A stretch of 64,000 bases of DNA from Anaerolineae bacterium. GTDB taxonomy: Bacteria; Chloroflexota; Anaerolineae; Fen-1058. Positions 1-64,000 of this stretch are shown here, piece by piece. Numbering within the stretch: the stretch's first letter is position 1; every line of letters begins with the position of its first letter. Position numbers and translations under genes: made by a program. The stretch covers positions 278-64,277 of the forward strand of contig DATEUJ010000022.1 in the NCBI GenBank assembly GCA_035283185.1, written 5' to 3'. The notes below the pieces were generated by a model, which saw only the letters and a list, made by a program, of their open reading frames with translations, did no database searches and was not told where the DNA came from.

Positions 1-2485
1 GCACGCCACAGGTCTGAAGGTTGAGGCCTTCGCTGGCCGACTCGGTGCCGATCAAGATTCGCACGCTGCCTTCGCGAAATTGGTTCTTCACGTCCTCTTT
101 GGTCGTGCGTACCCAGGCGATGCCATTCCAGACTTCGCCTCCGCGGCCAGAGTAGCATGCCACCTGGCTGCCATAAACTTCGACGAGCTGATCGCGCAGG
201 TAATCCATGGTGTCAGCATACTGGGTGAAGATCAGGACGGTCGGGCGCTGCGTGAAGATGCGCCCCAATTCGCTCTTTAAGACCTCGAGTTTCGAGTCGT
301 TGACGCTCAACAACCTGAGCTCGTGAATGAAGTCCTCGACGTAGGTCAATTCGGCCTTGAAGCGCTCCCGATCGGCGTCGCTCAATACCTCTTCGAGGAC
401 GTCCTGTTCGAGTTCGTCCTGTTCCAGATCGTCGTCGACGAAGGCTTCGTCCGTCAGGCCGCGCAGAAACTGCAAGCGGCGCTCCAGGCTGCGCCGCACG
501 GCGTAGAAACTGCTGGTCAGGCGACGGCGATAGACGGTCATCACGAAGCCCAGCCCGCGCCGCTCGCTCTCGTATTTCTGATAGAAGGCGCTGATGTACT
601 CGTCGATCCGATCGTACAACGCCCGTTCCTCAGGCCGCATCGGGACCCGTTCGAGGCGCGGGCGGCGCGTCGGGACGTTGTCTTTCAGGATGCCGCGCTG
701 CTGGTACTCGCGCAGCAGCGCGCGAGTGTTGCGGAAGATGTAGTGATTGAGCGGCGTGTGGCGGCGCGCTAACTCGGCGACGTGCGGCTCAGGCGCCCGG
801 CCCAACTGTCGCAGAATACGGAGCCGCTGGCCTGACCGCCGCACTAGATCTTCTAACGCCGACCACTTGACCGGGCCGATCTCCTGGCCGACGTGCGCCT
901 TGAACTCTGGATCGATTTCACCGCCGGTCGTCAGGTAGTCTTGCACAAGGTCGAAGACGAATTCCCAGTCCCGGTCGTCGAACGGCTTGTGCATCTCGGC
1001 GAAGAAGCCGAGGAAGTTGTCCTCGTCCGCGCCCCATCGCCCGCCCATGCCCAGCACGGTGAGCAAATCCCACACTTCGAGCGGATGGACCTGCATGGGT
1101 GTCGCCGTCATCAGCAGCAGGCCAGCATATTTGTCTTGTGCCTTCAGATCGTTGAGCAGGCCGAGCAGCCGATTCGGGCGATAGATGCGCTCCTTGAAGT
1201 CCTTGCGCCGGGCGTGGTGTGCCTCGTCCGCCACCAGCAGATCCCACCCTTTAGCGGCGAGGATTTGCTCGCGCCGATCGGCCCGCTTAACCAGTTGGCT
1301 ACCGGCGAGCAGCACGTCAAAGGCGTCCCACGGATTGCCGTCCGGCGCGGGCAAGGGCTGGTCGCGCACGTCGAGGAATCCGCCCGCCTCGTAGCGCGGG
1401 ATTTCGAGCGCGAACTTCTCGTAGAGTTCTTCCTGCCACTGCTTGAGCACCGACTTGGGCGCGAGGATCAGGCAGCGTTTCACCCGTCCCGACAGAAGCA
1501 ACTGGCGAATGACCAGGCCGGCCTCGATCGTCTTGCCCAGGCCGACCTCGTCGCACAGCATCGCGCGATCGGGGAAGCGCCGGATGACGACATTCGCCAC
1601 GCGCGACTGGTGCGGCCAGGGCACGATGGCCGCCGTCGCCGCGCCGAGCTCGGTCGCGTTGGGCAGGTAGGGCGCATCGCGCACGAACTGGAAAAGGATG
1701 CGCTCGGCTTGAGGGACCTCGCCGGCGTAGGGCTGCTCTTCATCCTTCGTCGGCTTGCGGGACGGCGCGCGTTCAAGTGGATCGAACTCCGGCGCGTGGG
1801 GCGGGCGGTAGGTCAGCAGACGATCGCGCACCGCTTTCGGAACGTCGAGTGCGATCCAACCCGGTTCCTGGCCCGTCCACAGCCGCTCAAAGTTGGTCGC
1901 GATTTGCGCCAGGTGCGCCTGTGTCGCCTCCCACGAAAAGACGACCAGGAAGTTCTCGTAGTTCTTCGTCCAGCCAGTTTCGGACTCGTTGACACTGCCG
2001 CTGAAGGCCATGCGATTGCCGTCGGCGTCCGTGAAAATGCCCGTTTTGGGGTGATAGTAGTCCTGCGACAGGCGCGCCGGGATCGGAAGACCTCGCTCAT
2101 CACGGGGCAGGACGACGCGGATTTCCAATGTGCCTTCGGCGACCATCCAGGCCAGCACTTCCAGTCGCTGGCGCAGCAGTGCATCCTGCGGATCGGCGAA
2201 ATGCTCCAGCAGGCGCTCGGTAAGACGCGCCTGCAGGTCGTGGCCTCTGGTGATGGCTTCGACATCGCCCTCGTCGAGCGCCGCGCCGACGAGCAGCCGC
2301 ATCCGGCCGCCGTTTTGAATCAGCCGCGCCACGCCGGCCGCGGCCACAGCAAGCGCAGTCGAGCTGAAGAAGCCGGCGCTGCGGTCGTACCGCACGCTGG
2401 CCGAGAGCGCCGGGATGTAGAAGTTGTTCAGCGGATCGTCGGCGGGGCCGTAATAGATGCGGAAGGGATAGTCGCGTAGTGACAT
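1..2485 (-). CDS. PLD-like nuclease domain fused to SNF2-family helicase (5' part only; gene runs off the left edge)
   Basis: Not in the ORF track because no stop lies in the window. Hand translation of the minus strand from ATG (cat 2483-2485) gives MSLRDYPFRIYYGPADDPLNNFYIPAL... and stays open to nt 1. PLD HxK(x)4D motif (YHPKTGIFTD, then SGSVNES), SNF2 motif I (CDEVGLGKTIEAG), motif II (VADEAHHARR). Plus-strand ORFs 323..772 and 893..2479 are antisense shadows. Confidence 0.85.
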   Translation of the reverse strand, partial: MSLRDYPFRIYYGPADDPLNNFYIPALSASVRYDRSAGFFSSTALAVAAAGVARLIQNGGRMRLLVGAALDEGDVEAITRGHDLQARLTERLLEHFADPQDALLRQRLEVLAWMVAEGTLEIRVVLPRDERGLPIPARLSQDYYHPKTGIFTDADGNRMAFSGSVNESETGWTKNYENFLVVFSWEATQAHLAQIATNFERLWTGQEPGWIALDVPKAVRDRLLTYRPPHAPEFDPLERAPSRKPTKDEEQPYAGEVPQAERILFQFVRDAPYLPNATELGAATAAIVPWPHQSRVANVVIRRFPDRAMLCDEVGLGKTIEAGLVIRQLLLSGRVKRCLILAPKSVLKQWQEELYEKFALEIPRYEAGGFLDVRDQPLPAPDGNPWDAFDVLLAGSQLVKRADRREQILAAKGWDLLVADEAHHARRKDFKERIYRPNRLLGLLNDLKAQDKYAGLLLMTATPMQVHPLEVWDLLTVLGMGGRWGADEDNFLGFFAEMHKPFDDRDWEFVFDLVQDYLTTGGEIDPEFKAHVGQEIGPVKWSALEDLVRRSGQRLRILRQLGRAPEPHVAELARRHTPLNHYIFRNTRALLREYQQRGILKDNVPTRRPRLERVPMRPEERALYDRIDEYISAFYQKYESERRGLGFVMTVYRRRLTSSFYAVRRSLERRLQFLRGLTDEAFVDDDLEQDELEQDVLEEVLSDADRERFKAELTYVEDFIHELRLLSVNDSKLEVLKSELGRIFTQRPTVLIFTQYADTMDYLRDQLVEVYGSQVACYSGRGGEVWNGIAWVRTTKEDVKNQFREGSVRILIGTESASEGLNLQTCGV

Positions 2486-2493
2486 AGCGATCC

Positions 2494-2583
2494 GTAGTCT
2501 AGCCGCTTCTCGGCGTCACGCACCAGACATAGCGACCCGTAGTCTAGCCGCTTGTCGGCGTCGCGCACAAGGCGCTATGCTAC
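2494..2583. repeat. REP family 1: two tandem GTAG-headed units, the second closed by an inverted unit ending CTAC
   Basis: gtagtctagccgcttctcggcgtc starts at 2494. gtagtctagccgcttgtcggcgtcgcgcacaaggcgctatgctac spans 2539-2583, and its arms are imperfect reverse complements. The region contains an approx 45-nt direct duplication (catagcga.ccgtagtctagccgctt...). Confidence 0.7.
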
Positions 2584-3065
2584 AAGAGTAATGGTGTCAG
2601 ATGGCCACTCCAGGGCCAGTCTTCTGCATGATCGACAAGCCCCTTTCGGACGGGATTATTCAAAATGTACTCGGCGATTTGTCGCAAGTCCTCCTCGACC
2701 CGGACAATATGATCATAGGAGCGCGGCTGCCACAATTTGCCGCGCCAGCCGTGCTGCCAACTGCGATTCGTCGTCTTTCCTTTGAACTGATCACTGAACA
2801 CCAGCACGGAGACGCCCTCTTGAACAGGGCCGACGAGATAATGCAGGTGATCGGGCATCAGGCAATACGTATACACCGCGCAATGCTGCCGTTCCTGCTC
2901 CTCGCGGAGGGTATCGACGATCATCTGATTGATAGACTCGTTTACGAAAGGAGCCGCGTGCAGGTAGGCGCGAATAGTGATGAAGGTGATCCGACCAACC
3001 TGCCGATACAACTCAGGGTCGAGCCGTTGATTACGCGGTGGATGATAGGGTTTATTCCATGGCAT
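2580..3065 (-). CDS. REP-associated tyrosine transposase (RAYT; IS200/IS605 Y1 HUH superfamily)
   Basis: MPWNKPYHPPRNQRL... HUH motif in CLMPDHLHYLV. C-terminal Tyr region RSYDHIV...IAEYILNNPVRKGLV. The ORF-track start at 3212 reads through REP copies (duplicated peptide VGVHGRAHTGHKAR), so ATG at 3065 is preferred. Confidence 0.8.
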   Translation of the reverse strand: MPWNKPYHPPRNQRLDPELYRQVGRITFITIRAYLHAAPFVNESINQMIVDTLREEQERQHCAVYTYCLMPDHLHYLVGPVQEGVSVLVFSDQFKGKTTNRSWQHGWRGKLWQPRSYDHIVRVEEDLRQIAEYILNNPVRKGLVDHAEDWPWSGHLTPLLL

Positions 3066-3074
3066 ACGTTCACC

Positions 3075-3318
3075 GTAGCATCGGGCCTTGTGCCCGGTAT
3101 GTGCCCGACCGTGCACGCCCACAAGGGGCGAGGCTACCGCGACCTCCCACGAATACGCCCACACGTACCATCGGGCCTTGTGCCCGGTATGTGCCCGACC
3201 GTGCACGCCCACAAGGGGCGAGGCTACTACGACTCGAATACGCTACCCGTAGCATCGGGCCTTGTGCCCGACTCCCACAAATACGCCACAAGAATACGCC
3301 CACAAGGGGCTAAGCTAC
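3075..3318. repeat. REP family 1: three consecutive REP doublets (REPIN-like)
   Basis: Units at 3075-3137, 3165-3227 and 3249-3318. Each is gta[gc]catcgggccttgtgcccg ... cgcccacaaggggc.a.gctac. The first two are near-identical 63-mers. Confidence 0.8.
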
Positions 3319-6287
3319 TCGTCTTCTTCGCCCTCTTCGCCCTCTTCCTCAAACCCCTCGCCGAGGCCGAGCTGCGCAGCGACTGCCAACTCCGGCTCCT
3401 CTTCGACCGGCGCTTGCAGATCGTCGAAGAAGGCCAGCCGCAGGTTCTCCAGCACCTCGGCTTCGGGACGGGCGAACTTGCCCTTGATGCGCGAGCGCGG
3501 GATGGCGTTGAGCAGCGCCTGCAGGCAGGCCTTGAATGCCCCGTCGGTCTTGAGGCCGGACTTCTTGAGGAACACGTCGCACGCACCCGCGCCGTCTTCC
3601 TCATACACCATCATCGCCGTGTGCACGGCGTCGATCAGGTGCTCGAACGTTGCGACTTCGTCGTCGACCACGCCCTTGCGCCGGCGCTGGACCGGCGTCT
3701 GCATCACGACGTACTGACCCTTCTTGGTGACCAGCCGATTAGTCTTCATCAGGTCTTTTTCGACATCAAGGCCGAGCGCGATGGCCAGCTTGCGCGCCTC
3801 GTCGTAAGGGAATTGCTCCGCGCCGAAGGCGTCCCAGGCCATGACGTACCAGTCGGTGATAGGATCGAACTGCACGTCGCGCCCCAGCAGCAGACCCTGC
3901 TTGCGCAGGCGGACGACTTCCTCGCGCGCCAGGTCGAGCGCGGTTTCCGGGCGCAGCGGCTTCGGTTGGCCGGTCTTGGGATCGACTTCGCTCGTCAGCA
4001 CCGGCCAGTGCTCGGAGATGATGCTGAGCGTCGGGCCGAAGACGCTGATGTACAGATCGACGCCGCTGATGCCCATCGCCGCGAACTCGGCGGCTTTCTG
4101 GCGAGCCGTCTCGCGGACGCGGGGCTGTAAGTCATCCCACCACACGGCAGTGGTCAGTGATGAGTGATCAGTGATCAGTTGTCCGCTGCCCACTGATGAC
4201 TGTCCACTGATCACTGGCAACTGTCTTTTTCGACACACCAGCAAAATCGTCGACGAGGCCGCATTCTTCTTGGCCTGATGCAGGCTAGTCTCGCTCTCAG
4301 TGTGGACCGGCCACGAGGCTTTGATGGCGAAGCCCGCGCCGATGAGCGCCGACGCCAGCGTGTCCCACGCCTCGACGCGCTTGTGCGTGAACATGACGGT
4401 GAGCGAACCGTCGGTCCGCAGGACGCGGTACATCTCGCAGAAGGCGGCGGCCATTTTGAACTCGTAGTCGCGTTCAGCCAATTCCTTTCTGCTACGCCCC
4501 ATGTCCTTAAACCGAGCGAAATTCGCGATTGCTTCGTCATCTTTGTTGGTCAACTCCTCACGGAAAAGACTGGGGAACACATTTCTAGCACCACGCTTGA
4601 GCCAGACGTAGAAGAAGTCAGAAAGCTCTGCGTACTGAACATTATCGTAGTACGGCGGATCAACACTAATGTTGGAAATCGAACGATCAGGTATTTCCAC
4701 AAGGCTAGAAGCTAAACCATGAAAGATGCGTAGTCGGTCTACAAGCTTCTCATGCCTTGCATACATCAAGGTCGTCTGCGCGGGCGATACCAGATCCGCG
4801 AGCCCTTTGTAAGCGTCTATTACTTGGTCGATTACCCAGGGAAACAAGCTACGTGCTGCATCGAACTCTGCGAAGGTCCATTTGACAGAGAAATCATGCC
4901 TCTGAAAGGTGTGCGCTATTACCTGACGAGATGCATGCCACACCACTTGAGTTGAGTTGTAGTCAAGAGCTTTATCAAATGCCAATGAGAGATAAGTGAC
5001 GATTGCTTGGGCGCGATCTTCATCGAGTGATGAGCAAGAGTCTTCTTCGATCTGGCGTAAGACACCGAGAGCGGTGCAGAAAGTAAAAAGCTGCCGTGGT
5101 GCGAATGAGTCTGCCCAAGTCTTAAGTCCATATATCTCAGCTGCCCAATCAGCTCGACCGGGCTGTCGCGGTTCGTTCGGAATCAAACCGGTTGCATCCC
5201 AACTTCGGCGGTTATGGGCAAGATCAGCTCTTGCCTGCTTTATTGCAGACACATCCTCTTCCGTCGGTGGACGGAAGTAAAGATCGCGCTTTTGCTTAAA
5301 GGCGACTGCATATAGCATTTGTCCCATGCGGCCGGCCTGCGCCTCGGCCTTGATGTAGTCACCGTCAATCGTCTCGCCCGTCCACGGCGAGCGGGCGACG
5401 CCGCGCGTGATTGTCCCGACATCTGGCTTGGCCGACTTCACCTTTGCACCGGCCACAATCTCAAATCTCGGCTCACTCATCCCGTCTTCAGCGATGAGTC
5501 GAACTGCGACCGGGTCGCTGCCTTTGCGCAGCCACCAGTTGGGGCTGAGCGGGACGGGCTTGCTGGTCGATGGGCAGGCGACGGTACGCGCCCACAGGTA
5601 GGCAAAGATACTCTCGCCGGAACGCTTGGGGAAATACGGATCGAGTTTCTCTTTGACACGCTTCGCCCACTCGTCGCCCCACTTGCGGATGTCCTCGGCG
5701 AGCGACGGGCCGAAGCGGGCCGGGTAATCGAGCGTGGCTTTGAGGATGACGGCGGCGACCGGGTTGAGGTCGTTGGCGATCGTCGTGAAGCCGTAGCGCA
5801 GCGCCTCGAAGGGGATCGATCCGCCGCCCGCGAACGGGTCGAGTACGCTCAGTTCGCGCGTGCCCCACGTATGCTCCAGCAGATCGCCCATCGTCAGCAG
5901 GTCTTCGGCGGAGGGATTGATGGTGAAGGCGCGAGGGTAACCGTATGGGCCACCTTTCAGCGTCACATCTTGCGCTCGCGCCCATTCAAGCAATTTGCGC
6001 GAAGCAACTGGATCGCCACGAATGCCGAGAAGTTGTGAAACCCACTGATGATAGATGTCAGCCGAAGGGAACTTCTCGCGCAGTTGAGCTGGCCACTCGC
6101 TCGACCAAACAGGTAGGACTCCGCCTAAAATCGCGGCGCGGCAAATCAACAAGGGCCGACGTGCCCACCATACGTGAAGACGATTCGGGGCAGGAAAAGG
6201 CGTGCCGTAGCCATGTTCGCGACGTGACTCAACGCCGATGGCCTCGATGGGCAGCCAGTGTTCGATGAGGAGGGAGGGAAGGGCCAT
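3315..6287 (-). CDS. DUF1156-type DNA methyltransferase (N6-adenine/N4-cytosine class, DPPY motif)
   Basis: N-terminus LIEHWLPIEAIGVESRRE...HVWWARRPLLICRAAILG is typical of DUF1156. SAM motif LDPFAGGGSIPFEALRYG. Catalytic motif NISVDPPYYDNVQY. 990 aa. Confidence 0.85.
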   Translation of the reverse strand: MALPSLLIEHWLPIEAIGVESRREHGYGTPFPAPNRLHVWWARRPLLICRAAILGGVLPVWSSEWPAQLREKFPSADIYHQWVSQLLGIRGDPVASRKLLEWARAQDVTLKGGPYGYPRAFTINPSAEDLLTMGDLLEHTWGTRELSVLDPFAGGGSIPFEALRYGFTTIANDLNPVAAVILKATLDYPARFGPSLAEDIRKWGDEWAKRVKEKLDPYFPKRSGESIFAYLWARTVACPSTSKPVPLSPNWWLRKGSDPVAVRLIAEDGMSEPRFEIVAGAKVKSAKPDVGTITRGVARSPWTGETIDGDYIKAEAQAGRMGQMLYAVAFKQKRDLYFRPPTEEDVSAIKQARADLAHNRRSWDATGLIPNEPRQPGRADWAAEIYGLKTWADSFAPRQLFTFCTALGVLRQIEEDSCSSLDEDRAQAIVTYLSLAFDKALDYNSTQVVWHASRQVIAHTFQRHDFSVKWTFAEFDAARSLFPWVIDQVIDAYKGLADLVSPAQTTLMYARHEKLVDRLRIFHGLASSLVEIPDRSISNISVDPPYYDNVQYAELSDFFYVWLKRGARNVFPSLFREELTNKDDEAIANFARFKDMGRSRKELAERDYEFKMAAAFCEMYRVLRTDGSLTVMFTHKRVEAWDTLASALIGAGFAIKASWPVHTESETSLHQAKKNAASSTILLVCRKRQLPVISGQSSVGSGQLITDHSSLTTAVWWDDLQPRVRETARQKAAEFAAMGISGVDLYISVFGPTLSIISEHWPVLTSEVDPKTGQPKPLRPETALDLAREEVVRLRKQGLLLGRDVQFDPITDWYVMAWDAFGAEQFPYDEARKLAIALGLDVEKDLMKTNRLVTKKGQYVVMQTPVQRRRKGVVDDEVATFEHLIDAVHTAMMVYEEDGAGACDVFLKKSGLKTDGAFKACLQALLNAIPRSRIKGKFARPEAEVLENLRLAFFDDLQAPVEEEPELAVAAQLGLGEGFEEEGEEGEEDE
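4152..4217. repeat. Heptamer-repeat hairpin (cagtgat word) embedded in frame in the methylase CDS
   Basis: ggtcagtgatgagtgatcagtgatcag ttgtccgctgccc actgatgactgtccactgatcactgg. Translated as ...PVISGQSSVGSGQLITDHSSLTT... Confidence 0.8.
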
Positions 6288-6374
6288 TTTTGATTTCGGG
6301 CGCTGGATTCGATGTCAGGTGACAGGACGCCGAAAACGGCGTATAATCCTTTGCGAGAGGCGGCCAACTGAAAA

Positions 6375-6581
6375 ATGAGCGCCCCGATCATGACGCTTGA
6401 ACAAATCCGCGTAACCGGTCTCGCGGCGCTGATGGAAAAACTCGGCCCCGATGGAATGATCCGTTTCCTGCAGCAGTTTGAAACCGGCGCCGGCGATTAT
6501 TCCACTGAGCGTCACCAATGGGTCGACCGCTGGGACATCGACACGCTCATCGCCGAACTCGGCAAGCGTCAATCGCACTGA
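6375..6581 (+). CDS. Small hypothetical protein encoded opposite to the surrounding operon
   Basis: 68 aa, MSAPIMTLEQIRVTGLAALMEKLGPDGMIRFLQQFETGAGDYSTERHQW... A stem-loop plus T-run lies 20 nt downstream. Family not recognised with confidence. Confidence 0.45.
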   Translation: MSAPIMTLEQIRVTGLAALMEKLGPDGMIRFLQQFETGAGDYSTERHQWVDRWDIDTLIAELGKRQSH

Positions 6582-6601
6582 CCCATTCGCCGGAATCGCG
6601 C

Positions 6602-6639
6602 AGACCTGACGAGCCTGGCAAATCCGTCGGGTCTTTTTT
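6602..6639 (+). terminator. Rho-independent terminator candidate for the small plus-strand ORF
   Basis: agacctgacg (6602-6611) pairs with cgtcgggtct (6625-6634) at 9 of 10 positions, with a 13-nt loop, followed by tttttt. The T-run overlaps the stop codon of the ASCH gene on the other strand. Confidence 0.55.
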
Positions 6640-7564
6640 ACTCTCCCGCCAACAACACCCTCAACGCCTTCTGCGCCCGCTCGGCTGTTGGCCCTGTGGT
6701 GCACTTGCTATACCAGTAGTAGGCTTCCTCGCTCGTCATCGCCCGCACGCCGTCGGAGATCGCCTCGACGCGGCTCATCTTGCTGATCGGCTTGATAGCC
6801 AGGAACAGCAGCCCCAATCGCACACCGGTTTCTTCGTTCAGCAGGAACGGTGCGCGACGGCTGGCGCTCAAGTCAGTCGCCTTGTAGCCGCAGCGGCGCA
6901 GCGCCTCCAGGATGTGATCGGCCACCGCGCGCAGCACGCCACCGCCTACCTTGACGACGCGCTGCATCTCTCGTGGAGGCTCTTGTCGGTACAGTGTGCG
7001 CTGCGCGCCTGGCGGCTCGACCAATCGCTGATACAGCGCCAGGCCATAGGCCGTCGAATGACCGGCGCGATTCGCATTCGGCACGACGCGCAGCTCGAAC
7101 GGCCGCTCAGGGTCCCAGGCAAAAGCTGGCTCGACGGTGGGAGCCGCCGGTTCCGGTTCCGGCGCAGCGCCATTCTTGCCAGACAGCCAGTCGTCCGGCA
7201 CGCTGAACAGACCCATCCGGCCGCGCATTGGTCGCGGCTGCGGCAGCGGGTGCGCGTTCGCCAGTCGCCAGCCGTACAGCGGCGGCTTAAAGCGCTCGCG
7301 GTCGAGGTGCTCGTCTTGCAACGCATCAAACGTCGCCTCGTCCAGCTCTTCGACGTCGACCAGATCGACCGTGCCGACGATCGCGCCGGTCGTGACGGCA
7401 TCGGGATCGATGTCGTGCGCCAGGCAGGCTTCGCGCTCGACCGTCTGCGCGGCGTGGATCGCCAGCGGCCCGCGATAGTTGACGGTCCACGAGCGCAGCT
7501 CGATCGTCTTCTTGCCCTGCAGGATCAGGTCTGCCCAGGGTTGGCGGATGCTAATCGCTTTCAT
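6638..7564 (-). CDS. ASCH (PUA-like) domain protein with approx 190-aa C-terminal domain in the position usually held by DUF3780
   Basis: MKAISIRQPWADLILQGKKTIELRSWTVNYRGPLAIHAA matches the ASCH signature. C-terminal part ...LGLLFLAIKPISKMSRVEAISDGVRAMTSEEAYYWYSK. The DUF3780 assignment is inferred from gene position and length only. Confidence 0.7.
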   Translation of the reverse strand: MKAISIRQPWADLILQGKKTIELRSWTVNYRGPLAIHAAQTVEREACLAHDIDPDAVTTGAIVGTVDLVDVEELDEATFDALQDEHLDRERFKPPLYGWRLANAHPLPQPRPMRGRMGLFSVPDDWLSGKNGAAPEPEPAAPTVEPAFAWDPERPFELRVVPNANRAGHSTAYGLALYQRLVEPPGAQRTLYRQEPPREMQRVVKVGGGVLRAVADHILEALRRCGYKATDLSASRRAPFLLNEETGVRLGLLFLAIKPISKMSRVEAISDGVRAMTSEEAYYWYSKCTTGPTAERAQKALRVLLAGE

Positions 7565-7568
7565 GGAT

Positions 7569-7624
7569 GTAGTCTAGCCCCTTGTGGGCGTCGGGCACAA
7601 GGCGGGCACAAGGCCCTAAGCTAC
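7569..7624. repeat. REP family 1 doublet filling the DUF499-ASCH intergenic gap
   Basis: gtagtctagccccttgtgggcg tcgggcacaagg cgggcacaaggccctaagctac. Contains the DUF499 stop codon (cta 7616-7618). Confidence 0.8.
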
Positions 7625-10600
7625 ATGGGGCACGGCCTCAATTACTACTTTGCCCACTCCCAGCGTCACTAATACATCGCGTATCGTCTGGAATTGCTGG
7701 CCGTCGACTTCCAGGCCATCTTCGAACTCGGCCCCGACCCGCATCGTCACGCGCAGCTCGTCGGCTTCCTGGCCGAAGGACTCGGCCACGCTCTTCAAGC
7801 GCTTGTAGCGATCCCAGCCGCCCTTGAACTCCTGCCGGAACGATTCAGCGTTCGCTCCGCTGCCAAATGCAGCAATAACCTCCAGCTCAACGCCGTAGCG
7901 ACCCTTGCCGAATTGCGGAACCGCCAGCCCGATCGCGCGCAGCTCGCCGGCGGCCTGCTTGCCGGCGCCTTCGATCCGTATAAACACCTGGCGCAGCCGG
8001 GCGATGCCATACTCCTGACACTCGTCGACGATTTTCTGGAAGGCCTGCGCGACTGCGCCCTGACCTTGCAGCTTGGCCGGTATGGTACGCCTGCCAGGGA
8101 CCTCGACGCCGCAAATACATTGATCTTCAGGCCGGCCGCATACCGGGCAGGTCGCCAGGCTGGTCGCAGTCTTGCCGCCCTCGACAGGCGGCTGCCACTT
8201 GCCCTTGATGCGAATTTGCAGGCGGGCCGCTTCCTCCGGCACGTACAGGATCGCGTCTTCGCCGATGCGCCAGTGTTGCGGTGGGGTATCTTTGTCGTAG
8301 CCGAACTGCTCGCCGGCATCATAATACACCCAAACGCCCGTCTGCACACCGTTCTGGATCGTCTTGCGCAACTGCCCGATGTCCAGCAGGATACGCAGGC
8401 CGATCTTGCGGGCGAACGCCTTGCGCAGATCGTCCGTCGTCATGGACTGCTGGTTCTGATCCCACGCCTTCGACTTGACGTACGCGGCCGACAGCAGGTC
8501 ATCGTCGGCTGTCAACACCTTCTTCAGCGCCCGCAACACACGCAACACGACGTTGGTCTGATCTTTCTCGACGTCGCCCTGATCCTGCGCCGGCAGCGTC
8601 TCGCGCCGGAGATACGCCTGCGACTTAGGCGCATCCGAGGTCGGGTAGTACAGGTAGCGATAAGCCTTGGTGATCGCCACGCGGACGTCCAGCTCAGCCG
8701 ACTCTTGCATCTTCTTCAGGGCCTTCTTCTGCTCGTCGTTGAACTCGGCCAATCGGCTGGCGTCGCCGACGATGCGCCCGATCGCCAGGTAGCGCCGGGC
8801 GACGTTCACCATGTTGTCGACCTGATCGCCGTCGGCGACGAGGAACAGCACGTTGTTCTGATACGTCCGGAAGGACTCCATCGCGCCGGTGTACTCGTAG
8901 ATGCGTCGCACGAGATCGGGCGGAGCCGCTTCTGCCGCGCCAACCTTGACCGCTTCGAAGTGCATGATCGCCAGCTTGGGCAGGTCGGCATCGTCGTCCA
9001 CATCGTCCGGCTCGACCGGGAAGTATACCGGCCTGAAGTAGCCCTTCTTCCAGATTTGCTTGATGCGATCCTCGATCTCGGCTTTCGCCTTGCTCAACCC
9101 GACGTGGCCTGTCTCGTCGGCGATGATCTTGTTGAGCGACGGCTCCGTCTTGAAGCGATAGCGATGCCCGTCGTACTCCAGGAACCACGCCTGGTCGTAC
9201 AGCCGCTCGAGCGCGCGCGACACCACGGCGGGATCGTCGCCACCGCCCGACTCGTCGGGTTCGAGCACCGCCAGCATCAGGTCGGCCGGATCGACACCGC
9301 TGGCGATGCCCTGCGTCAGGCTGTGCAAGAACATCGTCGTCGCCAGTCGCCGAGCATATGGAGGCTTGCCGGAAGCGACCAGCGGCTGATCGACCTCCTG
9401 CGCGTGAGCCAACGTCCCGCGCTTTGGACTGACGATGTCGGCTTCGACGACCTGCTTGAACAGGGGACGATCCAGCCGGCTGGTCAAATCCTCCGCGATT
9501 TGCGACTGCGCGAGATCCAGGTGATGTGGATGGATCAGCCACGCCCCATCTGGCTTGCTCTGCCACAGTGCCCGGATCGTCCAGGCCAGCAGGCGCAGCG
9601 CCCCTCGCGTGCGGTTGAAGTTGGGAATCGTCGAGGTCTTGCGATCGAGCACCGTCAGCAGCTCGGGATGGAACGGATAGGCGGTCTGCATCTCGCGTGC
9701 GTACTCGGCGCGGGCAGCGCGCTGCGGCAGATCGGCGCTCTTTTCGAGAAGGCCGCGGTAGTATTGCGCGTACGCGTCGAGCACCGGCTGGGCGGCCTTC
9801 CGGTCGATCGATTTGAACAAGCGGTGCGTCACGATCGCCGGAATCTCGCCCTCGTCGGTTGGCGTCAGCACGCGCTCCTGCCGCGCCGATACCTTCAGCG
9901 CCTCTGCAAGGCTTTGGCGAAGCGAATCTGTCTCTTTGGCAAAGGCATCCGCCTGGCCGGCCAGCGTCAGCACGACCAGGCAGCGTTCTTTGCTGGCCGC
10001 GAATTCCATCAGCGACATGAGGAACGCAACCGTCTGGTCGGCCAGCGTCGATTTCTTGGTCGCCGTCGGGACGGCCAACCCCGCGCGTAAGTGGCGCGCA
10101 ACCTCGTCGAGCATGATCAGCGCCGGCTTGTCACCGACCAACGCCTCGAACAGGCCCGTACCCGGCGCCGACCTGTTTTCTTCGCTCTCCTTGGCCAGCG
10201 CGTAACCGGCACGCCCGCCAAGCTGATAGGCGATCTCGCCCCACAGCGTGTAGGTCTTGACCTTGTCTTCCGGATGATCGATGCCGACAGACTGATCCAG
10301 ATCCGATCCCACGACGCCGGCAATCACAATGTCGCCAGGCTGTGGCAGTTTGGTCTGCTTTCCAAGGATGTTCGACAGCGCCTTTGCCGGCGTGTTGCCG
10401 CTTACAACGTGATACAGAGCAATCAGGTTGTGAGTCTTGCCGCCGCCGAATGCGGTCTCCAAACGAATGACCGCGTTCTTGCCCGCCGCCTTTCCGATCA
10501 AGCGGCCGAGCGCGTCATTCAGCAGAGTCTTCAGTCCGGCGGTGGGATACGTGTTCTCAAAGAAGGTGACCGGATCGCCGTAGACGGGATCGGCCTTGTC

Positions 10601-10699
10601 GTCGAGCACGTCCTTCAAGCGCGCCGCGAAGATATCTTCGCGCAGTTCGCCCTTGAGGACTTCGTCGCGGGGGATACAGAGGTCGAATACGGATTGCAT
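7616..10699 (-). CDS. DUF499-like (COG1483-type) large ATPase
   Basis: MQSVFDLCIPRDEVLKGELRE... with P-loop-like ETAFGGGKTHNLIALYH. C-terminal Zn-ribbon-like CPVCGRPEDQCICG. The ORF-track start at 10816 runs through a REP element, so ATG at 10699 is preferred. Confidence 0.8.
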   Translation of the reverse strand: MQSVFDLCIPRDEVLKGELREDIFAARLKDVLDDKADPVYGDPVTFFENTYPTAGLKTLLNDALGRLIGKAAGKNAVIRLETAFGGGKTHNLIALYHVVSGNTPAKALSNILGKQTKLPQPGDIVIAGVVGSDLDQSVGIDHPEDKVKTYTLWGEIAYQLGGRAGYALAKESEENRSAPGTGLFEALVGDKPALIMLDEVARHLRAGLAVPTATKKSTLADQTVAFLMSLMEFAASKERCLVVLTLAGQADAFAKETDSLRQSLAEALKVSARQERVLTPTDEGEIPAIVTHRLFKSIDRKAAQPVLDAYAQYYRGLLEKSADLPQRAARAEYAREMQTAYPFHPELLTVLDRKTSTIPNFNRTRGALRLLAWTIRALWQSKPDGAWLIHPHHLDLAQSQIAEDLTSRLDRPLFKQVVEADIVSPKRGTLAHAQEVDQPLVASGKPPYARRLATTMFLHSLTQGIASGVDPADLMLAVLEPDESGGGDDPAVVSRALERLYDQAWFLEYDGHRYRFKTEPSLNKIIADETGHVGLSKAKAEIEDRIKQIWKKGYFRPVYFPVEPDDVDDDADLPKLAIMHFEAVKVGAAEAAPPDLVRRIYEYTGAMESFRTYQNNVLFLVADGDQVDNMVNVARRYLAIGRIVGDASRLAEFNDEQKKALKKMQESAELDVRVAITKAYRYLYYPTSDAPKSQAYLRRETLPAQDQGDVEKDQTNVVLRVLRALKKVLTADDDLLSAAYVKSKAWDQNQQSMTTDDLRKAFARKIGLRILLDIGQLRKTIQNGVQTGVWVYYDAGEQFGYDKDTPPQHWRIGEDAILYVPEEAARLQIRIKGKWQPPVEGGKTATSLATCPVCGRPEDQCICGVEVPGRRTIPAKLQGQGAVAQAFQKIVDECQEYGIARLRQVFIRIEGAGKQAAGELRAIGLAVPQFGKGRYGVELEVIAAFGSGANAESFRQEFKGGWDRYKRLKSVAESFGQEADELRVTMRVGAEFEDGLEVDGQQFQTIRDVLVTLGVGKVVIEAVPHVA

Positions 10700-10767
10700 A
10701 AAGGCCGTGCCACCTGATCGAGTCGCGGCGAGTAATGCTAGTAGTCGACCAAGAGGAAAATGATGGG

Positions 10768-10830
10768 TAGCCCAGCCCCTCGTGGGCGTCATGAACGGGC
10801 ACAAGAACGGGCACAAGGCCCTATACTACA
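10768..10830. repeat. REP family 1 doublet upstream of the DUF499 gene
   Basis: gtagcccagcccctcgtgggcg tcatgaacgggcacaagaa cgggcacaaggccctatactac. Confidence 0.75.
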
Positions 10831-10935
10831 CCCATCAAAACCAGTTTGGCGGACTACTGGTGTTAAGTTTAGCACAACTTATGCGCACTGCGCCAATTCA
10901 GGCAAGCCGCCAATACGAAGTCCGCAGGACTGACC

Positions 10936-11006
10936 CTCTCACCTGACACCTGCGAGATCCTGGCGGCGAAACCTCAAGGCGACAATGTGAACGCTCGCCG
11001 GGGACG
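10936..11006. repeat. Conserved non-coding element, copy A (partner at 16441-16510)
   Basis: ctctcacctgacacctgcgagatcctggcggcgaaacctcaaggcgacaatg aligns by eye with the 16441 copy at about 46 of 53 positions with one 1-nt indel. A weaker match (gtcgt.ccct) follows. Confidence 0.6.
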
Positions 11007-11026
11007 CGTCGTTCCCTACCCCCTGA

Positions 11027-11296
11027 TCATCGCCGCGACTTCGGGCAGCGCTCACGCACGCCCTCCCACCGTCCATTCGCCCAGGCAATGCGCGCGTCGA
11101 TGCGCCGCACCCACCACAAATGCAGGGTGCTGATGTCGCCTTTGCGCACAGACTTCTCGGCGATTTCGGGATTCAGGCGGATCAACGCCGCGCGCAAGTG
11201 CGGCTCGACCAGCGTGTCGCTCTCGGCGCGCGGGAGTTGCTCCCTGGGGATGTACTGCCAATCAGACGATGACAATGTGCTCGGGAGGCTGCACAT
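11027..11296 (-). pseudogene. Remnant resembling the N-terminal region of a type I restriction R subunit (HsdR_N)
   Basis: SDWQYIPREQLPRAESDTLVEPHLRAALIRLNPEIAE resembles the conserved HsdR N-terminal ...LNP... region. Only about 35 aa are similar and no helicase domains follow. Confidence 0.35.
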
Positions 11297-11801
11297 CGGG
11301 CAAGGGCGCGTCGCGATAAGGGGCAGGCAGATCGTCCCTCATCGTCTGCCACCGCTCACGAATCGCGCCTTGCTGAGTGGCCCAGTGCCGGATCAAGGGC
11401 TGGTCGAAGGTCGCGATGTAATCCATGCCCAGGATCGTGCCGCTTTCGTTTGTCCCGAATGTGCCGAGCGCCAAAACGGCCGCATCTTCGGGCGTGAAGC
11501 CAAAGTCGCGCAGGCGGCGCGACCAGCGTGTGAAGTACCGGGCAGGCAGTGCGACCTGCATGCGGTCGCGAAGCAGGCGGATGATGCCGCCGTAGCGCGG
11601 CAACACTTCCAGCCGGCTCAGCGTGTGCACAGTAGGCGGCACGATGAATAGCTCGATGGAATGCGAACCGGCACGATAGAACAAATCGAGGGCAAACAAC
11701 TCGTCGTCGCCGAGATCGCGCCCTTCGGCCAGTTTGAGCAGGCCTTCGAGGATGCGACGTGCGGTGACTTTATCGAGCAGACAGCGTGTCCGATCGGACA
11801 T
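11262..11801 (-). CDS. Hypothetical protein, possible degenerate PIN-like toxin
   Basis: 179 aa. Its start overlaps the stop of the upstream 119-aa ORF by 32 nt. Acidic residues lie in CLLDK, FTPEDAAVLALG and IATFDQ. Weak assignment. Confidence 0.5.
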   Translation of the reverse strand: MSDRTRCLLDKVTARRILEGLLKLAEGRDLGDDELFALDLFYRAGSHSIELFIVPPTVHTLSRLEVLPRYGGIIRLLRDRMQVALPARYFTRWSRRLRDFGFTPEDAAVLALGTFGTNESGTILGMDYIATFDQPLIRHWATQQGAIRERWQTMRDDLPAPYRDAPLPDVQPPEHIVIV

Positions 11802-12129
11802 CGCGTTCCTCGGCTTCGATCCAGGTTGCGTCGATCGGCGTTTCCCAGAGTCGGGCGCGCTCCTCGTCTGGCAGGGCGAGGTACTGGTCGAGCGTCAAAT
11901 CACCGAGGAACGGATCGGTCGAGGAGAGAGCCTGTCCGGCGAGGGCCTGTTGCACGTCGGCGCGGACACTGGCGGCGCTGGTGCGCGCCTCGTCCAGGGT
12001 GCGCGGTGCGAATTGGCGCAGTTCGGGCACCAAGTCGAGCAAGCGCTTTCGTTCAGCGGGCGGCATTTGCCGGATCGCCGCCGCGATCTGCTCAACGCTG
12101 ACGGGTAACGAGACAACCGATTGGCTCAT
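11770..12129 (-). CDS. Hypothetical protein, possible antitoxin partner
   Basis: 119 aa, MSQSVVSLPVSVEQIAAAIRQMPPAERKRLLDLVPELRQ... Overlaps the downstream ORF. Confidence 0.5.
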   Translation of the reverse strand: MSQSVVSLPVSVEQIAAAIRQMPPAERKRLLDLVPELRQFAPRTLDEARTSAASVRADVQQALAGQALSSTDPFLGDLTLDQYLALPDEERARLWETPIDATWIEAEERDVRSDTLSAR

Positions 12130-12374
12130 GTCGGCCTCCTGCGCGGGTAACCTGCGTCACGCCTCACTTGTATGACGACATTTGGACACCTCGCGTTACG
12201 ACCTGCCTATATTGTACTATAGTCTGGCGATCACTACCGCAGCTTGGCGGCGCTGTCGATAGGCATACAGTCATTCCGCCTTCAAACAAGTGATTTGAAA
12301 GCGCAAGGCGCGACGCCACCGGAAAGCTGGCAAGATGCGGCAAATGGCGTACAATTGTCTTGAGGAGATAGAGA

Positions 12375-13481
12375 ATGCATCGACGGGAATTTTGCCGAAG
12401 GGTGGCCATGGCCGGCGGGAGCTTGATGCTTGCGCCGCTGATCGAGGCCTGCGCCCGGTCAGAGGTGACACTCACCCGATCAGAGCCTACGGCGACTGCA
12501 ACGCCTGTCTCGCCCGCGACGCCGCACCCAACCACTGCCCCGACTCCAACGGTGATGCCGCAGCCAACAGAGGAGGCGACCATGGCAAACATTGCCCTGG
12601 TCAAGACTGAGGATCGCGCCGATGGCGTGCGCCAGGCGATCGAATTGCTTGGTCTCAACCCGGCGCGCGGCAAGCGCGTGCTGCTCAAGCCGAATCTTAA
12701 CAGCGCCGACGAAGCACCTGGCTCGACACACTCTGATATTCTGCGCGCACTCGTCGTCAAGCTGAGCGATATGGGTGCGCGGGCCGTCAGCGTGGCCGAC
12801 CGAAGTGGCATGGGCGACACGCGCACGGTGATGCAGCGAAAGGGCGTACTCGAGCTGGCGGACGAGTTAGGGTTCACCGCTGTGGTGCTCGACGAGCTGG
12901 AAGAGAGGGACTGGGTCATACGCCAGTCGAAAGACACGCATTGGCCGCGCGGCTACGCCGTGCCCAGGCTGCTGCTCGACGCCGAGTGTGTGGTGCAGAC
13001 CTGCAACCTGAAGACGCATCGCTTCGGCGGACACTTTACGCTGTCGCTCAAGAACTCGGTCGGCTTCGCGGCCAAAACGGTGAACGGCAGCGGCTACGAC
13101 TACATGCACGAGCTGCACAGCTCGCCCTATCAACGACAGATGATTGCCGAGATCAACACAGCCTACACGCCAGCGCTGATCGTGATGGACGGCGTGGAGG
13201 CCTTTGTGGACGGCGGGCCGGACCGGGGCAAGAAGGTGAAATCCGAAGTCGTGCTGGCGGGCACGGATCGCATTGCCATGGACGCCGTCGGCGTGGCCAT
13301 CCTTCGCCTGTTCGGCACGACGCGCGAGGTCAGCCTGGGCGGGGTATTTGAGCAGGCGCAGATCGCACGGGCGGTGGAGTTGGGCCTGGGCGTGGATTCG
13401 CCGGCGCGGATCGCCATCGCCACAGGCGACGCGGAGAGTGAAGTCTACGCGCAGCAAATCAGGGAAGTGTTGATGCGATGA
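12375..13481 (+). CDS. DUF362 domain protein with twin-arginine-like signal and Pro/Thr-rich linker
   Basis: MHRREFCRRVAMAGGSLMLAP..., then IALVKTEDRADGVRQAIELLG...VLLKPNLNSADEAPGSTHSD...TCNLKTHRFGG. Confidence 0.75.
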   Translation: MHRREFCRRVAMAGGSLMLAPLIEACARSEVTLTRSEPTATATPVSPATPHPTTAPTPTVMPQPTEEATMANIALVKTEDRADGVRQAIELLGLNPARGKRVLLKPNLNSADEAPGSTHSDILRALVVKLSDMGARAVSVADRSGMGDTRTVMQRKGVLELADELGFTAVVLDELEERDWVIRQSKDTHWPRGYAVPRLLLDAECVVQTCNLKTHRFGGHFTLSLKNSVGFAAKTVNGSGYDYMHELHSSPYQRQMIAEINTAYTPALIVMDGVEAFVDGGPDRGKKVKSEVVLAGTDRIAMDAVGVAILRLFGTTREVSLGGVFEQAQIARAVELGLGVDSPARIAIATGDAESEVYAQQIREVLMR

Positions 13482-13563
13482 TGATATTGACGAATACACA
13501 TAAAATAGCTATGGTATACACATCGTTCCGAACGGCGTTTTTCCTTTGCGACAGGAGGCGGGC

Positions 13564-13770
13564 ATGCGCACGAACATCGTGATCGACGGCAAGTTGATAG
13601 AGCAGGCGATGAAGGCGACCGGCTTGAAGACCAAACGCGCCGTCGTCGAAGCCGGCCTGAAACTACTCATTCAGGTGAAAGCCCAGACCGGCATACGAAA
13701 TCTACGCGGCAAGGTCAAATGGGAAGGCAGTCTCGATGAAATGCGCGCCAGTCGCGTTGGGGAGAACTGA
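13564..13770 (+). CDS. vapB: VapB-type antitoxin
   Basis: MRTNIVIDGKLIEQAMKATGLKTKRAVVEAGLKLLIQ. AGGAGG lies 7 nt upstream of ATG 13564. Directly precedes a PIN gene. Confidence 0.8.
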   Translation: MRTNIVIDGKLIEQAMKATGLKTKRAVVEAGLKLLIQVKAQTGIRNLRGKVKWEGSLDEMRASRVGEN

Positions 13771-13772
13771 AC

Positions 13773-14168
13773 TTGGTCATCGTCGATACGACCGTTTGGA
13801 TCGACTACCTGAATGGAATTTCGACGTCGCAGGCCGACTGGTTGGACACGGAGCTGGCGCGCCAACGCCTGGGGCTGACGGACCTGATCCTGTGCGAAGT
13901 CCTGCAAGGTGTGCGTGATGAGCGGCAGGCCACGCAGACCCGTCACGAGTTGTTGAAGTTTGAGGTGTTCGAGACGGGCGGCGTTCAGTTGGCGATCACC
14001 GCTGCGCAGAACTACCGCAGGCTGCGCGCGCGAGGGCGCATCGTGCGCAAGACGGTGGATTGCCTGATCGCCACATTCTGCTTGGTGAACGATCATGCTC
14101 TACTGCACAATGACCGGGATTATGACCCCTTTGAAGAATTTCTGAGCCTGCGCGTCATTCACCCCTGA
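13773..14168 (+). CDS. vapC: PIN-domain toxin VapC
   Basis: (TTG start) VIVDTTVWIDYLNG...DLILCEVLQG...VDCLIATFCLVNDHALLHNDRDYD. Confidence 0.85.
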   Translation: MVIVDTTVWIDYLNGISTSQADWLDTELARQRLGLTDLILCEVLQGVRDERQATQTRHELLKFEVFETGGVQLAITAAQNYRRLRARGRIVRKTVDCLIATFCLVNDHALLHNDRDYDPFEEFLSLRVIHP

Positions 14169-14246
14169 CCGTACCTATTGCTATTCGCCTATCCGTGTCG
14201 CGTGAAGACGTGACAGGCGGAAGCAATCCACAGAAAGGAGACCATC

Positions 14247-14936
14247 ATGCCTGGCTGGATCTCCACTGGAACGTGCGCGCTGTGCCGCGAAGACTTCGGC
14301 AAGGCCGCCATGACCCGTCACTTGGTCAAGTGTCGGGCCGAGCATACCCCCGGCAAAGGCAAGTTCCGCAAAACCTTTCACTTGAAGGTGGAAGGGCGCT
14401 ACCTGCCCGAATACTGGCTGCACATCGAAATCCCCGCCGAGGCGACGCTCAGAACGCTCGACGCCTTCCTGCGCGACATCTGGCTGGAATGCTGCGGCCA
14501 CCTCAGCGCGTTCACCATCGAAAATGAACAGTACGAACTGAACACCGGCGGCGTGGATGCCATGTGGCCCATGATTTTCGGCCGAGGGGCGCCGCCGAAG
14601 AGCATGAACATCCGGTTAGACGCAGTGCTGCGCCCCGGCCTGAAGTTCTTTCACGAGTACGATTTCGGCACGACGACGCACCTGGCCTTGCGTGTGATGG
14701 CCGAGCAGGAGGGCGTCATTTCCCGAAACGCCGTCAGGATATTGGCCCGCAATCATCCCCTGCCGATCCCGTGCGAGAAATGCGGCGCGCCGGCCACCGA
14801 AGTTTGCGCACAGTGCATTTACAATGGGCGAGGCTGGGTGTGCGCGCGCCACGCTCGCACGCACAAATGCGGCGAGGACATGCTGCTGCCCGTCGTCAAT
14901 TCGCCGCGCGTGGGCATGTGTGGGTACACGGGCTAG
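14247..14936 (+). CDS. Hypothetical Cys-rich protein, possibly pRiA4b ORF-3-like fold with zinc-finger tails
   Basis: FHLKVEGRYLPEYWLHIEIPAEATLRTLDAFLRDIWLECCGHLSAFTI. C-terminal CEKCGAPATEVCAQC...CARHARTHKC. Confidence 0.5.
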   Translation: MPGWISTGTCALCREDFGKAAMTRHLVKCRAEHTPGKGKFRKTFHLKVEGRYLPEYWLHIEIPAEATLRTLDAFLRDIWLECCGHLSAFTIENEQYELNTGGVDAMWPMIFGRGAPPKSMNIRLDAVLRPGLKFFHEYDFGTTTHLALRVMAEQEGVISRNAVRILARNHPLPIPCEKCGAPATEVCAQCIYNGRGWVCARHARTHKCGEDMLLPVVNSPRVGMCGYTG

Positions 14937-14940
14937 CCAG

Positions 14941-15480
14941 TCAAACGCTCACCGCTTTCGCTTCTTCTTCGACTTGCGCTTCTTTATGCGCCGGGGCGGA
15001 TCGCTTCGGCGAAGGCTCAATGCCGAGGTTGCTGAATTCGACGAGCGGCACTGGATTGTCGTCCTCGCCCAGCGGCCGGCTGCGCTTATCGGGTGGGACG
15101 GCATTCAGATCGACGATGCCGAGCACGACAAACTCCGTGCCGACGTCCCAGCGCAGCGCGCCAACACCCAACGTCTCGCTCACGTCCTCCGGGTTGATGA
15201 CAATGGTCGGGCAGGATGGACATAGCCAGCCGAAGTCGGTGCCGGTGATGAACGAGTCGGCCAGGTGCTTGCCGCGCCGCGTGGCGATGAGATACGTCTG
15301 GTAGCTCTGTCGTAGTGTAGAGCCGCATCGCGGGCACGGACCGGGGTCGCCCTTGAAGGATTTATAGATGCACTCGCGTGGTCGCATGATGTCGATCTTC
15401 GAGGGTGAGGGCGCACGAGTCTCTCCAGGCTCTGATTCAGGCCGGGCGGTCGAGCGTCGCCACGGCAGCTTTAACTTCAT
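14941..15480 (-). CDS. Hypothetical protein with Zn-ribbon (CPRCG...CPSC)
   Basis: ATG at 15480 (MKLKLPWRR...) is preferred because the ORF-track start at 15615 would overlap the VapC gene. Confidence 0.5.
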   Translation of the reverse strand: MKLKLPWRRSTARPESEPGETRAPSPSKIDIMRPRECIYKSFKGDPGPCPRCGSTLRQSYQTYLIATRRGKHLADSFITGTDFGWLCPSCPTIVINPEDVSETLGVGALRWDVGTEFVVLGIVDLNAVPPDKRSRPLGEDDNPVPLVEFSNLGIEPSPKRSAPAHKEAQVEEEAKAVSV

Positions 15481-15506
15481 GATGTTGGACTTTTTCAGGC
15501 ATGGGT

Positions 15507-15944
15507 CTACACCAGCGTGTCGGGCCACGCCTCTAACCCGACACGCTGCGCGGCATCCCACAACGGGCGGTCGAAGGTCGCCAGGGTCACAGGCTCGCCG
15601 ACAATTTGCCGCCATTGGAGCCCACAGGCCAGATGCACAGCATCATAACCACGCAAGCCGTGCTCCCACGCCAGTGCATCTGCCTGCGCCACGACGGCTT
15701 CATTGACCTCCACATGCAGCAGGTCGGGCCATTGGCGGCGAAACACCTCAAGTGCAGCACCAGCTTCCTCGCGAGTTAGTGCTTTAAGGCGAACCGCCTT
15801 ACTGAAGGCGGCGGCCACCTCGGCTCGGGCGATCAACGCCGTTCCAAGGGCATCCGCCCGGCTGGCGAGAACTGTCGTTTCATCGGAGCCGCTTTCTCGG
15901 GTGTACAGCTTTACCAAAGCGCTGGAGTCCAAATACAGGATCAT
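15507..15944 (-). CDS. vapC: PIN-domain toxin VapC
   Basis: MILYLDSSALVKLYTRE...YDAVHLACGL...LATFDRPL. 4-nt overlap with the upstream antitoxin gene. Confidence 0.85.
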   Translation of the reverse strand: MILYLDSSALVKLYTRESGSDETTVLASRADALGTALIARAEVAAAFSKAVRLKALTREEAGAALEVFRRQWPDLLHVEVNEAVVAQADALAWEHGLRGYDAVHLACGLQWRQIVGEPVTLATFDRPLWDAAQRVGLEAWPDTLV

Positions 15945-16216
15945 TCACGATCCTCGATCAGCAGGTCAGCCACCGTGCGCGGACCACGCGTCTTTGCCAC
16001 GGGCTTCTCAGGCTTCAGCTTTGTACCGCTCCATTGTGCCAGGCCGGCTTTGACCATGGCCTGCAGCCGCTCGTCCAAGGAGCTGGATGCGGGGACGATG
16101 CGCCCAACCGTTTTGCCGTGCTCGGTGATGACGATCGTCTGCCCGGCCTTCACCTGCCGGAGGTATTCGCTTAGACGGGTCTTGAGTTCCCGCACACCGA
16201 CACTTAATTCGCTCAC
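15941..16216 (-). CDS. Phd/YefM-family antitoxin
   Basis: (GTG) SELSVGVRELKTRLSEYLRQVKAGQTIVITEHGKTVGRIVP. The start is chosen by homology-style reasoning and is uncertain. Confidence 0.75.
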   Translation of the reverse strand: MSELSVGVRELKTRLSEYLRQVKAGQTIVITEHGKTVGRIVPASSSLDERLQAMVKAGLAQWSGTKLKPEKPVAKTRGPRTVADLLIEDRE

Positions 16217-16440
16217 GCGCTCCTCCTGTCTGCACCGCTGAACATCTCTCGGGTCTGCGACCACATTATACACGATGTGGACACATGCTGCAATCCTTCG
16301 GGCGCCGGCCGCCTCGATGCGACGCCTGCCAGCTACGTTCGAGAGGCTTAGGATGAGAATTCATGAGGTCGCTCTGAAACTCGGAACAACCTCGGAACGG
16401 TTGCGGAAATTCTAGCCCAACCTGGCCCCTATAATTCGGT

Positions 16441-16510
16441 CTCTCACCTTACGCCTGGCGAGAGCCTGGCGGCGAAACCTCAACGCGACAACGGGATGCA
16501 GGTCGTCCCT
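16441..16510. repeat. Conserved non-coding element, copy B (partner at 10936-11006)
   Basis: ctctcaccttacgcctggcgagagcctggcggcgaaacctcaacgcgacaacg. Same orientation as copy A. Confidence 0.6.
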
Positions 16511-16775
16511 TCAGGGAAGGGAGTCTTAAAGAGGTAACTGGGATTTGATGCTCAGTGGCCGACGGCCGGGGTGTATCTGCCCAACAAACGTGGCGGAAGC
16601 ACGGGATAGCAAGTTATCCAGAGCAGCGCATCGCGCTTCCACGGCAACCGATCGGTGGTGTGTCAGCCAAGTAACAAGCCGCAGCCCATGTAACATCCGG
16701 AGTATGAAATTGTCGTCAAGTATAAATCCGAAAGAGGGAATTATACTTTTCAGGCCGGAAGTACAATTCTCTGGC

Positions 16776-17957
16776 TCAAGATTCACCCTCGCCAATCACC
16801 CTAAGAATCTCTGCCGCAATGAAAGTCCTGCCGTAGGTTGACTCATCGAGCGGCTCCAGGATGCCAGCTTCAACGAGCTTCTCAATATTGCGCTGGGCCG
16901 TGCGATAGGTCACGTCCAACAGCCGTTGGGCGCGCGGGATCGTGAGTATAGGCGAATCGAACAAACTATCGGCGAGGCTCAGCGCCAATGTCGAAACACG
17001 TGCTTGTTGCAGCTTCGCACGCCACTCAAGTTGCAGATCCTGCAAGCGCCTCGACCGGGTAACAGCATCTCGCGCCTGTTCCGCCACACCGCGCAGGAAG
17101 AACATCACCCACTCATGCCAGGCACCGCGCTCGCTTACGGCCAGCAGCAGATTATAGTAGTCGTTGCGGTGCTTCTCGAAATACGCGCTCAGATACAGGA
17201 GCGGCAGCGGGAGCAGGTCCCAGTTGACCAGCAGCAACGAAATCAGCAGTCTTCCAATGCGGCCGTTACCATCCAGAAACGGGTGGATCGCCTCGAACTG
17301 GTAATGAATCAACGCCAGACGCACCAGCGGCGGATAAACGTCTTCACGGTACAGGTATTTCTCCAGTTCATCCAGTGCTTTCTGCATCTCTGCCACAGGC
17401 GGCGGTACATACGTCGCCTCTGACAGTGTGCAACCTGCCGGCCCGATCCAGTTCTGGGAGCGGCGGAACTCGCCAGGTGTCGCCTTCTCGCCCCGAACAC
17501 CTTCCATCAGATGTTCGTGCAGTTCGCGCATCAAACGCAGGCTGACCGGCAAGGTGTTCACTCGCTCCAGGCCATATTCGAGCGCCCGCACGTAGTTCAG
17601 GACTTCGCGCACATCGGACTCCGGTGCAGCAGACTTGAGACCAGGGAGCGCCAGCTGCCCGGCTTCGTACGCATACAGATCGTTGAGATCAGCCTGCGTG
17701 CCTTCGATACGTGAAGACAGCACGGCCTCCCGGCGGATGAAAGGCCGGATGAGCAAATTGGGATTGGGCATGGCGCGACCGAGACCAGCCAATTCACCCA
17801 GCGCGCGATCGGCATCGGACAAGGTGCGCACCAGCTCGATGTCAAGCGTTAAGTCCGGCGGGAGCGGGTTCGGTATGAAGGCCCAATATTTCGCCTCGCC
17901 TTGTCCAGCCTGCATCAGCCGACCTGACGGGCTATTACGAAAGCGATCCGGATTCAC
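16776..17957 (-). CDS. Fic family protein (AMPylase-type) with N-terminal inhibitory helix
   Basis: Fic motif HPFLDGNGRIGRLL. Inhibitory-type motif SSRIEGT. C-terminal winged-helix-like tail. Confidence 0.85.
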   Translation of the reverse strand: MNPDRFRNSPSGRLMQAGQGEAKYWAFIPNPLPPDLTLDIELVRTLSDADRALGELAGLGRAMPNPNLLIRPFIRREAVLSSRIEGTQADLNDLYAYEAGQLALPGLKSAAPESDVREVLNYVRALEYGLERVNTLPVSLRLMRELHEHLMEGVRGEKATPGEFRRSQNWIGPAGCTLSEATYVPPPVAEMQKALDELEKYLYREDVYPPLVRLALIHYQFEAIHPFLDGNGRIGRLLISLLLVNWDLLPLPLLYLSAYFEKHRNDYYNLLLAVSERGAWHEWVMFFLRGVAEQARDAVTRSRRLQDLQLEWRAKLQQARVSTLALSLADSLFDSPILTIPRAQRLLDVTYRTAQRNIEKLVEAGILEPLDESTYGRTFIAAEILRVIGEGES

Positions 17958-18011
17958 GCAAGAGACTCCTCAAAATCGGTCACGCCGGGGATGGTATGGC
18001 TCTGAGCCGTT

Positions 18012-18938
18012 TCACAGTTGCCTGAGCGCCCGCAAGGTATCCTCTGCGTCCATGTAATCTATGCGATCCGTGTCGCGCAAGAACCGGAAGAAGCGCTTGA
18101 AAGCGGTGATCGCCTGCCGCCGAACAGCCTTCGCTTTAGAACCCTGTCCAGACAAGCTGGATAGATAAGCCTCCACCTCATCCAGCCGAATCTCGCGCAG
18201 CGAATGCGGTTCTGGTTGATTCGCCAGGTAGTCCGTGGCAAAGGCCGTCACGCTGGCGACATCCCGATCGACTACTTGGGGGCTAAGGCCGGATTGATAG
18301 AGATGCTTGCGAAATGCGTCTAGCACTTTGGCGTCCGTCGTCTGTACGGCCGCTAAACGATCCTCACGACGGGCCGGTTGCGCGGGCGGCAGCAGCGAAG
18401 TGATGATGTCTCCTCGTTCCTTGGCATCCTCGTAAGTGTGCTTCAGATTTCCACGAATCCCGCCGCCGAAGGTGATGGGGTACGGAGCCATCAAGCTATC
18501 GTAAATGATCTGGTCTTCGAACGGCAGCAGCACGGTCTTCACCAGAACCGGCAGGTACGGGCCGACGACCTCGGCAATCGGACTGTAAAGTCCCACCACC
18601 TCAAAGACTCCGGGTGGGTCTTTGTCATCGATGAAGATCGAGTGTTTCTTGAGATGCCGGAAGACGAAAAACGTTCCCTGGCGCCGATATTTCCAGCTAT
18701 CCGCCAAGGCCAAATCGTCCGGCGGCAACCTCGCCGGGTTTTGGGCAATGAAAGCCTCTCGCAAGGAGTCGTCTGCCCAGATCGCATCACGAATCTTGAC
18801 CACTTCCTGTACGGGCAACGGCGTTGTTTCGTCAGCGCCCAGCAGGCTGGGGACGATGTTGCGCTGCTCGTTGGCAAAGAAGAGCAGCGGCCGCCAGATG
18901 GAATAGAACCGGTCGACTTGGTGAACGGGAAGTTGCAT
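18012..18938 (-). CDS. Hypothetical protein; C-terminal approx 90 aa resemble a phage-integrase N-terminal (SAM-like, core-binding) domain
   Basis: ATG at 18938 has GGAGGT 8 nt upstream. C-terminus ...LSPQVVDRDVASVTAFATDYL...IRLDEVEAYLSSL...AVRRQAITAFKRFFRFL. No catalytic integrase domain. Confidence 0.55.
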   Translation of the reverse strand: MQLPVHQVDRFYSIWRPLLFFANEQRNIVPSLLGADETTPLPVQEVVKIRDAIWADDSLREAFIAQNPARLPPDDLALADSWKYRRQGTFFVFRHLKKHSIFIDDKDPPGVFEVVGLYSPIAEVVGPYLPVLVKTVLLPFEDQIIYDSLMAPYPITFGGGIRGNLKHTYEDAKERGDIITSLLPPAQPARREDRLAAVQTTDAKVLDAFRKHLYQSGLSPQVVDRDVASVTAFATDYLANQPEPHSLREIRLDEVEAYLSSLSGQGSKAKAVRRQAITAFKRFFRFLRDTDRIDYMDAEDTLRALRQL

Positions 18939-19158
18939 GCCTGATACCTCCGCCGCAGACTGTAACCACCGGGTGATACACCGTTGGTTCGTTTCGGAAA
19001 TGTCGGCTAGGCCTGTTTTCCGCACTTTGTCAGAGGGCTGCGGCCGAGATGCGAAATCTTGGCTCAGTTGCTGATGATTCTTCACATCCAAAGTGCGGTT
19101 GTTCCAGTATAACACGAATTACAGCACGTTGAGTGTCATTGTCCTGATGAACCATAAC

Positions 19159-19192
19159 AAAGGCGGCCCCCTCGCCGGAGGGCCGCCTTTTT
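19159..19192. terminator. Strong GC stem-loop flanked by A-run and T-run (bidirectional terminator candidate, downstream of tRNA-Val)
   Basis: aaaggcggccccctc gccg gagggccgccttttt. Confidence 0.6.
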
Positions 19193-19225
19193 GCGATCGG
19201 CTAGCGTGCGTTCTGAAATGAAGAG

Positions 19226-19299
19226 TGGGCGGTAGAGGACTTGAACCTCTGGCCTTTGCGATGTCAACGCAACGCTCTAACCAACTGAGCTAACCGCCC
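19226..19299 (-). tRNA. tRNA-Val (anticodon GAC)
   Basis: The reverse complement GGGCGGTTAGCTCAGTTGGTTAGAGCGTTGCGTTGACATCGCAAAGGCCAGAGGTTCAAGTCCTCTACCGCCCA folds as a cloverleaf. Acceptor GGGCGGT/ACCGCCC, D stem GCTC/GAGC, anticodon stem TTGCG/CGCAA with loop TTGACAT, T stem AGAGG/CCTCT. CCA is not encoded. Confidence 0.95.
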
Positions 19300-19370
19300 A
19301 ACCAACCGCGATTATACTTGCAAGCACACAGATTTGCAAGACTCGGTCGATCCAGGTTTGGGCCACAGCC

Positions 19371-19402
19371 AAGACTTCGGAAGTCTTGAGACTTCCGAAG
19401 TC
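19371..19402. repeat. Nested palindrome downstream of the protease gene
   Basis: agacttcggaagtct tga gacttccgaagtct. Confidence 0.6.
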
Positions 19403-19425
19403 TGAAAATCGGATCTGGTGAGAGT

Positions 19426-20571
19426 TCAGGCGACCAATTCCTCGACGATGGATTTGCGGGACTGCAGCAACTGCGGGCTGACGCTCAGAAGGCGGAAGAC
19501 CTCGTCGATGTCGCGCAGCGTCAGCAGGCCCTGGAATCGGCCCTTCTCCATCACCGGCAGCGCTTCGATATGATGCTCGGCCATCCTCTGCTGCGCCACG
19601 TATAGGCTGTCGTCGAGCGTGACGGTGGGAAACTCCTTCCGCATCACGCTGACGACGAAGGCGTTCGAGCCGCGATCCTGCAGCGCGGAAATCAGGTCAG
19701 TCCTCGTCAGCAACCCGACCAGCTCCTCGCCCCGGCACACCGGAAAATCGGATTGGAACGAACTCAGCGTCAAATCGACGGCGCGCGCCAGCCGATCGTC
19801 CGGGTCCAGCGCCTCGGTCTTGCGCGTGAATGCCTGGCGCACCTTCAGGCCGTCCAGCACGCTCTTCACCTGCACCATCTGCGCTTCCGAGCCGGCCCCC
19901 AGGAACACGAAGATGGCGATCACCACCAGGTTCAACTGGCCGGTCAGGAAACCGACAAACCCGGCCAACAGCGCCAGGCTTTGGCCGATGCCCACCGCGA
20001 TCGCCGTCGCCCGCGGGTAATTGATGCGCGTCGCTAGCAGCGCCCGCAGGATACGCCCCCCATCCATCGGGAACGCCGGAATCAGATTGAAGACGGCCAG
20101 GATGAGATTGGTGCTGAACAGGTAGGCGAGCAGGCTGGCCGGGTCCAGTTGCAGCATCCCGCGCTCGAGCGCGCTCAGGTCGAAGCCGACCTGAAGACGT
20201 GCCAGGGCCTGCGCCAGAACGAAGATCACGGCGACGATCGCCACGTTCACCGCCGGCCCGGCGATCGCAATCCAGAATTCCTGCGCCGGCTTGTCCGGGA
20301 TGCGCTCCAGCCGCGCCACACCGCCGAATGGCCAGAGCGTGATGTCGCGCACCGTGATGCCGTAGCGCTGCGCGACGACGCTGTGGCCCAGCTCGTGCAG
20401 GACCACGCAGGCGAAGAGCAGCAGCGTGGCGGCGATGCCGAAGAGCGCGCCGTTCATCCCGCGCTCATCCGACCCAAACACAATTGCCGCGTAGATCAGG
20501 ATGAGGAAGAACGTCACGTGAACCTTGATGTCGATGCCGCGCACGGTCGCGATTTTGAATGATCCGCCCAT
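19426..20571 (-). CDS. Site-2 protease family (M50) metalloprotease with C-terminal CBS pair
   Basis: HExxH in VVLHELGHSVVAQRYG. Multiple TM segments. CBS-like C-terminus. Confidence 0.85.
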   Translation of the reverse strand: MGGSFKIATVRGIDIKVHVTFFLILIYAAIVFGSDERGMNGALFGIAATLLLFACVVLHELGHSVVAQRYGITVRDITLWPFGGVARLERIPDKPAQEFWIAIAGPAVNVAIVAVIFVLAQALARLQVGFDLSALERGMLQLDPASLLAYLFSTNLILAVFNLIPAFPMDGGRILRALLATRINYPRATAIAVGIGQSLALLAGFVGFLTGQLNLVVIAIFVFLGAGSEAQMVQVKSVLDGLKVRQAFTRKTEALDPDDRLARAVDLTLSSFQSDFPVCRGEELVGLLTRTDLISALQDRGSNAFVVSVMRKEFPTVTLDDSLYVAQQRMAEHHIEALPVMEKGRFQGLLTLRDIDEVFRLLSVSPQLLQSRKSIVEELVA

Positions 20572-20639
20572 GTGTTCCCCCGTTTGTGCTCTGACCCTTG
20601 CACAGGTCTATTTATACTGAGCGCACTCGAAAATACCGA

Positions 20640-20694
20640 GTAGGGCGGCTTTCCATAGCCGCCATTTCAGAGGCAGGTAAGAAACCTGCCCTAC
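20640..20694. repeat. REP family 2 doublet (GTAGGGCGG-type)
   Basis: gtagggcggctttccatagccgcc atttcaga ggcaggtaagaaacctgccctac. Related copy at 43287-43341. Confidence 0.7.
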
Positions 20695-20784
20695 GGTGTG
20701 CGAGAGGGTTGACAGCAATTATATCCTCTTGTGCGCTACCACCGCAACTTGCGAATGGAGGTCTGACCGGCTACAATCCGAGCG

Positions 20785-21771
20785 ATGAGCGACGCTTCGC
20801 ATCCCACCTGGCCGGTCGTCGGCCACGTATGGGCCGTAGCGCAGCTCGCGCGCGCGATCGACGAGGACCGCCTGAGCCACGCCTACCTGATCACCGGCCC
20901 GGCGCAGATCGGCAAGGCGACGCTGGCGCGAGCGATGGCCATGGCGATCAACTGTGTAGGCGAGACACGCCCGTGCGGCGTGTGCCGCCCCTGCGTCCGC
21001 ATCGCGACGAACACGCACGCCGACGTGCGCGTCGTCGCGCCGGAAGGCGAGCGGCTGAAGATCGATCAGATCCGCGAGCTGCAGCGCGAGCTGTCGCTCT
21101 CGCCGGTCGAAGCGCGCAAGCGGGTCGCCATCCTCGACGATTTCGATCGGGCGACGATCGAGGCGATGAACGCGCTGCTCAAGACGCTCGAAGAGCCGGC
21201 GTCTAGCGTTGTGCTCGTCGTGATCGCGCCGGAAGCCGAGCTGCTGCTGCCGACGATCGTCTCGCGCTGCCAGGTCGTCGCGCTGCGGCCGCTGACGATC
21301 GCGCAGGTGCGCGACGCGCTGGTGAGCCGGTGGGGCGTCGACGCCGGGCGCGCCGATCTGCTGGCGCACCTTTCCGGCGGGCGGATAGGCTGGGCGGTCA
21401 CTGCCGCGAAGGACAAATCAGTCCTGGAGCGGCGCGCGGCGCGCCTGGACCATCTGCAGCGCCTGTTCGGCGCCTCGCGCGTCGAGCGCTTCGCCTACGC
21501 CGAGTCGCTGGCGCGCAGCGCGGACACGCGTGAAGCGATCGAAGTCTGGCGCACGTGGTGGCGCGACGTGATGCTGGCGTCCGCGAATAGCGGCGCCGAG
21601 CTGACGAACATAGACAGGCGTGACGAGATCGAACGCGTCGCCGCGCGCCTGGATGTGCAGCAGGCGCGCTCGGCGGCCGAGGCGTGCAGCCGCGCGCTGT
21701 GGCAGCTCGACAAGAATGCTACACCGCGCCTGGTCGTCGAGGTGATGCTGATGGGTTTGCCTGAAGCATAG
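20785..21771 (+). CDS. holB: DNA polymerase III delta' subunit
   Basis: WPVVGHVWAVAQLARAI...SHAYLITGPAQIGKATLARAMAMAINC...CGVCRPCVRI...ILDDFDRATIEAMNALLKTLEEP. Confidence 0.85.
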   Translation: MSDASHPTWPVVGHVWAVAQLARAIDEDRLSHAYLITGPAQIGKATLARAMAMAINCVGETRPCGVCRPCVRIATNTHADVRVVAPEGERLKIDQIRELQRELSLSPVEARKRVAILDDFDRATIEAMNALLKTLEEPASSVVLVVIAPEAELLLPTIVSRCQVVALRPLTIAQVRDALVSRWGVDAGRADLLAHLSGGRIGWAVTAAKDKSVLERRAARLDHLQRLFGASRVERFAYAESLARSADTREAIEVWRTWWRDVMLASANSGAELTNIDRRDEIERVAARLDVQQARSAAEACSRALWQLDKNATPRLVVEVMLMGLPEA

Positions 21772-21783
21772 GGCACTGGGAGG

Positions 21784-21820
21784 GTTTCGTGTTTCGTGTT
21801 GCGTGTTGCGTGGTGCGTGA
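21784..21820. repeat. Heptamer-repeat arm (left) flanking the four-helix-bundle gene
   Basis: gtttcgtgtttcgtgttgcgtgttgcgtggtgcgtga. The reverse complement of 22301-22336 matches it (cgtgtt.cgtggtgcgtg shared). Confidence 0.75.
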
Positions 21821-21832
21821 GAGGAGGGCGCG

Positions 21833-22300
21833 ATGACTTTCGAGGAATGGCTGGCTTCTGTGCCGGCGGAGATCACTGACGACCCGCTCTGGCGGATGGA
21901 GGTCTACCGGCTCGCGCTATTCGCCAGCGATCTTGCATGGCACGATGTATCGCGGCTGGCTCAGGACAAGCGCACTATCAGCCTGGCCGACCAACTGTAC
22001 GAAGCCGTCGGTTCCATAAGCGCCAATATTGCGGAGGGTTACAGTCGCAGTTCTGGCAAAGATGAGGCCAGGTTTTACGAGTATTCGCTAGGTTCAGCTC
22101 GCGAGGCGCGAACCTGGTACTATCAGGGCCGCCACGTGCTGGGCGCCGCCGTCGCTCTGCATCGCATCAGGTTGCTCACGCAGATCGTCCGGCTGCTGCT
22201 CACGATTATACCCGTCGAACGCCGTCGTAAGCTGGCAGAAGAGCAGGCCGCCTACGACATAAATATCGCCGATCTCCTCGACAATCCTCCCATGCCATAA
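21833..22300 (+). CDS. Four-helix-bundle protein (23S rRNA intervening-sequence protein family)
   Basis: LADQLYEAVGSISANIAEGYSRSSGKDEARFYEYSLGSAREARTWYYQ. GAGGAGGG RBS. Confidence 0.85.
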   Translation: MTFEEWLASVPAEITDDPLWRMEVYRLALFASDLAWHDVSRLAQDKRTISLADQLYEAVGSISANIAEGYSRSSGKDEARFYEYSLGSAREARTWYYQGRHVLGAAVALHRIRLLTQIVRLLLTIIPVERRRKLAEEQAAYDINIADLLDNPPMP

Positions 22301-22336
22301 TCACACGCACCACGTAACACGTAACACGCAACAAGC
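22301..22336. repeat. Heptamer-repeat arm (right), inverted relative to 21784-21820
   Basis: tcacacgcaccacgtaacacgtaacacgcaacaagc. Confidence 0.75.
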
Positions 22337-22344
22337 AGTACGCG

Positions 22345-24105
22345 TCAGTGCGCCCCCACTATCACCTCCATGGCAGCCTCCGGATCGAGCGCGACGATAT
22401 TCCCTCCACGAAAGTCGAATAACAAGCGCCCGTCCGGCGTGAACGCCGCCCACGGACTGCCTTGCAGGCCGATCGCGCTGCCCCCGTCAAACACGCGCCG
22501 CGCCGCGCCGCTAGCCGGATCGATCGACAGCACATCGCCGTCTTGCGCGATGGCATACACTCGATCGCCATTTGTCAGCAGGCGCGGCATCGTCGTCCCC
22601 AGACCGGCGATGGCCCAGTCCCAGCGCAGCGATCCGTCGGCGTCGAGCGCGATCAAGCGCCGCGCGAATTCTCCTCGGTGCGAGACGACGACACCGCCAT
22701 CCGGCAGCGCGGCGATGGTGCCCGTCTCGAAGACGCTCGGATCGAGCGGCTTCAGAAGCCTGGCCGTCAACGTTCCCGGATCGATCTGGTAGATGCCGTT
22801 CGGATTGTAGATGAACATGCGATCGCCGGAGACGACAGGACGGCCGCCGATAGGCGCGCCTACCAAGAGGCGGCCCGACCGATCCAGCGCGTAAAGGGTG
22901 GGCTGCTGAGCAGCGGTCGTGACGATCAGTCGATCGCCGTCCAGCGTCCAGTCGAACGGCGGGGCCACGTTTTGGATCAGCCACAGGCGTTTGGCGTCCG
23001 TCCCGATACCGAGCAGGCGATTTTCGTTATGCACCACGACACCGCCGCCCGGCAGAGGCATCAACACCGGTCGAGCGCTGCTGGCGAATTGCGCCCGCCA
23101 GACCGCTTCGCCGCGCGTGTCGACAGCCTCGACGGCGCCGCCTTGACGCGAAAGATAAATCGTCGAGCCGTTCGCGTCGACGGCGGACGATATGAGCGTT
23201 CCCGAAACCGGATGGCTCCAGCGTAGGCTGCCGTCATTTAGATCGACGCCGATGAGGCGCTGGCCATCGAGCGCGGCGAGCGCGCCGTCGCTCAGCAGGC
23301 CGATGCCGGTCGCGGTGAAGGGGCGCGTCCACTGCACGCCGGGCGCTGTGGCGATGCGATACGTCCAGATATATTCCGACGGCGGCTGCCATCCGGCCAG
23401 GCGCGGATCGACCGGCCAGTAGCCCGGCCCGGGATCGTCGGGTGTGTGGTTGCGGATCTCGAAATGCAGATGCGGTGAGCCGCGCGGCTTGCCGATCGCG
23501 CCGACTTTGTCGCCGCGCGCGACGCAATCGCCCGCGCTCAGCACGACGCTGTCCGGATCGAGATGGCCGTAGAACGAGAGAATCGTGCTGCCATCGGGGA
23601 AGACGTGGCGCACGATCACGACGCCGCGATCGACGCCCCATCCCAGCGGCTGCGCGTACGTCACCGTTCCGTGACCGACGCTGTACACCGGTTGCCCCAG
23701 GCTCTGGCCGCTGTTGCGCGCCCAATCTTCGCCAGCGTGAATCCCGTTATAGCGGCCACTGTTCCGGCCAAAGCTCCAGCGCGCGACGAAGCCCCGCCCG
23801 TCCGGCGGGCCGACGGGAAAATCGAGGACGTCGACGACGCCGCACGGCGCGCCGCGCTGAGGGATGGGCGTGGTCAGCCGAATGTCGCGCAGGTCGTCCA
23901 GGATAGTCAGGGGCAAAGCCGTCGGCGTAGGTGTCGAGGTGGGCGTCGGCGTGGATGTTGGAGTCGCCGTCGGCCCGGGTGTGGCGGTCGAAGTGGGCGC
24001 CGGTTGAGGCGTTGGGCGCGCGCACGCCGACACAATAATCATCATTGCGATGACCGCAAACTGTTTGAGCCGGACCGAGCGATTCATGTCACACGGATTT
24101 CCCAC
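22345..24105 (-). CDS. Secreted M23 peptidase fused to a beta-propeller (PQQ-like repeat) domain
   Basis: Signal/TM segment FAVIAMMIIVSAC, Pro/Thr linker, M23 motifs GIHAGEDW and SPHLHFEIR. The C-terminal 330 aa have repeated ...DG.L.. propeller-like segments. Confidence 0.75.
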   Translation of the reverse strand: MGNPCDMNRSVRLKQFAVIAMMIIVSACARPTPQPAPTSTATPGPTATPTSTPTPTSTPTPTALPLTILDDLRDIRLTTPIPQRGAPCGVVDVLDFPVGPPDGRGFVARWSFGRNSGRYNGIHAGEDWARNSGQSLGQPVYSVGHGTVTYAQPLGWGVDRGVVIVRHVFPDGSTILSFYGHLDPDSVVLSAGDCVARGDKVGAIGKPRGSPHLHFEIRNHTPDDPGPGYWPVDPRLAGWQPPSEYIWTYRIATAPGVQWTRPFTATGIGLLSDGALAALDGQRLIGVDLNDGSLRWSHPVSGTLISSAVDANGSTIYLSRQGGAVEAVDTRGEAVWRAQFASSARPVLMPLPGGGVVVHNENRLLGIGTDAKRLWLIQNVAPPFDWTLDGDRLIVTTAAQQPTLYALDRSGRLLVGAPIGGRPVVSGDRMFIYNPNGIYQIDPGTLTARLLKPLDPSVFETGTIAALPDGGVVVSHRGEFARRLIALDADGSLRWDWAIAGLGTTMPRLLTNGDRVYAIAQDGDVLSIDPASGAARRVFDGGSAIGLQGSPWAAFTPDGRLLFDFRGGNIVALDPEAAMEVIVGAH

Positions 24106-24385
24106 CCCCGCACACAGCAGGCGAGGGCAGGCGGATTACACGGATGGGCAAGTATTCCGGCACGGTCAAGGTGCCAAATGAACTCGCAATCGCCCAGGTC
24201 GATAGCGGGATGCTTGCCAATTTCGGAGCCAAAAAACGTCCCCAGGAAAATCGGTGTGTCGATATTACGTATGAACGCCAGTTTAGGTTCAATACGGTGA
24301 CGCCTGGCAGACGCGCACGGTGACATTTGCCACTACGGGCGGCGCGTCCGGGCAGATAGGATGATGTGCACATGCGTCTCGCCTG

Positions 24386-24391
24386 TATAAT
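24386..24391 (+). promoter_or_regulatory. Candidate -10 box (TATAAT) for the VIT1-family gene
   Basis: cctgTATAATgggctgtGGAGAGctcctATG. Perfect hexamer 18 nt before the start codon. No convincing -35 found. Confidence 0.3.
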
Positions 24392-24409
24392 GGGCTGTGG
24401 AGAGCTCCT

Positions 24410-25174
24410 ATGATTAATGAACCCAGAGTCGAAACTCTGCCGACCCGGCTCGGCCAGGCCGTGCGCCACGTCGAGCCGCATGCCAAGCTGTCGTTGTCGG
24501 ACATTATTTTAGGCGGACAGGACGGATTGGTCAACGTGCTGGGCGTCGTGCTGGGCGTCGCGGCCGCGTCGAGTGACCCGCGCATCGTCGTCGCGGGCGG
24601 GCTGGCGGCCACGTTCGCCGAATCGATCTCGATGGGCGCCGTCGCCTACACCAGCACGCTCGCCGACCGCGATTTCTACCTGAGCGAGATCGAGCGCGAG
24701 AAGCGCGAGATCCGCGACATGCCCGACCTCGAGCGCAAAGAGATCGAAGACATCTTCGCGGGCTGGGGCTTCGAAGGCGGCCTGCTCGACCAGGCTGTCG
24801 AGCAAGTGATGAAGGACGAGCAGGCCTGGGTCGACGTGATGATGCACAACGAGCTGAAGCTGTCGCCCGTCGATTCGGCCAGCGCGCTGCGCAGCGCGCT
24901 CGTCGTGGGAATCGCCGCGATCGTCGGCTCTTTGATTCCCCTGTCGCCGTTCTTCTTCACGCTACCGCCGCTGTCCACGCTGTCGATCCCGGCCAGCATC
25001 GTCATCGCGATCGTCTTGGCCGCTGTGGCGCTATTCGCGGTTGGTGCATTCAAGGCCAAAACGACAGTCGGGCATCCGGGCAAGAGCGGCTTGCAGATGG
25101 CCGTGATCGGCACGGTGTCGGCGCTGGCCGGATACTTCGTCGGCGCGCTGTTCAGCGCCCCGCCGGCGCCGTAA
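24410..25174 (+). CDS. VIT1/CCC1-family iron/manganese transporter
   Basis: LSDIILGGQDGLVNVLGVVLGVAAAS... with C-terminal TM helices. Confidence 0.8.
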   Translation: MINEPRVETLPTRLGQAVRHVEPHAKLSLSDIILGGQDGLVNVLGVVLGVAAASSDPRIVVAGGLAATFAESISMGAVAYTSTLADRDFYLSEIEREKREIRDMPDLERKEIEDIFAGWGFEGGLLDQAVEQVMKDEQAWVDVMMHNELKLSPVDSASALRSALVVGIAAIVGSLIPLSPFFFTLPPLSTLSIPASIVIAIVLAAVALFAVGAFKAKTTVGHPGKSGLQMAVIGTVSALAGYFVGALFSAPPAP

Positions 25175-25250
25175 GAATGAGGAGTACGATATAATCGGCC
25201 TGTACCGCACAAGGCGCAGTGAATACTCTGCTGGAGTTTGGCAAATTGCC

Positions 25251-25308
25251 GGAGTGCAGCCTTCAGGCTGCCGTATGTTGGGCCTCCGCAGGCTGAAGCC
25301 TGCACTCC
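25251..25308. repeat. Palindromic doublet (third type, no GTAG head)
   Basis: ggagtgcagccttcaggctgcc gtatgttgggcct ccgcaggctgaagcctgcactcc. Each arm is itself a small hairpin. Confidence 0.6.
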
Positions 25309-25365
25309 AACCGCCTGAAATAGCCATTGCCAAAGTCCAGTACTTTGTCGAAGCGAGGTGGAACG

Positions 25366-25785
25366 ATGTTCAACAAGATCCTGGTGGCTTACGACGGCTC
25401 ACCGCACAGTGACCGCGCGCTGGACATGGCGATGGCACTCACGAAATACACGCAAGGTGCGCTGATCCTGGTGTATGCCCACGATAAGATTCCATCCTAC
25501 CTGGGCGACCCGAACTTTCAACAGGCCGTCAACCGCGCCGTCATCGCCGGTCGCGAAATGCTCGAGGCGGCGGCTGAGCGTACCCACGCCGCCGGTGTTC
25601 AAGTCACGACCAATGTGCTGGAAGGCCCGGCTGCCGAAGCCATTTTGCGCGTGGCCGAGGCGGAGCATTGCGATTTGATCGTCATGGGCTCGCGTGGAAT
25701 GGGTCAACTGAAGGGGCTGCTGCTGGGCAGCGTCAGCGAACGGGTGCTGCAGCACGCCGCGATTCCGGTGATGATCGTGCGGTGA
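25366..25785 (+). CDS. Universal stress protein (UspA family)
   Basis: MFNKILVAYDGSPHSDRAL...DLIVMGSRGMGQLKGLLLGSVSERVLQHAAIPVMIV. GAGGTGG RBS. Confidence 0.85.
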   Translation: MFNKILVAYDGSPHSDRALDMAMALTKYTQGALILVYAHDKIPSYLGDPNFQQAVNRAVIAGREMLEAAAERTHAAGVQVTTNVLEGPAAEAILRVAEAEHCDLIVMGSRGMGQLKGLLLGSVSERVLQHAAIPVMIVR

Positions 25786-25955
25786 CGCGCAGGCGCCTTA
25801 CTTGCTCGGCCTGCTCTTCGAGATGGCGATCCGCGTGCCGTTCAACAGGCAGCGCAGACAGACTGCCTCCTCACAGCCATTTGCATATTTGTATTTCGAG
25901 GATACACTTACATTGACTGCGAGCTATCTTGTCGGACGACCGGGGAGAAACATGA

Positions 25956-26498
25956 ATGAGACTGTACACCATCGGCCACAGCAATCATAGCCTGGAAAAG
26001 CTCATTCGCTTGTTGGAAGACAACGGCGTGATGACCGTGGTCGACGTGCGAAGCGCGCCATACAGTCGCTATAACTCGCAGTTCAACAAAGACAACCTGG
26101 ACAGCGTGCTCTCTCAGCGAGGCATTCATTACGCGTTCGCCGGCCAGTATCTGGGCGGCCGTCCGTCCGATCCGTCCTGTTACAAGAGCCGAACGCTTCC
26201 CGGCGAAGGCGCCGACTACCTGCACGAAGTCGATTACCCCGAGGTGATGAAGCGCGACTGGTTCACCAAGGGGATCGAGCGCCTGTTGGAACTGGCGGAT
26301 GAACAGACCACGGCCATCTTATGCAGTGAAGAGAACCCGGCGGAATGCCACCGGCATCACTTGATTGCGAAATACCTCATGACCGCGCATCCCGAGGTGA
26401 GCGTGCGGCACATTCGCGGCGACGGAACAGTGTTTGGAGCTGCAGCCATCACCGAGTCGCTGGACGAGCCTTCGGCGGAGCAGCTTCCCCTGCTGTAG
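25956..26498 (+). CDS. DUF488 domain protein
   Basis: MRLYTIGHSNHSLEKLIRLLEDNGVMTVVDVRSAPYSRYNSQFNKDNL...LCSEENPAECHRHHL. Confidence 0.8.
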   Translation: MRLYTIGHSNHSLEKLIRLLEDNGVMTVVDVRSAPYSRYNSQFNKDNLDSVLSQRGIHYAFAGQYLGGRPSDPSCYKSRTLPGEGADYLHEVDYPEVMKRDWFTKGIERLLELADEQTTAILCSEENPAECHRHHLIAKYLMTAHPEVSVRHIRGDGTVFGAAAITESLDEPSAEQLPLL

Positions 26499-26502
26499 CG
26501 AG

Positions 26503-26943
26503 ATGAAGCTCTATACCATTGGATTTACCCAGAAACGGGCAGAAGTCTTTTTCGACCTTCTCCGCCGGCACGGCGTACAACGCCTTGTCGATATCCGGAT
26601 CAGCCCGGACGGACAGTTGTCGGGATTCACGAGAAAGGACGACCTGCCCTATTTCCTTTTCAGGTTGGCCGACGGCTGTCAATATGTTCACATGCCTGAG
26701 TTGGCTCCTACGAAAGAAATCCTCAAAGATTATCGCGCAGACTCGGACTGGTCTCGCTTCGCGGCGCGTTTCGAGGCGCTCATGGATACGCGGCAGATCC
26801 CGGAGACGCTGGACCGAACAGCTTTCGAGGCGTTGACCTCCTGCCTGCTGTGCAGCGAGGCTTCTCCCGAAAAATGCCACCGTCGCCTGGTAGCCGTACG
26901 ATTGGCGGCACGCTGGCCTGACGTGGAGATCATTCACCTATGA
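26503..26943 (+). CDS. DUF488 domain protein (second, divergent copy)
   Basis: MKLYTIGFTQKRAEVFFDLLRRHGVQRLVDIRISP...LCSEASPEKCHRRLV. Starts 5 nt after the previous stop. Confidence 0.8.
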   Translation: MKLYTIGFTQKRAEVFFDLLRRHGVQRLVDIRISPDGQLSGFTRKDDLPYFLFRLADGCQYVHMPELAPTKEILKDYRADSDWSRFAARFEALMDTRQIPETLDRTAFEALTSCLLCSEASPEKCHRRLVAVRLAARWPDVEIIHL

Positions 26944-27677
26944 AGAAATCGCTCGTGATCACGGATGTGACCCGCATGCGGGAAGGGCGCGTGTGCGTTG
27001 CAGGTTACGACGAAGACGGCAACTGCATCCGCCCTGTCTTGCCGCCGCCTGGCATTCAAGAAACATCCTTATATGTGCAAGAGCGCCCCCTCATCTTTCC
27101 ATTCGCGGTTGTCGAATACGATCTGACGCAGGTGTTGCCTCACCCTCCGCATACCGAAGACCATCGATACGATCCGGCATCCGTGAGGTTCATCGAGCAC
27201 CTGGATATGAAGCGCAGACGCGAGGTGTTGGAGAAGTCGCTATCCGGGAGTGTAGCCGCCATCTTTGAAGAACCGATCCAAAGCGACATGGGTCACTATG
27301 TTATGGATGGCCGTGGCCCGCGCTCGCTTGGCACGATTCGGCCTCAAAGGATCATAAAGGCTGTTTACGAGCAGGCTCTCGACGGCAAGTGGAGATATCG
27401 ACTTGGGTTCATCGACGGCGATGGACTCACTTACTGGTTGACTGTCACCGACCTCGCCTGGCGCTACTTCAACGATTTCGAGCGACGGAAAGGTCGCAGC
27501 CCTGGGGAGATTTCAGCAGCCCGGACCTCGTCGCTGAAATCGAGTGACGTCTTCCTGCGAATCGGTCTCGCGCGCGGATGGGATGCATACCCGGACCGCT
27601 GCTTCCTTCAGATCACAGGTATATTCTCCTTCCCGGATTATCTCGATGGCCGAACGTTTGCCGACTTTGCGCCCTGA
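26940..27677 (+). CDS. Hypothetical protein translationally coupled to the DUF488 pair
   Basis: ATGA start/stop overlap at 26940-26943. MKKSLVITDVTRMREGRVCVAGYDEDGNCIRPVLPPPG... Family not recognised with certainty. Confidence 0.65.
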   Translation: MKKSLVITDVTRMREGRVCVAGYDEDGNCIRPVLPPPGIQETSLYVQERPLIFPFAVVEYDLTQVLPHPPHTEDHRYDPASVRFIEHLDMKRRREVLEKSLSGSVAAIFEEPIQSDMGHYVMDGRGPRSLGTIRPQRIIKAVYEQALDGKWRYRLGFIDGDGLTYWLTVTDLAWRYFNDFERRKGRSPGEISAARTSSLKSSDVFLRIGLARGWDAYPDRCFLQITGIFSFPDYLDGRTFADFAP

Positions 27678-27751
27678 CCTCTCAAGCCTTCAACTCGGCA
27701 TGAGTGGATAAAGTTGATACAGATTAGCACAAAGCCATACTTGGCCCACTC

Positions 27752-27786
27752 AACGGCGACCTGAACACGGTCGTCGTTCTTTTTTC
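27752..27786 (+). terminator. Rho-independent terminator candidate after the DUF488 trio
   Basis: aacggcgacc tgaacac ggtcgtcgtt (9 of 10 bp) followed by cttttttc. Confidence 0.6.
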
Positions 27787-27849
27787 ACGCCACCTCGCCG
27801 ATTGTAATGCTCGCCAGGTGACAAGTCTCACTTCCACCCTGCGAGCTAG

Positions 27850-27918
27850 TGCGTTATTATTTTCACAAGTTTATACGTTTATCCGAATATGTCTATTTAC
27901 ATCAATACGAAGTGACCC
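27850..27918 (+). promoter_or_regulatory. AT-rich promoter/operator region upstream of the ArsR-family gene
   Basis: gcgttattattttcacaagtttatacgtttatccgaatatgtctatttacatcaatacg stands out against GC-rich flanks. Contains the direct repeat gtttatac/gtttatcc. No site defined. Confidence 0.3.
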
Positions 27919-28269
27919 ATGCAAAAGCCCCAGGAAGCAGAAGTCCGGTTGCTCCACGCTCAAGTCTGCCAGGCACTCGCCGATCCCACACGCATCCTGA
28001 TCCTTTACCAGCTCGCCGATGGCCCCAAAAGCGTCGGCGAGCTGGCGGCTGCGCTCGACACCAACCAGCCGACCGTGTCGCGGCATCTCAAGATACTGCG
28101 CGAGCGCGGCATGGCGACCGCGGAGCGCTTCGGCGCAACGGTGGTGTATTCCCTCGCCGACCATCGCGTCATCGAAGCGCTCGATCTGATGCGCTCGCTG
28201 CTCGCCGACGACCTGGCGCAGAAAAGCGCGCTGGCCGAAACGCTTCGCGTCGCTCACAGTGAATCCTAA
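27919..28269 (+). CDS. ArsR/SmtB-family transcriptional regulator
   Basis: LHAQVCQALADPTRILILYQLADGPKSVGELAAALDTNQPTVSRHLKILRERGM. Confidence 0.85.
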   Translation: MQKPQEAEVRLLHAQVCQALADPTRILILYQLADGPKSVGELAAALDTNQPTVSRHLKILRERGMATAERFGATVVYSLADHRVIEALDLMRSLLADDLAQKSALAETLRVAHSES

Positions 28270-28288
28270 TCTGAGGAGCGTGACTGTT

Positions 28289-29308
28289 ATGAATCGACGA
28301 CGCACAACCATCTCCCTCGGCGGTATCTTTCTCCTCGCCGGCGCGGCCCTGCTCATCGCGTGGCCCCGCGTCGCCCCGAGTGCGGGGAAACCAGATACCT
28401 GGTTCCGCCCCGACAGCGCCGTGCTCGACTCTCAATTCGACCTCCAGTGCGAAATCAAAGTTCCGCAGGGACTCGCGCAGTGCGGATCGCAGGCTTCGTC
28501 GTGCAAGAACTGCCACGAGGTGAAAGGCGAAGACCCGGTGAATGCCAAAGGCGAGTGGCACGTTTCGCATGCCTTCGGCGACTTCTGCGAGTTCTGTCAT
28601 GGCGGCAACGTGCAGGCGGTCGACAAGGATGCCGCGCATCAGAGCCTTGTCACCCCGCTGGGCGACGTCAAGGCGAACTGCTCGTCGTGCCACGAAGATT
28701 ACGAGAGCCTGGCTCAAGTGTATGCGGCCGCACTGGGTGTGACGATCGGCGCGAGCGACGGCGGATCGGCAGCGCCGCCGCCCCAACCCCCTGCTCCGAG
28801 CGAGCCGGCTTCGTCCAGCCCCGATCCTGCGCCCGATGCCGGCCCTGCTCCATCCGGCGGCGAAATCGTCGACTACGCCGCCGAATACACATCGGGCGGT
28901 GCGCCGCAGATCAGCGCCGGCAACCTGGTCGTCGGCGGGCTGCTTGTTCTGACGATTGCAGGCGGCGCGGCATTCGTCACCTGGAACGAGAAGCGTTTGA
29001 AGCGAGCGAGCGCACCGACGGTTCCGGCTTCGAGTGTCGCGAAGGCGACGATGGCCGCCGTGAGTCCCGAAGTGACCGTGCCCGAATCCTTCGGCGACCT
29101 CTCTCCCGAGCTGCTCAAGCTTCTGCCGCTTCTTCAGGCGCTCGATCCACGCACCTTGCGCGCGCTGCGCATCATCCTATCGGATCGCAGGCGCGGCGAA
29201 GAGCTGCTGCAATCGCTCAGCCTGATCAACTTCAGCGTCCTGGAGGAGATGAAGCGCCTGGACAAGCGCGAGCTTTCGCTGCTGCTGGCGCTGGCGAGTG
29301 AAACGTGA
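28289..29308 (+). CDS. Membrane-anchored trihaem c-type cytochrome with second TM helix and C-terminal cytoplasmic domain
   Basis: Three CxxCH motifs (CKNCH, CEFCH, CSSCH). N-terminal TM ISLGGIFLLAGAALLIAW, Pro-rich linker, second TM LVVGGLLVLTIAGGAAFV. GAGGAG RBS before ATG 28289. Confidence 0.75.
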   Translation: MNRRRTTISLGGIFLLAGAALLIAWPRVAPSAGKPDTWFRPDSAVLDSQFDLQCEIKVPQGLAQCGSQASSCKNCHEVKGEDPVNAKGEWHVSHAFGDFCEFCHGGNVQAVDKDAAHQSLVTPLGDVKANCSSCHEDYESLAQVYAAALGVTIGASDGGSAAPPPQPPAPSEPASSSPDPAPDAGPAPSGGEIVDYAAEYTSGGAPQISAGNLVVGGLLVLTIAGGAAFVTWNEKRLKRASAPTVPASSVAKATMAAVSPEVTVPESFGDLSPELLKLLPLLQALDPRTLRALRIILSDRRRGEELLQSLSLINFSVLEEMKRLDKRELSLLLALASET

Positions 29309-29372
29309 ATCGTAAAACATGAAACGTGAAACGTGATGCGTGAAACGTGATGCGTGAATCACGTTTTACGCA
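29298..29372. repeat. Heptamer-repeat hairpin (gtgaaac/gtgatgc word)
   Basis: gtgaaacgtgaatcgtaaaacatgaaacgtgaaacgtgatgcgtgaaacgtgatgcgtgaatcacgttttacgcac. gcgtgaaacgtgat pairs with atcacgttttacgc. Overlaps the cytochrome stop codon. Confidence 0.75.
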
Positions 29373-29404
29373 CCAAGCGATGTCAATGAACGGGAGAATA
29401 CACT

Positions 29405-29947
29405 ATGAACTGGCTCATCACTCAACTGCGCAAGCCCGAATGGTCGCCCTACGTGGCCGGGGCCGGACTCGGTCTCGTCACGATCCTCGCGCTGGTGCTC
29501 AGCAGCGCCCATTTGCCGGCGCCGAGCCTGATCGGCGCGTCGGGCGCGTACGAGAACCTGGTCGCGCCGGCGGGGCTTGCCGTCGATCCGAAGAACACCT
29601 ACTTCAACTACATCATGCCGCCGGGCCTCACCTGGTCCGTGTGGATACTGGCCGGCGTCTTCCTCGGCGGGCTGGCTTCGGCGCTGCTGTCGCGCACCTT
29701 CAAGTGGCGCGCGCTGCCCGATCGACAGTGGACGGAAGTCTTCGGCAAGAGCGTCGCCAGGCGCTGGGTGATCGTGTTCCTCGCCGCCGTGCTGTTGGAG
29801 TACGCAGCAGGCATTGCGGGCGGCTGCACGAGCGGGTTGGCGATCTCCGGCGGCGTCGTGCTAGCGCCCGCCTCGTTCATCTTCATCGCCGGCATGTTCG
29901 CGTCGGGCATCGTCACGGCGATGCTGTTGTATCGAAAGAGGTATTAG
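29405..29947 (+). CDS. YeeE/YedE-family sulfur-compound transporter, half 1
   Basis: Conserved IAGGCTSGLAISGG motif. Multiple TM helices. Confidence 0.75.
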   Translation: MNWLITQLRKPEWSPYVAGAGLGLVTILALVLSSAHLPAPSLIGASGAYENLVAPAGLAVDPKNTYFNYIMPPGLTWSVWILAGVFLGGLASALLSRTFKWRALPDRQWTEVFGKSVARRWVIVFLAAVLLEYAAGIAGGCTSGLAISGGVVLAPASFIFIAGMFASGIVTAMLLYRKRY

Positions 29948-29978
29948 AGTGCCACGTGTCATGTGTCACGTGGCACTC
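29947..29978. repeat. Perfect 12-bp stem-loop between the two YeeE halves
   Basis: gagtgccacgtg tcatgtgt cacgtggcactc. Confidence 0.7.
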
Positions 29979-30008
29979 CGCACTTGACATTTTCAAGGAG
30001 AGTCTCCT

Positions 30009-30566
30009 ATGACTATCATCGCTCCTATCTTAATCGGCTTTCTATTCGGGTTTCTGCTGCACAAAGGCGGGATGACCCGCTATCACAAGATCGTCAACGT
30101 GTTCCGCTTCACAGACATGGCGGTGCTCAAGTTCATGATGTCTTCGCTGGTGGTCGGGATGATCGGCATCTACTTGCTGACCGACCTGGGCGTCGTCGCC
30201 AGCATGCCCATCACGCCAACCTTCGTCGTCGGCAACCTGGTCGGCGGCCTCCTGTTCGGCGTGGGGATGGCGGCGGCGGGAGTATGCGCCGCGCCGATTG
30301 CTGCCGGCTCGGGCGAGGGACGCCTGGACTACATCTTTCCCGGCATCTTCGGTATGCTGGTCGGCGCGATGCTCTTCGGCTTGACCTACAATCAGGTCTA
30401 TCCCGCGATCAGCAAGATCGCCAACGAGGGGCCAATTGTGCTGCCCGAAGTCATCGACGCCAATCACTGGCTGGTGATCGGCTTGTTTGCGGCGATCACG
30501 ATCGTTCTGTTCTACGCGCTCGAGCGCGCCATTCGGCTGCGGCGCAACAGAGTAGCCAGTGAGTAG
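30009..30566 (+). CDS. YeeE/YedE-family transporter, half 2
   Basis: GNLVGGLLFGVGMAAAGVC... TM-rich, 185 aa. Confidence 0.7.
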   Translation: MTIIAPILIGFLFGFLLHKGGMTRYHKIVNVFRFTDMAVLKFMMSSLVVGMIGIYLLTDLGVVASMPITPTFVVGNLVGGLLFGVGMAAAGVCAAPIAAGSGEGRLDYIFPGIFGMLVGAMLFGLTYNQVYPAISKIANEGPIVLPEVIDANHWLVIGLFAAITIVLFYALERAIRLRRNRVASE

Positions 30567-30683
30567 TAATTAGTAATCAGTAATCAGTAATCAGTGATCA
30601 GTAACCAGTGAACACCGACGCGCCGATGCCTCATCACTGACCACTGACTACTGACCACTGATCACTGATCACTGACTACTGGC
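30556..30683. repeat. Large heptamer-repeat hairpin (cagtaat/cagtgat word)
   Basis: The left arm ccagtgagtagtaattagtaatcagtaatcagtaatcagtgatcagtaaccagtgaac is complementary to the right arm tcatcactgaccactgactactgaccactgatcactgatcactgactactgg. Confidence 0.85.
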
Positions 30684-30700
30684 CACTTCCAGAGGTTTTT

Positions 30701-32950
30701 ATGGCAGACGAAATCGTCCAACTCACCCGGCGTAGCTTTCTGAAAGCTTCGGGCGCGACGCTCGGGGCATTGGGGTTGGCCGGCATGGGCTTCAGCGCGG
30801 TGTCGGCGGGGCCTGCCGCAGACGGACCGCTGACCTACGACAAGATCGTGCCCACCCTGTGCGAGATGTGCGTGTGGCGCTGCGGCGTGTGGGCCAAGGT
30901 GCGTGACGGGCGCGCCGTCAAGCTCGAAGGCAACCCCTACCATCCCCATTCGAGGGGGCGCCTGTGCGCGCGCGGCCAGAGCGGCATTATGACCGCCTAC
31001 GATCCGGACCGCGTGCAATTCCCGCTGATTCGCGCCGGCAAGCGCGGCGAGGGCAGGTTCCGCCGCGCGTCGTGGGACGAGGCGCTCGATTTCACCGCGA
31101 AGCAGATGCTGGGGATCAAGGAGAAGTACGGGCCGGAGGCAATGATTTTCTCCGCGACCCACAACCTGAGCCAGCCGCTGTTCGAAAACTTGCTGTACGC
31201 TTATGGCTCACCCAACTACGGCACGCAGCGCAGCCTGTGCTTCAACGCGATGGTCGTGGCGCACCTGATGACTTACGGCGTCGAAGAGCCGGGGCGAGAC
31301 TATCGAACCGCCCAGTACATTATCTACACCGGTCGCAACATGCTCGAAGCGATCTCGACCAGCGAGACGAGCAACCTGGTCGAAGCGATCGCGCGCGGCG
31401 CGCACGTCGTCGTGCTCGACCCGCGCTTCACCAAGACGGCGAGCAAGGCGAGCGAGTGGCTGCCGATCGAGCCGGGCGCCGATCTCGCCTTCCACCTGGC
31501 GCTGCTCAATGTGATCGTCGGCGAGAATCGCACCCATCACGAATTCGTCGCGCTCAACACCGCCGGCTTCGACGAGCTGAAAGCGGAAGTTGCTAAGTAC
31601 ACGCCGGAATGGGCCGCGCCGATCACCGGCATCGACGCAGAAACGATCCGCCGCATCGCGCGCGACTTCGCCGCCGCCGGCCCGGACGCGATGGCGCATC
31701 CCGGCTGGCGCACCAGCAACTTCGTCAACTCCTTCCAGACCGAGCGCGCCGTGGCGATTCTCAACGCGCTGGTCGGCAACTGGGGACGCACACTGGTCAA
31801 CAACGGCGGCGAAGAGGGCGGCATTCAGTTGGGCAAGCCGCCGCAGCCGCCCTACCCGCGCATCGCCGCCCAACGGCTCGACGGCGTGCCGTGGAAGTAT
31901 CCGCTCGTCCCGCTCAAGCTCGGCGTGTTCCAGGAGATTCGCGACAACATCCTGAGCGGCAAGCCGTATCAGGCGCGCGGCTGGTTCATCGCGCGGCAGA
32001 ACCCGGCGCTCAGCCTGCCGGAGCGACACAAGACGCTCGAAGCCTTCGGCAAGCTCGACTTCATCGTCACCGTCAGCATCATCCCGAACGATACCGAGTG
32101 GTACGCCGACGTGATCCTGCCCGAGGCGTCGTACCTGGAGCGCTACGATCCGCTGAACGTCGTCGAGAATCGCGTGTTCCTGCGCCGGCCCGTGATCGAG
32201 CCGATCGGCGAGAGCAGGAGCGCGCTGTGGATCTACAAGCAGCTCGGCGAGAGGCTGGGGCTGGGCGACTACTTCCAGTACGAGGACGAGGTCGACTACA
32301 TCAATCAGCAACTGGCCCCCCTGGGCATCGACATCGGCGCGTTCGCCGAGCGCGGCTGCTGGAGCCCGACGCTTGAAGCGATCAGCGCCGCCGAGCGATC
32401 GTCGTGTTTCGTGCCGCTGGCGATCACGTTCGAGGAAGAAGAGCTGCCGTACGAATTGAAGGAGTTCAAATTCAACACGCCGAGCGGCAAGATCGAGCTC
32501 GCTTCGGAAACACTGCGCAACGCCGGGCAGCCGGCCGTCCCGGCGTGGCAAGCTCCGCCCGAGCCGGAACCCGGCGAGTTCTACCTGCTCACCGGCAAGG
32601 TCGGCCAGCACACGCAGTTCGCCACTCAGAACAACCTGTGGCTCGACCAGGTGTACGCGGAAAACGAATTGTGGATTCACCCCAAGCCGGCTGCCGAGCG
32701 CGGCATCCTCAACGGCGGCTCGGTGAAAGTCACCAGCGACGCCGGCGCCGTGACGATTAAGGCCAAAGTCACCGAAGGCATCCGCGAGGACTGCGTATGG
32801 ATGACGCAGGGCTTCGGGCATCGATCGATGGGTCTGAAGACCGCGTATGGCAAAGGGGCGAGCGACAGCGATCTGCACGTCACCATCACGGATCCGGTCA
32901 GCGGCGGGCAGGCGCTGTCGCAGACGTGCGTGACGGTGGAGAAAGCGTAG
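30701..32950 (+). CDS. Tat-exported molybdopterin oxidoreductase catalytic subunit, Psr/Phs (polysulfide/thiosulfate reductase)-like clade
   Basis: Tat signal TRRSFLKASGATLGALGLAG. FeS motif CEMCVWRCG (C-x2-C-x3-C). HPHSRGRLCARGQSG. 749 aa. The substrate cannot be assigned from sequence. Confidence 0.8.
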   Translation: MADEIVQLTRRSFLKASGATLGALGLAGMGFSAVSAGPAADGPLTYDKIVPTLCEMCVWRCGVWAKVRDGRAVKLEGNPYHPHSRGRLCARGQSGIMTAYDPDRVQFPLIRAGKRGEGRFRRASWDEALDFTAKQMLGIKEKYGPEAMIFSATHNLSQPLFENLLYAYGSPNYGTQRSLCFNAMVVAHLMTYGVEEPGRDYRTAQYIIYTGRNMLEAISTSETSNLVEAIARGAHVVVLDPRFTKTASKASEWLPIEPGADLAFHLALLNVIVGENRTHHEFVALNTAGFDELKAEVAKYTPEWAAPITGIDAETIRRIARDFAAAGPDAMAHPGWRTSNFVNSFQTERAVAILNALVGNWGRTLVNNGGEEGGIQLGKPPQPPYPRIAAQRLDGVPWKYPLVPLKLGVFQEIRDNILSGKPYQARGWFIARQNPALSLPERHKTLEAFGKLDFIVTVSIIPNDTEWYADVILPEASYLERYDPLNVVENRVFLRRPVIEPIGESRSALWIYKQLGERLGLGDYFQYEDEVDYINQQLAPLGIDIGAFAERGCWSPTLEAISAAERSSCFVPLAITFEEEELPYELKEFKFNTPSGKIELASETLRNAGQPAVPAWQAPPEPEPGEFYLLTGKVGQHTQFATQNNLWLDQVYAENELWIHPKPAAERGILNGGSVKVTSDAGAVTIKAKVTEGIREDCVWMTQGFGHRSMGLKTAYGKGASDSDLHVTITDPVSGGQALSQTCVTVEKA

Positions 32951-33042
32951 CGCATATCGCATATCGCGTATCGCGTATCGCCTATCGGATGTCATTCACG
33001 GGAAACCCGGCACGATGGGCAATACCCTATCGGCGATAGGCG
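32949..33042. repeat. Heptamer tandem array (gcgtatc word) plus small palindrome
   Basis: agcgcatatcgcatatcgcgtatcgcgtatcgcctatcgg ... ccctatcggcgataggcgg. Confidence 0.7.
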
Positions 33043-33051
33043 GAGGCGAGA

Positions 33052-33789
33052 ATGACGAACAACGTGAAGAAGTACGGCTTTGTCATCGATCCCCGGCGCT
33101 GTATCGACTGCCGCGCTTGCCTGGTCGCATGCCGCGCCGAGAACGACGTGCCACTCAACTCGACTCGCATCTGGGTGTACGACATGGGCGTGCAGGGCGC
33201 GTTTCCGGCCCTCAGCCAGCAGTTTGTGCCGTACAACTGCATGCACTGCGACGAGCCGCCGTGCGTCGACGTATGCCCCAGCCAGGCGACGTACAAGCGC
33301 CCCGCGGACGGCATCGTCGTCGTCGACCAACAGGCGTGCATCGGCTGCGGGTTGTGCCTGCCGGCATGTCCTTATCACGCGCGCACCATCAACCCGGAAA
33401 CCGGCAAGGCCGACAAGTGCAACGCCTGCCTGCAGCGCGTCGAGCAGGGCGAGGCGCCGGCCTGCGTGGCGACGTGCATCGGCGGGGCGCGGCTGTTCGG
33501 CGACCTCAACGAGCCAGAAAGCGAAGTCGCCCAGGCGCTGCGCGCGGCGAAGAGCGTGAAACGCCTGCCGGCGGTGGGCGTCGATACCGGGCCGAACATT
33601 TACTACATCAACGACAACGTCGACGAGAAGAAGCTCGCCGTCACAGCGCCACAGGCGCCGCCCGCGGATGCCTTTTATAAATGGATCGTCATCCCTGGCG
33701 TGCTGCTCGCGGCCGGCGCTACGTTCCTGGGCCAGGCAGCCGCCTTCGCGCGACAACTGCGCAAGGGCGAGAACGAATTTGATGAGTAA
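33052..33789 (+). CDS. 4Fe-4S ferredoxin-type electron-transfer subunit with C-terminal TM anchor
   Basis: KKYGFVIDPRRCIDCRACLVACRAEN, CMHCDEPPCVDVCP, CIGCGLCLPACP, CNACLQRV...CVATC. Tail WIVIPGVLLAAGATFLG. Confidence 0.85.
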   Translation: MTNNVKKYGFVIDPRRCIDCRACLVACRAENDVPLNSTRIWVYDMGVQGAFPALSQQFVPYNCMHCDEPPCVDVCPSQATYKRPADGIVVVDQQACIGCGLCLPACPYHARTINPETGKADKCNACLQRVEQGEAPACVATCIGGARLFGDLNEPESEVAQALRAAKSVKRLPAVGVDTGPNIYYINDNVDEKKLAVTAPQAPPADAFYKWIVIPGVLLAAGATFLGQAAAFARQLRKGENEFDE

Positions 33790-33799
33790 GATAGAGAAT

Positions 33800-33870
33800 A
33801 ACCACGGATGACACGGATTTCACCGATGAAATCAGAAGAACCATCTGTGTCATCCGTGTAATCCGTGGTT
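33800..33870. repeat. Repeat-arm hairpin (cacggat word)
   Basis: aaccacggatgacacggat ... atccgtgtaatccgtggtt. Confidence 0.75.
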
Positions 33871-33887
33871 CCATATTGGAGCGAGAT

Positions 33888-34667
33888 ATGTCAGCCGAAG
33901 TTCTCACCTTGGCCGAACGCAAGCGCCTGCGGGCGAAAAAGATCAAGAAGCACGGCCTGATCAACATCGTCACGCACTGGTTCAACGCCGCCTCTTGGCT
34001 CGTCCTGCTGCTCACGGGCCTGGGCATTCTGGGCAGCCCCAGCTTGCGCATCATGCCGCAGGGCTACATCGACTTCATGCGGGAACTGTTCGGCGGCATC
34101 GGCGGGCTGGTCGAGACGCACAAAGTGTTCGGGATGATCTGGCTGCTCGTGATTACCTACAACGTGCTGTTGGGCTTCCGGCGCTACTTCGTGCCCTTCG
34201 CCGCGAAGCGCATGTTGCTCACCCAAGACGACGTCGAGTGGCTGAAGCGGAAGGGTTTGCAACTGCTCGGACGAAAGGTGACGCTGCCCCCGCAGGACGC
34301 CTACAACGCCGGCCAGAAACTGTACGGTTACGTCGCCGCGTTCGGCACGCTGACGATCGGCGTGACCGGGCTGATCATGACCTTCTCGCACATCTTCCCG
34401 CCGGAGATGCGCTGGATCGTGCAGTGGTCGCGGCCGCTCCATTTCGGCGCGGTCGGCATGGTCGTGGCCGGGCTGATTATTCACGTGTACATGGCGGCGT
34501 TCTTCCCGGAAGAGAAAGAGGCATTCTTCTCGATGTTCACCGGCGAGGTGAATGCACTGTACGCCCGCCTCCACCACAAGAAGTGGTACGACGACAAGAT
34601 GAGGGAAGAGCGCGAGTACGAGATGCACGTGCGGCTGGAAGAGATCGAAGCGCGCGATCAGTTATAA
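33888..34667 (+). CDS. Dihaem b-type cytochrome membrane subunit (FdnI/PhsC-like)
   Basis: KKHGLINIVTHWFNAASWLVLLLTGLGIL... and conserved His in TM helices (ETHKVFG, RPLHFGAV, IIHVYMA). Confidence 0.7.
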   Translation: MSAEVLTLAERKRLRAKKIKKHGLINIVTHWFNAASWLVLLLTGLGILGSPSLRIMPQGYIDFMRELFGGIGGLVETHKVFGMIWLLVITYNVLLGFRRYFVPFAAKRMLLTQDDVEWLKRKGLQLLGRKVTLPPQDAYNAGQKLYGYVAAFGTLTIGVTGLIMTFSHIFPPEMRWIVQWSRPLHFGAVGMVVAGLIIHVYMAAFFPEEKEAFFSMFTGEVNALYARLHHKKWYDDKMREEREYEMHVRLEEIEARDQL

Positions 34668-34675
34668 TCGCGTCC

Positions 34676-35704
34676 ATGCCCGCACGCCGTCCGAACTTCC
34701 TCTATCACCTCCATCCGCCGACGATCCCCGAACGCGAATCGCGTTTTCGTTACACCTTCGGGCTGGGCGGCATTTCGGTCTTCCTCTTCCTCGTGCTGAT
34801 CGTCACCGGCCTGTTATTGACTTTCTTTTACATCCCCACCCCCGGCGACGCCTTCGCCTCGATTGAAATCATCGCGTTCCAGGTTCCGTTCGGCTGGCTG
34901 ATACGCAACCTGCATTACTGGGCGGCGCAGGCGGCGGTGCTCGTCGTCGCATTGCACATGCTGCGTGTGATCCTCACCGGCGCGTACAAAGCGCCGAGGC
35001 GCGCCAACACTGTCATCGGTGTCGCCTTGCTCGCCGGCACGCTGCTGCTCGACTTCACGGGTTACGTGCTGCGCTGGGACGAGGGCACGCGCTGGGCGCT
35101 CGTCGTGGGGACGAATCTGGTCAAAGAGACGCCGTTGATCGGCGGCGCGCTGTACCAGATGATCGCTGGCGGAGCCGAGATCGGCGCGGCGACGACGATC
35201 CGCTTCTACGCCTGGCACATCCTGGGCTTGGCCGTGCCGGCGGTCATTCTGATCGGCTGGCACATCTTCAAAGTCCGGCGCGATGGGGGCATCGCGCACC
35301 GGCCGCGCGAAGGCGATCGCGCGCCGCGCATCGATCGCGCGCAACTGGTCAGGGTGGAGACGATAGCGATGCTGGTGGTGATGGCTGCGCTGCTCGGGCT
35401 GTCGATCTTGCTCCCTGCGCCTTTAGGCCCCATGGCCGACCTGCCAGCAGCGTCCGACAAGGCGCAGGCGCCGTGGTTCTTCCTGTGGGTGCAGGCGCTG
35501 CTGCGATATGTTCCGCCGGTATGGGCCGGAATCCTGCTTCCACTCGGGCTGCTGATCGTCTTGAGCCTGATTCCATACCTTATCGATCGCCGCAGCGAAG
35601 GAGCGGCGGAATGGTTCAACCGGCCGGGCCGCGTCGCGCAGGTGCTCACACTCCTGATGCTCGCCGGTCTCGTCGGATTGACGCTTGTGGAAATCGCGCA
35701 ATAA
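34676..35704 (+). CDS. Cytochrome b of a Rieske/cyt b (bc1/b6f-type) complex, b plus subunit-IV-like parts fused
   Basis: MPARRPNFLYHLHPPTIPE...FGWLIRNLHYWAAQAAVLVVALHMLRV...RFYAWHILGLAV...APWFFLWVQALLRY. The ORF-track start at 33995 is an upstream out-of-gene extension. Confidence 0.8.
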   Translation: MPARRPNFLYHLHPPTIPERESRFRYTFGLGGISVFLFLVLIVTGLLLTFFYIPTPGDAFASIEIIAFQVPFGWLIRNLHYWAAQAAVLVVALHMLRVILTGAYKAPRRANTVIGVALLAGTLLLDFTGYVLRWDEGTRWALVVGTNLVKETPLIGGALYQMIAGGAEIGAATTIRFYAWHILGLAVPAVILIGWHIFKVRRDGGIAHRPREGDRAPRIDRAQLVRVETIAMLVVMAALLGLSILLPAPLGPMADLPAASDKAQAPWFFLWVQALLRYVPPVWAGILLPLGLLIVLSLIPYLIDRRSEGAAEWFNRPGRVAQVLTLLMLAGLVGLTLVEIAQ

Positions 35705-35741
35705 ACTCCGTGTGTCCGCGCCTCCGTGGTTTGATCTTCCC

Positions 35742-37058
35742 ATGAAACCCGATCGCCGCCTCGTCTTTGCCGCACTCGCCCTGGCTATCGCCGTCGCCTT
35801 CGCGTTCGCGCGCCAGGTAACGATGCCAACTGCAAAATCGATCACGCCGACGCTCACCGGCCAGCCGGAGTTGTGCCTGACCTGCCACGACGGCATCGAA
35901 GAGATCAGCGCCTCGCATCCGCAGGACGCCTTCGGCTGCGTGATTTGCCACGGCGGAAACGCGCTCGCGCTCGACGCCGATCTGGCGCACGCCGGCATGC
36001 GCGGCGGCAAGAACCCCTCGGACTTCAGCGTGGTCGAAGCGTCGTGCGGCGGGTCGGAATGCCATTCGGGAAGCGCAGAGGATCAGCGCGATCACATTCA
36101 CCGCTCGACGACCAGCATCCAGGCGACCTATGCCGGCGCGATCGCACAGGTACGCCGGTCGTTCGGCGCGCAGCCCGACGGCGTCGCGCTCTACGGCGTG
36201 TACGCCGTCGGCGACGATCACGTGCGGTCGGCCTCGGCCGTGCCCAGCCTGGCCGAGTTCGATCCGGTCGCGTTGGGTGATCCCCAACCGGTCGTCGATT
36301 TTGCGGCAAATTGCATGCGCTGTCATCTGTTCGCCGAGCCGAGCGCGCAGCCGTATGGCTATCGCTCGACCGGCTGCGCAGCCTGCCACACGCCGTATGC
36401 GAGCGACGGGCGGTATCGCGGCGGCGATCCAGTCATCGACAAGACGCAGCCGGGGCATGCGGCGGCGCATCGCATGACGACCGCAATCCCTTACACGACT
36501 TGCAACGCCTGCCACAACCGAGGCAATTACTCGCTGCGGCAGATGGCGTTTCTGCCGCGCACGGATTTGCCGTCGTCGGGCGAACCGCTGCCCGAAGATC
36601 GCCTGCGCGACTACTACCAGCCCATCGGCCAGTTCACGCTGTGCGAGTGGAAGCTCGACTGCGTCGACTGCCACACCTCGAGCGAGGCGATGGGCGACGG
36701 CGATCTCTACAGCAGCAAGCTCGACATCCAATACATCCAGTGCAGGACGTGTCACGGCACGCTGACGGAACCGCCGACGACCGCGACCATCACCGACGCG
36801 AACGACGTCGAGCTGCGCCGGGCGCGCCTCAACGGCAACACCACGCTCCAGGTCGGCGATACAGTGCTGCTCACCGAGCGCGGGGAGAAGATGGGGGCGA
36901 TCCAACTCGTCGACGGTAAGCTCGTGCAGACGATGAAGGTCACGGGGGAGCAGCTTGAGATTCCGCTTGTGAAAGGCACGGCCTGCGAGCAGAAGCCTGA
37001 TGAACAAGAGTCACGTTATTGCCACGAGTGTCACGCTTATGAGCGGGATGGAAGTTAG
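35742..37058 (+). CDS. Multihaem c-type cytochrome (8 CxxCH plus one CxxxxCH)
   Basis: CLTCH, CVICH, CGGSECH, CMRCH, CAACH, CNACH, CVDCH, CRTCH, CHECH. N-terminal signal/anchor LVFAALALAIAVAFAFA. Confidence 0.8.
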   Translation: MKPDRRLVFAALALAIAVAFAFARQVTMPTAKSITPTLTGQPELCLTCHDGIEEISASHPQDAFGCVICHGGNALALDADLAHAGMRGGKNPSDFSVVEASCGGSECHSGSAEDQRDHIHRSTTSIQATYAGAIAQVRRSFGAQPDGVALYGVYAVGDDHVRSASAVPSLAEFDPVALGDPQPVVDFAANCMRCHLFAEPSAQPYGYRSTGCAACHTPYASDGRYRGGDPVIDKTQPGHAAAHRMTTAIPYTTCNACHNRGNYSLRQMAFLPRTDLPSSGEPLPEDRLRDYYQPIGQFTLCEWKLDCVDCHTSSEAMGDGDLYSSKLDIQYIQCRTCHGTLTEPPTTATITDANDVELRRARLNGNTTLQVGDTVLLTERGEKMGAIQLVDGKLVQTMKVTGEQLEIPLVKGTACEQKPDEQESRYCHECHAYERDGS

Positions 37059-37141
37059 AAGCTGGAAGTTGGGGGTTGGATAGCGTGCGTCCAAGAACAC
37101 AGGAGCCTCCAACCTCCAATCTCCAATCTCCAACCTCCAAC
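37046..37141. repeat. Heptamer-repeat hairpin (ggttgga word)
   Basis: ggatggaagttagaagctggaagttgggggttgga ... tccaacctccaatctccaatctccaacctccaac. Confidence 0.8.
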
Positions 37142-37585
37142 ATGGCTCGCCGTAACTTTCTCGCGCTGGCAGGTCGCGGCGCATTGTGGGCGACGCTCGG
37201 CGGGTCGGCCGTCGCGCTGGCCCGGTTCCTCAGCTTCGCCGAGCCGCAGCCATCCGTCGTCTACACGCTCGATACACCGGACGGATATCCGCCGGGCGCG
37301 TTCACGCCCGTAGCAGATGGCCGCGCATATCTTGGGCGCGACGAGCGCGGTCTGTACGCCGTCGTCGCGACCTGCACGCATCTGGGCTGTCTGGTCAAGC
37401 ACGCGGGCGGGGGCTTTGACTGCCCATGCCACGGCAGCCGTTTCGACGAGGCGGGAGGGGTCACCCAAGGTCCGGCTGCTCGACCGCTGCAGCGCGCTGC
37501 GCTGGCGCTCGACGCAGAAGGGCGAGTCGTCCTCGACCTGCGCCAGGCCGTGGGAGAAGACTTCCGTCTCAACGTGAACGGCTGA
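37142..37585 (+). CDS. Rieske [2Fe-2S] protein with Tat signal
   Basis: MARRNFLALAGRGALWATLGG. Cluster boxes CTHLGC and CPCHGS. Confidence 0.85.
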   Translation: MARRNFLALAGRGALWATLGGSAVALARFLSFAEPQPSVVYTLDTPDGYPPGAFTPVADGRAYLGRDERGLYAVVATCTHLGCLVKHAGGGFDCPCHGSRFDEAGGVTQGPAARPLQRAALALDAEGRVVLDLRQAVGEDFRLNVNG

Positions 37586-37662
37586 TGACGCTCGCGAGCA
37601 GAAAGTGGAACGGCGACCTCGACACGGTCGCCGTTCGCGTCTTTCACGCAAGAACGGCGCAT

Positions 37663-38214
37663 TCACGCCAAAGCACGAAGCGCAGTCTCAAAAACCTGGT
37701 AAGCCCGACGGTCGTACAGGCACACGATGACGCGCTCCAGCGTCGTTTCGCGAGCACGCAGATACTCGATAATGGCGGACAGAATGACGCGCGCCGCTTC
37801 CGCCATCGGATACCCGTACGCGCCGGTGCTGATCGCGGGGAAGGCGATGCTCTTCAAGCCCTGCTCGTCGGCCAGGCGCAGGCTATTGCGCACGGCGGAG
37901 GCAAGCAATTCGGCGGGTGAACCTTGCGAAGGCGCGAAGCGTGAAACCTTCGCAAGGTTATAGATCGGGCCAACGGTGTGAATGACGTGCCGCGCCTTGA
38001 GCCGGTAGCCTTTGGTGATCTTCGCCTCGCCGGTTGGGCAGCCATCGAGCGTGTGGCACTCGGCGAGCAGGTCGGGTCCGGCCGCGCGATGGATCGCGCC
38101 GTCGACGCCTCCCCCGCCCAGCAGCGAATTGTTCGCCGCGTTGACGATGGCATCCACGTCGAGCGTCGTGATGTCGGCCTGGAGTAGTTCGAGGGAGGTA
38201 TGGTTGATGAGCAT
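37663..38214 (-). CDS. Macro-domain protein (O-acetyl-ADP-ribose deacetylase/YmdB-like)
   Basis: ITTLDVDAIVNAANNSLLGGGGVDGAIHRAAGP...IAFPAISTGAYGYP. Confidence 0.85.
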   Translation of the reverse strand: MLINHTSLELLQADITTLDVDAIVNAANNSLLGGGGVDGAIHRAAGPDLLAECHTLDGCPTGEAKITKGYRLKARHVIHTVGPIYNLAKVSRFAPSQGSPAELLASAVRNSLRLADEQGLKSIAFPAISTGAYGYPMAEAARVILSAIIEYLRARETTLERVIVCLYDRRAYQVFETALRALA

Positions 38215-38289
38215 GGTTTTATCCTCTAAAACACACATGCCTCGAAGCAGGCTCTTCGAGGCATATGCAGTTTCCAGGCAGGCGATCCA

Positions 38290-39036
38290 TCAACCGTCGC
38301 GTGATCGTCGTTCTAATTCGGCGCGCAAGCGGACCAGTTCGGCTTCGGCCGCATCCGCGCGCTGGCGTTCGGCCTCGGCGCGTTGGTGTTCGGCCTCCGC
38401 CCGGCGACGCTCGGCTTCCTCGCCGGTCGGCAACAGCCTGCCCGCAGCGTCATGAAACCGCAGCCAGGTAGCCTGTATTCCCTCGTAGTCGCCTTCCCAT
38501 AATCCCAGCCAGACTTGAAACTGCTCACTCCATAGGTGGCCGCGCGCACTCGGTTGCAGCGGGACATAGCGCTGCTTCTCCAGTTGCCAGCCGAGCAGCT
38601 CACGAGTATCCGGATTGTAGCAAAAATATTCCGGCGTTTTGAATGTGCGCTCGTACAAATCTTTCTTCGTACCCAGATCTTCGGCGGCAGTGCTCGGCGA
38701 GAGCAGCTCCACGATCACGTCCGGCAGGCGGCCATCTTCTTCCCATGTGATCCATGCCGGCCGGTCGCGTGTGCCGTCCACATCCTTGACGACAAAAAAA
38801 TCTGGCCCTTTGTAGTCTTTGCTGCGGGCCTGCCTGAGGCTATAGTAGATAAACATGTTACCGCCCGCGAAAAAATCCGTCCGGCCGTGCCAGTGCTGGC
38901 GGGTGGAATCCACCAGCAGGTTGATCTGAATGCGATGCCAGTTGGTCTCCAAGGGAATCCCATCCTCGCCCGGCAGATCGATTTCGGGTATGTCCGGCAC
39001 GATGTAGCGTTCGACCACTTCGATCACGCGGCTCAT
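38290..39036 (-). CDS. Uma2-family (DUF820) endonuclease with charged Ala/Glu/Arg-rich C-terminal tail
   Basis: PDFFVVKDVDG...PDVIVELLSPSTAAEDLGTKKDLYER. Tail EEAERRRAEAEHQRAEAERQRADAAEAELVRLRAELERR. ATG 39036 preferred. Confidence 0.8.
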   Translation of the reverse strand: MSRVIEVVERYIVPDIPEIDLPGEDGIPLETNWHRIQINLLVDSTRQHWHGRTDFFAGGNMFIYYSLRQARSKDYKGPDFFVVKDVDGTRDRPAWITWEEDGRLPDVIVELLSPSTAAEDLGTKKDLYERTFKTPEYFCYNPDTRELLGWQLEKQRYVPLQPSARGHLWSEQFQVWLGLWEGDYEGIQATWLRFHDAAGRLLPTGEEAERRRAEAEHQRAEAERQRADAAEAELVRLRAELERRSRDG

Positions 39037-39112
39037 TACGCTATACCTCCAAAATGTACATTCATTATAACTTTCTCTCGGCGGGGGAGCAAATTCCAAT
39101 GACGCGGCGCGG

Positions 39113-39550
39113 CTATCGCAGCGCAGTCTGGATGGCGGGTGTAAGCCGTACGAGGAAATCATGAACCGGCTCCAGGCCCAGGCCCACGACAAACCAGATC
39201 GGCGCGTAGTCGAGACGGATGTAACCGTTCACGCTCCACCTGGACCACTTGGAGTAATCCCACGGGCACGAGCCGGTCAGCCTCTTCAGCAGCCAGCCGG
39301 CGAGATATTCGATGGCGAAGAAGCCGGTCATGTAGACGAGGCCGCGCAGCGGCCAGGGCCACGCGCGAATCGCGTCGTGGACAGGCTCGTAGAGGAAGAC
39401 GATCGAGCCGTACAGGGGAAACATCCACAGGTACGTCGTGCCTTTGAGCTTCCAATCGCTCACGCGCCCGCGCAGGCGGTCGCGCGTGGCGGTGAAGACA
39501 ATCTCGGCGCACCACCCGCCGAGGCCGTAGAGAATGAAGCGTATCCACAT
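39113..39550 (-). CDS. Small integral membrane protein (putative ABC-transporter type IV / CmpB-like family)
   Basis: MWIRFILYGLGGWCAEIVFTA... 4 predicted TM segments. Family assignment from memory. Confidence 0.55.
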   Translation of the reverse strand: MWIRFILYGLGGWCAEIVFTATRDRLRGRVSDWKLKGTTYLWMFPLYGSIVFLYEPVHDAIRAWPWPLRGLVYMTGFFAIEYLAGWLLKRLTGSCPWDYSKWSRWSVNGYIRLDYAPIWFVVGLGLEPVHDFLVRLTPAIQTALR

Positions 39551-39556
39551 GTTGTC

Positions 39557-39616
39557 AAGGGATGAAGGATGAGGGATGAAGAAACCTTCCGCCTTCATCC
39601 TTCATCCCTCATCCTT
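39557..39616. repeat. Heptamer-repeat hairpin (ggatgaa/ggatgag word)
   Basis: aagggatgaaggatgagggatgaag aaaccttccgc cttcatccttcatccctcatcctt. The right arm encodes the last residues (QRMRDEG*) of the 1077-aa protein. Confidence 0.8.
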
Positions 39617-42600
39617 TGTGCAATCGCTAGCGTCAGCATGAACACGAACGCCAGATCGACGACGAAGTACGCCGCGTCGACCAGCCCGTGCGCCAGGAAA
39701 TCGACCATCGACGCCATCAGGCCAATGGTCAGTGACCAGTTTTCAGTGTTCAGTGAACGGCGTGTCTCACGCAGCACGGAATACGCACTTCGCCAGAACG
39801 CGATCTGAATCCATACAAACGCCGCCAGACCCAGCAGTCCCAACCGCGCGCCGAAATCGAGAACGACGTTGTGCGGATGAGACAACCCGGGCTCCTGCCA
39901 GGCCTCAGGAAGCATATAGCGTCCGCGATAGGCATACAGGAAATTATCCGGCCCGACGCCGAGAACGGGATGCTCGCGGATCATATTCAGCGCGCTGCGC
40001 CACAGCGCGATGCGGAAGACCTGCGTGCCTCCGCCGCCGAGCAGCGCCTGGATGCGAGGCGAGTTGAAGAAGGGGATCGCCGCGATGGCACCCACGAGCA
40101 GAGCGCCCAGCGTGACCCATATCCATCGACCGCCTGCCAGCAGGCCGATAGCCAGGATCGACGCAGGTACGCCAAGGAATATCGCGCCGCGCGACTGGCT
40201 CAACACGATAGCCGCGATGATCGGGATCAGCGCCAGCCCGTACCACGTGCGCCTTCGACCTTTGCCGAGCAGCAGGAATGCCAGCGCGATCGGGAGCACT
40301 CGCCCCAGGAACAGCCCGACATTATTGGGCGATCCGTACACGCTGCGCAGACGGCGCGTGCCCTCCTCGGCGGTGATGAAATCCAGGTTGAAGGTGTACT
40401 CCACCAGCCCGATCGCGGCGACGAGCACGCCCGCCAACACCAGCGCGTCGATAATCCGCCATGTGGCGCTCCGGTCGAGTTTGCTCGAACGAAGCAGCGC
40501 ATAGAAAACGACCGGCTCAAGAATGATGATGCGCCATTCGCGGAGCGCGAATTCGAAATACGAGGCGGCGAACAGCGAGATCGTGCTGACGACGAAGAAG
40601 GCGAGCACGGCCCAGTCTAAAGACGTGAAGCGTGAGACGTGAAGCGTGAAGCGTGAAACGTGAAGCGTGAAGCGTGAAACGTAAAGCGTGAAACGTGAAG
40701 CGTGGGGCGTGATGCCCGGCCCTTGGCACTTGGCACTTTGCACGCTGCCGCGCCACTCGGCCAGCCGCCGCAACGCCCACGCGGCAGCGCACATGATCAG
40801 GGTCATTTCGGCCATCGACGAAAAGCGGTAGAACAGATTGGCCGGCAGCAGGTGGAAGGGCGCGAAGAAGGCGACGAGCATCAGCCCGAGGTCGAGCCGC
40901 AACAGGATTAGAACGAAGAGCGCCATGCCGCTGGCAAGCGTCAGTATCAGCCAGGGCGACAGGCTGAAGGCCCCCGCCGCTGCAAGCGTGATCAGCACGT
41001 TAGCCGGATCGCCCAGCCGCCGGTACGCCGATCCGGCTTCCGCTCCCCACGTCAGCCAGGCCGAGGTGTAGAAGACGAAGGCGGCAGAAGCCGTGATGAT
41101 GAGCTGGGTGGTGTGGTTCAAGCGTAAGTAGAGATTGGTAATTGCGTGGCCGAACGCGTCCCATGGCGCCCGTCGCGCGTTGCGAACCGCGCCGTAGGCC
41201 AGGATCAGCCCGATCGCGCCGAGAGCGATCATCGCCACGTCGAGCGCCGCTCGATCTTCCTCGCGCCCCACGCTCCAGCCGATGAGCGACCACTGGTTCC
41301 AGCCGCGCTCGGCAACCGCCTCGAGGGTATGCGGGCCGTCGCTCAAGCCAGTGGCGGCGGGAAGCGTCGTAACGTCGATCACACTCTTGTTCGGTGGGAT
41401 GAGCTGCATGAAGCTGCCGCGCCCGTCCTGCGGAAGCGCGTTCGCCGGCTGGCCGTCGACCGTCAGGTACAGGTTGGCGCGGTCGGCGGCGCGGCGCACG
41501 CGCAGCGCGATCGACGCGCCTTCAAACGGAAACGTGCTCGATTCGCCGGTCGCGCTCCAGTCCGCGCCCAGCTCGCCGAACTTCCAATCGCCCGTGAACG
41601 TCGCGAACGGGTTGGGCGCGTACTCGCCGCTGCCGGGTTGAACCGCCACAGACGAGGGATGATAGCCGAGGGCGGCGCGCGCGGCTTCGGAAGCAGCCTG
41701 CTTCACCGCGTCGAACACAGGCTCGGGCAGGCTGGAGGCATTGAGCAGCGCGAATCCCCAACGCGCCGCTTCGGCAGTTGGCAGGGGCTGCCAGTTCTCG
41801 ACGACCATCACGCCCATCCACGGCCACTCGTCGCGGGCGCGCCGCACCGCGTCTTGTATCCATTGCGCCTGCTGCTCCGGCGAGGCGCGCCCCCATATCG
41901 ACTGCGGGTGCGTGTTCCACCCGAGGTGGCTGGCCCACAGCGCCTTGCCCGCGTCGCCGTGCGCCTCCATCTCCTCGCGCAGCAGGAGGATGTGCGAGAA
42001 GTTCAGCGCGCTCGGATCGACGCGCCGATCGTCGGGGCCTGTCTCGAAGCCGTACGGCTTGCCGGCGGCGACGTCGAACAGGTCTTTCGCGCCGGCCTCG
42101 TACAACTTTCGCAAGAACAGCCAATCGGCCATGTTGGCCGGCGAGGTCTCGACCGTGGGCGCGAGTCCGGCGAGGATGATGATGGCATTCGGATCGACCT
42201 CGCGGATCGCGTCGCGCGCCTGCCTCAGCATTTCGGCGTAAGCGACCGGGTTGACCTCGCCGTTCCAGCGAGCGCCCAGGTTCGGCTCGTCCCAGATCTG
42301 ATAATAGTCGATGCGGTCGCCGTAACGTTGGGCGAACGCGCGGGCGAAGTTGGCAAAATCGAGGTTGGAGGTTGGAGGTTGGAGGTTGGAGATTGGAGAT
42401 TGGAGATTGGAAGTTGGATGCGACCACGACGGTGCGGTATCGAGGACAGCGATCAGGTTGAGCGGCGTCCCGTCGATGTGATTGTCCGGGATCGCATTCA
42501 CGATGCGATCCCGAGGCGCCCACTCGAACCGATCCGGCTCCGGCTGGATGTCTGCCCAGGCAAACGTCTGGCGAATCCAGTCCATGCCGGTCGAATCGAT

Positions 42601-42828
42601 GTGTGCGAGCGTGCGCCGCAGCGCGTCGGGGCCGTACTGCTCGAGCGCGACGTTGACGCCGACGGCGGGCCGGTTCGGGACGTAAGGCTCGATCGGCTCG
42701 GGGAAGCCAAACGTGACGCCGCGCGTGCGCTGGGCGTAATCCAGCGTGACCGCTGTTCCGATCAGGATAACCGCGCACAAGCCGACGAAACAGAGAATAG
42801 CGCGGGCGAAGTAACGGCGGGCGTCCAA
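39595..42828 (-). CDS. Large membrane protein: N-terminal glycoside-hydrolase-like (TIM-barrel) domain plus C-terminal O-antigen ligase/polymerase (Wzy_C)-like polytopic domain
   Basis: N-terminal part ...DWIRQTFAWADIQPEPDRFEW...YYQIWDEPNLG. C-terminal part ...AAIVLSQSRGAIFLGVPASILAIGLL with more than 10 TM segments. Contains two in-frame heptamer arrays. Confidence 0.7.
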   Translation of the reverse strand: MDARRYFARAILCFVGLCAVILIGTAVTLDYAQRTRGVTFGFPEPIEPYVPNRPAVGVNVALEQYGPDALRRTLAHIDSTGMDWIRQTFAWADIQPEPDRFEWAPRDRIVNAIPDNHIDGTPLNLIAVLDTAPSWSHPTSNLQSPISNLQPPTSNLDFANFARAFAQRYGDRIDYYQIWDEPNLGARWNGEVNPVAYAEMLRQARDAIREVDPNAIIILAGLAPTVETSPANMADWLFLRKLYEAGAKDLFDVAAGKPYGFETGPDDRRVDPSALNFSHILLLREEMEAHGDAGKALWASHLGWNTHPQSIWGRASPEQQAQWIQDAVRRARDEWPWMGVMVVENWQPLPTAEAARWGFALLNASSLPEPVFDAVKQAASEAARAALGYHPSSVAVQPGSGEYAPNPFATFTGDWKFGELGADWSATGESSTFPFEGASIALRVRRAADRANLYLTVDGQPANALPQDGRGSFMQLIPPNKSVIDVTTLPAATGLSDGPHTLEAVAERGWNQWSLIGWSVGREEDRAALDVAMIALGAIGLILAYGAVRNARRAPWDAFGHAITNLYLRLNHTTQLIITASAAFVFYTSAWLTWGAEAGSAYRRLGDPANVLITLAAAGAFSLSPWLILTLASGMALFVLILLRLDLGLMLVAFFAPFHLLPANLFYRFSSMAEMTLIMCAAAWALRRLAEWRGSVQSAKCQGPGITPHASRFTLYVSRFTLHVSRFTLHVSRFTSLDWAVLAFFVVSTISLFAASYFEFALREWRIIILEPVVFYALLRSSKLDRSATWRIIDALVLAGVLVAAIGLVEYTFNLDFITAEEGTRRLRSVYGSPNNVGLFLGRVLPIALAFLLLGKGRRRTWYGLALIPIIAAIVLSQSRGAIFLGVPASILAIGLLAGGRWIWVTLGALLVGAIAAIPFFNSPRIQALLGGGGTQVFRIALWRSALNMIREHPVLGVGPDNFLYAYRGRYMLPEAWQEPGLSHPHNVVLDFGARLGLLGLAAFVWIQIAFWRSAYSVLRETRRSLNTENWSLTIGLMASMVDFLAHGLVDAAYFVVDLAFVFMLTLAIAQRMRDEG
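40621..40713. repeat. Tandem heptamer array (gtgaagc/gtgaaac, about 12 units) inside a CDS
   Basis: agacgtgaagcgtgagacgtgaagcgtgaagcgtgaaacgtgaagcgtgaagcgtgaaacgtaaagcgtgaaacgtgaagcgtgg. Translated as HASRFTLYVSRFTLHVSRFTLHVSRFTS (7-aa period). Confidence 0.85.
42361..42418. repeat. Tandem heptamer array (ggttgga/gattgga, 8 units) inside a CDS
   Basis: gaggttggaggttggaggttggaggttggagattggagattggagattggaagttgga. Translated as PTSNLQSPISNLQPPTSNL. Confidence 0.85.
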
Positions 42829-42853
42829 TGGGGTAGTCGTCGAGCGGACGCAA

Positions 42854-43159
42854 CTACGCCTGCTCTAAAATCTTCTCTCTCAGCCAAACATTCACGAGTG
42901 TTTCGGAGGGCACATGCTTGGCTTTGGCGATCTCGGTCAGTTTCTCCGCCACATCGTCGTCAATGGCGACGACGTGTGTACGCTTTTCGAGATCGATCTC
43001 GAATTCCGCTTCAGGCATCTGATCCAGATAATCGCCGAGATCGTGCGTCTCGAAGAACTCGACCAGTTCATCAAGCGAGTAGACCTCGACATGATGCTTC
43101 ACAATGAGTTTATCGACCACGTCTCTGAGCCAGATAAGGCCACTGATCTTCATCCGCAT
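42854..43159 (-). CDS. Small hypothetical protein; C-terminal half resembles a CopG/BrnA-type antitoxin tail
   Basis: ...HDLGDYLDQMPEAEFEIDLEKRTHVVAIDDDVAEKLTEIAKAKHVPSETLVNVWLREKI. Weak assignment. Confidence 0.4.
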   Translation of the reverse strand: MRMKISGLIWLRDVVDKLIVKHHVEVYSLDELVEFFETHDLGDYLDQMPEAEFEIDLEKRTHVVAIDDDVAEKLTEIAKAKHVPSETLVNVWLREKILEQA

Positions 43160-43286
43160 CTCCCGAGCGCTGTGCGCCTGACAGCACCGAAGAAGAACAA
43201 GCGAGACCAGGGTCAGTTATACAGTACAGGATGACACGTGTCAAGCAGGCGTCGCGCTCGTGTGTACGCAAATGTTGTCATCAACC

Positions 43287-43341
43287 GTAGGGCGCGTTTC
43301 CATACGCGCCGCAAATTGGCGGCTATCGAAAGCCGCCCTAC
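43287..43341. repeat. REP family 2 doublet
   Basis: gtagggcgcgtttccatacgcgcc gcaaatt ggcggctatcgaaagccgccctac. Confidence 0.7.
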
Positions 43342-43420
43342 GTCCGGCCTGACATGTTTTGCGTGCACACCGCGCTCCGGGTGCGTGTCAGGATTTTGCG
43401 TGCGCGCTGCTTCACGCGAG

Positions 43421-45361
43421 CTATGGCTGTATCTGGACGCTTCCAATCTCGACCCAGGCATCGGCCTCCGGCCCGGCATCACGCCCGCTCACCGGCAGAC
43501 GCTGCATGGTCTGGAGATCGTACAGCCCCATGACCAGCCGCGCGTCGCCGGCAATCGGCGCGTCGTCCGATACGTTCAAAGTATAGGTATCCAGGAAGGC
43601 GCGGCCGGGCGCCCACATGGTCGTTGCATACTTTCCGGAGAGAGGATAGGTGTCCTGCTGGGCAATCGATCCGAGCACCGGATCGTACAGGTGCACAAAG
43701 ACCGTGTACGGCTGTTGCGTGGCGGCCTGTGGAAGCCAATGAACCGTCACGTCGAGGCTTTCGCCAGGGCGTACCGTGTCTCGGTTCACCGCATAACCGA
43801 CTACGCGCGCGACACCCCCGATGTCGGCGTCGAGCGACGTCATGCCGTTCAGGTCAGCCGCACCCGGCACAGGGGGCGGTGGGTAGCCGGCCACGGACAA
43901 GCCATAATAGTCGGATGCGCACGTGTTCGTCCAATGCTTCTGATATGGACCGATGACATCCAATCCCGCAAAGTCGTCCGGAGCCGGCAGCGTGACGGCA
44001 GTCGCGCCATGCGCCTTCGCCTCTCGCACACCGCGATCGAAAACAGCCCACGTGGCAGCGTGGGCGCTCACGGCAGGAAGCAGCTCCAGGGTCCGCGTGG
44101 CCGAGCGGATCGAATGCGGAACGGCAACGAGCAGGACAATCACCAGGAGCGGCGACCCAAGGCGGGCGGGCCTCGCCCGGCGGCGCAGGACCAGTCCCGC
44201 CAGATAGCCCCAGCCGGCCAGCGCGCAGACCACGACGTACTGCTGAATGATCAGGACGCGATCGGGCGGGAGCGTCAGCACGGCATACGATGTAGCCAGG
44301 AAACACACAAAGACGAGGACAAGCGTGACGATCGGAATGAGCATCAGGCCTAGCCCGGCCTTACGCCAATCACTGCTAAAATCCGCGCCATGCTCGTCGT
44401 CCGCATGGCGTACTCGCATGGCGAGCAGCGCAGGGAGCAGTACGGCGAGCAGCCAGCCCACTGGCGAGCGCGCCAAGGATGCCTGAACGAACCCCAGGTT
44501 GCCGATAGTATAGTCGAGTGTAATTTCGGCGAGCGTGCTCACATCGAGTGACGGCAGAGGGCCTTCCAGCCTGGCGCGCGTGCCCGGCGCATACACTACC
44601 AGCATGGCTGCCAACACGGAGCCGGCCAGCCCGGCGACGAGCAGAATGACGATGCGGCGCCTGAGCGGCGCCGGGACGAGCATCAAACTGCCGGCGACGG
44701 CCAGGCCGAGCGCGCCGATCTGTAGCAGGACCGCCACCTCGGAAAACCCGCCGATCGCGGTCGCCATTGCCGCGCTGAGAACGGCCTTCATCCAGAAGCG
44801 TGGACGATGGGAGGCCGGATCGCTCCAGCGAATGAGAAGCCCTGCGTATGCCGTCGTCAAAATCAGGGGCATCGTGTAGGTGACCATTCCTGTCTGCCAG
44901 AAGAGCGACTGCGGCACGTTCGGAGTCCCCTCGAGCGTGAAGAACACGATGAGCGCCGCCATCAAGACAGCTCCCCCTGAAAAATGGCGGGCACGCGGGT
45001 GGCGCTTCATCTGCCCGAGCGTCCATGTGATGGTGATCAGCCAAGCGATAACGCCGAGCGCAGGCAGGATAGCCGTGATCCCGGGGCCGAGCAGCTCGAT
45101 GGCGCTGACGGCAAATGTGAACGCGTATCGGCCCGACCACCATGTGTACCAGTGCGCTTGCGCCGGCCAGAATCCCTGTGCCTGGACGACGGCCGCCGTG
45201 CAGTAATCGTCGGCCATGTAGCGCGTGAACCATCCGACGTAGCCGTAAATGATCAGGGGAACGGCCAACGCGACGAGCAGCACAACCGCCAGGACATCGA
45301 CCTTGTCGAGGAAGCGTCGCGAAAGGCTTGTCCTGAGCGAGGGCGAAGGAAGCGCAGACAT
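43421..45361 (-). CDS. Polytopic membrane protein with C-terminal extracytoplasmic domain (function unknown; glycosyltransferase-C-like topology)
   Basis: MSALPSPSLRTSLSRRFLDKVDVLAVVLLVALAVPLIIYGY... with more than 10 TM segments. ATG 45361 is preferred over the ORF-track start, which reads through a repeat. Confidence 0.6.
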   Translation of the reverse strand: MSALPSPSLRTSLSRRFLDKVDVLAVVLLVALAVPLIIYGYVGWFTRYMADDYCTAAVVQAQGFWPAQAHWYTWWSGRYAFTFAVSAIELLGPGITAILPALGVIAWLITITWTLGQMKRHPRARHFSGGAVLMAALIVFFTLEGTPNVPQSLFWQTGMVTYTMPLILTTAYAGLLIRWSDPASHRPRFWMKAVLSAAMATAIGGFSEVAVLLQIGALGLAVAGSLMLVPAPLRRRIVILLVAGLAGSVLAAMLVVYAPGTRARLEGPLPSLDVSTLAEITLDYTIGNLGFVQASLARSPVGWLLAVLLPALLAMRVRHADDEHGADFSSDWRKAGLGLMLIPIVTLVLVFVCFLATSYAVLTLPPDRVLIIQQYVVVCALAGWGYLAGLVLRRRARPARLGSPLLVIVLLVAVPHSIRSATRTLELLPAVSAHAATWAVFDRGVREAKAHGATAVTLPAPDDFAGLDVIGPYQKHWTNTCASDYYGLSVAGYPPPPVPGAADLNGMTSLDADIGGVARVVGYAVNRDTVRPGESLDVTVHWLPQAATQQPYTVFVHLYDPVLGSIAQQDTYPLSGKYATTMWAPGRAFLDTYTLNVSDDAPIAGDARLVMGLYDLQTMQRLPVSGRDAGPEADAWVEIGSVQIQP

Positions 45362-45365
45362 AAGC

Positions 45366-45437
45366 TTGTCCTGAGCCGAAGCCCTGAGCCGAAGCCCTGA
45401 GCGTAGCGAAGGGGCAGGCGAAGGGGCAGGCGAAGGA
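45366..45437. repeat. Short tandem-repeat hairpin-like element
   Basis: ttgtcctgagccgaagccctgagccgaagccctgagcgtagcgaaggggcaggcgaaggggcaggcgaagg. Confidence 0.65.
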
Positions 45438-45441
45438 GTGG

Positions 45442-47001
45442 TTAACGCGACCAGCGCGGCGATCGGATCGCGCCATCCGTCGTGAGCTGTTGCACCTCGC
45501 CGCTGAGCGCGTCGACGAGGTAAAGATCGCCCTGATACACCCCGCCAACGGCGGGCCGCGTTTGATAAGTGACGACGAGCTGCGTGCCATCCGGCGACCA
45601 CGCCAGGTCAGGACGGCCCAGCAGACCGAGGCCGTCTCCGGGCGGGAAGACGCGCCGCCGGTTGCTGCCGTCGCGGTCGATCAGCAGCAGGCTGTAGCGG
45701 CTTTGGTTGCTGTCGAACGGCTCCTCAGGCTGGCCGACCACCATCAACGGGTGTGCCGCATTGACTGACCAGCGCGGCTCCGACCACATGCCGGCCGGAT
45801 TGAACAGGCGCACAAGCGTCGCCCCGTCACGGCTGACGGCGTAGACGTCGAAGCGCTCGCTGTCCTCGTCGGCGCGCCCGGCCTGCGATTTCCCGTGCAG
45901 CGTGAAGACGACGAACTGCCCGTCGGGCGACCACGAGGGCGCGGGCACCCAGGCCCACGTCGAGCGTGTGTTGAAGGCGGTGAAGGTGACCAGTCGCGTG
46001 GCTTCGGGGATGCGCGCCGTCATCGTGATGACGCCGACGCCGTCGGTGTCGGCAAACGCCATGTATGCGCCGTCGGGCGACCAGGCGAAGGTCGTGCCCC
46101 ACCACGGATACGTGGCGCCAGTGTATTCCTCGCGGATGCGCCGGGCGCGGCCGGGCGCGCCGTCGCTGACCGGCAGCGTGAACAGGTCGTTGTGCGCGCG
46201 CCAGCGCGCCGGCCCCGAGGACGGCTCGGCGGTGGAGTACGCGATCGACTCGCCGTCGGGCGACCAGGCGGCCCACAACACGCCCGACACGCCGAGCGCC
46301 CGCGCTTCGGGTGTGGCGAGCGCCGTGTCGGCGAGCCACAGCTCGTTCAGCGTGTCGGTGACGGCGCGTGTGTAGATCAGCCACCGCCCGTCGGGAGAGA
46401 GATCGAACACCAGGCCGTCGAGATCGCCCTCGCTCGTGACGGGGCGGCGGCTGCCGGCCGTCTCGCGCATGACGAAGGCGTTGTTGTTGCTGACGAAGGC
46501 GATCGTGCCGGTGAAGGGCACGTTCGAGAAGATGTCCTTAATGCCGACGCGGACGATCTCGGGGGTGGGCCGGACTTCCTGTGGCTCGCCGGCCAGCTCG
46601 CGCTTGACCTCGACGCCGTCCTCGAGCGTGATGCGATAGGTCATCACGCGCTCGCCGTTGCGGCCGGCCTGGATGGGGATAGGCGTGCCGGGCGGGATCG
46701 AGGCGTCGCGCAGTATTTGCGTGCCGAACGGGATCGTCTCGGTGACGACCTCGGTTGTCTGCGTGACGCGAATGACCGTGACGCTCGCGCCGTCCTGCAG
46801 CGAGGCGGTCTCGAGCGGGCGCACCTTGTCCAGCTCGCCGAGCGTGACGCCGGCCTGTCGCAAGAACGCGCCGACTGTGCGGGCATCGGTGACGATGGCG
46901 CGCGTTTCGCCGTCGACGGTCAGATTGACGCCGATCTGCTCGGGCTGGCGCGCGCTACAGGCCGCCAGGAACAGGGCCAGCAGGATAAGGCTCCGTTTCA
47001 C
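45442..47001 (-). CDS. Lipoprotein with DUF348/G5-like N-terminal region and TolB-like (PD40) beta-propeller
   Basis: Lipobox LLALFLAAC. ...VTVIRVTQTTEVVTETIPFGTQILRDASIPPGT...GRNGERVMTYRITLEDG (G5-like). Repeated SPDG/WSPDG propeller motifs. Confidence 0.7.
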   Translation of the reverse strand: MKRSLILLALFLAACSARQPEQIGVNLTVDGETRAIVTDARTVGAFLRQAGVTLGELDKVRPLETASLQDGASVTVIRVTQTTEVVTETIPFGTQILRDASIPPGTPIPIQAGRNGERVMTYRITLEDGVEVKRELAGEPQEVRPTPEIVRVGIKDIFSNVPFTGTIAFVSNNNAFVMRETAGSRRPVTSEGDLDGLVFDLSPDGRWLIYTRAVTDTLNELWLADTALATPEARALGVSGVLWAAWSPDGESIAYSTAEPSSGPARWRAHNDLFTLPVSDGAPGRARRIREEYTGATYPWWGTTFAWSPDGAYMAFADTDGVGVITMTARIPEATRLVTFTAFNTRSTWAWVPAPSWSPDGQFVVFTLHGKSQAGRADEDSERFDVYAVSRDGATLVRLFNPAGMWSEPRWSVNAAHPLMVVGQPEEPFDSNQSRYSLLLIDRDGSNRRRVFPPGDGLGLLGRPDLAWSPDGTQLVVTYQTRPAVGGVYQGDLYLVDALSGEVQQLTTDGAIRSPRWSR

Positions 47002-47084
47002 GCGCGAAATGATACCATACTCGTTGTGAAGCAGTTCACACCGGCCCGATGGTCAACTTCACCGGGCGCCATCTGACTTCCTCA

Positions 47085-47113
47085 CTGACAACGGCCCGAT
47101 TATCGTATATAGT
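47085..47113 (+). promoter_or_regulatory. Sigma-70-like promoter candidate for the repeat-protein gene
   Basis: CTGACA (47085-47090), 17-nt spacer, TATAGT (47108-47113). The start codon lies 44 nt downstream, with a GGAG-containing RBS. Confidence 0.4.
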
Positions 47114-47156
47114 GGCTTCACAAAATCCGAGAATACATATCAGAGAGGAGATTACG

Positions 47157-47981
47157 ATGAGCGTGCAAGATACTCGAAAAGTCGTGAGTCGCGCGGTCAT
47201 GGATGAGGAATTCCGTCGAACCCTGTTCAGCGACCCGGACACGGCGCTGACCGGTTACGATCTCACCCCCGATGAAGTGCAGGCCCTGCGCTCCATCCCG
47301 GCCGAGACGATGGACGATTTCGCCAACCACCTGGAAGAGCGCATATCGATGTCCGTGATTGCCTTCGGCGCTGCGGCATTTGGCAGCCAGGCGGAAGGCA
47401 GCACCGCTCACGGCGCTCACGCGGCGGGCAGCAGCGCGATGGGCAGCCAGGCAGAAGGCGCTGCCGCTTACGGCGCTCATGCGGCCGGCAGCAGCGCGAT
47501 GGGTAGTCAGGCAGAAGGCAGCGCCGCTTACGGCGCTCACGCGGCGGGCAGCAGTGCGATGGGCAGTCAGGCGGAAGGCGCTGCCGCTTACGGCGCTCAC
47601 GCGGCAGGCAGCAGCGCGATGGGCAGTCAGGCGGAAGGCAGTGCCGCTTATGGCGCTCATGCGGCGGGCAGCAGCGCGATGGGTGCCCAGGCAGAGGGCA
47701 GTGCCGCTTACGGCGCGCAGGCAGAAGGCAGCAGCGCGATGGGCGCCCAGGCGGAAGGCAGCGCCGCTTATGGTGCTCAAGCGGAAGGCAGCAGCGCAAT
47801 GGGCGCGCAGGCGGAAGGCGCTGCCGCTTATGGTGCTCAGGCGGAAGGCAGTGTCGCTTACGGCGCGCAGGCCGCAGACAGCGCCGTGATGAGCGCTCAG
47901 GCTTCCTGGCTACAGCGTCTCGCCGCGGCGCTCGGCATCGGCGGTGGCTCGGGCGGCGGCGGCAAGCACGACCTCTATTAG
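47157..47981 (+). CDS. Repeat protein: NHLP/Nif11-clan-like leader domain followed by a Gly/Ala/Ser-rich 10/20-aa repeat region
   Basis: MSVQDTRKVVSRAVMDEEFRRTLFSDPDTALTGYDLTPDEVQALRSIPAETMDDFANHLEERIS, then repeats A[YM]GA[HQ]A[AE]GSSAMG[SA]QAEG[SA]A. Ends GIGGGSGGGGKHDLY. RBS GAGAGGAG. Confidence 0.8.
   Translation: MSVQDTRKVVSRAVMDEEFRRTLFSDPDTALTGYDLTPDEVQALRSIPAETMDDFANHLEERISMSVIAFGAAAFGSQAEGSTAHGAHAAGSSAMGSQAEGAAAYGAHAAGSSAMGSQAEGSAAYGAHAAGSSAMGSQAEGAAAYGAHAAGSSAMGSQAEGSAAYGAHAAGSSAMGAQAEGSAAYGAQAEGSSAMGAQAEGSAAYGAQAEGSSAMGAQAEGAAAYGAQAEGSVAYGAQAADSAVMSAQASWLQRLAAALGIGGGSGGGGKHDLY
47375..47900 (+). repeat. 60-bp tandem repeat, about 8.5 copies, inside the CDS
   Basis: The eight sequence lines 47401-47880 (60 nt each) align column for column, e.g. 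...ccgcttacggcgctcacgcggcgggcagcagcgcgatgggcag.caggc.gaaggc. Each unit is two diverged 30-bp halves. Confidence 0.95.
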
Positions 47982-48022
47982 ACGCGAAGATTCAGCATAA
48001 CACCAATCGACCTGAACGAAAT

Positions 48023-48060
48023 CCGAGCCGCCCCGATCGGGGCGGCTCGGTCGTTTTGTT
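48023..48060 (+). terminator. Rho-independent terminator of the repeat-protein gene
   Basis: ccgagccgcccc gatc ggggcggctcgg (perfect 12-bp stem) followed by tcgttttgtt. Confidence 0.8.
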
Positions 48061-48100
48061 CGCGGCACGCTAGTACTCCGCCACGGTGGTTTTGCTCGGC

Positions 48101-48149
48101 GTAGCGTAGGGCCTCGTGCCCGTCAGACGCCCACAAGGGGCTAAGCTAC
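48101..48149. repeat. REP family 1 doublet
   Basis: gtagcgtagggcctcgtgcccg tcaga cgcccacaaggggctaagctac. Confidence 0.8.
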
Positions 48150-48174
48150 CCATCAATTTGCATGTGGCGGCGTA

Positions 48175-49422
48175 CTAGGTTTGATCCTCGACCGCGGCGT
48201 CCGGAGCCTGCCGTTTGACGAGGTCGATGCCGTGCTCGCAGTCAGACTTGCGGCTGTATCCCTCGTTGGAGTCGGCGATGATCTCGCCGTTGATGGCACG
48301 CAGCCGCCAACGGTACTCGCCTCGGCGGTCCCGGTAGATCTGGAACCGGGCCGTTCGCTCTACGGCCTCAACCGCTCTGGCTTCTTCGAGTTCCATATAC
48401 CGCTCGCCATGAGAGGCAAGGGCAGCCCACTTCCCCGGCCCAATCTCGGCCCAGACATCCTTGCCCTCCAGGTCCATGATGTTCACACTGTCGCCGAGAT
48501 GCAAATCGCCGATGTCACTGCTGCCGGTGCTCGGGCCACTGCGTATGTTGAGTGTCGGGATCGACACGCGCGCCCGTACCCCTTCCAGTTCCATGTAGCG
48601 CTGATCGTGAACGGCGAAGGCGGCCCATTTCCCCGCTTCGATCTCCACCCAAACATCCTGTCCACTGAGCGCCAGGATGCTCACCACGTCGCCCTTCTGC
48701 AAATCGCCGATGTCGGTGTAATTCGCGCCGGGGCCGTTGCGAAGGTTGAGGGTCGGGACGGACACACGCGCCTGTAGTCCGACGCCGGGGCGCGGCTGCG
48801 GCTGTGGGACTGTGCCGGCGTACTTCAGCAAATCCTCGTAGGCGCCAGCATACCAGTTCAAGTCGGTCGAGCCTGCGCTGACACCCGGGACACTTCCTTT
48901 ATTCGAATACTGCCAGAACTTCCACTCACTCCATCCCGCCGGTAGTATTGGCGTGGCCACGCCGTAGCTGGCGACCCACAAATCGTACGCCGACCACTCC
49001 GACGACGGTAAGACGTGACTGTTCCAAAACCACTTGGCGGTGTAGATAATCGGCTTTCGGCCACCGGTCTGCTCGACCTTGTGCAAGCAGCCCTGGATAC
49101 AGGCCGTGATGTCGGCAGGGCTGAGATCGCCATGGAGTTCAATGTCCAGCACGAGTGGCAAGTCGGCTCTTCGGTCGCCCAGGGCCTCAAACAGGCGAGC
49201 CACTTGTGAATCGGCCGGATGCTCGGGTTTCACCACATGGTATGCGGAGACGAGGAGACCCGCGTTGCGCGCGCCAGCCCAGTTCGCGTGAAGTCGGGGA
49301 TCGATATATGTCTCGCCGACTGTGGCTCGAATCACCGCAAAACGATAGCCAGCCGATGCAACTATCTCCCAGTTGATATCTCCCTGCCAGCGCGATACGT
49401 CGATTCCTGGTGTAGTGGTCAT
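48175..49422 (-). CDS. GH25 muramidase fused to two SH3-like domains and a C-terminal YegP (DUF1508)-like domain
   Basis: GIDVSRWQGDINWEIVASAGYRFAVIRATVGE...LLVSAYHV. Two repeats VSxPTLNxRxGP...DIGDLxxGD...W. C-terminus ARFQIYRDRRGEYRWRLRAINGEIIADSNEGYSRKSDCEHGI. Confidence 0.8.
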   Translation of the reverse strand: MTTTPGIDVSRWQGDINWEIVASAGYRFAVIRATVGETYIDPRLHANWAGARNAGLLVSAYHVVKPEHPADSQVARLFEALGDRRADLPLVLDIELHGDLSPADITACIQGCLHKVEQTGGRKPIIYTAKWFWNSHVLPSSEWSAYDLWVASYGVATPILPAGWSEWKFWQYSNKGSVPGVSAGSTDLNWYAGAYEDLLKYAGTVPQPQPRPGVGLQARVSVPTLNLRNGPGANYTDIGDLQKGDVVSILALSGQDVWVEIEAGKWAAFAVHDQRYMELEGVRARVSIPTLNIRSGPSTGSSDIGDLHLGDSVNIMDLEGKDVWAEIGPGKWAALASHGERYMELEEARAVEAVERTARFQIYRDRRGEYRWRLRAINGEIIADSNEGYSRKSDCEHGIDLVKRQAPDAAVEDQT

Positions 49423-50261
49423 GGTTTAGCCTCCGAGTATGTCCCTGATGGGCCACTTCGAATTCGCTCCTTCGATTTCCTGATATCGGATCCCCATATG
49501 CCTTCAAGCCACCACGTCACCCCGGCTTCAGCATATGACTGAACGATCTTGGCTCCCTTCTTGAGATCGGACGACGTTTCATCCGCAAACGCTACGTCAA
49601 AAGGATCGGAGCCATCCCGAAAGCTTTTCACATAAGCCACGATCTCTCTGATCTCTTTCGGAGTGACTCGCTCCCCGTTCGCCTGCTGTGTCATGACGTA
49701 TATGCCATCCCAGCGTGCCGCTCGGCGGAATGGTCTACGGTTAGGCCACCCGCCTGCGACCCAGACGGGAATTCTGGGTGACTGAATCGGTCGAGGAAGA
49801 AGCTGCACCTCCTTGATCTGATAATGCTTTCCCTGAAAGCTGAACGGTTCACCTGTCCACAGCCCACTCAGTATCGCCAGACCCTCGTCCAGTTTTTCGG
49901 CTCGAAGCTCGGGATCGGCCTCTTCCCCGAAAGCGGTGAAATCGAGTGCGTCGAACCCCAAGCCTGCTCCAAAGATCAGTCGCCCTTTCGACAAGTGGTC
50001 TAACGACACCGTCTCGCGGGCGACCTTCCAGGGACGTCGTCGGGGCAGGGCTGTCATGAAGGCCCCGATTCGGAGGCGTGCAGTCTGCATGGCGATGGCG
50101 GCTAATGCCACCCAGGGATCAACGACCGCTTGGTCCGATACCATATAGTCCTGCACAAAAAAGCCGTCCCAGCCGGCTTGCTCGGCTTCGGCTGCCAGAT
50201 CAGCCAACAGGCGCGGGTTGGCGTACTCTCCGGCAATGGACACGTCAAGCCCATACTTCAT
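49419..50261 (-). CDS. Luciferase-like (LLM class) flavin/F420-dependent oxidoreductase
   Basis: MKYGLDVSIAGEYANPRLLADLAAEAEQAGWDGFFVQDYM...LSKGRLIFGAGLG. 4-nt overlap with the downstream gene. Confidence 0.75.
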   Translation of the reverse strand: MKYGLDVSIAGEYANPRLLADLAAEAEQAGWDGFFVQDYMVSDQAVVDPWVALAAIAMQTARLRIGAFMTALPRRRPWKVARETVSLDHLSKGRLIFGAGLGFDALDFTAFGEEADPELRAEKLDEGLAILSGLWTGEPFSFQGKHYQIKEVQLLPRPIQSPRIPVWVAGGWPNRRPFRRAARWDGIYVMTQQANGERVTPKEIREIVAYVKSFRDGSDPFDVAFADETSSDLKKGAKIVQSYAEAGVTWWLEGIWGSDIRKSKERIRSGPSGTYSEAKP

Positions 50262-50584
50262 GGCAATCAGAACTTGGGCTGCCCACTATGCAGAAATGCC
50301 GTTACCTTTGGCCCTCTTGCGACGCTGGGATACGGCCTTCCAGAAGTCTTTTTCTGAAAGCCCTTTACCCGCCTTGATACTCTGCCATGATCTATTCAGC
50401 ATGTCTTGAAAACGCGGCGAGCGTGCGATGAGGATGTTTTCCAACTTCGGCCGGCGTGGCATCGACTACGATTGTAGTCTGCATTCTGGTGTTGTCAACC
50501 TGTGGCTGTTCTCCCCTTGTGGACGGAGAGGTGGGTCGGGTTAGAGAGGCGAGCAACAGAGACGTGTACAATCACCAGGGCCGC

Positions 50585-50635
50585 TTACCGCGCGTACAGC
50601 CACTCCGCCGTCCCGCGCAGAAGGTGACTGCCTCC
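50585..50635 (-). pseudogene. 51-nt remnant of the 3' end of an amidohydrolase gene (paralogous to 62957..63823)
   Basis: The minus strand reads GGSHLLRGTAEWLYAR*, against ...QILRGTAERLYAR* at the end of the intact gene. The DNA taccg.gcgtacagcc.ctccgccgtcccgcgcagaa is near-identical at both sites. Confidence 0.65.
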
Positions 50636-50669
50636 CTGACCGTAGCTGGGCAGCGCCACGGGCCGAGGC

Positions 50670-51298
50670 TCAAACCGTCACAAAGAATATGCCGATCACA
50701 ATCAGCCAGATTGACCACAAGATGTAGCTGATAGCGTTGAGTGATCCAGCCGCCTGGAAGCCGCTCTCTTCAAAAACGCCAACAAAGATACCAAGAGCCG
50801 GAATCAACCCCACCCACCCCAGCCATGTCGGATACTCGGACGGCTGCGTTAGGGCCGCCGTAATCAAGACAGTCCAGAGGCTGGTAAACAAAAAGCCTAG
50901 ATGCTCACCGATAGCCACACCGGCGTAACGATGGACAGCTTGAAAGACGACGGTGATAGCGTCTCGTGTGGCCTGACTGATGCTGGGATCCGCATAGGTG
51001 TGGGCCAGATGCCGAACGACGAACGGCCAGCGAATCAGGCCGAGGACTTGCACCAGTCCGGCCAGCACGCCAGCCGTGACGGCGGCGGCGACAAAGACGG
51101 CGTCCCCGGGTGCCAGCACTTGAGGAGCGAGAAGGCCACCAAACGACTGCCGCCTGCGCGGAACCGCGTCAAGATGTAGTCCGTGGGCTTACGCAAGATG
51201 TCGGGGTACTCAAAGTGCCTTTGCAGCAGGAAGAACACCAGGTTGAAGGCGATGGGAATCACAATGAGAAGAATGCCCGTGACACGTGAGATGGTCAT
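50670..51298 (-). pseudogene. DUF4386-like membrane protein gene disrupted by a frameshift
   Basis: The N-terminal part is in one frame (MTISRVTGILLIVIPIAFNLVFFLLQRHFEYPDILRKPTDYILTRFRAGGSRLVAF, ORF 51035..51328). The rest is in another (ORF 50670..51119). The frames switch near 51115-51135. Confidence 0.6.
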
Positions 51299-51351
51299 GC
51301 GTACACAATCCTCCACATGAAGTACCACCGGCTCACGATCTATCGAGTTTG

Positions 51352-52320
51352 TTATTGTCCCACAGCGATGACCACATGGCCCTTCTTATATCCCTTTTCG
51401 ACATATCGGTGCGCCTCGGCAGCCTGTTCTAATGAAAAGCATTTGTCAATGATCGCTTTCACTGTTCCCGCCTCAATAAGGTCTTTGAGGAAGGTGAAGT
51501 CTTCAGTGTATCTGCCTACAGTCCTCGGCGTCCAGAAGATGACCTTCTTGCCGCTCCTCCACGCGATCCATTGCCATCGGAATATCTGCGACATCTGAGG
51601 AACGGCCGTCACGTAGCGTCCGTTGAGGTTCAGGCGATTCAGAATATCCGAAAATGAGCTTTTGCCGATCACGTCAAAGATCACATCATAGGTCTCGCCG
51701 CTTTGGATGAAATCCTCTTGTGTGTAGTCAATGATGTGATCGGCCCCGATCGAGCGCAGCATGTCCAGTTTCGCTGTGCTGTCCACGCCCGTCACCTCAG
51801 CCCCGAAGTGCTTGGCAATTTGGACCGCATAAGTGCCCATACTTCCACCTGCACCAATGATCAAGACATTTTCTCCGCGCTGGATATTGGCCTTTCTAAG
51901 AAGATACACTGCGTCAAGTCCACCAACAGGAAGGGTAGCGGCTTCCTCAAAGGTCATATTGGTTGGCTTAGTGAACAGCACCCCTCTTTCAGGCAGACAA
52001 GTGTACTCTGCATAGGTGCCCAAACGAAGGCCGGACCATGCGACAATCTGGTCGCCCTTTCTGAACCTTGCGACCTTGCGGCCGACGGCTTCAACTTCCC
52101 CGGCCAGCTCCTGTCCCAGGATGACGATGCCTGGGTGTCTGGGACGAAGAAACCGAAACGCGCCAGGTGCTTTCGAAGAGCGAGCCCCACAGTCTCCTGC
52201 CGTGGCGGTTGTCGCATGGATTCTGATCAGGACTTCGTGGTTTTTCGGAGCAGGTCTTGCCACCTCTTGGAGTTGAAGGACTTCTGGAGGTCCGGGATTC
52301 GAATACGCCATCGCCTTCAT
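51352..52320 (-). CDS. NAD(P)-dependent MDR-family oxidoreductase (quinone oxidoreductase/alcohol dehydrogenase-like)
   Basis: MKAMAYSNPGPPEVLQLQEV... Rossmann motif IIGAGGSMGTYAVQIAKHFGAEVTGV. Confidence 0.8.
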   Translation of the reverse strand: MKAMAYSNPGPPEVLQLQEVARPAPKNHEVLIRIHATTATAGDCGARSSKAPGAFRFLRPRHPGIVILGQELAGEVEAVGRKVARFRKGDQIVAWSGLRLGTYAEYTCLPERGVLFTKPTNMTFEEAATLPVGGLDAVYLLRKANIQRGENVLIIGAGGSMGTYAVQIAKHFGAEVTGVDSTAKLDMLRSIGADHIIDYTQEDFIQSGETYDVIFDVIGKSSFSDILNRLNLNGRYVTAVPQMSQIFRWQWIAWRSGKKVIFWTPRTVGRYTEDFTFLKDLIEAGTVKAIIDKCFSLEQAAEAHRYVEKGYKKGHVVIAVGQ

Positions 52321-53330
52321 GAGTGCTCCCCAAGTTGACTGGGATCGGGCACTTGTTCCTGATCGACGGTGAAGACCACCTTCCCTGTGGCATGTTCCCC
52401 TGCGAGATACCTGATTGCTTCGGCAGCCTCGCACAAGGGGTAGATCCTGTCGATGACGGGCACAACTTTGCCGGCTTCAACAAGGTCTCTCACAAAGATC
52501 AAGTCCTTCTGGTTGGTTTTCGAGATCCCCATGAAGCCCATCTTCTTGCCTCCGACCAGCGACAGGACCGGTCCTATCAGCATCCCCTGAAGGATCTGGG
52601 GCATGGAGCCGCCGATGGCGACATACCTTCCGCCAGGGCGGAGGGCGCGTCGGTAATCCAGGATCGGGTGATATCCGTTCACGCCAAGGATCAAGTCATA
52701 TCGCTGCCCATTCTGGGTGAAATCTTCTCGCCGGTAATCGATGACGTGGTCTGCCCCAATCGAACGCGCCATGTCCAGGTTTCGTGCGCTGCATACGGCT
52801 GTCACTTCAGCCCCGAAGGATTTGGCAATCTGCACCGCAAACGTACCCACGCCGCCAGACGCCCCGTTGATGAGAACCTTTTGGCCGGGCTGAATCTGCC
52901 CCTTGTTGCGAAGCCCCTGCAATGCGGTCAATGCCGCAACAGGGACGGCAGCGGCAGCCTCAAACGATAGATTGGCCGGTTTCAGCGCCAAGTTATCTTC
53001 GGCTGCACACGCATACTCGGCGAACCCACCCTCATATCCCGCAGATACCCCAAAGACCTCATCACCTGGCTGAAACTGCTTTACACTTGCGCCAACGGCC
53101 TCTACCCGCCCTGCGATGTCCACGCCGAGCACCTTGTAGCCGGACCGACGGGCCGTGCTCCCCGGATCCGTCTCAAGGGAGACCCCTTCGAAGTGGCGGT
53201 GGTCGAGTGCGTTCGCGGAGGCCGCATGAACCTTGACCAAGACATGATCTTCCCTGGGCTCGGGCTTTGTCACGTCTGTTAGCCGAAGAACCCCCCGAGG
53301 ACCGTACCGTGTGTATGCCATCGCTTTCAT
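52317..53330 (-). CDS. NAD(P)-dependent MDR-family oxidoreductase
   Basis: MKAMAYTRYGPRGVLRLTDV... INGASGGVGTFAVQIAKSFGAEVTAV. ATGA overlap with the downstream paralogue. Confidence 0.8.
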   Translation of the reverse strand: MKAMAYTRYGPRGVLRLTDVTKPEPREDHVLVKVHAASANALDHRHFEGVSLETDPGSTARRSGYKVLGVDIAGRVEAVGASVKQFQPGDEVFGVSAGYEGGFAEYACAAEDNLALKPANLSFEAAAAVPVAALTALQGLRNKGQIQPGQKVLINGASGGVGTFAVQIAKSFGAEVTAVCSARNLDMARSIGADHVIDYRREDFTQNGQRYDLILGVNGYHPILDYRRALRPGGRYVAIGGSMPQILQGMLIGPVLSLVGGKKMGFMGISKTNQKDLIFVRDLVEAGKVVPVIDRIYPLCEAAEAIRYLAGEHATGKVVFTVDQEQVPDPSQLGEHS

Positions 53331-53386
53331 TGGCCTTCTCCTATAGATCGGTGCATCCTTCAAGAGGCCGCGTCGTCGAATCGAAA

Positions 53387-54103
53387 TCACCCCCGACCCA
53401 GCCTGTAGAGCCGGAAGCCTGCCAGCAGGTAGAAGGCCGTCGCGAGGAGGGCGTTGATGTACCGAAGTACAGCCAAAGGTTCCAGGAAGTACCTGCCCAT
53501 GAAGAGGATCCCGGTTAGGCCTACTGCCAGGGCAACGTAGGCAGTGCCCTTGCTAAAGACGCCCTTGAACATGACCAGACCGGCGAAGAGAACCCCGAGA
53601 GAAGGGATCAGGATGGCGTAGGTACCAAACAGGGGGGAAACCAGCATCGCCGACGGGTAGGCCGCGGCCGCTACGTAGGCCGCCCTCTGGGCCTCCGTTG
53701 CTGCAGCACCGTAGGCGACACCGGACGTGATGAGTGCCGAGTAGGCTGTCCACGTGACCGCCAGGTCCAAGATGACAAAGAGGAAGGCCTTGAAGGTCAG
53801 CGCCACCAACATCAGCCCCTTGTTGATGTGCTTCAGGGCCATATAGAGCCCGAAGAAGATCGGCACCAGCAGGAGGTCTGTGGCCACCATGAGAAAGACA
53901 ATGACCCACCATCCCGCAGCGTGTTCTGCGAAGTAGGCAACCTGCGCCGCGACGCCGCTCGTCGGCGGGTCCCCCACCCACCCGTAGACCGGGAAGGTGA
54001 GGAGGTACCCGATAACAAGGACGAATGCGGCAACTGCACCTACGCGATACAACCACTTCCCTTCTGGATCCACTGCACTGGTCATTCTATTCTGCGTGTT
54101 CAT
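53387..54103 (-). CDS. DUF4386-like membrane protein
   Basis: MNTQNRMTSAVDPEGKWLYRVGAVAAFVLVIGYLLTFPVYG... GGAGGAG RBS. The ORF-track start at 54304 overlaps the upstream gene. Confidence 0.65.
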   Translation of the reverse strand: MNTQNRMTSAVDPEGKWLYRVGAVAAFVLVIGYLLTFPVYGWVGDPPTSGVAAQVAYFAEHAAGWWVIVFLMVATDLLLVPIFFGLYMALKHINKGLMLVALTFKAFLFVILDLAVTWTAYSALITSGVAYGAAATEAQRAAYVAAAAYPSAMLVSPLFGTYAILIPSLGVLFAGLVMFKGVFSKGTAYVALAVGLTGILFMGRYFLEPLAVLRYINALLATAFYLLAGFRLYRLGRG

Positions 54104-54381
54104 CGGTTCTTCTCCTCCTTGGATGAGTTTCCCGGCTCCCCGGGCGGAGCAGGGTTGATCGAAACCAGAGGCACTCCGAGGTCGCGCAATCTCCTCAGCA
54201 GCCCATACAGCGCGGCCTGATCCTCCACCGGTCCAGTCAGCAGCGTATCGCCGTTCTCTTCCAGTGTGATGGTCAGGCCCCCAAACCAGTCTGTCCATTG
54301 ACAACCCAGATGGCCTTTGATCCTGATTTGATAGACGATGGGTTGACTTGGATCAGTTGCTGGTTCGAGGTGGTTCGACAT
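54100..54381 (-). CDS. Small conserved hypothetical protein (paralogue of 59662..59913)
   Basis: IVYQIRIKGHLGCQWTDWFGGLTITLEENGDTLLTGPVEDQAALYGLLRRLRDLGVPLVSI. Confidence 0.7.
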   Translation of the reverse strand: MSNHLEPATDPSQPIVYQIRIKGHLGCQWTDWFGGLTITLEENGDTLLTGPVEDQAALYGLLRRLRDLGVPLVSINPAPPGEPGNSSKEEKNR

Positions 54382-54477
54382 TCCCTGTACCGGTTGTGGC
54401 CGAGCATGACAGCTTTTGCCACTTGCTCAATGTGCCGGCAATATACCAACAATACGGTATGAGCGTATAGATACTAA

Positions 54478-54499
54478 AGTATTGTTCGGGAGTATTGTT
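54478..54499. promoter_or_regulatory. Direct repeats AGTATTGT, candidate regulator-binding site upstream of the small-protein operon
   Basis: agtattgttcgggagtattgtt, with an inverted copy acaatac at 54448-54454. The same word is repeated at 59981-60013 in the paralogous module. Confidence 0.35.
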
Positions 54500-54595
54500 T
54501 TGGGGTTGCTGAGAGGGGAGTTCTAAAACTCTGGCTTTACGGACCGCTTGCGTACGGTTCTTGATTACAACTTGGCAGGGGAACTGACATATAGG

Positions 54596-57376
54596 CTACA
54601 ATAGACCCAACTCGCGGGCACGGGCTACCGCTTCGGTGCGCCTTTGGACCTGTAGCTTGTCAAAGATGATCCGAGTGTGTCCCTTCACCGTGCTCAGGGC
54701 GAGGAAAAGACGCTCGCCGATCTCACGATTCGAGAGTCCTTGGGCAATGAGCCGCAGCACTTCCAACTCGCGTTCGGTGAGCGGTTCGATGAGTGTGTCG
54801 CCCGTTGGCTGGCTTGATTTGATCGGAAAATCTGCACCGAAATGGGACAGCAATTTGCTTACATACACGCGCAGATGCGGTTCGCTCAATGATTGGCTTT
54901 CCAGGCCCCACAAAAGGAATTCTTCCATCGGCTTGCCCATATCGAGAAAACTGCGCACATAATTTTCTGGTTCAGCAAGCGCCAACGCGCGTTTGAGCCC
55001 TGTGATCGCGGATACGGTTTCCCTCTGCGCGTATAACGCCAGCGCGTCAAGGATGAGGAGGCGCGCCACATTGAACATCAAGCCGCTGGCTTGCGCTTGT
55101 TCCAACGCCGGCTCGATCAGCGCACGCGCCTGACCCAGGGCAGAATCATCGCGCTGCCGAAAATAGCGCGCGATCCGCGCACGCGCGAGGACAATCGGTA
55201 TGGTGTCGCGGGAGCGCCCGATTTGCGATCGCCACTCGGAATCGTGGCTTTGTTCCCATTGCGCGATGGCTTGAAAGTCTTTTTGCGCGATCCACAAAAT
55301 GATTTGATAAAGCGCGAGCGAACCCAGGTCGGGAGGAGACGAATACGAATCGCGCGTGATTTGTTCCGCGCGCCCAATCATTGCGCGTGCGTCATCCGCT
55401 TGCCCGCGCGCCTGCATCACCAGCGCCGACAAACCATAGGCAGGCACGAGCAGGCGCGGGTTTCTCCACAATTCGCCGACGCGAATGCACTCCTGCAAGG
55501 CGCGCGCCGCGCCATCCAAATCGTTCCACTCGTAGAGCAGACCGGCCCTACCCTGTTGCACGAGACACAACGCAATGGAAGATTGCCCGCCCCATTTTTC
55601 CGCGAGTCCAATGGACTGTTCGTACATTCGAGATGCGTCGCGCAGGTTGCCCTGGAGCCATTCATAGTCGGCCAAATACGCCAAGGCCATTAACGGAAGC
55701 GGAGCGTTCCCCACCGAGCTGGCGGAAGGGAAGGCCTTGCCCAACTCATACGCTTCGCGGAAGGCGCTCTTGGCGGCAATAATATCACCGCTCATTTCTT
55801 CGTAGGCCACGCCCAAAGTAAGCAAAATCCGACTGCGGGGCGACGCCTCTTCCGGCGGCACGCGCGACAAGGCTTGCCGGGCTAATTCGATAAAGGCGGG
55901 CATATCGTAACGGCGCGTCGCGATCATCACGCGAATCACGTAAAGTTCGCCAAGCAGAGAGGGCGCGGTTTGAACGAGCGGCATCAGTTGATTCAACTGT
56001 TGCTCGGCGCGCTCCAATTGATTTGACATAAAGAGCGCCCACGCATAAACCATTCCCAGCCCGGGCCGGTCGAGTAGAACCTGGGCCGGGAACGCTTCGA
56101 ACCAACCAAGCCGGGTTTTGCTTTCACTGCGCATCGGCCACTGATCAGAAAACCGTTCGATGATTTCAGCGGCGCGGTGCCAATCCTGAATTGCAAGCGC
56201 GTGCGTGACCGCTTCGTTTGGCAAATCGTTGCGCCCATACCAATCGCTGGCGCGGCGGTGGAGTTCGGCGATCTGATCTGAGTACGCGCGAGTGAGGCGG
56301 TTTCGCAGCAATTCCGCAAAGAGATCATGATAGCGATACCAGCGACGCTCATTGTCCAGGGGAATGATGAACAGGTTGGCGCGTTCGAGATATTCCAGGG
56401 TCTCTTGCCCGGAAGCAGACCCCGACGGGTCGAGCACTACGGCATCACAAAGGGGGCCGCACAAGCGGTCAAGGATTGACGTGCGCCGCAAGAAATTCTG
56501 AATGCTTTCGGGTTGCTTTTGTAGTACTTCTTCGAGCAGATAGTCCAGCACAAAATGATGACTGCCAGTGAAGGACTGGATGAAACCGGCTGTATCTTGA
56601 AGTCCTTGCATTGAGAGCGCGGCTAATTGCAGTCCAGCGATCCAACCTTCAGTGCGGGCTTCCAGTGCGGCGCTGTCTTCCACTGAGAGGTTGAGGCCCA
56701 TCACCTGGTTGAGAAACTCGGCAGCTTCGGCGGGGGTGAAACGCAAGTCGGCGGCGCGCAGTTCGGTCAATTGACCCCGGGCGCGATACCGGGCCAGGGG
56801 TAGCTGTGGATCCTCACGGGTGGCGATGACCAGGTGCATCTGCGGCGGCAGGTGCTCGAGCAGAAAGGTGAGGGCATGGTCAACCGGTTGGGCATCAATC
56901 ACGTGGTAGTCGTCGAGGACGAGAACGAAATTGTCCGAGACGGTGGTGATTTCATTGAGCAGGGCCGTCAGAATCGATTCGATTGGTGGCGGCTGAGGGG
57001 CTTGGAGCACCCCCAACACCCCTGCTCCAATATCCGCCGCAATCCCTTCGTCTCCGCTCACCTGTGCCCGCGGCCCAGGTGCAGGCAGGGCAAGCGTCTG
57101 CAAAGCAGCGACGAGGTAAGCCAGAAAGCGTGCGGGATCGTTATCCCCTTCGTCCAGCGAAACCCAGGCGGCCGGTCGCTCGCAACTGGTAATCCATTCA
57201 CTGACCAGCGTGGTCTTCCCAAAACCAGCAGGCGCAGAGATGAGGGTAAGTTTGCGTCCAAAACCCTGGTTTTGGCGCAGACCCTCGTTCAGCCGCTCGA
57301 TCAGGCGGGGGCGGAGGACAACTTGAGGCCGAGGTGGGGGGATATAAAGTTTAGTGGCCAAAATTGGCGCAGGCAC
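54596..57376 (-). CDS. MalT-like LuxR-family regulator (STAND NTPase, TPR-like sensor region, C-terminal LuxR HTH)
   Basis: P-loop ISAPAGFGKTTLV. Walker B VLVLDDYH. C-terminus LTERELEVLRLIAQGLSNREIGERLFLALSTVKGHTRIIFDKL. Confidence 0.85.
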   Translation of the reverse strand: MPAPILATKLYIPPPRPQVVLRPRLIERLNEGLRQNQGFGRKLTLISAPAGFGKTTLVSEWITSCERPAAWVSLDEGDNDPARFLAYLVAALQTLALPAPGPRAQVSGDEGIAADIGAGVLGVLQAPQPPPIESILTALLNEITTVSDNFVLVLDDYHVIDAQPVDHALTFLLEHLPPQMHLVIATREDPQLPLARYRARGQLTELRAADLRFTPAEAAEFLNQVMGLNLSVEDSAALEARTEGWIAGLQLAALSMQGLQDTAGFIQSFTGSHHFVLDYLLEEVLQKQPESIQNFLRRTSILDRLCGPLCDAVVLDPSGSASGQETLEYLERANLFIIPLDNERRWYRYHDLFAELLRNRLTRAYSDQIAELHRRASDWYGRNDLPNEAVTHALAIQDWHRAAEIIERFSDQWPMRSESKTRLGWFEAFPAQVLLDRPGLGMVYAWALFMSNQLERAEQQLNQLMPLVQTAPSLLGELYVIRVMIATRRYDMPAFIELARQALSRVPPEEASPRSRILLTLGVAYEEMSGDIIAAKSAFREAYELGKAFPSASSVGNAPLPLMALAYLADYEWLQGNLRDASRMYEQSIGLAEKWGGQSSIALCLVQQGRAGLLYEWNDLDGAARALQECIRVGELWRNPRLLVPAYGLSALVMQARGQADDARAMIGRAEQITRDSYSSPPDLGSLALYQIILWIAQKDFQAIAQWEQSHDSEWRSQIGRSRDTIPIVLARARIARYFRQRDDSALGQARALIEPALEQAQASGLMFNVARLLILDALALYAQRETVSAITGLKRALALAEPENYVRSFLDMGKPMEEFLLWGLESQSLSEPHLRVYVSKLLSHFGADFPIKSSQPTGDTLIEPLTERELEVLRLIAQGLSNREIGERLFLALSTVKGHTRIIFDKLQVQRRTEAVARARELGLL

Positions 57377-57488
57377 ACATCAATTGTAAAACACATCCCC
57401 CAAAATTCAAAGGCTGCGCAGCAGTTCGTTAATCGCATACAGGTATGGCACCAACGACAGGTTCCTACGCTCAGGTTGGCTACCGATG

Positions 57489-58148
57489 CTAACGCAGGCT
57501 AAATGGTGGATAGCGGTCGGTCACCAGCAGGAAGGCGTAGGCTCCCACCCGCAGTCCCCAGCGACCGACCCCGACCATGAAGTCAAAGAGAGCCTTCGGG
57601 TATTGACCGGTCACCAGAATGGCGAACCAGGCCACGATCACGGCGAAGAATGCGGCAATGCCGAGAAAAAACAGGACAATATAATGCGGGATCGCGAGCA
57701 GCCACTTGACCAGGGGTAACCACCGATTGAGGTCGGTTTCGACGTCGGGGTAGTCGATCTCCAGGTGGACAGACTGCTCTTCGACGGTGGACGGGTATCG
57801 GTCGCTGAGCAGGGCGGCGTAGGCGCCGACTCTGGCCCCGAAGCGGGTCAGCTCGCGAGCAAAGTCGAACCACCAGCGTGGATAACGCCGTCGAAAGAGG
57901 ATCATCAGGGCCGTGGCTGTCGAGAGACCACTCGCCAGTCCAGCCGCCGTCTCCCGAGTTATTCTGATCACCTCACCGGCTTCATTGAGGATAACCGTGT
58001 TGGTGACCGTCTCGCCAGACCCCGAGACGAGGCCCAGGATGATGGCGATGGGAATGATCCAGATCAGACGGAAGAAGGTTGTCAGCCGGTCCAGTTTCTC
58101 CGGATAGTCGATCTCCAGACGAGCAGGATATGCGATAGGGTTATACAC
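57489..58148 (-). CDS. DUF4389-like membrane protein
   Basis: YPARLEIDYPEKLDRLTTFFRLIWIIPIAIIL... and a second repeat LEIDYPDVETDLNRWLPLVKWLLAIPHYIVL. Confidence 0.65.
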   Translation of the reverse strand: MYNPIAYPARLEIDYPEKLDRLTTFFRLIWIIPIAIILGLVSGSGETVTNTVILNEAGEVIRITRETAAGLASGLSTATALMILFRRRYPRWWFDFARELTRFGARVGAYAALLSDRYPSTVEEQSVHLEIDYPDVETDLNRWLPLVKWLLAIPHYIVLFFLGIAAFFAVIVAWFAILVTGQYPKALFDFMVGVGRWGLRVGAYAFLLVTDRYPPFSLR

Positions 58149-59136
58149 GACGCGCCTCCTTGTTATTCTGTTCCACAGTGATGACTACTTTGCCTCGGGC
58201 GTGTTCTTCTACAAGATACCTGATAGCTTCAGCCACCTCACTTAATGGGTAACATCTATCGATGACAGGTACGACTTTGCCGGCTTCGAGCAACTTTCCG
58301 ATAAAGACCAAGTCCTCCTGATTTGAACGCGCCAGCATGACCCCCATTTTCTTGCATCCGAGCCTCGATACCAATGGCCCCAGAAGCATCGCCTGGAAAA
58401 CTTGAGACAGGGAACCTCCAGCCACGACGCAAATTCCCTCAGGGTTTAATGCCCTCTTATAATCCAGAATTGGATGGTATCCGTTAACGGCCAGAATCAA
58501 GTCATAACGCTGCCCGTTTTTGGTGAAATCTTTCTGCGTGTAATCAATAACATGGTCTGCCCCTATTGAGCGCGCCATGTCCAAGTTCCGGGTGCTGCAA
58601 ACGGCAGTCACTTCAGCCCCGTAGGATTTGGCAATCTGCACCGCAAATGTCCCTACACCGCCAGAAGCGCCCTGAATGAGCACTTTTTGCCCCGCTTGAA
58701 CGCGCCCTTTATCTCGTAATCCCTGCAAGGCAGTGACTGCTGGCATTGGGACTGCCGCAGCCTGCTCAAACATCAGGTTGGCAGGCTTTCTTACCAATAA
58801 CGTTTCAGGTGCGCAGACATATTCAGCGAACCCACCAAAGCCAATGCCAGAAAGATCACCGAATACGTCATCGCCCGGCTTGAACTGGGTGACCTTTTTA
58901 CCGACTGCTTCGACCCGCCCGGCAATGTCTGCGCCGAGAATTTTGTTGTTCGGCTTGAACACGCCAAAGCCCATGATGCGGGGGACCAGTCCGCTTAGCA
59001 GATGATGGTCCGCGGCGTTGACCGCCACCGCGTGGACCTTGACCAGCACTTCATTGTCCCTGGGAGATGGCTGCGGGACGTCTGTCAGTGTCAGCGCATC
59101 GGGTGTGCCGTATTGGTTGTAGACAATCGCTTTCAT
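58141..59136 (-). CDS. NAD(P)-dependent MDR-family oxidoreductase (close paralogue of 52317..53330)
   Basis: MKAIVYNQYGTPDALTLTDV... IQGASGGVGTFAVQIAKSYGAEVTAVCSTRNLDMARSIGADHVIDY. Confidence 0.8.
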   Translation of the reverse strand: MKAIVYNQYGTPDALTLTDVPQPSPRDNEVLVKVHAVAVNAADHHLLSGLVPRIMGFGVFKPNNKILGADIAGRVEAVGKKVTQFKPGDDVFGDLSGIGFGGFAEYVCAPETLLVRKPANLMFEQAAAVPMPAVTALQGLRDKGRVQAGQKVLIQGASGGVGTFAVQIAKSYGAEVTAVCSTRNLDMARSIGADHVIDYTQKDFTKNGQRYDLILAVNGYHPILDYKRALNPEGICVVAGGSLSQVFQAMLLGPLVSRLGCKKMGVMLARSNQEDLVFIGKLLEAGKVVPVIDRCYPLSEVAEAIRYLVEEHARGKVVITVEQNNKEARRV

Positions 59137-59260
59137 GAAATATCCATTCCTGTTTCATCCCTGCTGCGGTTGAACAATAGCCGGAAGCAGGGCGAGAGTT
59201 CGCCAGCGATGCCGAGGAAGCGACAAGGATCAGGAAGAACGACCGTAGTTAGCATGATGG

Positions 59261-59665
59261 TTATTCTTCAGAACTGGACCATTTCCATGCGTTCCAGATG
59301 ATTAGCAACAGACAGATCACTTCAACAGCCATTATGAATGTGTAATGGGGATAGGATGCTCTACCAACTACAACAAACGCAATCGTGATGATGCTCGTAA
59401 TGATGTTGGCCCAACGATTCGGCCTGTACTTCAATACGCGGGAGAGGACGATCATGACAATTGCAATCTCCATCGTGATCGCGCCGCCCAACATTAGTAG
59501 AGGGATCGGGGTTTCGCCTGCAAACTTTACGAATTCCTCCAATGCCCCAGGGATGTATAGTGAAAGAATATCCGCCTTCAGCATATTGATCATTACAACT
59601 ATCCATAGGGTGGAGAGCAGAACTTTGGTGTCCAGCTTTTTGGTGGTATTTGCGTTTGTATTCAT
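59261..59665 (-). CDS. Small integral membrane protein (DUF6326-like)
   Basis: KLDTKVLLSTLWIVVMINMLKADILSLYIPG... 4 TM segments. Family from memory. Confidence 0.55.
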   Translation of the reverse strand: MNTNANTTKKLDTKVLLSTLWIVVMINMLKADILSLYIPGALEEFVKFAGETPIPLLMLGGAITMEIAIVMIVLSRVLKYRPNRWANIITSIITIAFVVVGRASYPHYTFIMAVEVICLLLIIWNAWKWSSSEE

Positions 59666-59913
59666 TTTTGTATTGCTCCTTTCTTGTTTGAACTTTGTTG
59701 ATTCAACGGGTCTGGCATCTGGTGTACCGAAACGAGCGGCAGTCCGAGGTCGCGCACCTTCCGCAGCAACCGGTACAGGGCGGGCTGATCAGGCACACGT
59801 CCAGAGAGAAGCGTGGTTCCATCCTCTTCCAGCGTAACGGACATGCCGTCGAACCAATCCTGCCATTGAGCATCCAAGCGCCCTTCGATTCGAATTTCGT
59901 AGAAGTGGGTCAT
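59662..59913 (-). CDS. Small conserved hypothetical protein (paralogue of 54100..54381)
   Basis: MTHFYEIRIEGRLDAQWQDWFDGMSVTLEEDGTTLLSGRVPDQPALYRLLRKVRDLGLPLVSV. Confidence 0.7.
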   Translation of the reverse strand: MTHFYEIRIEGRLDAQWQDWFDGMSVTLEEDGTTLLSGRVPDQPALYRLLRKVRDLGLPLVSVHQMPDPLNQQSSNKKGAIQK

Positions 59914-59980
59914 CGCCTAGCGCATTTGAATCAACGTACGCGAGTATACCGGCAGGGAGGTACTGTCGTCTAGAACCAAA

Positions 59981-60013
59981 AGTATTGTCTTGAGTATTGT
60001 CTTGAGTATTGCC
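59981..60013. promoter_or_regulatory. Three 11-nt direct repeats (GAGTATTGTCT), candidate regulator-binding site
   Basis: agtattgtcttgagtattgtcttgagtattgcc. Lies between the LuxR2 stop (60021) and the small-protein start (59913). Confidence 0.35.
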
Positions 60014-60020
60014 TGGGGGA

Positions 60021-62732
60021 TTAGAGCAAGCCCAGCTCGCGGGCGCGCGCCACGGCTTCGGTGCGGCTTTTTGCTTGCAGTTTGGCAAAGATGCGCAGGT
60101 TATGTCCCTTGACCGTGCTCAACGCAACGGAAAGTTTCTGGGTGATCTCCTGGTTGGAAAGTCCCTGTGCAATGAGGCGCAGCACTTCGAGTTCGCGTTC
60201 GCTCAACGGCTCGATCAAAGGATGAGGAATGAGGGATGGAGGATGAATATGTTGAGGCTGTGTGAAGACCGTCAAAATCTTTTCGGCATATTTTTTAAGA
60301 TACCCATTGTCGAGATTGGATAGCAATTCCGTCATTGGCTTGCCTTCTGCGGCAAAGATACGAAGGTATCCTTCAGGCTCGGCAATCGTCAGGGCTTGCT
60401 CCAGTGACTTGAGTGCTTTAGCAGCCTCTCCCTTTGCATGGAAGGCAAGCGCCTGCACAATGAGAATTTCAATTCGACTGCGGAGACGGTTTTGTTTCTC
60501 CGCCAACTTCAACTGACGTTCCAACAGTCCAAGCGTATCAAGCCAAAGCTGTTCATTGGGATCGTTTTGATATTCAGCAAGCGCAACCCTTGCCAACGTG
60601 AGGCGCTCAAATTCATGCAGATAATCGGGGGCATCATGCAGAGAAAGCCCGCTCTTGTGTGCCCATTCTTGCGCCTTCAACAGCTTCCCTTGCTTGAGAT
60701 AAATGCGCGCCTTCATGGCATCCACAGGGCGCAGATCGGGAGTGGGGGTGCGGACGTACAAGCGTTGCGCTTCATCCAGCAGCTCGAGCGCGTTGTCCAA
60801 GTCGCCCTCGGATTCTTTCAAGTGCGCTTGAGCCAAACTCTTGCGGTATGCCCAGTCCACGATCGTGGCTTGTCTGCCGAGGGCAAAACCTTTTTGCAAA
60901 TGCCGCGCAGCGCGTTCATCCTCCCCCATTTCGTGGTACAGCATCCCCAACCCCAGGTGATGATGCGCTGTGTGTTGTGCCGCATTGTGAGCGTCGGCAA
61001 GGTCAAGCGCCTGTTGATAGGCTTGCAGTACATCACGCAACCGTCCTTGTGCGCTCAGAATATCCGCTTTCCCAAAAGCGCCGGCAATGGCAAAGAAAAG
61101 TTTTCCCGCTTGTTCTGAGGCTTCAATGAAATCGCTAATCAACTTGCAGGCGTTATCCAGGTTGCCATTTGCCCAATGCGTGCCCATCAAGAGTGTAGAG
61201 ACCTGCGCATACATAAAATCGTCTTCAATGGGCGTCAGGTCAAGCGCCATTTCGGCATACTTGACCGCATCGGAAAAACGATGCTGGCTTTGAGCGTTGT
61301 AGGCGCGCGCAAAGGCGAGCCGTGCGGGAAGGGTTTGAAACTGCCCTTTTTCCACCACGATCATTTCACTTGATGGGAGGCTGAGGCATTGCTCTGCATC
61401 CCGCAAACTGGACTCGCTGGCATTCACATTGCCGGTGTCCATGTATGCCAAGCCAATCTGAGTACACAGGACAGGGCGGACGCGGATCACGCTTGACGGC
61501 AGCTGGTTCACCCACCCAAGCCAGGTGCCCATCTGAAAACTCTCATTCATAGCCTGCCAGGCCGACTCTGCCAACCGCGCGGCGCGGTCAACATCGGCGG
61601 CAGCGAGGGCATGACGGAATGCTTCAGCAATATCTCCATTCGCTTCCAGCCACTCACTGGCATGGATGTGAACTCGCGCAATTTCCTCGGGTGATACCTT
61701 GTGCATTAACCGCTGGCGGAGCAGGTCACGGAAAAGATGATGGTAGCGATACCACCTGCGCTCATGATCGAGCGGAATGACGAACAGGTTGGCACGCTCC
61801 AGTTGTTCCAACGTTTCCTGCCCGGAAGCAGACGCATCGAGCAGAACAGCATCACAAAGGGGGCCGCACAAGCGGTCAAGGATTGACGTGCGCCGCAAGA
61901 AATTCTGAATGCTTTCGGGTTGCTTTTGTAGTACTTCTTCGAGCAGATAGTCCAGCACAAAATGATGACTGCCAGTGAAAGACTGGATGAAACCGGCTGT
62001 ATCTTGAAGTCCTTGCATTGAGAGCGCGGCTAACTGCAGTCCAGCGATCCAACCTTCAGTGCGGGTCTCCAGTGCGGCGCTGTCTTCCGCTGAGAGGTTG
62101 AGGCCCATCACCTGGTTGAGAAACTCGGCAGCTTCGGCGGGGGTGAAACGCAAGTCGGCGGCGCGCAGCTCAATCAATTGACCCCGGGCGCGATACCGGG
62201 CCAGGGGTAGCTGTGGATCCTCACGGGTGGCGATGACCAGGTGCATCTGCGGCGGCAGATGCTCGAGTAGAAAGGTGAGAGCAGTGTCAACCGGTTTGGC
62301 ATCAATCACGTGGTAGTCGTCGAGGACGAGGACGAAATTGTCCGGGACGGTGGTGATTTCATTGAGCAGGGCCGTCAGAATCGATTCGATTGGTGGCGGC
62401 TGAGGGGCTTGTAGCACACGCAGCACGCCTTCTCCAATATTCGCGGCAATGGTCTGTAAGGCAGCGACGAGGTAAGCCAGAAAGCGTGTAGGATCGTTAT
62501 CCCCTTCGTCCAGCGAAACCCAGGCGGCCGGTCGCTCGCAACTGGTAATCCATTCACTGACCAGCGTGGTCTTCCCAAAACCAGCAGGCGCAGAGACGAG
62601 GGTAAGTTTGCGTCCAAAACCCTGGTTTTGGCGCAGACCCTCGTTCAGCCGCTCGATCAGGCGGGGGCGGAGGACAACTTTCGGCCGAGGTGGGGGGATG
62701 TATAGTTTAGTAGCTAAAACTGGCGTAGACAC
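60021..62732 (-). CDS. MalT-like LuxR-family regulator, second copy
   Basis: VSAPAGFGKTTLV, VLVLDDYH. C-terminus LSERELEVLRLIAQGLSNQEITQKLSVALSTVKGHNLRIFAKL. The N-terminal approx 340 aa are nearly identical to 54596..57376. Confidence 0.85.
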   Translation of the reverse strand: MSTPVLATKLYIPPPRPKVVLRPRLIERLNEGLRQNQGFGRKLTLVSAPAGFGKTTLVSEWITSCERPAAWVSLDEGDNDPTRFLAYLVAALQTIAANIGEGVLRVLQAPQPPPIESILTALLNEITTVPDNFVLVLDDYHVIDAKPVDTALTFLLEHLPPQMHLVIATREDPQLPLARYRARGQLIELRAADLRFTPAEAAEFLNQVMGLNLSAEDSAALETRTEGWIAGLQLAALSMQGLQDTAGFIQSFTGSHHFVLDYLLEEVLQKQPESIQNFLRRTSILDRLCGPLCDAVLLDASASGQETLEQLERANLFVIPLDHERRWYRYHHLFRDLLRQRLMHKVSPEEIARVHIHASEWLEANGDIAEAFRHALAAADVDRAARLAESAWQAMNESFQMGTWLGWVNQLPSSVIRVRPVLCTQIGLAYMDTGNVNASESSLRDAEQCLSLPSSEMIVVEKGQFQTLPARLAFARAYNAQSQHRFSDAVKYAEMALDLTPIEDDFMYAQVSTLLMGTHWANGNLDNACKLISDFIEASEQAGKLFFAIAGAFGKADILSAQGRLRDVLQAYQQALDLADAHNAAQHTAHHHLGLGMLYHEMGEDERAARHLQKGFALGRQATIVDWAYRKSLAQAHLKESEGDLDNALELLDEAQRLYVRTPTPDLRPVDAMKARIYLKQGKLLKAQEWAHKSGLSLHDAPDYLHEFERLTLARVALAEYQNDPNEQLWLDTLGLLERQLKLAEKQNRLRSRIEILIVQALAFHAKGEAAKALKSLEQALTIAEPEGYLRIFAAEGKPMTELLSNLDNGYLKKYAEKILTVFTQPQHIHPPSLIPHPLIEPLSERELEVLRLIAQGLSNQEITQKLSVALSTVKGHNLRIFAKLQAKSRTEAVARARELGLL

Positions 62733-62956
62733 TGATCAATAATGAGCCACGCACCCAAAATTCAGAAAGCGGCAAAACCTAATGGCACGCGCACCAGCCG
62801 ATCACTGACTATTCCGAATTTGAAGCGATCGGTGTCAGGCGACGGCTCACGCATCAGTGAGCACATAGGCAAAATTGTAGCCCCGCGCGGGCGTCAGGTC
62901 AAACCGTGAATGAACTTGACCGTTGCCCCCAAAGCAAGGTTCCAACCGGGATGATG

Positions 62957-63823
62957 CTACCGGGCGTACAGCCGCTCCGCCGTCCCGCGCAGAATCTGCA
63001 GCTTGGCCTCCTCCGAAATCGGCAGGGCGTAGAAATCCTCGATATTGCGAAGCGGGTCTTTGACGTCCGGGCCGGGCCAGTCGGAGCCGAACATCGCCTG
63101 GCTCGCCACACGCTCGATCCACGGGAAGTAGTGCAGGAGGTTCTTCGGGGGAATGCTCGAGATGTCGAGGTAGACCTTCCGCGATCGGCGCAGCAGGAAC
63201 TGCGCCGTGTTCATCCACAGCGGCCTCCCACCGTGCGCGACGATCAATTTCAAATCGGGGAAATCGACGATCACGTCGTCGAGGTCCATCGGGTCGCCAT
63301 ACTTGTTTCGCGCGCGGGGAAAGACCGACGTGCCGGTGTGCACCATCATCGGCACGTCGTACTCGACGCACTTCTCGTACACCGTCGCCAGGCCGCGCAA
63401 CTCAGGGTCATGCAGGTAGGCGTTCGCGTGGAAGAGTTGGTGCGGCGGATGAATCTTGATGCCGCGAATGCCCAGACTGCCCAGCAGCCGATCCATCTCG
63501 GCGGCGACGTCCTTCACGCGGCGCGGATCGATCCCGCCGAACGGGATGAGCCGTTCCGGATGGGCGCGGGCCATGCTGGCGGAGAAGGTGTTTGCTTCTT
63601 CGGTGAGTCCGATGACCTCGGGGCTGAGGTAGTTGATCATCGCCAGTTTCTCGATGCCCCGCTCGTCCATGAAGGCGGTCAGCCGGTGCGGATCGCGCGT
63701 GATAGCCTTGATGGTTTCAAAGTCCTGCCGGCCGGCGGCCATGCGCGCCGCGGCGTCCGGGCGCACCTGCTCCCAGGGGATGATGTGCACGTGAGCGTCG
63801 ATGACGGGATAAGGAGGGCGCAT
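62957..63823 (-). CDS. Amidohydrolase-2 family metal-dependent hydrolase
   Basis: MRPPYPVIDAHVHIIPWEQ...GIKIHPPHQ...MVHTG...LIVAHGGRP...FGSDWP. Confidence 0.75.
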   Translation of the reverse strand: MRPPYPVIDAHVHIIPWEQVRPDAAARMAAGRQDFETIKAITRDPHRLTAFMDERGIEKLAMINYLSPEVIGLTEEANTFSASMARAHPERLIPFGGIDPRRVKDVAAEMDRLLGSLGIRGIKIHPPHQLFHANAYLHDPELRGLATVYEKCVEYDVPMMVHTGTSVFPRARNKYGDPMDLDDVIVDFPDLKLIVAHGGRPLWMNTAQFLLRRSRKVYLDISSIPPKNLLHYFPWIERVASQAMFGSDWPGPDVKDPLRNIEDFYALPISEEAKLQILRGTAERLYAR

Positions 63824-64000
63824 CAGAGCCTTTCTTTGTAACTGCTCAGCCTACCCAGCTGTCCGGACTCGAGGCTTTAGCCGGAGATGTGGCGGATAAT
63901 CGAACCGGCTTGTATATTGAGACTGCACCTTAACATCTCGAATAGCGTTCCCCAAGACCGACAGGTAGGGTACACTCAGCCCTGGAAGGGATGGAGACGG

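Follow-up and report, generated by a model that had tools for sequence, protein, structure and literature searches.

The minus strand at the start of the window, a stretch of 64,000 nucleotides from an uncultured Anaerolineae bacterium, carries a predicted four-gene anti-phage system that, judging from its sequence, is a divergent side branch of the BREX-related "Gao_RL/MANTIS/Hma" group. The locus probably represents the type 2 (Gao_RL/MANTIS) architecture in a divergent lineage, whose small subunit combines a DUF7680 domain with a TRIP4-like ASCH domain. The four large genes encode, in this order, a DUF499 ATPase (gene A), an ASCH+DUF7680 protein (gene B), a DUF1156 methylase (gene C) and a PLD-SNF2 helicase-nuclease (gene D), which agrees with the gene set and order given in a first-pass annotation of this DNA. 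The catalytic motifs are intact in all four genes, and the reading frames are full length in the metagenome contig L001, the 3' end of the helicase gene lying outside the window. Searches with PADLOC, NCBIfam and Pfam profiles placed the three large proteins in the HmaC/DUF499, HmaB/DUF1156 and PLD-helicase anti-phage families, so that the DUF499, DUF1156 and PLD plus SNF2 assignments made earlier all passed profile searches. The surroundings of the operon had been described as rich in toxin-antitoxin genes, and VapB/PIN, PhdYeFM/PIN and Fic genes are indeed seen there.

The ATPase and the methylase

Gene A (7616..10699, minus strand) encodes an MtsA/HmaC-like DUF499 AAA+ ATPase of the ORC/Cdc6 type with 1027 aa, as identified by Pfam and PADLOC profiles. 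The open frame extends from 7616 to 10816 with a TTG start, and the likely start is the ATG at 10699, in agreement with homologues and with the called gene; the N-terminal extension of the open frame is spurious and is explained by a REP hairpin (10765..10835, copy 10808-10829) located just upstream of the ATPase start codon. The previously noticed P-loop GGGKTH is the Walker A motif at aa 85, and is followed by Walker B (LIMLDE, aa 194), a CPVCG...CICG zinc ribbon (aa 851-864) and a C-terminal domain. The protein scored 134 bits against Pfam DUF499 (PF04465). Its best PADLOC match was HmaC (343 bits), with 189 bits for the GAO_29-type DUF499 model.

Gene C (3315..6287, minus strand) encodes an MtsC/HmaB-like DUF1156 protein of 990 aa (Pfam PF06634; PADLOC), a predicted N6-adenine DNA methyltransferase. 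Its earlier description as a DPPY methyltransferase with a WWARRP N-terminus is borne out by the Pfam match and by the motifs WWARRP (aa 40), FAGGG (motif I, aa 152) and DPPY (motif IV, aa 543). Approximately 390 aa separate motif I from motif IV and presumably form the target-recognition region, and the C-terminal tail is acidic. HmaB was the best PADLOC match (278 bits), the DUF1156_MTase model reaching 138 bits. By bit score, the ATPase and the methylase are nearer to a Thermus type 1 (HEPN-DUF499) system (258 and 254 bits) than to Gao_RL (113-171 bits).

The helicase-nuclease

Gene D (1..2485, minus strand) encodes an MtsD-like predicted PLD/HKD nuclease joined to an SNF2-type SF2 helicase (PLDc_2, SNF2-rel_dom). 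The window holds the first 828 of its 1252 aa. The remaining 424 aa lie beyond the window start, and the missing 3' end could be recovered by reading the full protein from L001 (L001:15080-18838), which is identical. The full-length protein has a Helicase_C match, motif VI (QRIGRIDRIGQ) at aa 843 and a C-terminal region of approximately 370 aa beyond the window start. SNF2 motifs I and II, as noted before, are present as GLGKT (aa 315) and DEAH (aa 420), together with motif III TATP (aa 460).

The PLD domain (nt 1856-2485) contains HPK (aa 145-147) and GSVNES (aa 163). Its motif, HPKTGIFTD...GSVNES, has five residues between K and D, which corrects the HxK(x)4D reading of the first-pass annotation. 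The region aligns residue for residue with canonical MtsD from annotated Gao_RL loci (H145, K147, GSVNE); in the canonical proteins, H, K and GSxNE are aligned with those of gene D and the classical D is likewise missing. The PADLOC score for HmaA was only 143 bits, over the helicase core. BrxH models also matched the helicase, and the full-length 1252-aa protein gave no Pfam match to a PD-(D/E)xK, NOV_C or DUF3883 nuclease.

These features bear on the identification with Hma (HmaA-HmaB-HmaC, BR type 1) that had been suggested for the locus. Hma consists of three genes, including a helicase with a C-terminal PD-(D/E)xK nuclease (PMC11232893; PMC12839542). The suggestion holds in so far as the ATPase and the methylase match HmaC and HmaB best, but the four-gene architecture with an N-terminal PLD is that of Gao_RL/GAO_29/MANTIS (BR type 2). 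HmaA has a C-terminal PD-(D/E)xK (NOV_C/DUF3883) nuclease and an N-terminal TUDOR domain, whereas the PLD here is N-terminal, and the small second gene has no equivalent among the three genes of Hma. It is therefore unlikely that the locus works like Hma, with the helicase-nuclease alone protecting in an abortive-infection-like manner by DNA nicking, and with the ATPase and methylase as accessories that perform no MANTIS-style loading. Such a mode of action would suit the closer relation of the ATPase and methylase to the Thermus type 1 proteins and the protection of E. coli from T4 by HmaA alone (PMC11232893). The defence by HmaA nevertheless depends on the very C-terminal nuclease that is missing from gene D, and the small second gene, absent in type 1, is conserved among the relatives of the present locus.

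The small second gene

Gene B (6638..7564, minus strand) encodes a fusion protein of 308 aa in the position of MtsB. The N-terminal ASCH domain (PUA-like, TRIP4/TTHA0113-type) comprises aa 1-125 (nt 7190-7564; Pfam ASCH match aa 4-92), and is connected by a low-complexity linker to a C-terminal DUF7680 domain (aa 156-307, nt 6644-7099; 124 bits in Pfam). No matches were obtained to Pfam DUF3780 or to any PADLOC and NCBIfam models. Of the earlier label "ASCH-DUF3780-like", the ASCH part is thus retained, but Pfam assigns the C-terminal domain to DUF7680, which bears only a borderline likeness to DUF3780.

The two families share their operon position and are similar in size. Their predicted secondary-structure order is identical (three strands and two helices, then perhaps a fourth strand, and four helices), as derived from low-confidence models with a pLDDT of ~40-55 in this domain, and the motifs GxRLxxLxxA, EExxW(Y/L)YSK and KAL are common to both and in register. 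Profile alignment with hhalign gave a score of 20 over 136 columns (P = 0.028), a score that was reached by 3 of 200 column shuffles, and the reciprocal HMM matches had E values between 0.1 and 10. We conclude that homology between DUF7680 and DUF3780 is borderline on these comparisons.

The DUF7680 family comprises about 366 clusters at 50% identity. Most of its members are standalone proteins of about 140-160 aa without ASCH that occupy the same operon position, so the ASCH domain is an add-on; the ASCH-DUF7680 fusions form a branch centred on Chloroflexota. Fusions of ASCH/PUA domains to the small protein of BR type 2 are known (PMC12839542). The predicted model of the ASCH domain (pLDDT about 90) matches crystal structures of TRIP4 ASCH solved with dsDNA.

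We consider it highly improbable that the ASCH-DUF7680 protein is not the MtsB counterpart at all, and is instead a modified-base reader that steers the PLD-helicase to foreign DNA carrying modifications, so that the system would gain a modification-dependent restriction resembling type IV. PUA-like folds such as ASCH have often been proposed as readers of modified bases (PMC12839542), MtsD is structurally near SauUSI, a modification-dependent enzyme (bioRxiv 10.64898/2026.09.23.753747), and the homology of DUF7680 to DUF3780 is borderline. Against such a role, the ASCH domain is absent from most DUF7680 proteins at this position, the closest ASCH structures are those of binders of ordinary dsDNA, and the operon encodes a cognate methylase, which speaks for unmodified DNA as the target of restriction.

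Inserted elements and integrity of the operon

Several elements overlooked in the first-pass gene set are located between the four genes. The gap between genes C and D contains a REP-associated tyrosine transposase (RAYT; 2580..3065, minus strand; 161 aa from the ATG at 3065) with the HUH motif HLH and a Y1_Tnp match, scoring 97.5 bits against NF047646 (cutoff 80). An array of three REP hairpins (3064..3320) immediately follows the methylase stop codon, upstream of the RAYT, and two 45-nt REP-like repeats with an inverted arm are present between the RAYT stop and the helicase start (2481..2583). A further REP hairpin (7571..7630, copy 7603-7624) lies at the A-B junction and overlaps the ATPase stop codon. 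The gap between genes B and C contains a small antisense ORF of 68 aa (6375..6581, plus strand) with a sigma-70-like promoter (6319-6347, 11/12 matches) and a terminator-like hairpin (6613-6632). A family search with this ORF found no family; a copy with 75% identity occupies the same place in the related locus L006.

RAYT, REP hairpins and antisense ORF alike are passengers and not components of the system. The intergenic gaps of these operons are insertion hotspots, serving as landing pads for REP/RAYT elements here and for other defence genes in relatives, and in this respect they resemble the Hma operon, which is a hotspot for inserted defence genes as well (PMC11232893).

The insertions raise the question of whether the locus is in decay, or has been switched off, in this population, having been invaded by REP/RAYT elements and losing its effector; the remnant would then be an orphan methylation module that has an epigenetic role or no role. 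Besides the RAYT and REP arrays between methylase and helicase and the REP copies at two other junctions, a common junction after helicase nt 2623 in L002 and L004, which are independent assemblies of the same population, leads to a truncated product of 882 aa. We nonetheless regard decay as improbable: in the window and in L001, all four frames have their full length and the catalytic motifs are intact, REP elements usually lie between genes without disrupting them, and the gaps concerned accommodate kilobases of cargo in most related loci.

Distribution and relation to known systems

Of the 79 related genome loci examined, essentially all have the A-B-C-D order on one strand, wherever the contig is long enough to show it. 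The proposed check of co-occurrence and gene order thus revealed strong conservation. Most of these loci belong to Chloroflexota and a few to Planctomycetota, and in all of them a DUF7680 gene follows the ATPase gene. The same order occurs on plasmids of Aminobacter, Leptolyngbya and Haloplanus, with a standalone DUF7680 gene in second position.

[quoted passage not shown] Gao_RL confers phage defence, and was renamed MANTIS (MtsA-MtsB-MtsC-MtsD) in a preprint of September 2026 (bioRxiv 10.64898/2026.09.23.753747). The present locus shares with MANTIS a DUF499 AAA+ ATPase, a small alpha+beta protein, a DUF1156 methylase (FxGxG, DPPY) and a helicase of SF2 with N-terminal HKD/PLD, encoded by four co-directional genes in equal order and with an alignable PLD catalytic region. 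It differs in that the identity of the three large proteins to the canonical ones from annotated Gao_RL loci is only 23-27%, that the small protein consists of DUF7680 and ASCH where MtsB is DUF3780, that the helicase has ~330 more C-terminal residues than canonical MtsD, and that REP/RAYT elements are present inside the operon. An MtsR-like repressor was not found. The NCBIfam equivalogs NF042962 (for the ATPase), NF042963 and NF042964 were missed widely, with 256, 193 and 279 bits against cutoffs of 1200, 1000 and 1100. Strict membership of MANTIS was rejected on the basis of the low identity, the missed equivalog cutoffs, the best scores of the ATPase and the methylase against Hma models, and a small protein that is DUF7680 and not DUF3780.

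With type 3 BREX (BrxC, PglXI, BrxHII) and BR type 3, the locus has a homologous ATPase-methylase-helicase core in common (PMC12839542), whereas its effector is a PLD nuclease. Among the called genes and Pfam matches of the locus and its flanks, there is no PglZ or BrxB-like inactive STAND gene, and BREX and BR type 3 were rejected. DISARM was rejected as well, since the helicase core gave only partial DrmD-type matches and no DUF1998 (DrmB) gene is present. SauUSI and the Type III and Type ISP enzymes resemble gene D in that a nuclease, PLD or other, is coupled to an SF2 motor driven by ATP, but these enzymes are autonomous, while target recognition here is expected to come from a separate methylase/ATPase complex. 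By the analogy that the MANTIS paper draws with these enzymes, a dependence on site orientation would be expected here too.

Proposed mechanism

The mechanism of MANTIS has been described in detail (bioRxiv 10.64898/2026.09.23.753747), and the statement in the first-pass annotation that such systems have no established mechanism is outdated. MANTIS hemimethylates asymmetric 6-bp sites, for which MtsA, MtsB and MtsC are all required: the DUF499 ATPase loads the methylase, whose target-recognition domain determines the specificity, and methylation is stimulated by the small protein. Restriction of unmodified DNA by the PLD-helicase depends on all four proteins and on both ATPase activities, and is favoured by inverted unmodified sites. 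Even in MANTIS, the nuclease activity of MtsD has not been reconstituted, and its authors list the mechanism of MtsB as an open question (bioRxiv 10.64898/2026.09.23.753747).

By homology to MANTIS, the ATPase of the present system would bind ATP and load the monomeric methylase onto a short asymmetric site, where the ASCH-DUF7680 protein would stimulate methyl transfer, leaving host sites N6-adenine hemimethylated; ATP hydrolysis in the ATPase would permit turnover. On incoming DNA, the same A-B-C assembly would find unmodified sites and recruit or activate a dimer of the PLD-SNF2 protein, which would translocate with ATP and cut via a single PLD active site at the dimer interface, most efficiently between inverted unmodified sites. 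The fused ASCH domain would most likely give subunit B a contact with dsDNA or with a modified base. The earlier proposal that the methylase marks self and the PLD-helicase is the effector has since been demonstrated for the homologous MANTIS/Gao_RL (bioRxiv 10.64898/2026.09.23.753747), and by analogy it would extend to the present locus.

Significance

Phage defence by Gao_RL, the BREX-related type 2 (2026) and the mechanism of MANTIS had been reported previously. As this kind of system is already known, the value of the present locus is incremental. It represents a divergent lineage that is widespread in Chloroflexota and that standard defence profiles mislabel or miss, the second gene having no model in PADLOC or NCBIfam, and it adds a second Pfam family, DUF7680, for the small subunit. 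The sequence comparisons tentatively suggest that systems with DUF7680 as the second gene may be an independent sister lineage of MANTIS, in which an ATPase and methylase nearer to type 1 (Hma) are combined with the type 2 PLD-helicase as the effector. If this is true, the ASCH fusion would constitute a natural experiment on the role of the MtsB-type subunit, whether direct DNA contact or reading of the modification state during activation of the methylase. The ASCH-fused form could thereby help to clarify how MtsB-type subunits function.

Composition of the operon

Four long reading frames on the minus strand occupy positions 1-10816 of the window, and Pfam assigns to them the DUF499, DUF1156 and PLD/SNF2 families that the first-pass annotation had proposed from sequence motifs. 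Gene A, the DUF499 ATPase, encodes 1027 aa from an ATG at 10699, with GGGKTH at residue 85 and LIMLDE at residue 194. Its open frame extends to a TTG at 10816, the extension being a translated REP hairpin, one of the repeats that lie at the gene junctions of the operon. Gene B (6638-7564, 308 aa) matches ASCH and DUF7680. Gene C (3315-6287, 990 aa) is the DUF1156 methylase, with WWARRP at residue 40, FAGGG at residue 152 and DPPY at residue 543. Gene D, the PLD-SNF2 helicase, starts at 2485 and leaves the window at its start after 828 aa; it matches PLDc_2, SNF2-rel_dom, ResIII and Helicase_C, and contains HPKTGIFTD...GSVNES, GLGKT (residue 315), DEAH (residue 420) and TATP (residue 460). The missing 3' end was recovered from metagenome contig L001, in which the complete helicase of 1252 aa, including Helicase_C and motif VI, could be read.

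Three metagenome contigs are base-for-base the same as the window across the operon region. A frameshift was rejected as the cause of the differing methylase calls (883 aa versus 990 aa); the contig DNA is identical, and gene calling alone differs. Between contig L002 and the window there are 10 substitutions, all falling in a 117-nt stretch (window 4014-4130; methylase nt 2158-2274) that belongs to the methylase C-terminal region. They comprise nine synonymous changes and S741G, the rest of the 17.5 kb being identical between the contigs; the clustering suggests a short recombination tract.

The top PADLOC models were HmaC for gene A (343 bits) and HmaB for gene C (278 bits). For gene D, PbeA matched across the PLD part, followed by PLD_Helicase (173 bits), BrxH and HmaA (143 bits). 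The NCBIfam "anti-phage-associated" DUF499, DUF1156 and PLD models, which are built on Gao_RL, ranked top for genes A, C and D, with scores far under the equivalog cutoffs. Gene B had no match among PADLOC or NCBIfam models. Searches of PDB sequences gave no matches with the ATPase and methylase, and RapA and SNF2 remodellers only with the helicase.

Relationship to known systems and proposed mechanism

Three types of BREX-related systems have been described: type 1 (Hma) has three genes and a C-terminal restriction-endonuclease-fold nuclease on the helicase, type 2 has four genes with a small "DUF3780" protein after the ATPase and a helicase that bears an N-terminal HKD nuclease, and type 3 includes PglZ; some of the type 2 small proteins carry fused ASCH/PUA or RAMA domains (PMC12839542). 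Type 2, formerly Gao_RL, has been renamed MANTIS. Its methylase MtsC hemimethylates an asymmetric 6-bp site, which requires the AAA+ ATPase MtsA to load MtsC on DNA and the dimeric small protein MtsB as stimulator. All four proteins, with both ATPase activities, are required for restriction, which is most pronounced between unmodified sites in inverted orientation. The helicase MtsD forms a SauUSI-like dimer that has one PLD active site. The mode of action of MtsB and the in vitro reconstitution of MtsD cleavage remain open (all bioRxiv preprint 10.64898/2026.09.23.753747). The statement in the first-pass annotation that the gene set has no established mechanism is thus out of date, as this preprint provides one for type 2, and its restriction-modification-like reading is correct in light of the MANTIS report.

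We compared the locus with canonical Gao_RL systems of Acinetobacter baumannii (L086) and Mesorhizobium (L087), the type 1 HEPN-DUF499 system of Thermus (L088), and plasmid systems with a DUF7680 second gene from Aminobacter (L085), Leptolyngbya (L084) and Haloplanus (L089). The ATPase scored 411-621 bits against the DUF7680-type systems, 258 bits against Thermus type 1 and 135-171 bits (25-27% identity) against canonical Gao_RL. The corresponding scores were 427-587, 254 and 113-159 bits for the methylase, and 388-582, 135 and 187-208 bits for the helicase. Because all three proteins score highest against DUF7680-type systems, the locus is, by sequence comparison, a member of a DUF7680-bearing lineage with type 2 architecture that spans bacteria and archaea. 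Judged likewise, the ATPase and methylase of this lineage resemble type 1 proteins at least as closely as they do the tested MANTIS proteins. BREX proper was rejected by the absence of PglZ, and DISARM by the absence of DrmA/DrmB. The locus falls outside strict MANTIS/Gao_RL on its second gene and its equivalog scores, and outside Hma on its effector architecture, and we therefore regard it as a modest variant among DUF499-centred BREX-related systems. As a finding the locus is genuine and clearly bounded; the defence system that it encodes is of a kind already known.

Observed directly are only the presence, intactness and conserved linkage of the parts. Given that A, C and D are homologous to MANTIS components and that B occupies the MtsB position, a mechanism modelled on MANTIS appears most likely. 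A would load C onto an asymmetric site, and B, held on the DNA by its ASCH domain, would stimulate methyl transfer, leaving host sites hemimethylated. On unmodified sites of incoming DNA, the A-B-C assembly would activate a translocating dimer of the PLD-helicase, resulting in cleavage. Operation in the manner of Hma, in which the helicase-nuclease works alone, has some support and fits more poorly than this MANTIS-like scheme.

Conservation of the gene set

A profile search with gene B in 185,579 species genomes identified 544 encoding places, of which the best 79 loci were examined. Nearly all of these 79 belong to Chloroflexota (Anaerolineae, Thermoflexales, Ardenticatenales), with a few from Planctomycetota, where DUF7680 is standalone. 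The order of ATPase, DUF7680 protein, methylase and PLD-helicase on a single strand is kept wherever the contig is long enough, which corroborates the linkage expected in the first-pass annotation. Across these best 79 loci, A and B are closely spaced (median gap 33 nt). Cargo, mostly co-oriented with the operon, is usual in the other two gaps, whose lengths reach 6 kb for B-C (median 1.7 kb) and 4.6 kb for C-D (median 0.7 kb). Defence-type cargo comprises AAA_21/AAA_15 ATPases (8 ORFs), GmrSD_N (7), DUF4276, NYN, Schlafen AlbA_2, HNH, NB-ARC/TPR and PIN, with Y1 transposases in three instances. This agrees with the "defence gene insertion hotspot" of Hma operons (PMC11232893) and with the auxiliary effectors described for BREX-related systems (PMC12839542). 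An ORF of ~570 aa recurs directly after gene B in at least eight loci.

Passenger elements within the operon

Three kinds of passengers inside the operon had been overlooked initially: a REP-associated tyrosine transposase (RAYT), REP hairpins and an antisense ORF. The RAYT (2580-3065) lies between C and D and is intact, with the HUH motif HLH and 97.5 bits to NF047646 against a cutoff of 80. Three REP hairpins flank it at 3064-3320 and repeats at 2481-2583 on the other side. Further copies of this REP lie where A and B meet (7603-7624), a short way upstream of A (10808-10829) and at one other site of the window (48101-48122); shuffled sequence gave zero matches. RAYTs of distant kinship (30-34% identity) fill equivalent gaps in the related loci L048 and L058. 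The B-C gap holds an element (6319-6632) with a plus-strand, antisense ORF of 68 aa (6375-6581), a near-consensus promoter and a terminator-like hairpin. The ORF has no match in the family search, and its homologues sit in intergenic gaps of L006 (75% identity, same position), L038 and L048.

In L002 (17702-17841) and L004 (12178-12327), two other assemblies of the same population, the helicase sequence just past the window start diverges after nt 2623 to give a truncated product of 882 aa. Both contigs end ~140 nt beyond this point; the gene is intact in L001. As L002 and L004 carry the identical junction, insertion of a mobile element into the effector gene is suggested for some members of the population. 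This shared truncation and the invasion by RAYT/REP lend some support to a decaying locus, a poorer fit than a functional MANTIS-like system.

Genomic setting

The three small ORFs that precede the ATPase (11027-12129) are not conserved in related loci and were therefore rejected as system members. The first of these, 89 aa (11027-11296, minus strand), lies directly upstream of the ATPase and includes LHLWWVRR, which weakly resembles the DUF1156 N-terminal motif (E = 2.8e-4, 21.4 bits, under the Pfam cutoff of 24). The ORF may be a remnant of a further DUF1156 gene, or the match may be due to chance. The overlapping ORFs of 119 and 179 aa (11262-12129) have no family match, and no MtsR-like Arc/CopG repressor was found upstream of the operon. 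The flank further encodes a DUF362 protein (12375-13481), VapB/PIN (13546-14168), a pRiA4b ORF-3-like protein (14247-14936), PhdYeFM/PIN (15507-16273) and Fic (16776-17957). An ORF of 367 aa (region 18012-19299) with weak matches to the phage-integrase N-terminal SAM-like domain adjoins a tRNA-Val(GAC) gene (19225-19299). The combination of tRNA-Val and integrase-like ORF with Fic, toxin-antitoxin pairs and the defence operon suggests a genomic island at a tRNA locus, spanning positions 1 to ~19300.

The ASCH-DUF7680 protein

Canonical DUF3780/MtsB proteins share 73-89% identity across Escherichia, Acinetobacter, Bacillus, Desulfosporosinus and others. Such uniformity is unusual in hosts so distant and implies that the canonical MANTIS cassette spread recently by horizontal transfer. 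Gene B matched none of the Pfam, PADLOC and NCBIfam DUF3780 models. Profile-profile alignment of DUF7680 and DUF3780 gave a single register of 136 columns with a weak score (20, P = 0.028; reached by 3 of 200 column-shuffled controls) and the common motifs GxRLxxLxxA, EExxW(Y/L)YSK and KAL. When ~6,700 sequences were searched reciprocally with HMMs, each family was enriched in the best sub-threshold matches of the other (E 0.1-10). AlphaFold models have the same order of secondary-structure elements, both with low confidence in that domain; a low-confidence DUF3780 model (score 0.5) was likewise reported in PMC12839542. Homology of DUF7680 and DUF3780 is likely but unproven.

Among 1.84 billion representative proteins searched, 366 DUF7680 clusters were retrieved with an E-value of at most 0.001. 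The majority consist of standalone proteins, 140-160 aa in length, and ASCH fusions account for ~20 clusters, those nearest to gene B. We found no mention of DUF7680 in the literature searched. The ASCH domain of gene B is modelled confidently (pLDDT about 90) and is nearest to that of TRIP4, whose structure was determined with bound dsDNA, and to Thermus TTHA0113. A PDB sequence search with the ASCH-DUF7680 profile gave ASCH matches only, and Foldseek matched the gene B model through this domain alone, the DUF7680 portion being of low confidence. That the protein reads modifications in a type IV-like role has some support, with a poorer fit than the role of methylation stimulator modelled on MtsB. 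The ASCH-DUF7680 subunit is the only element of the locus able to teach something new.
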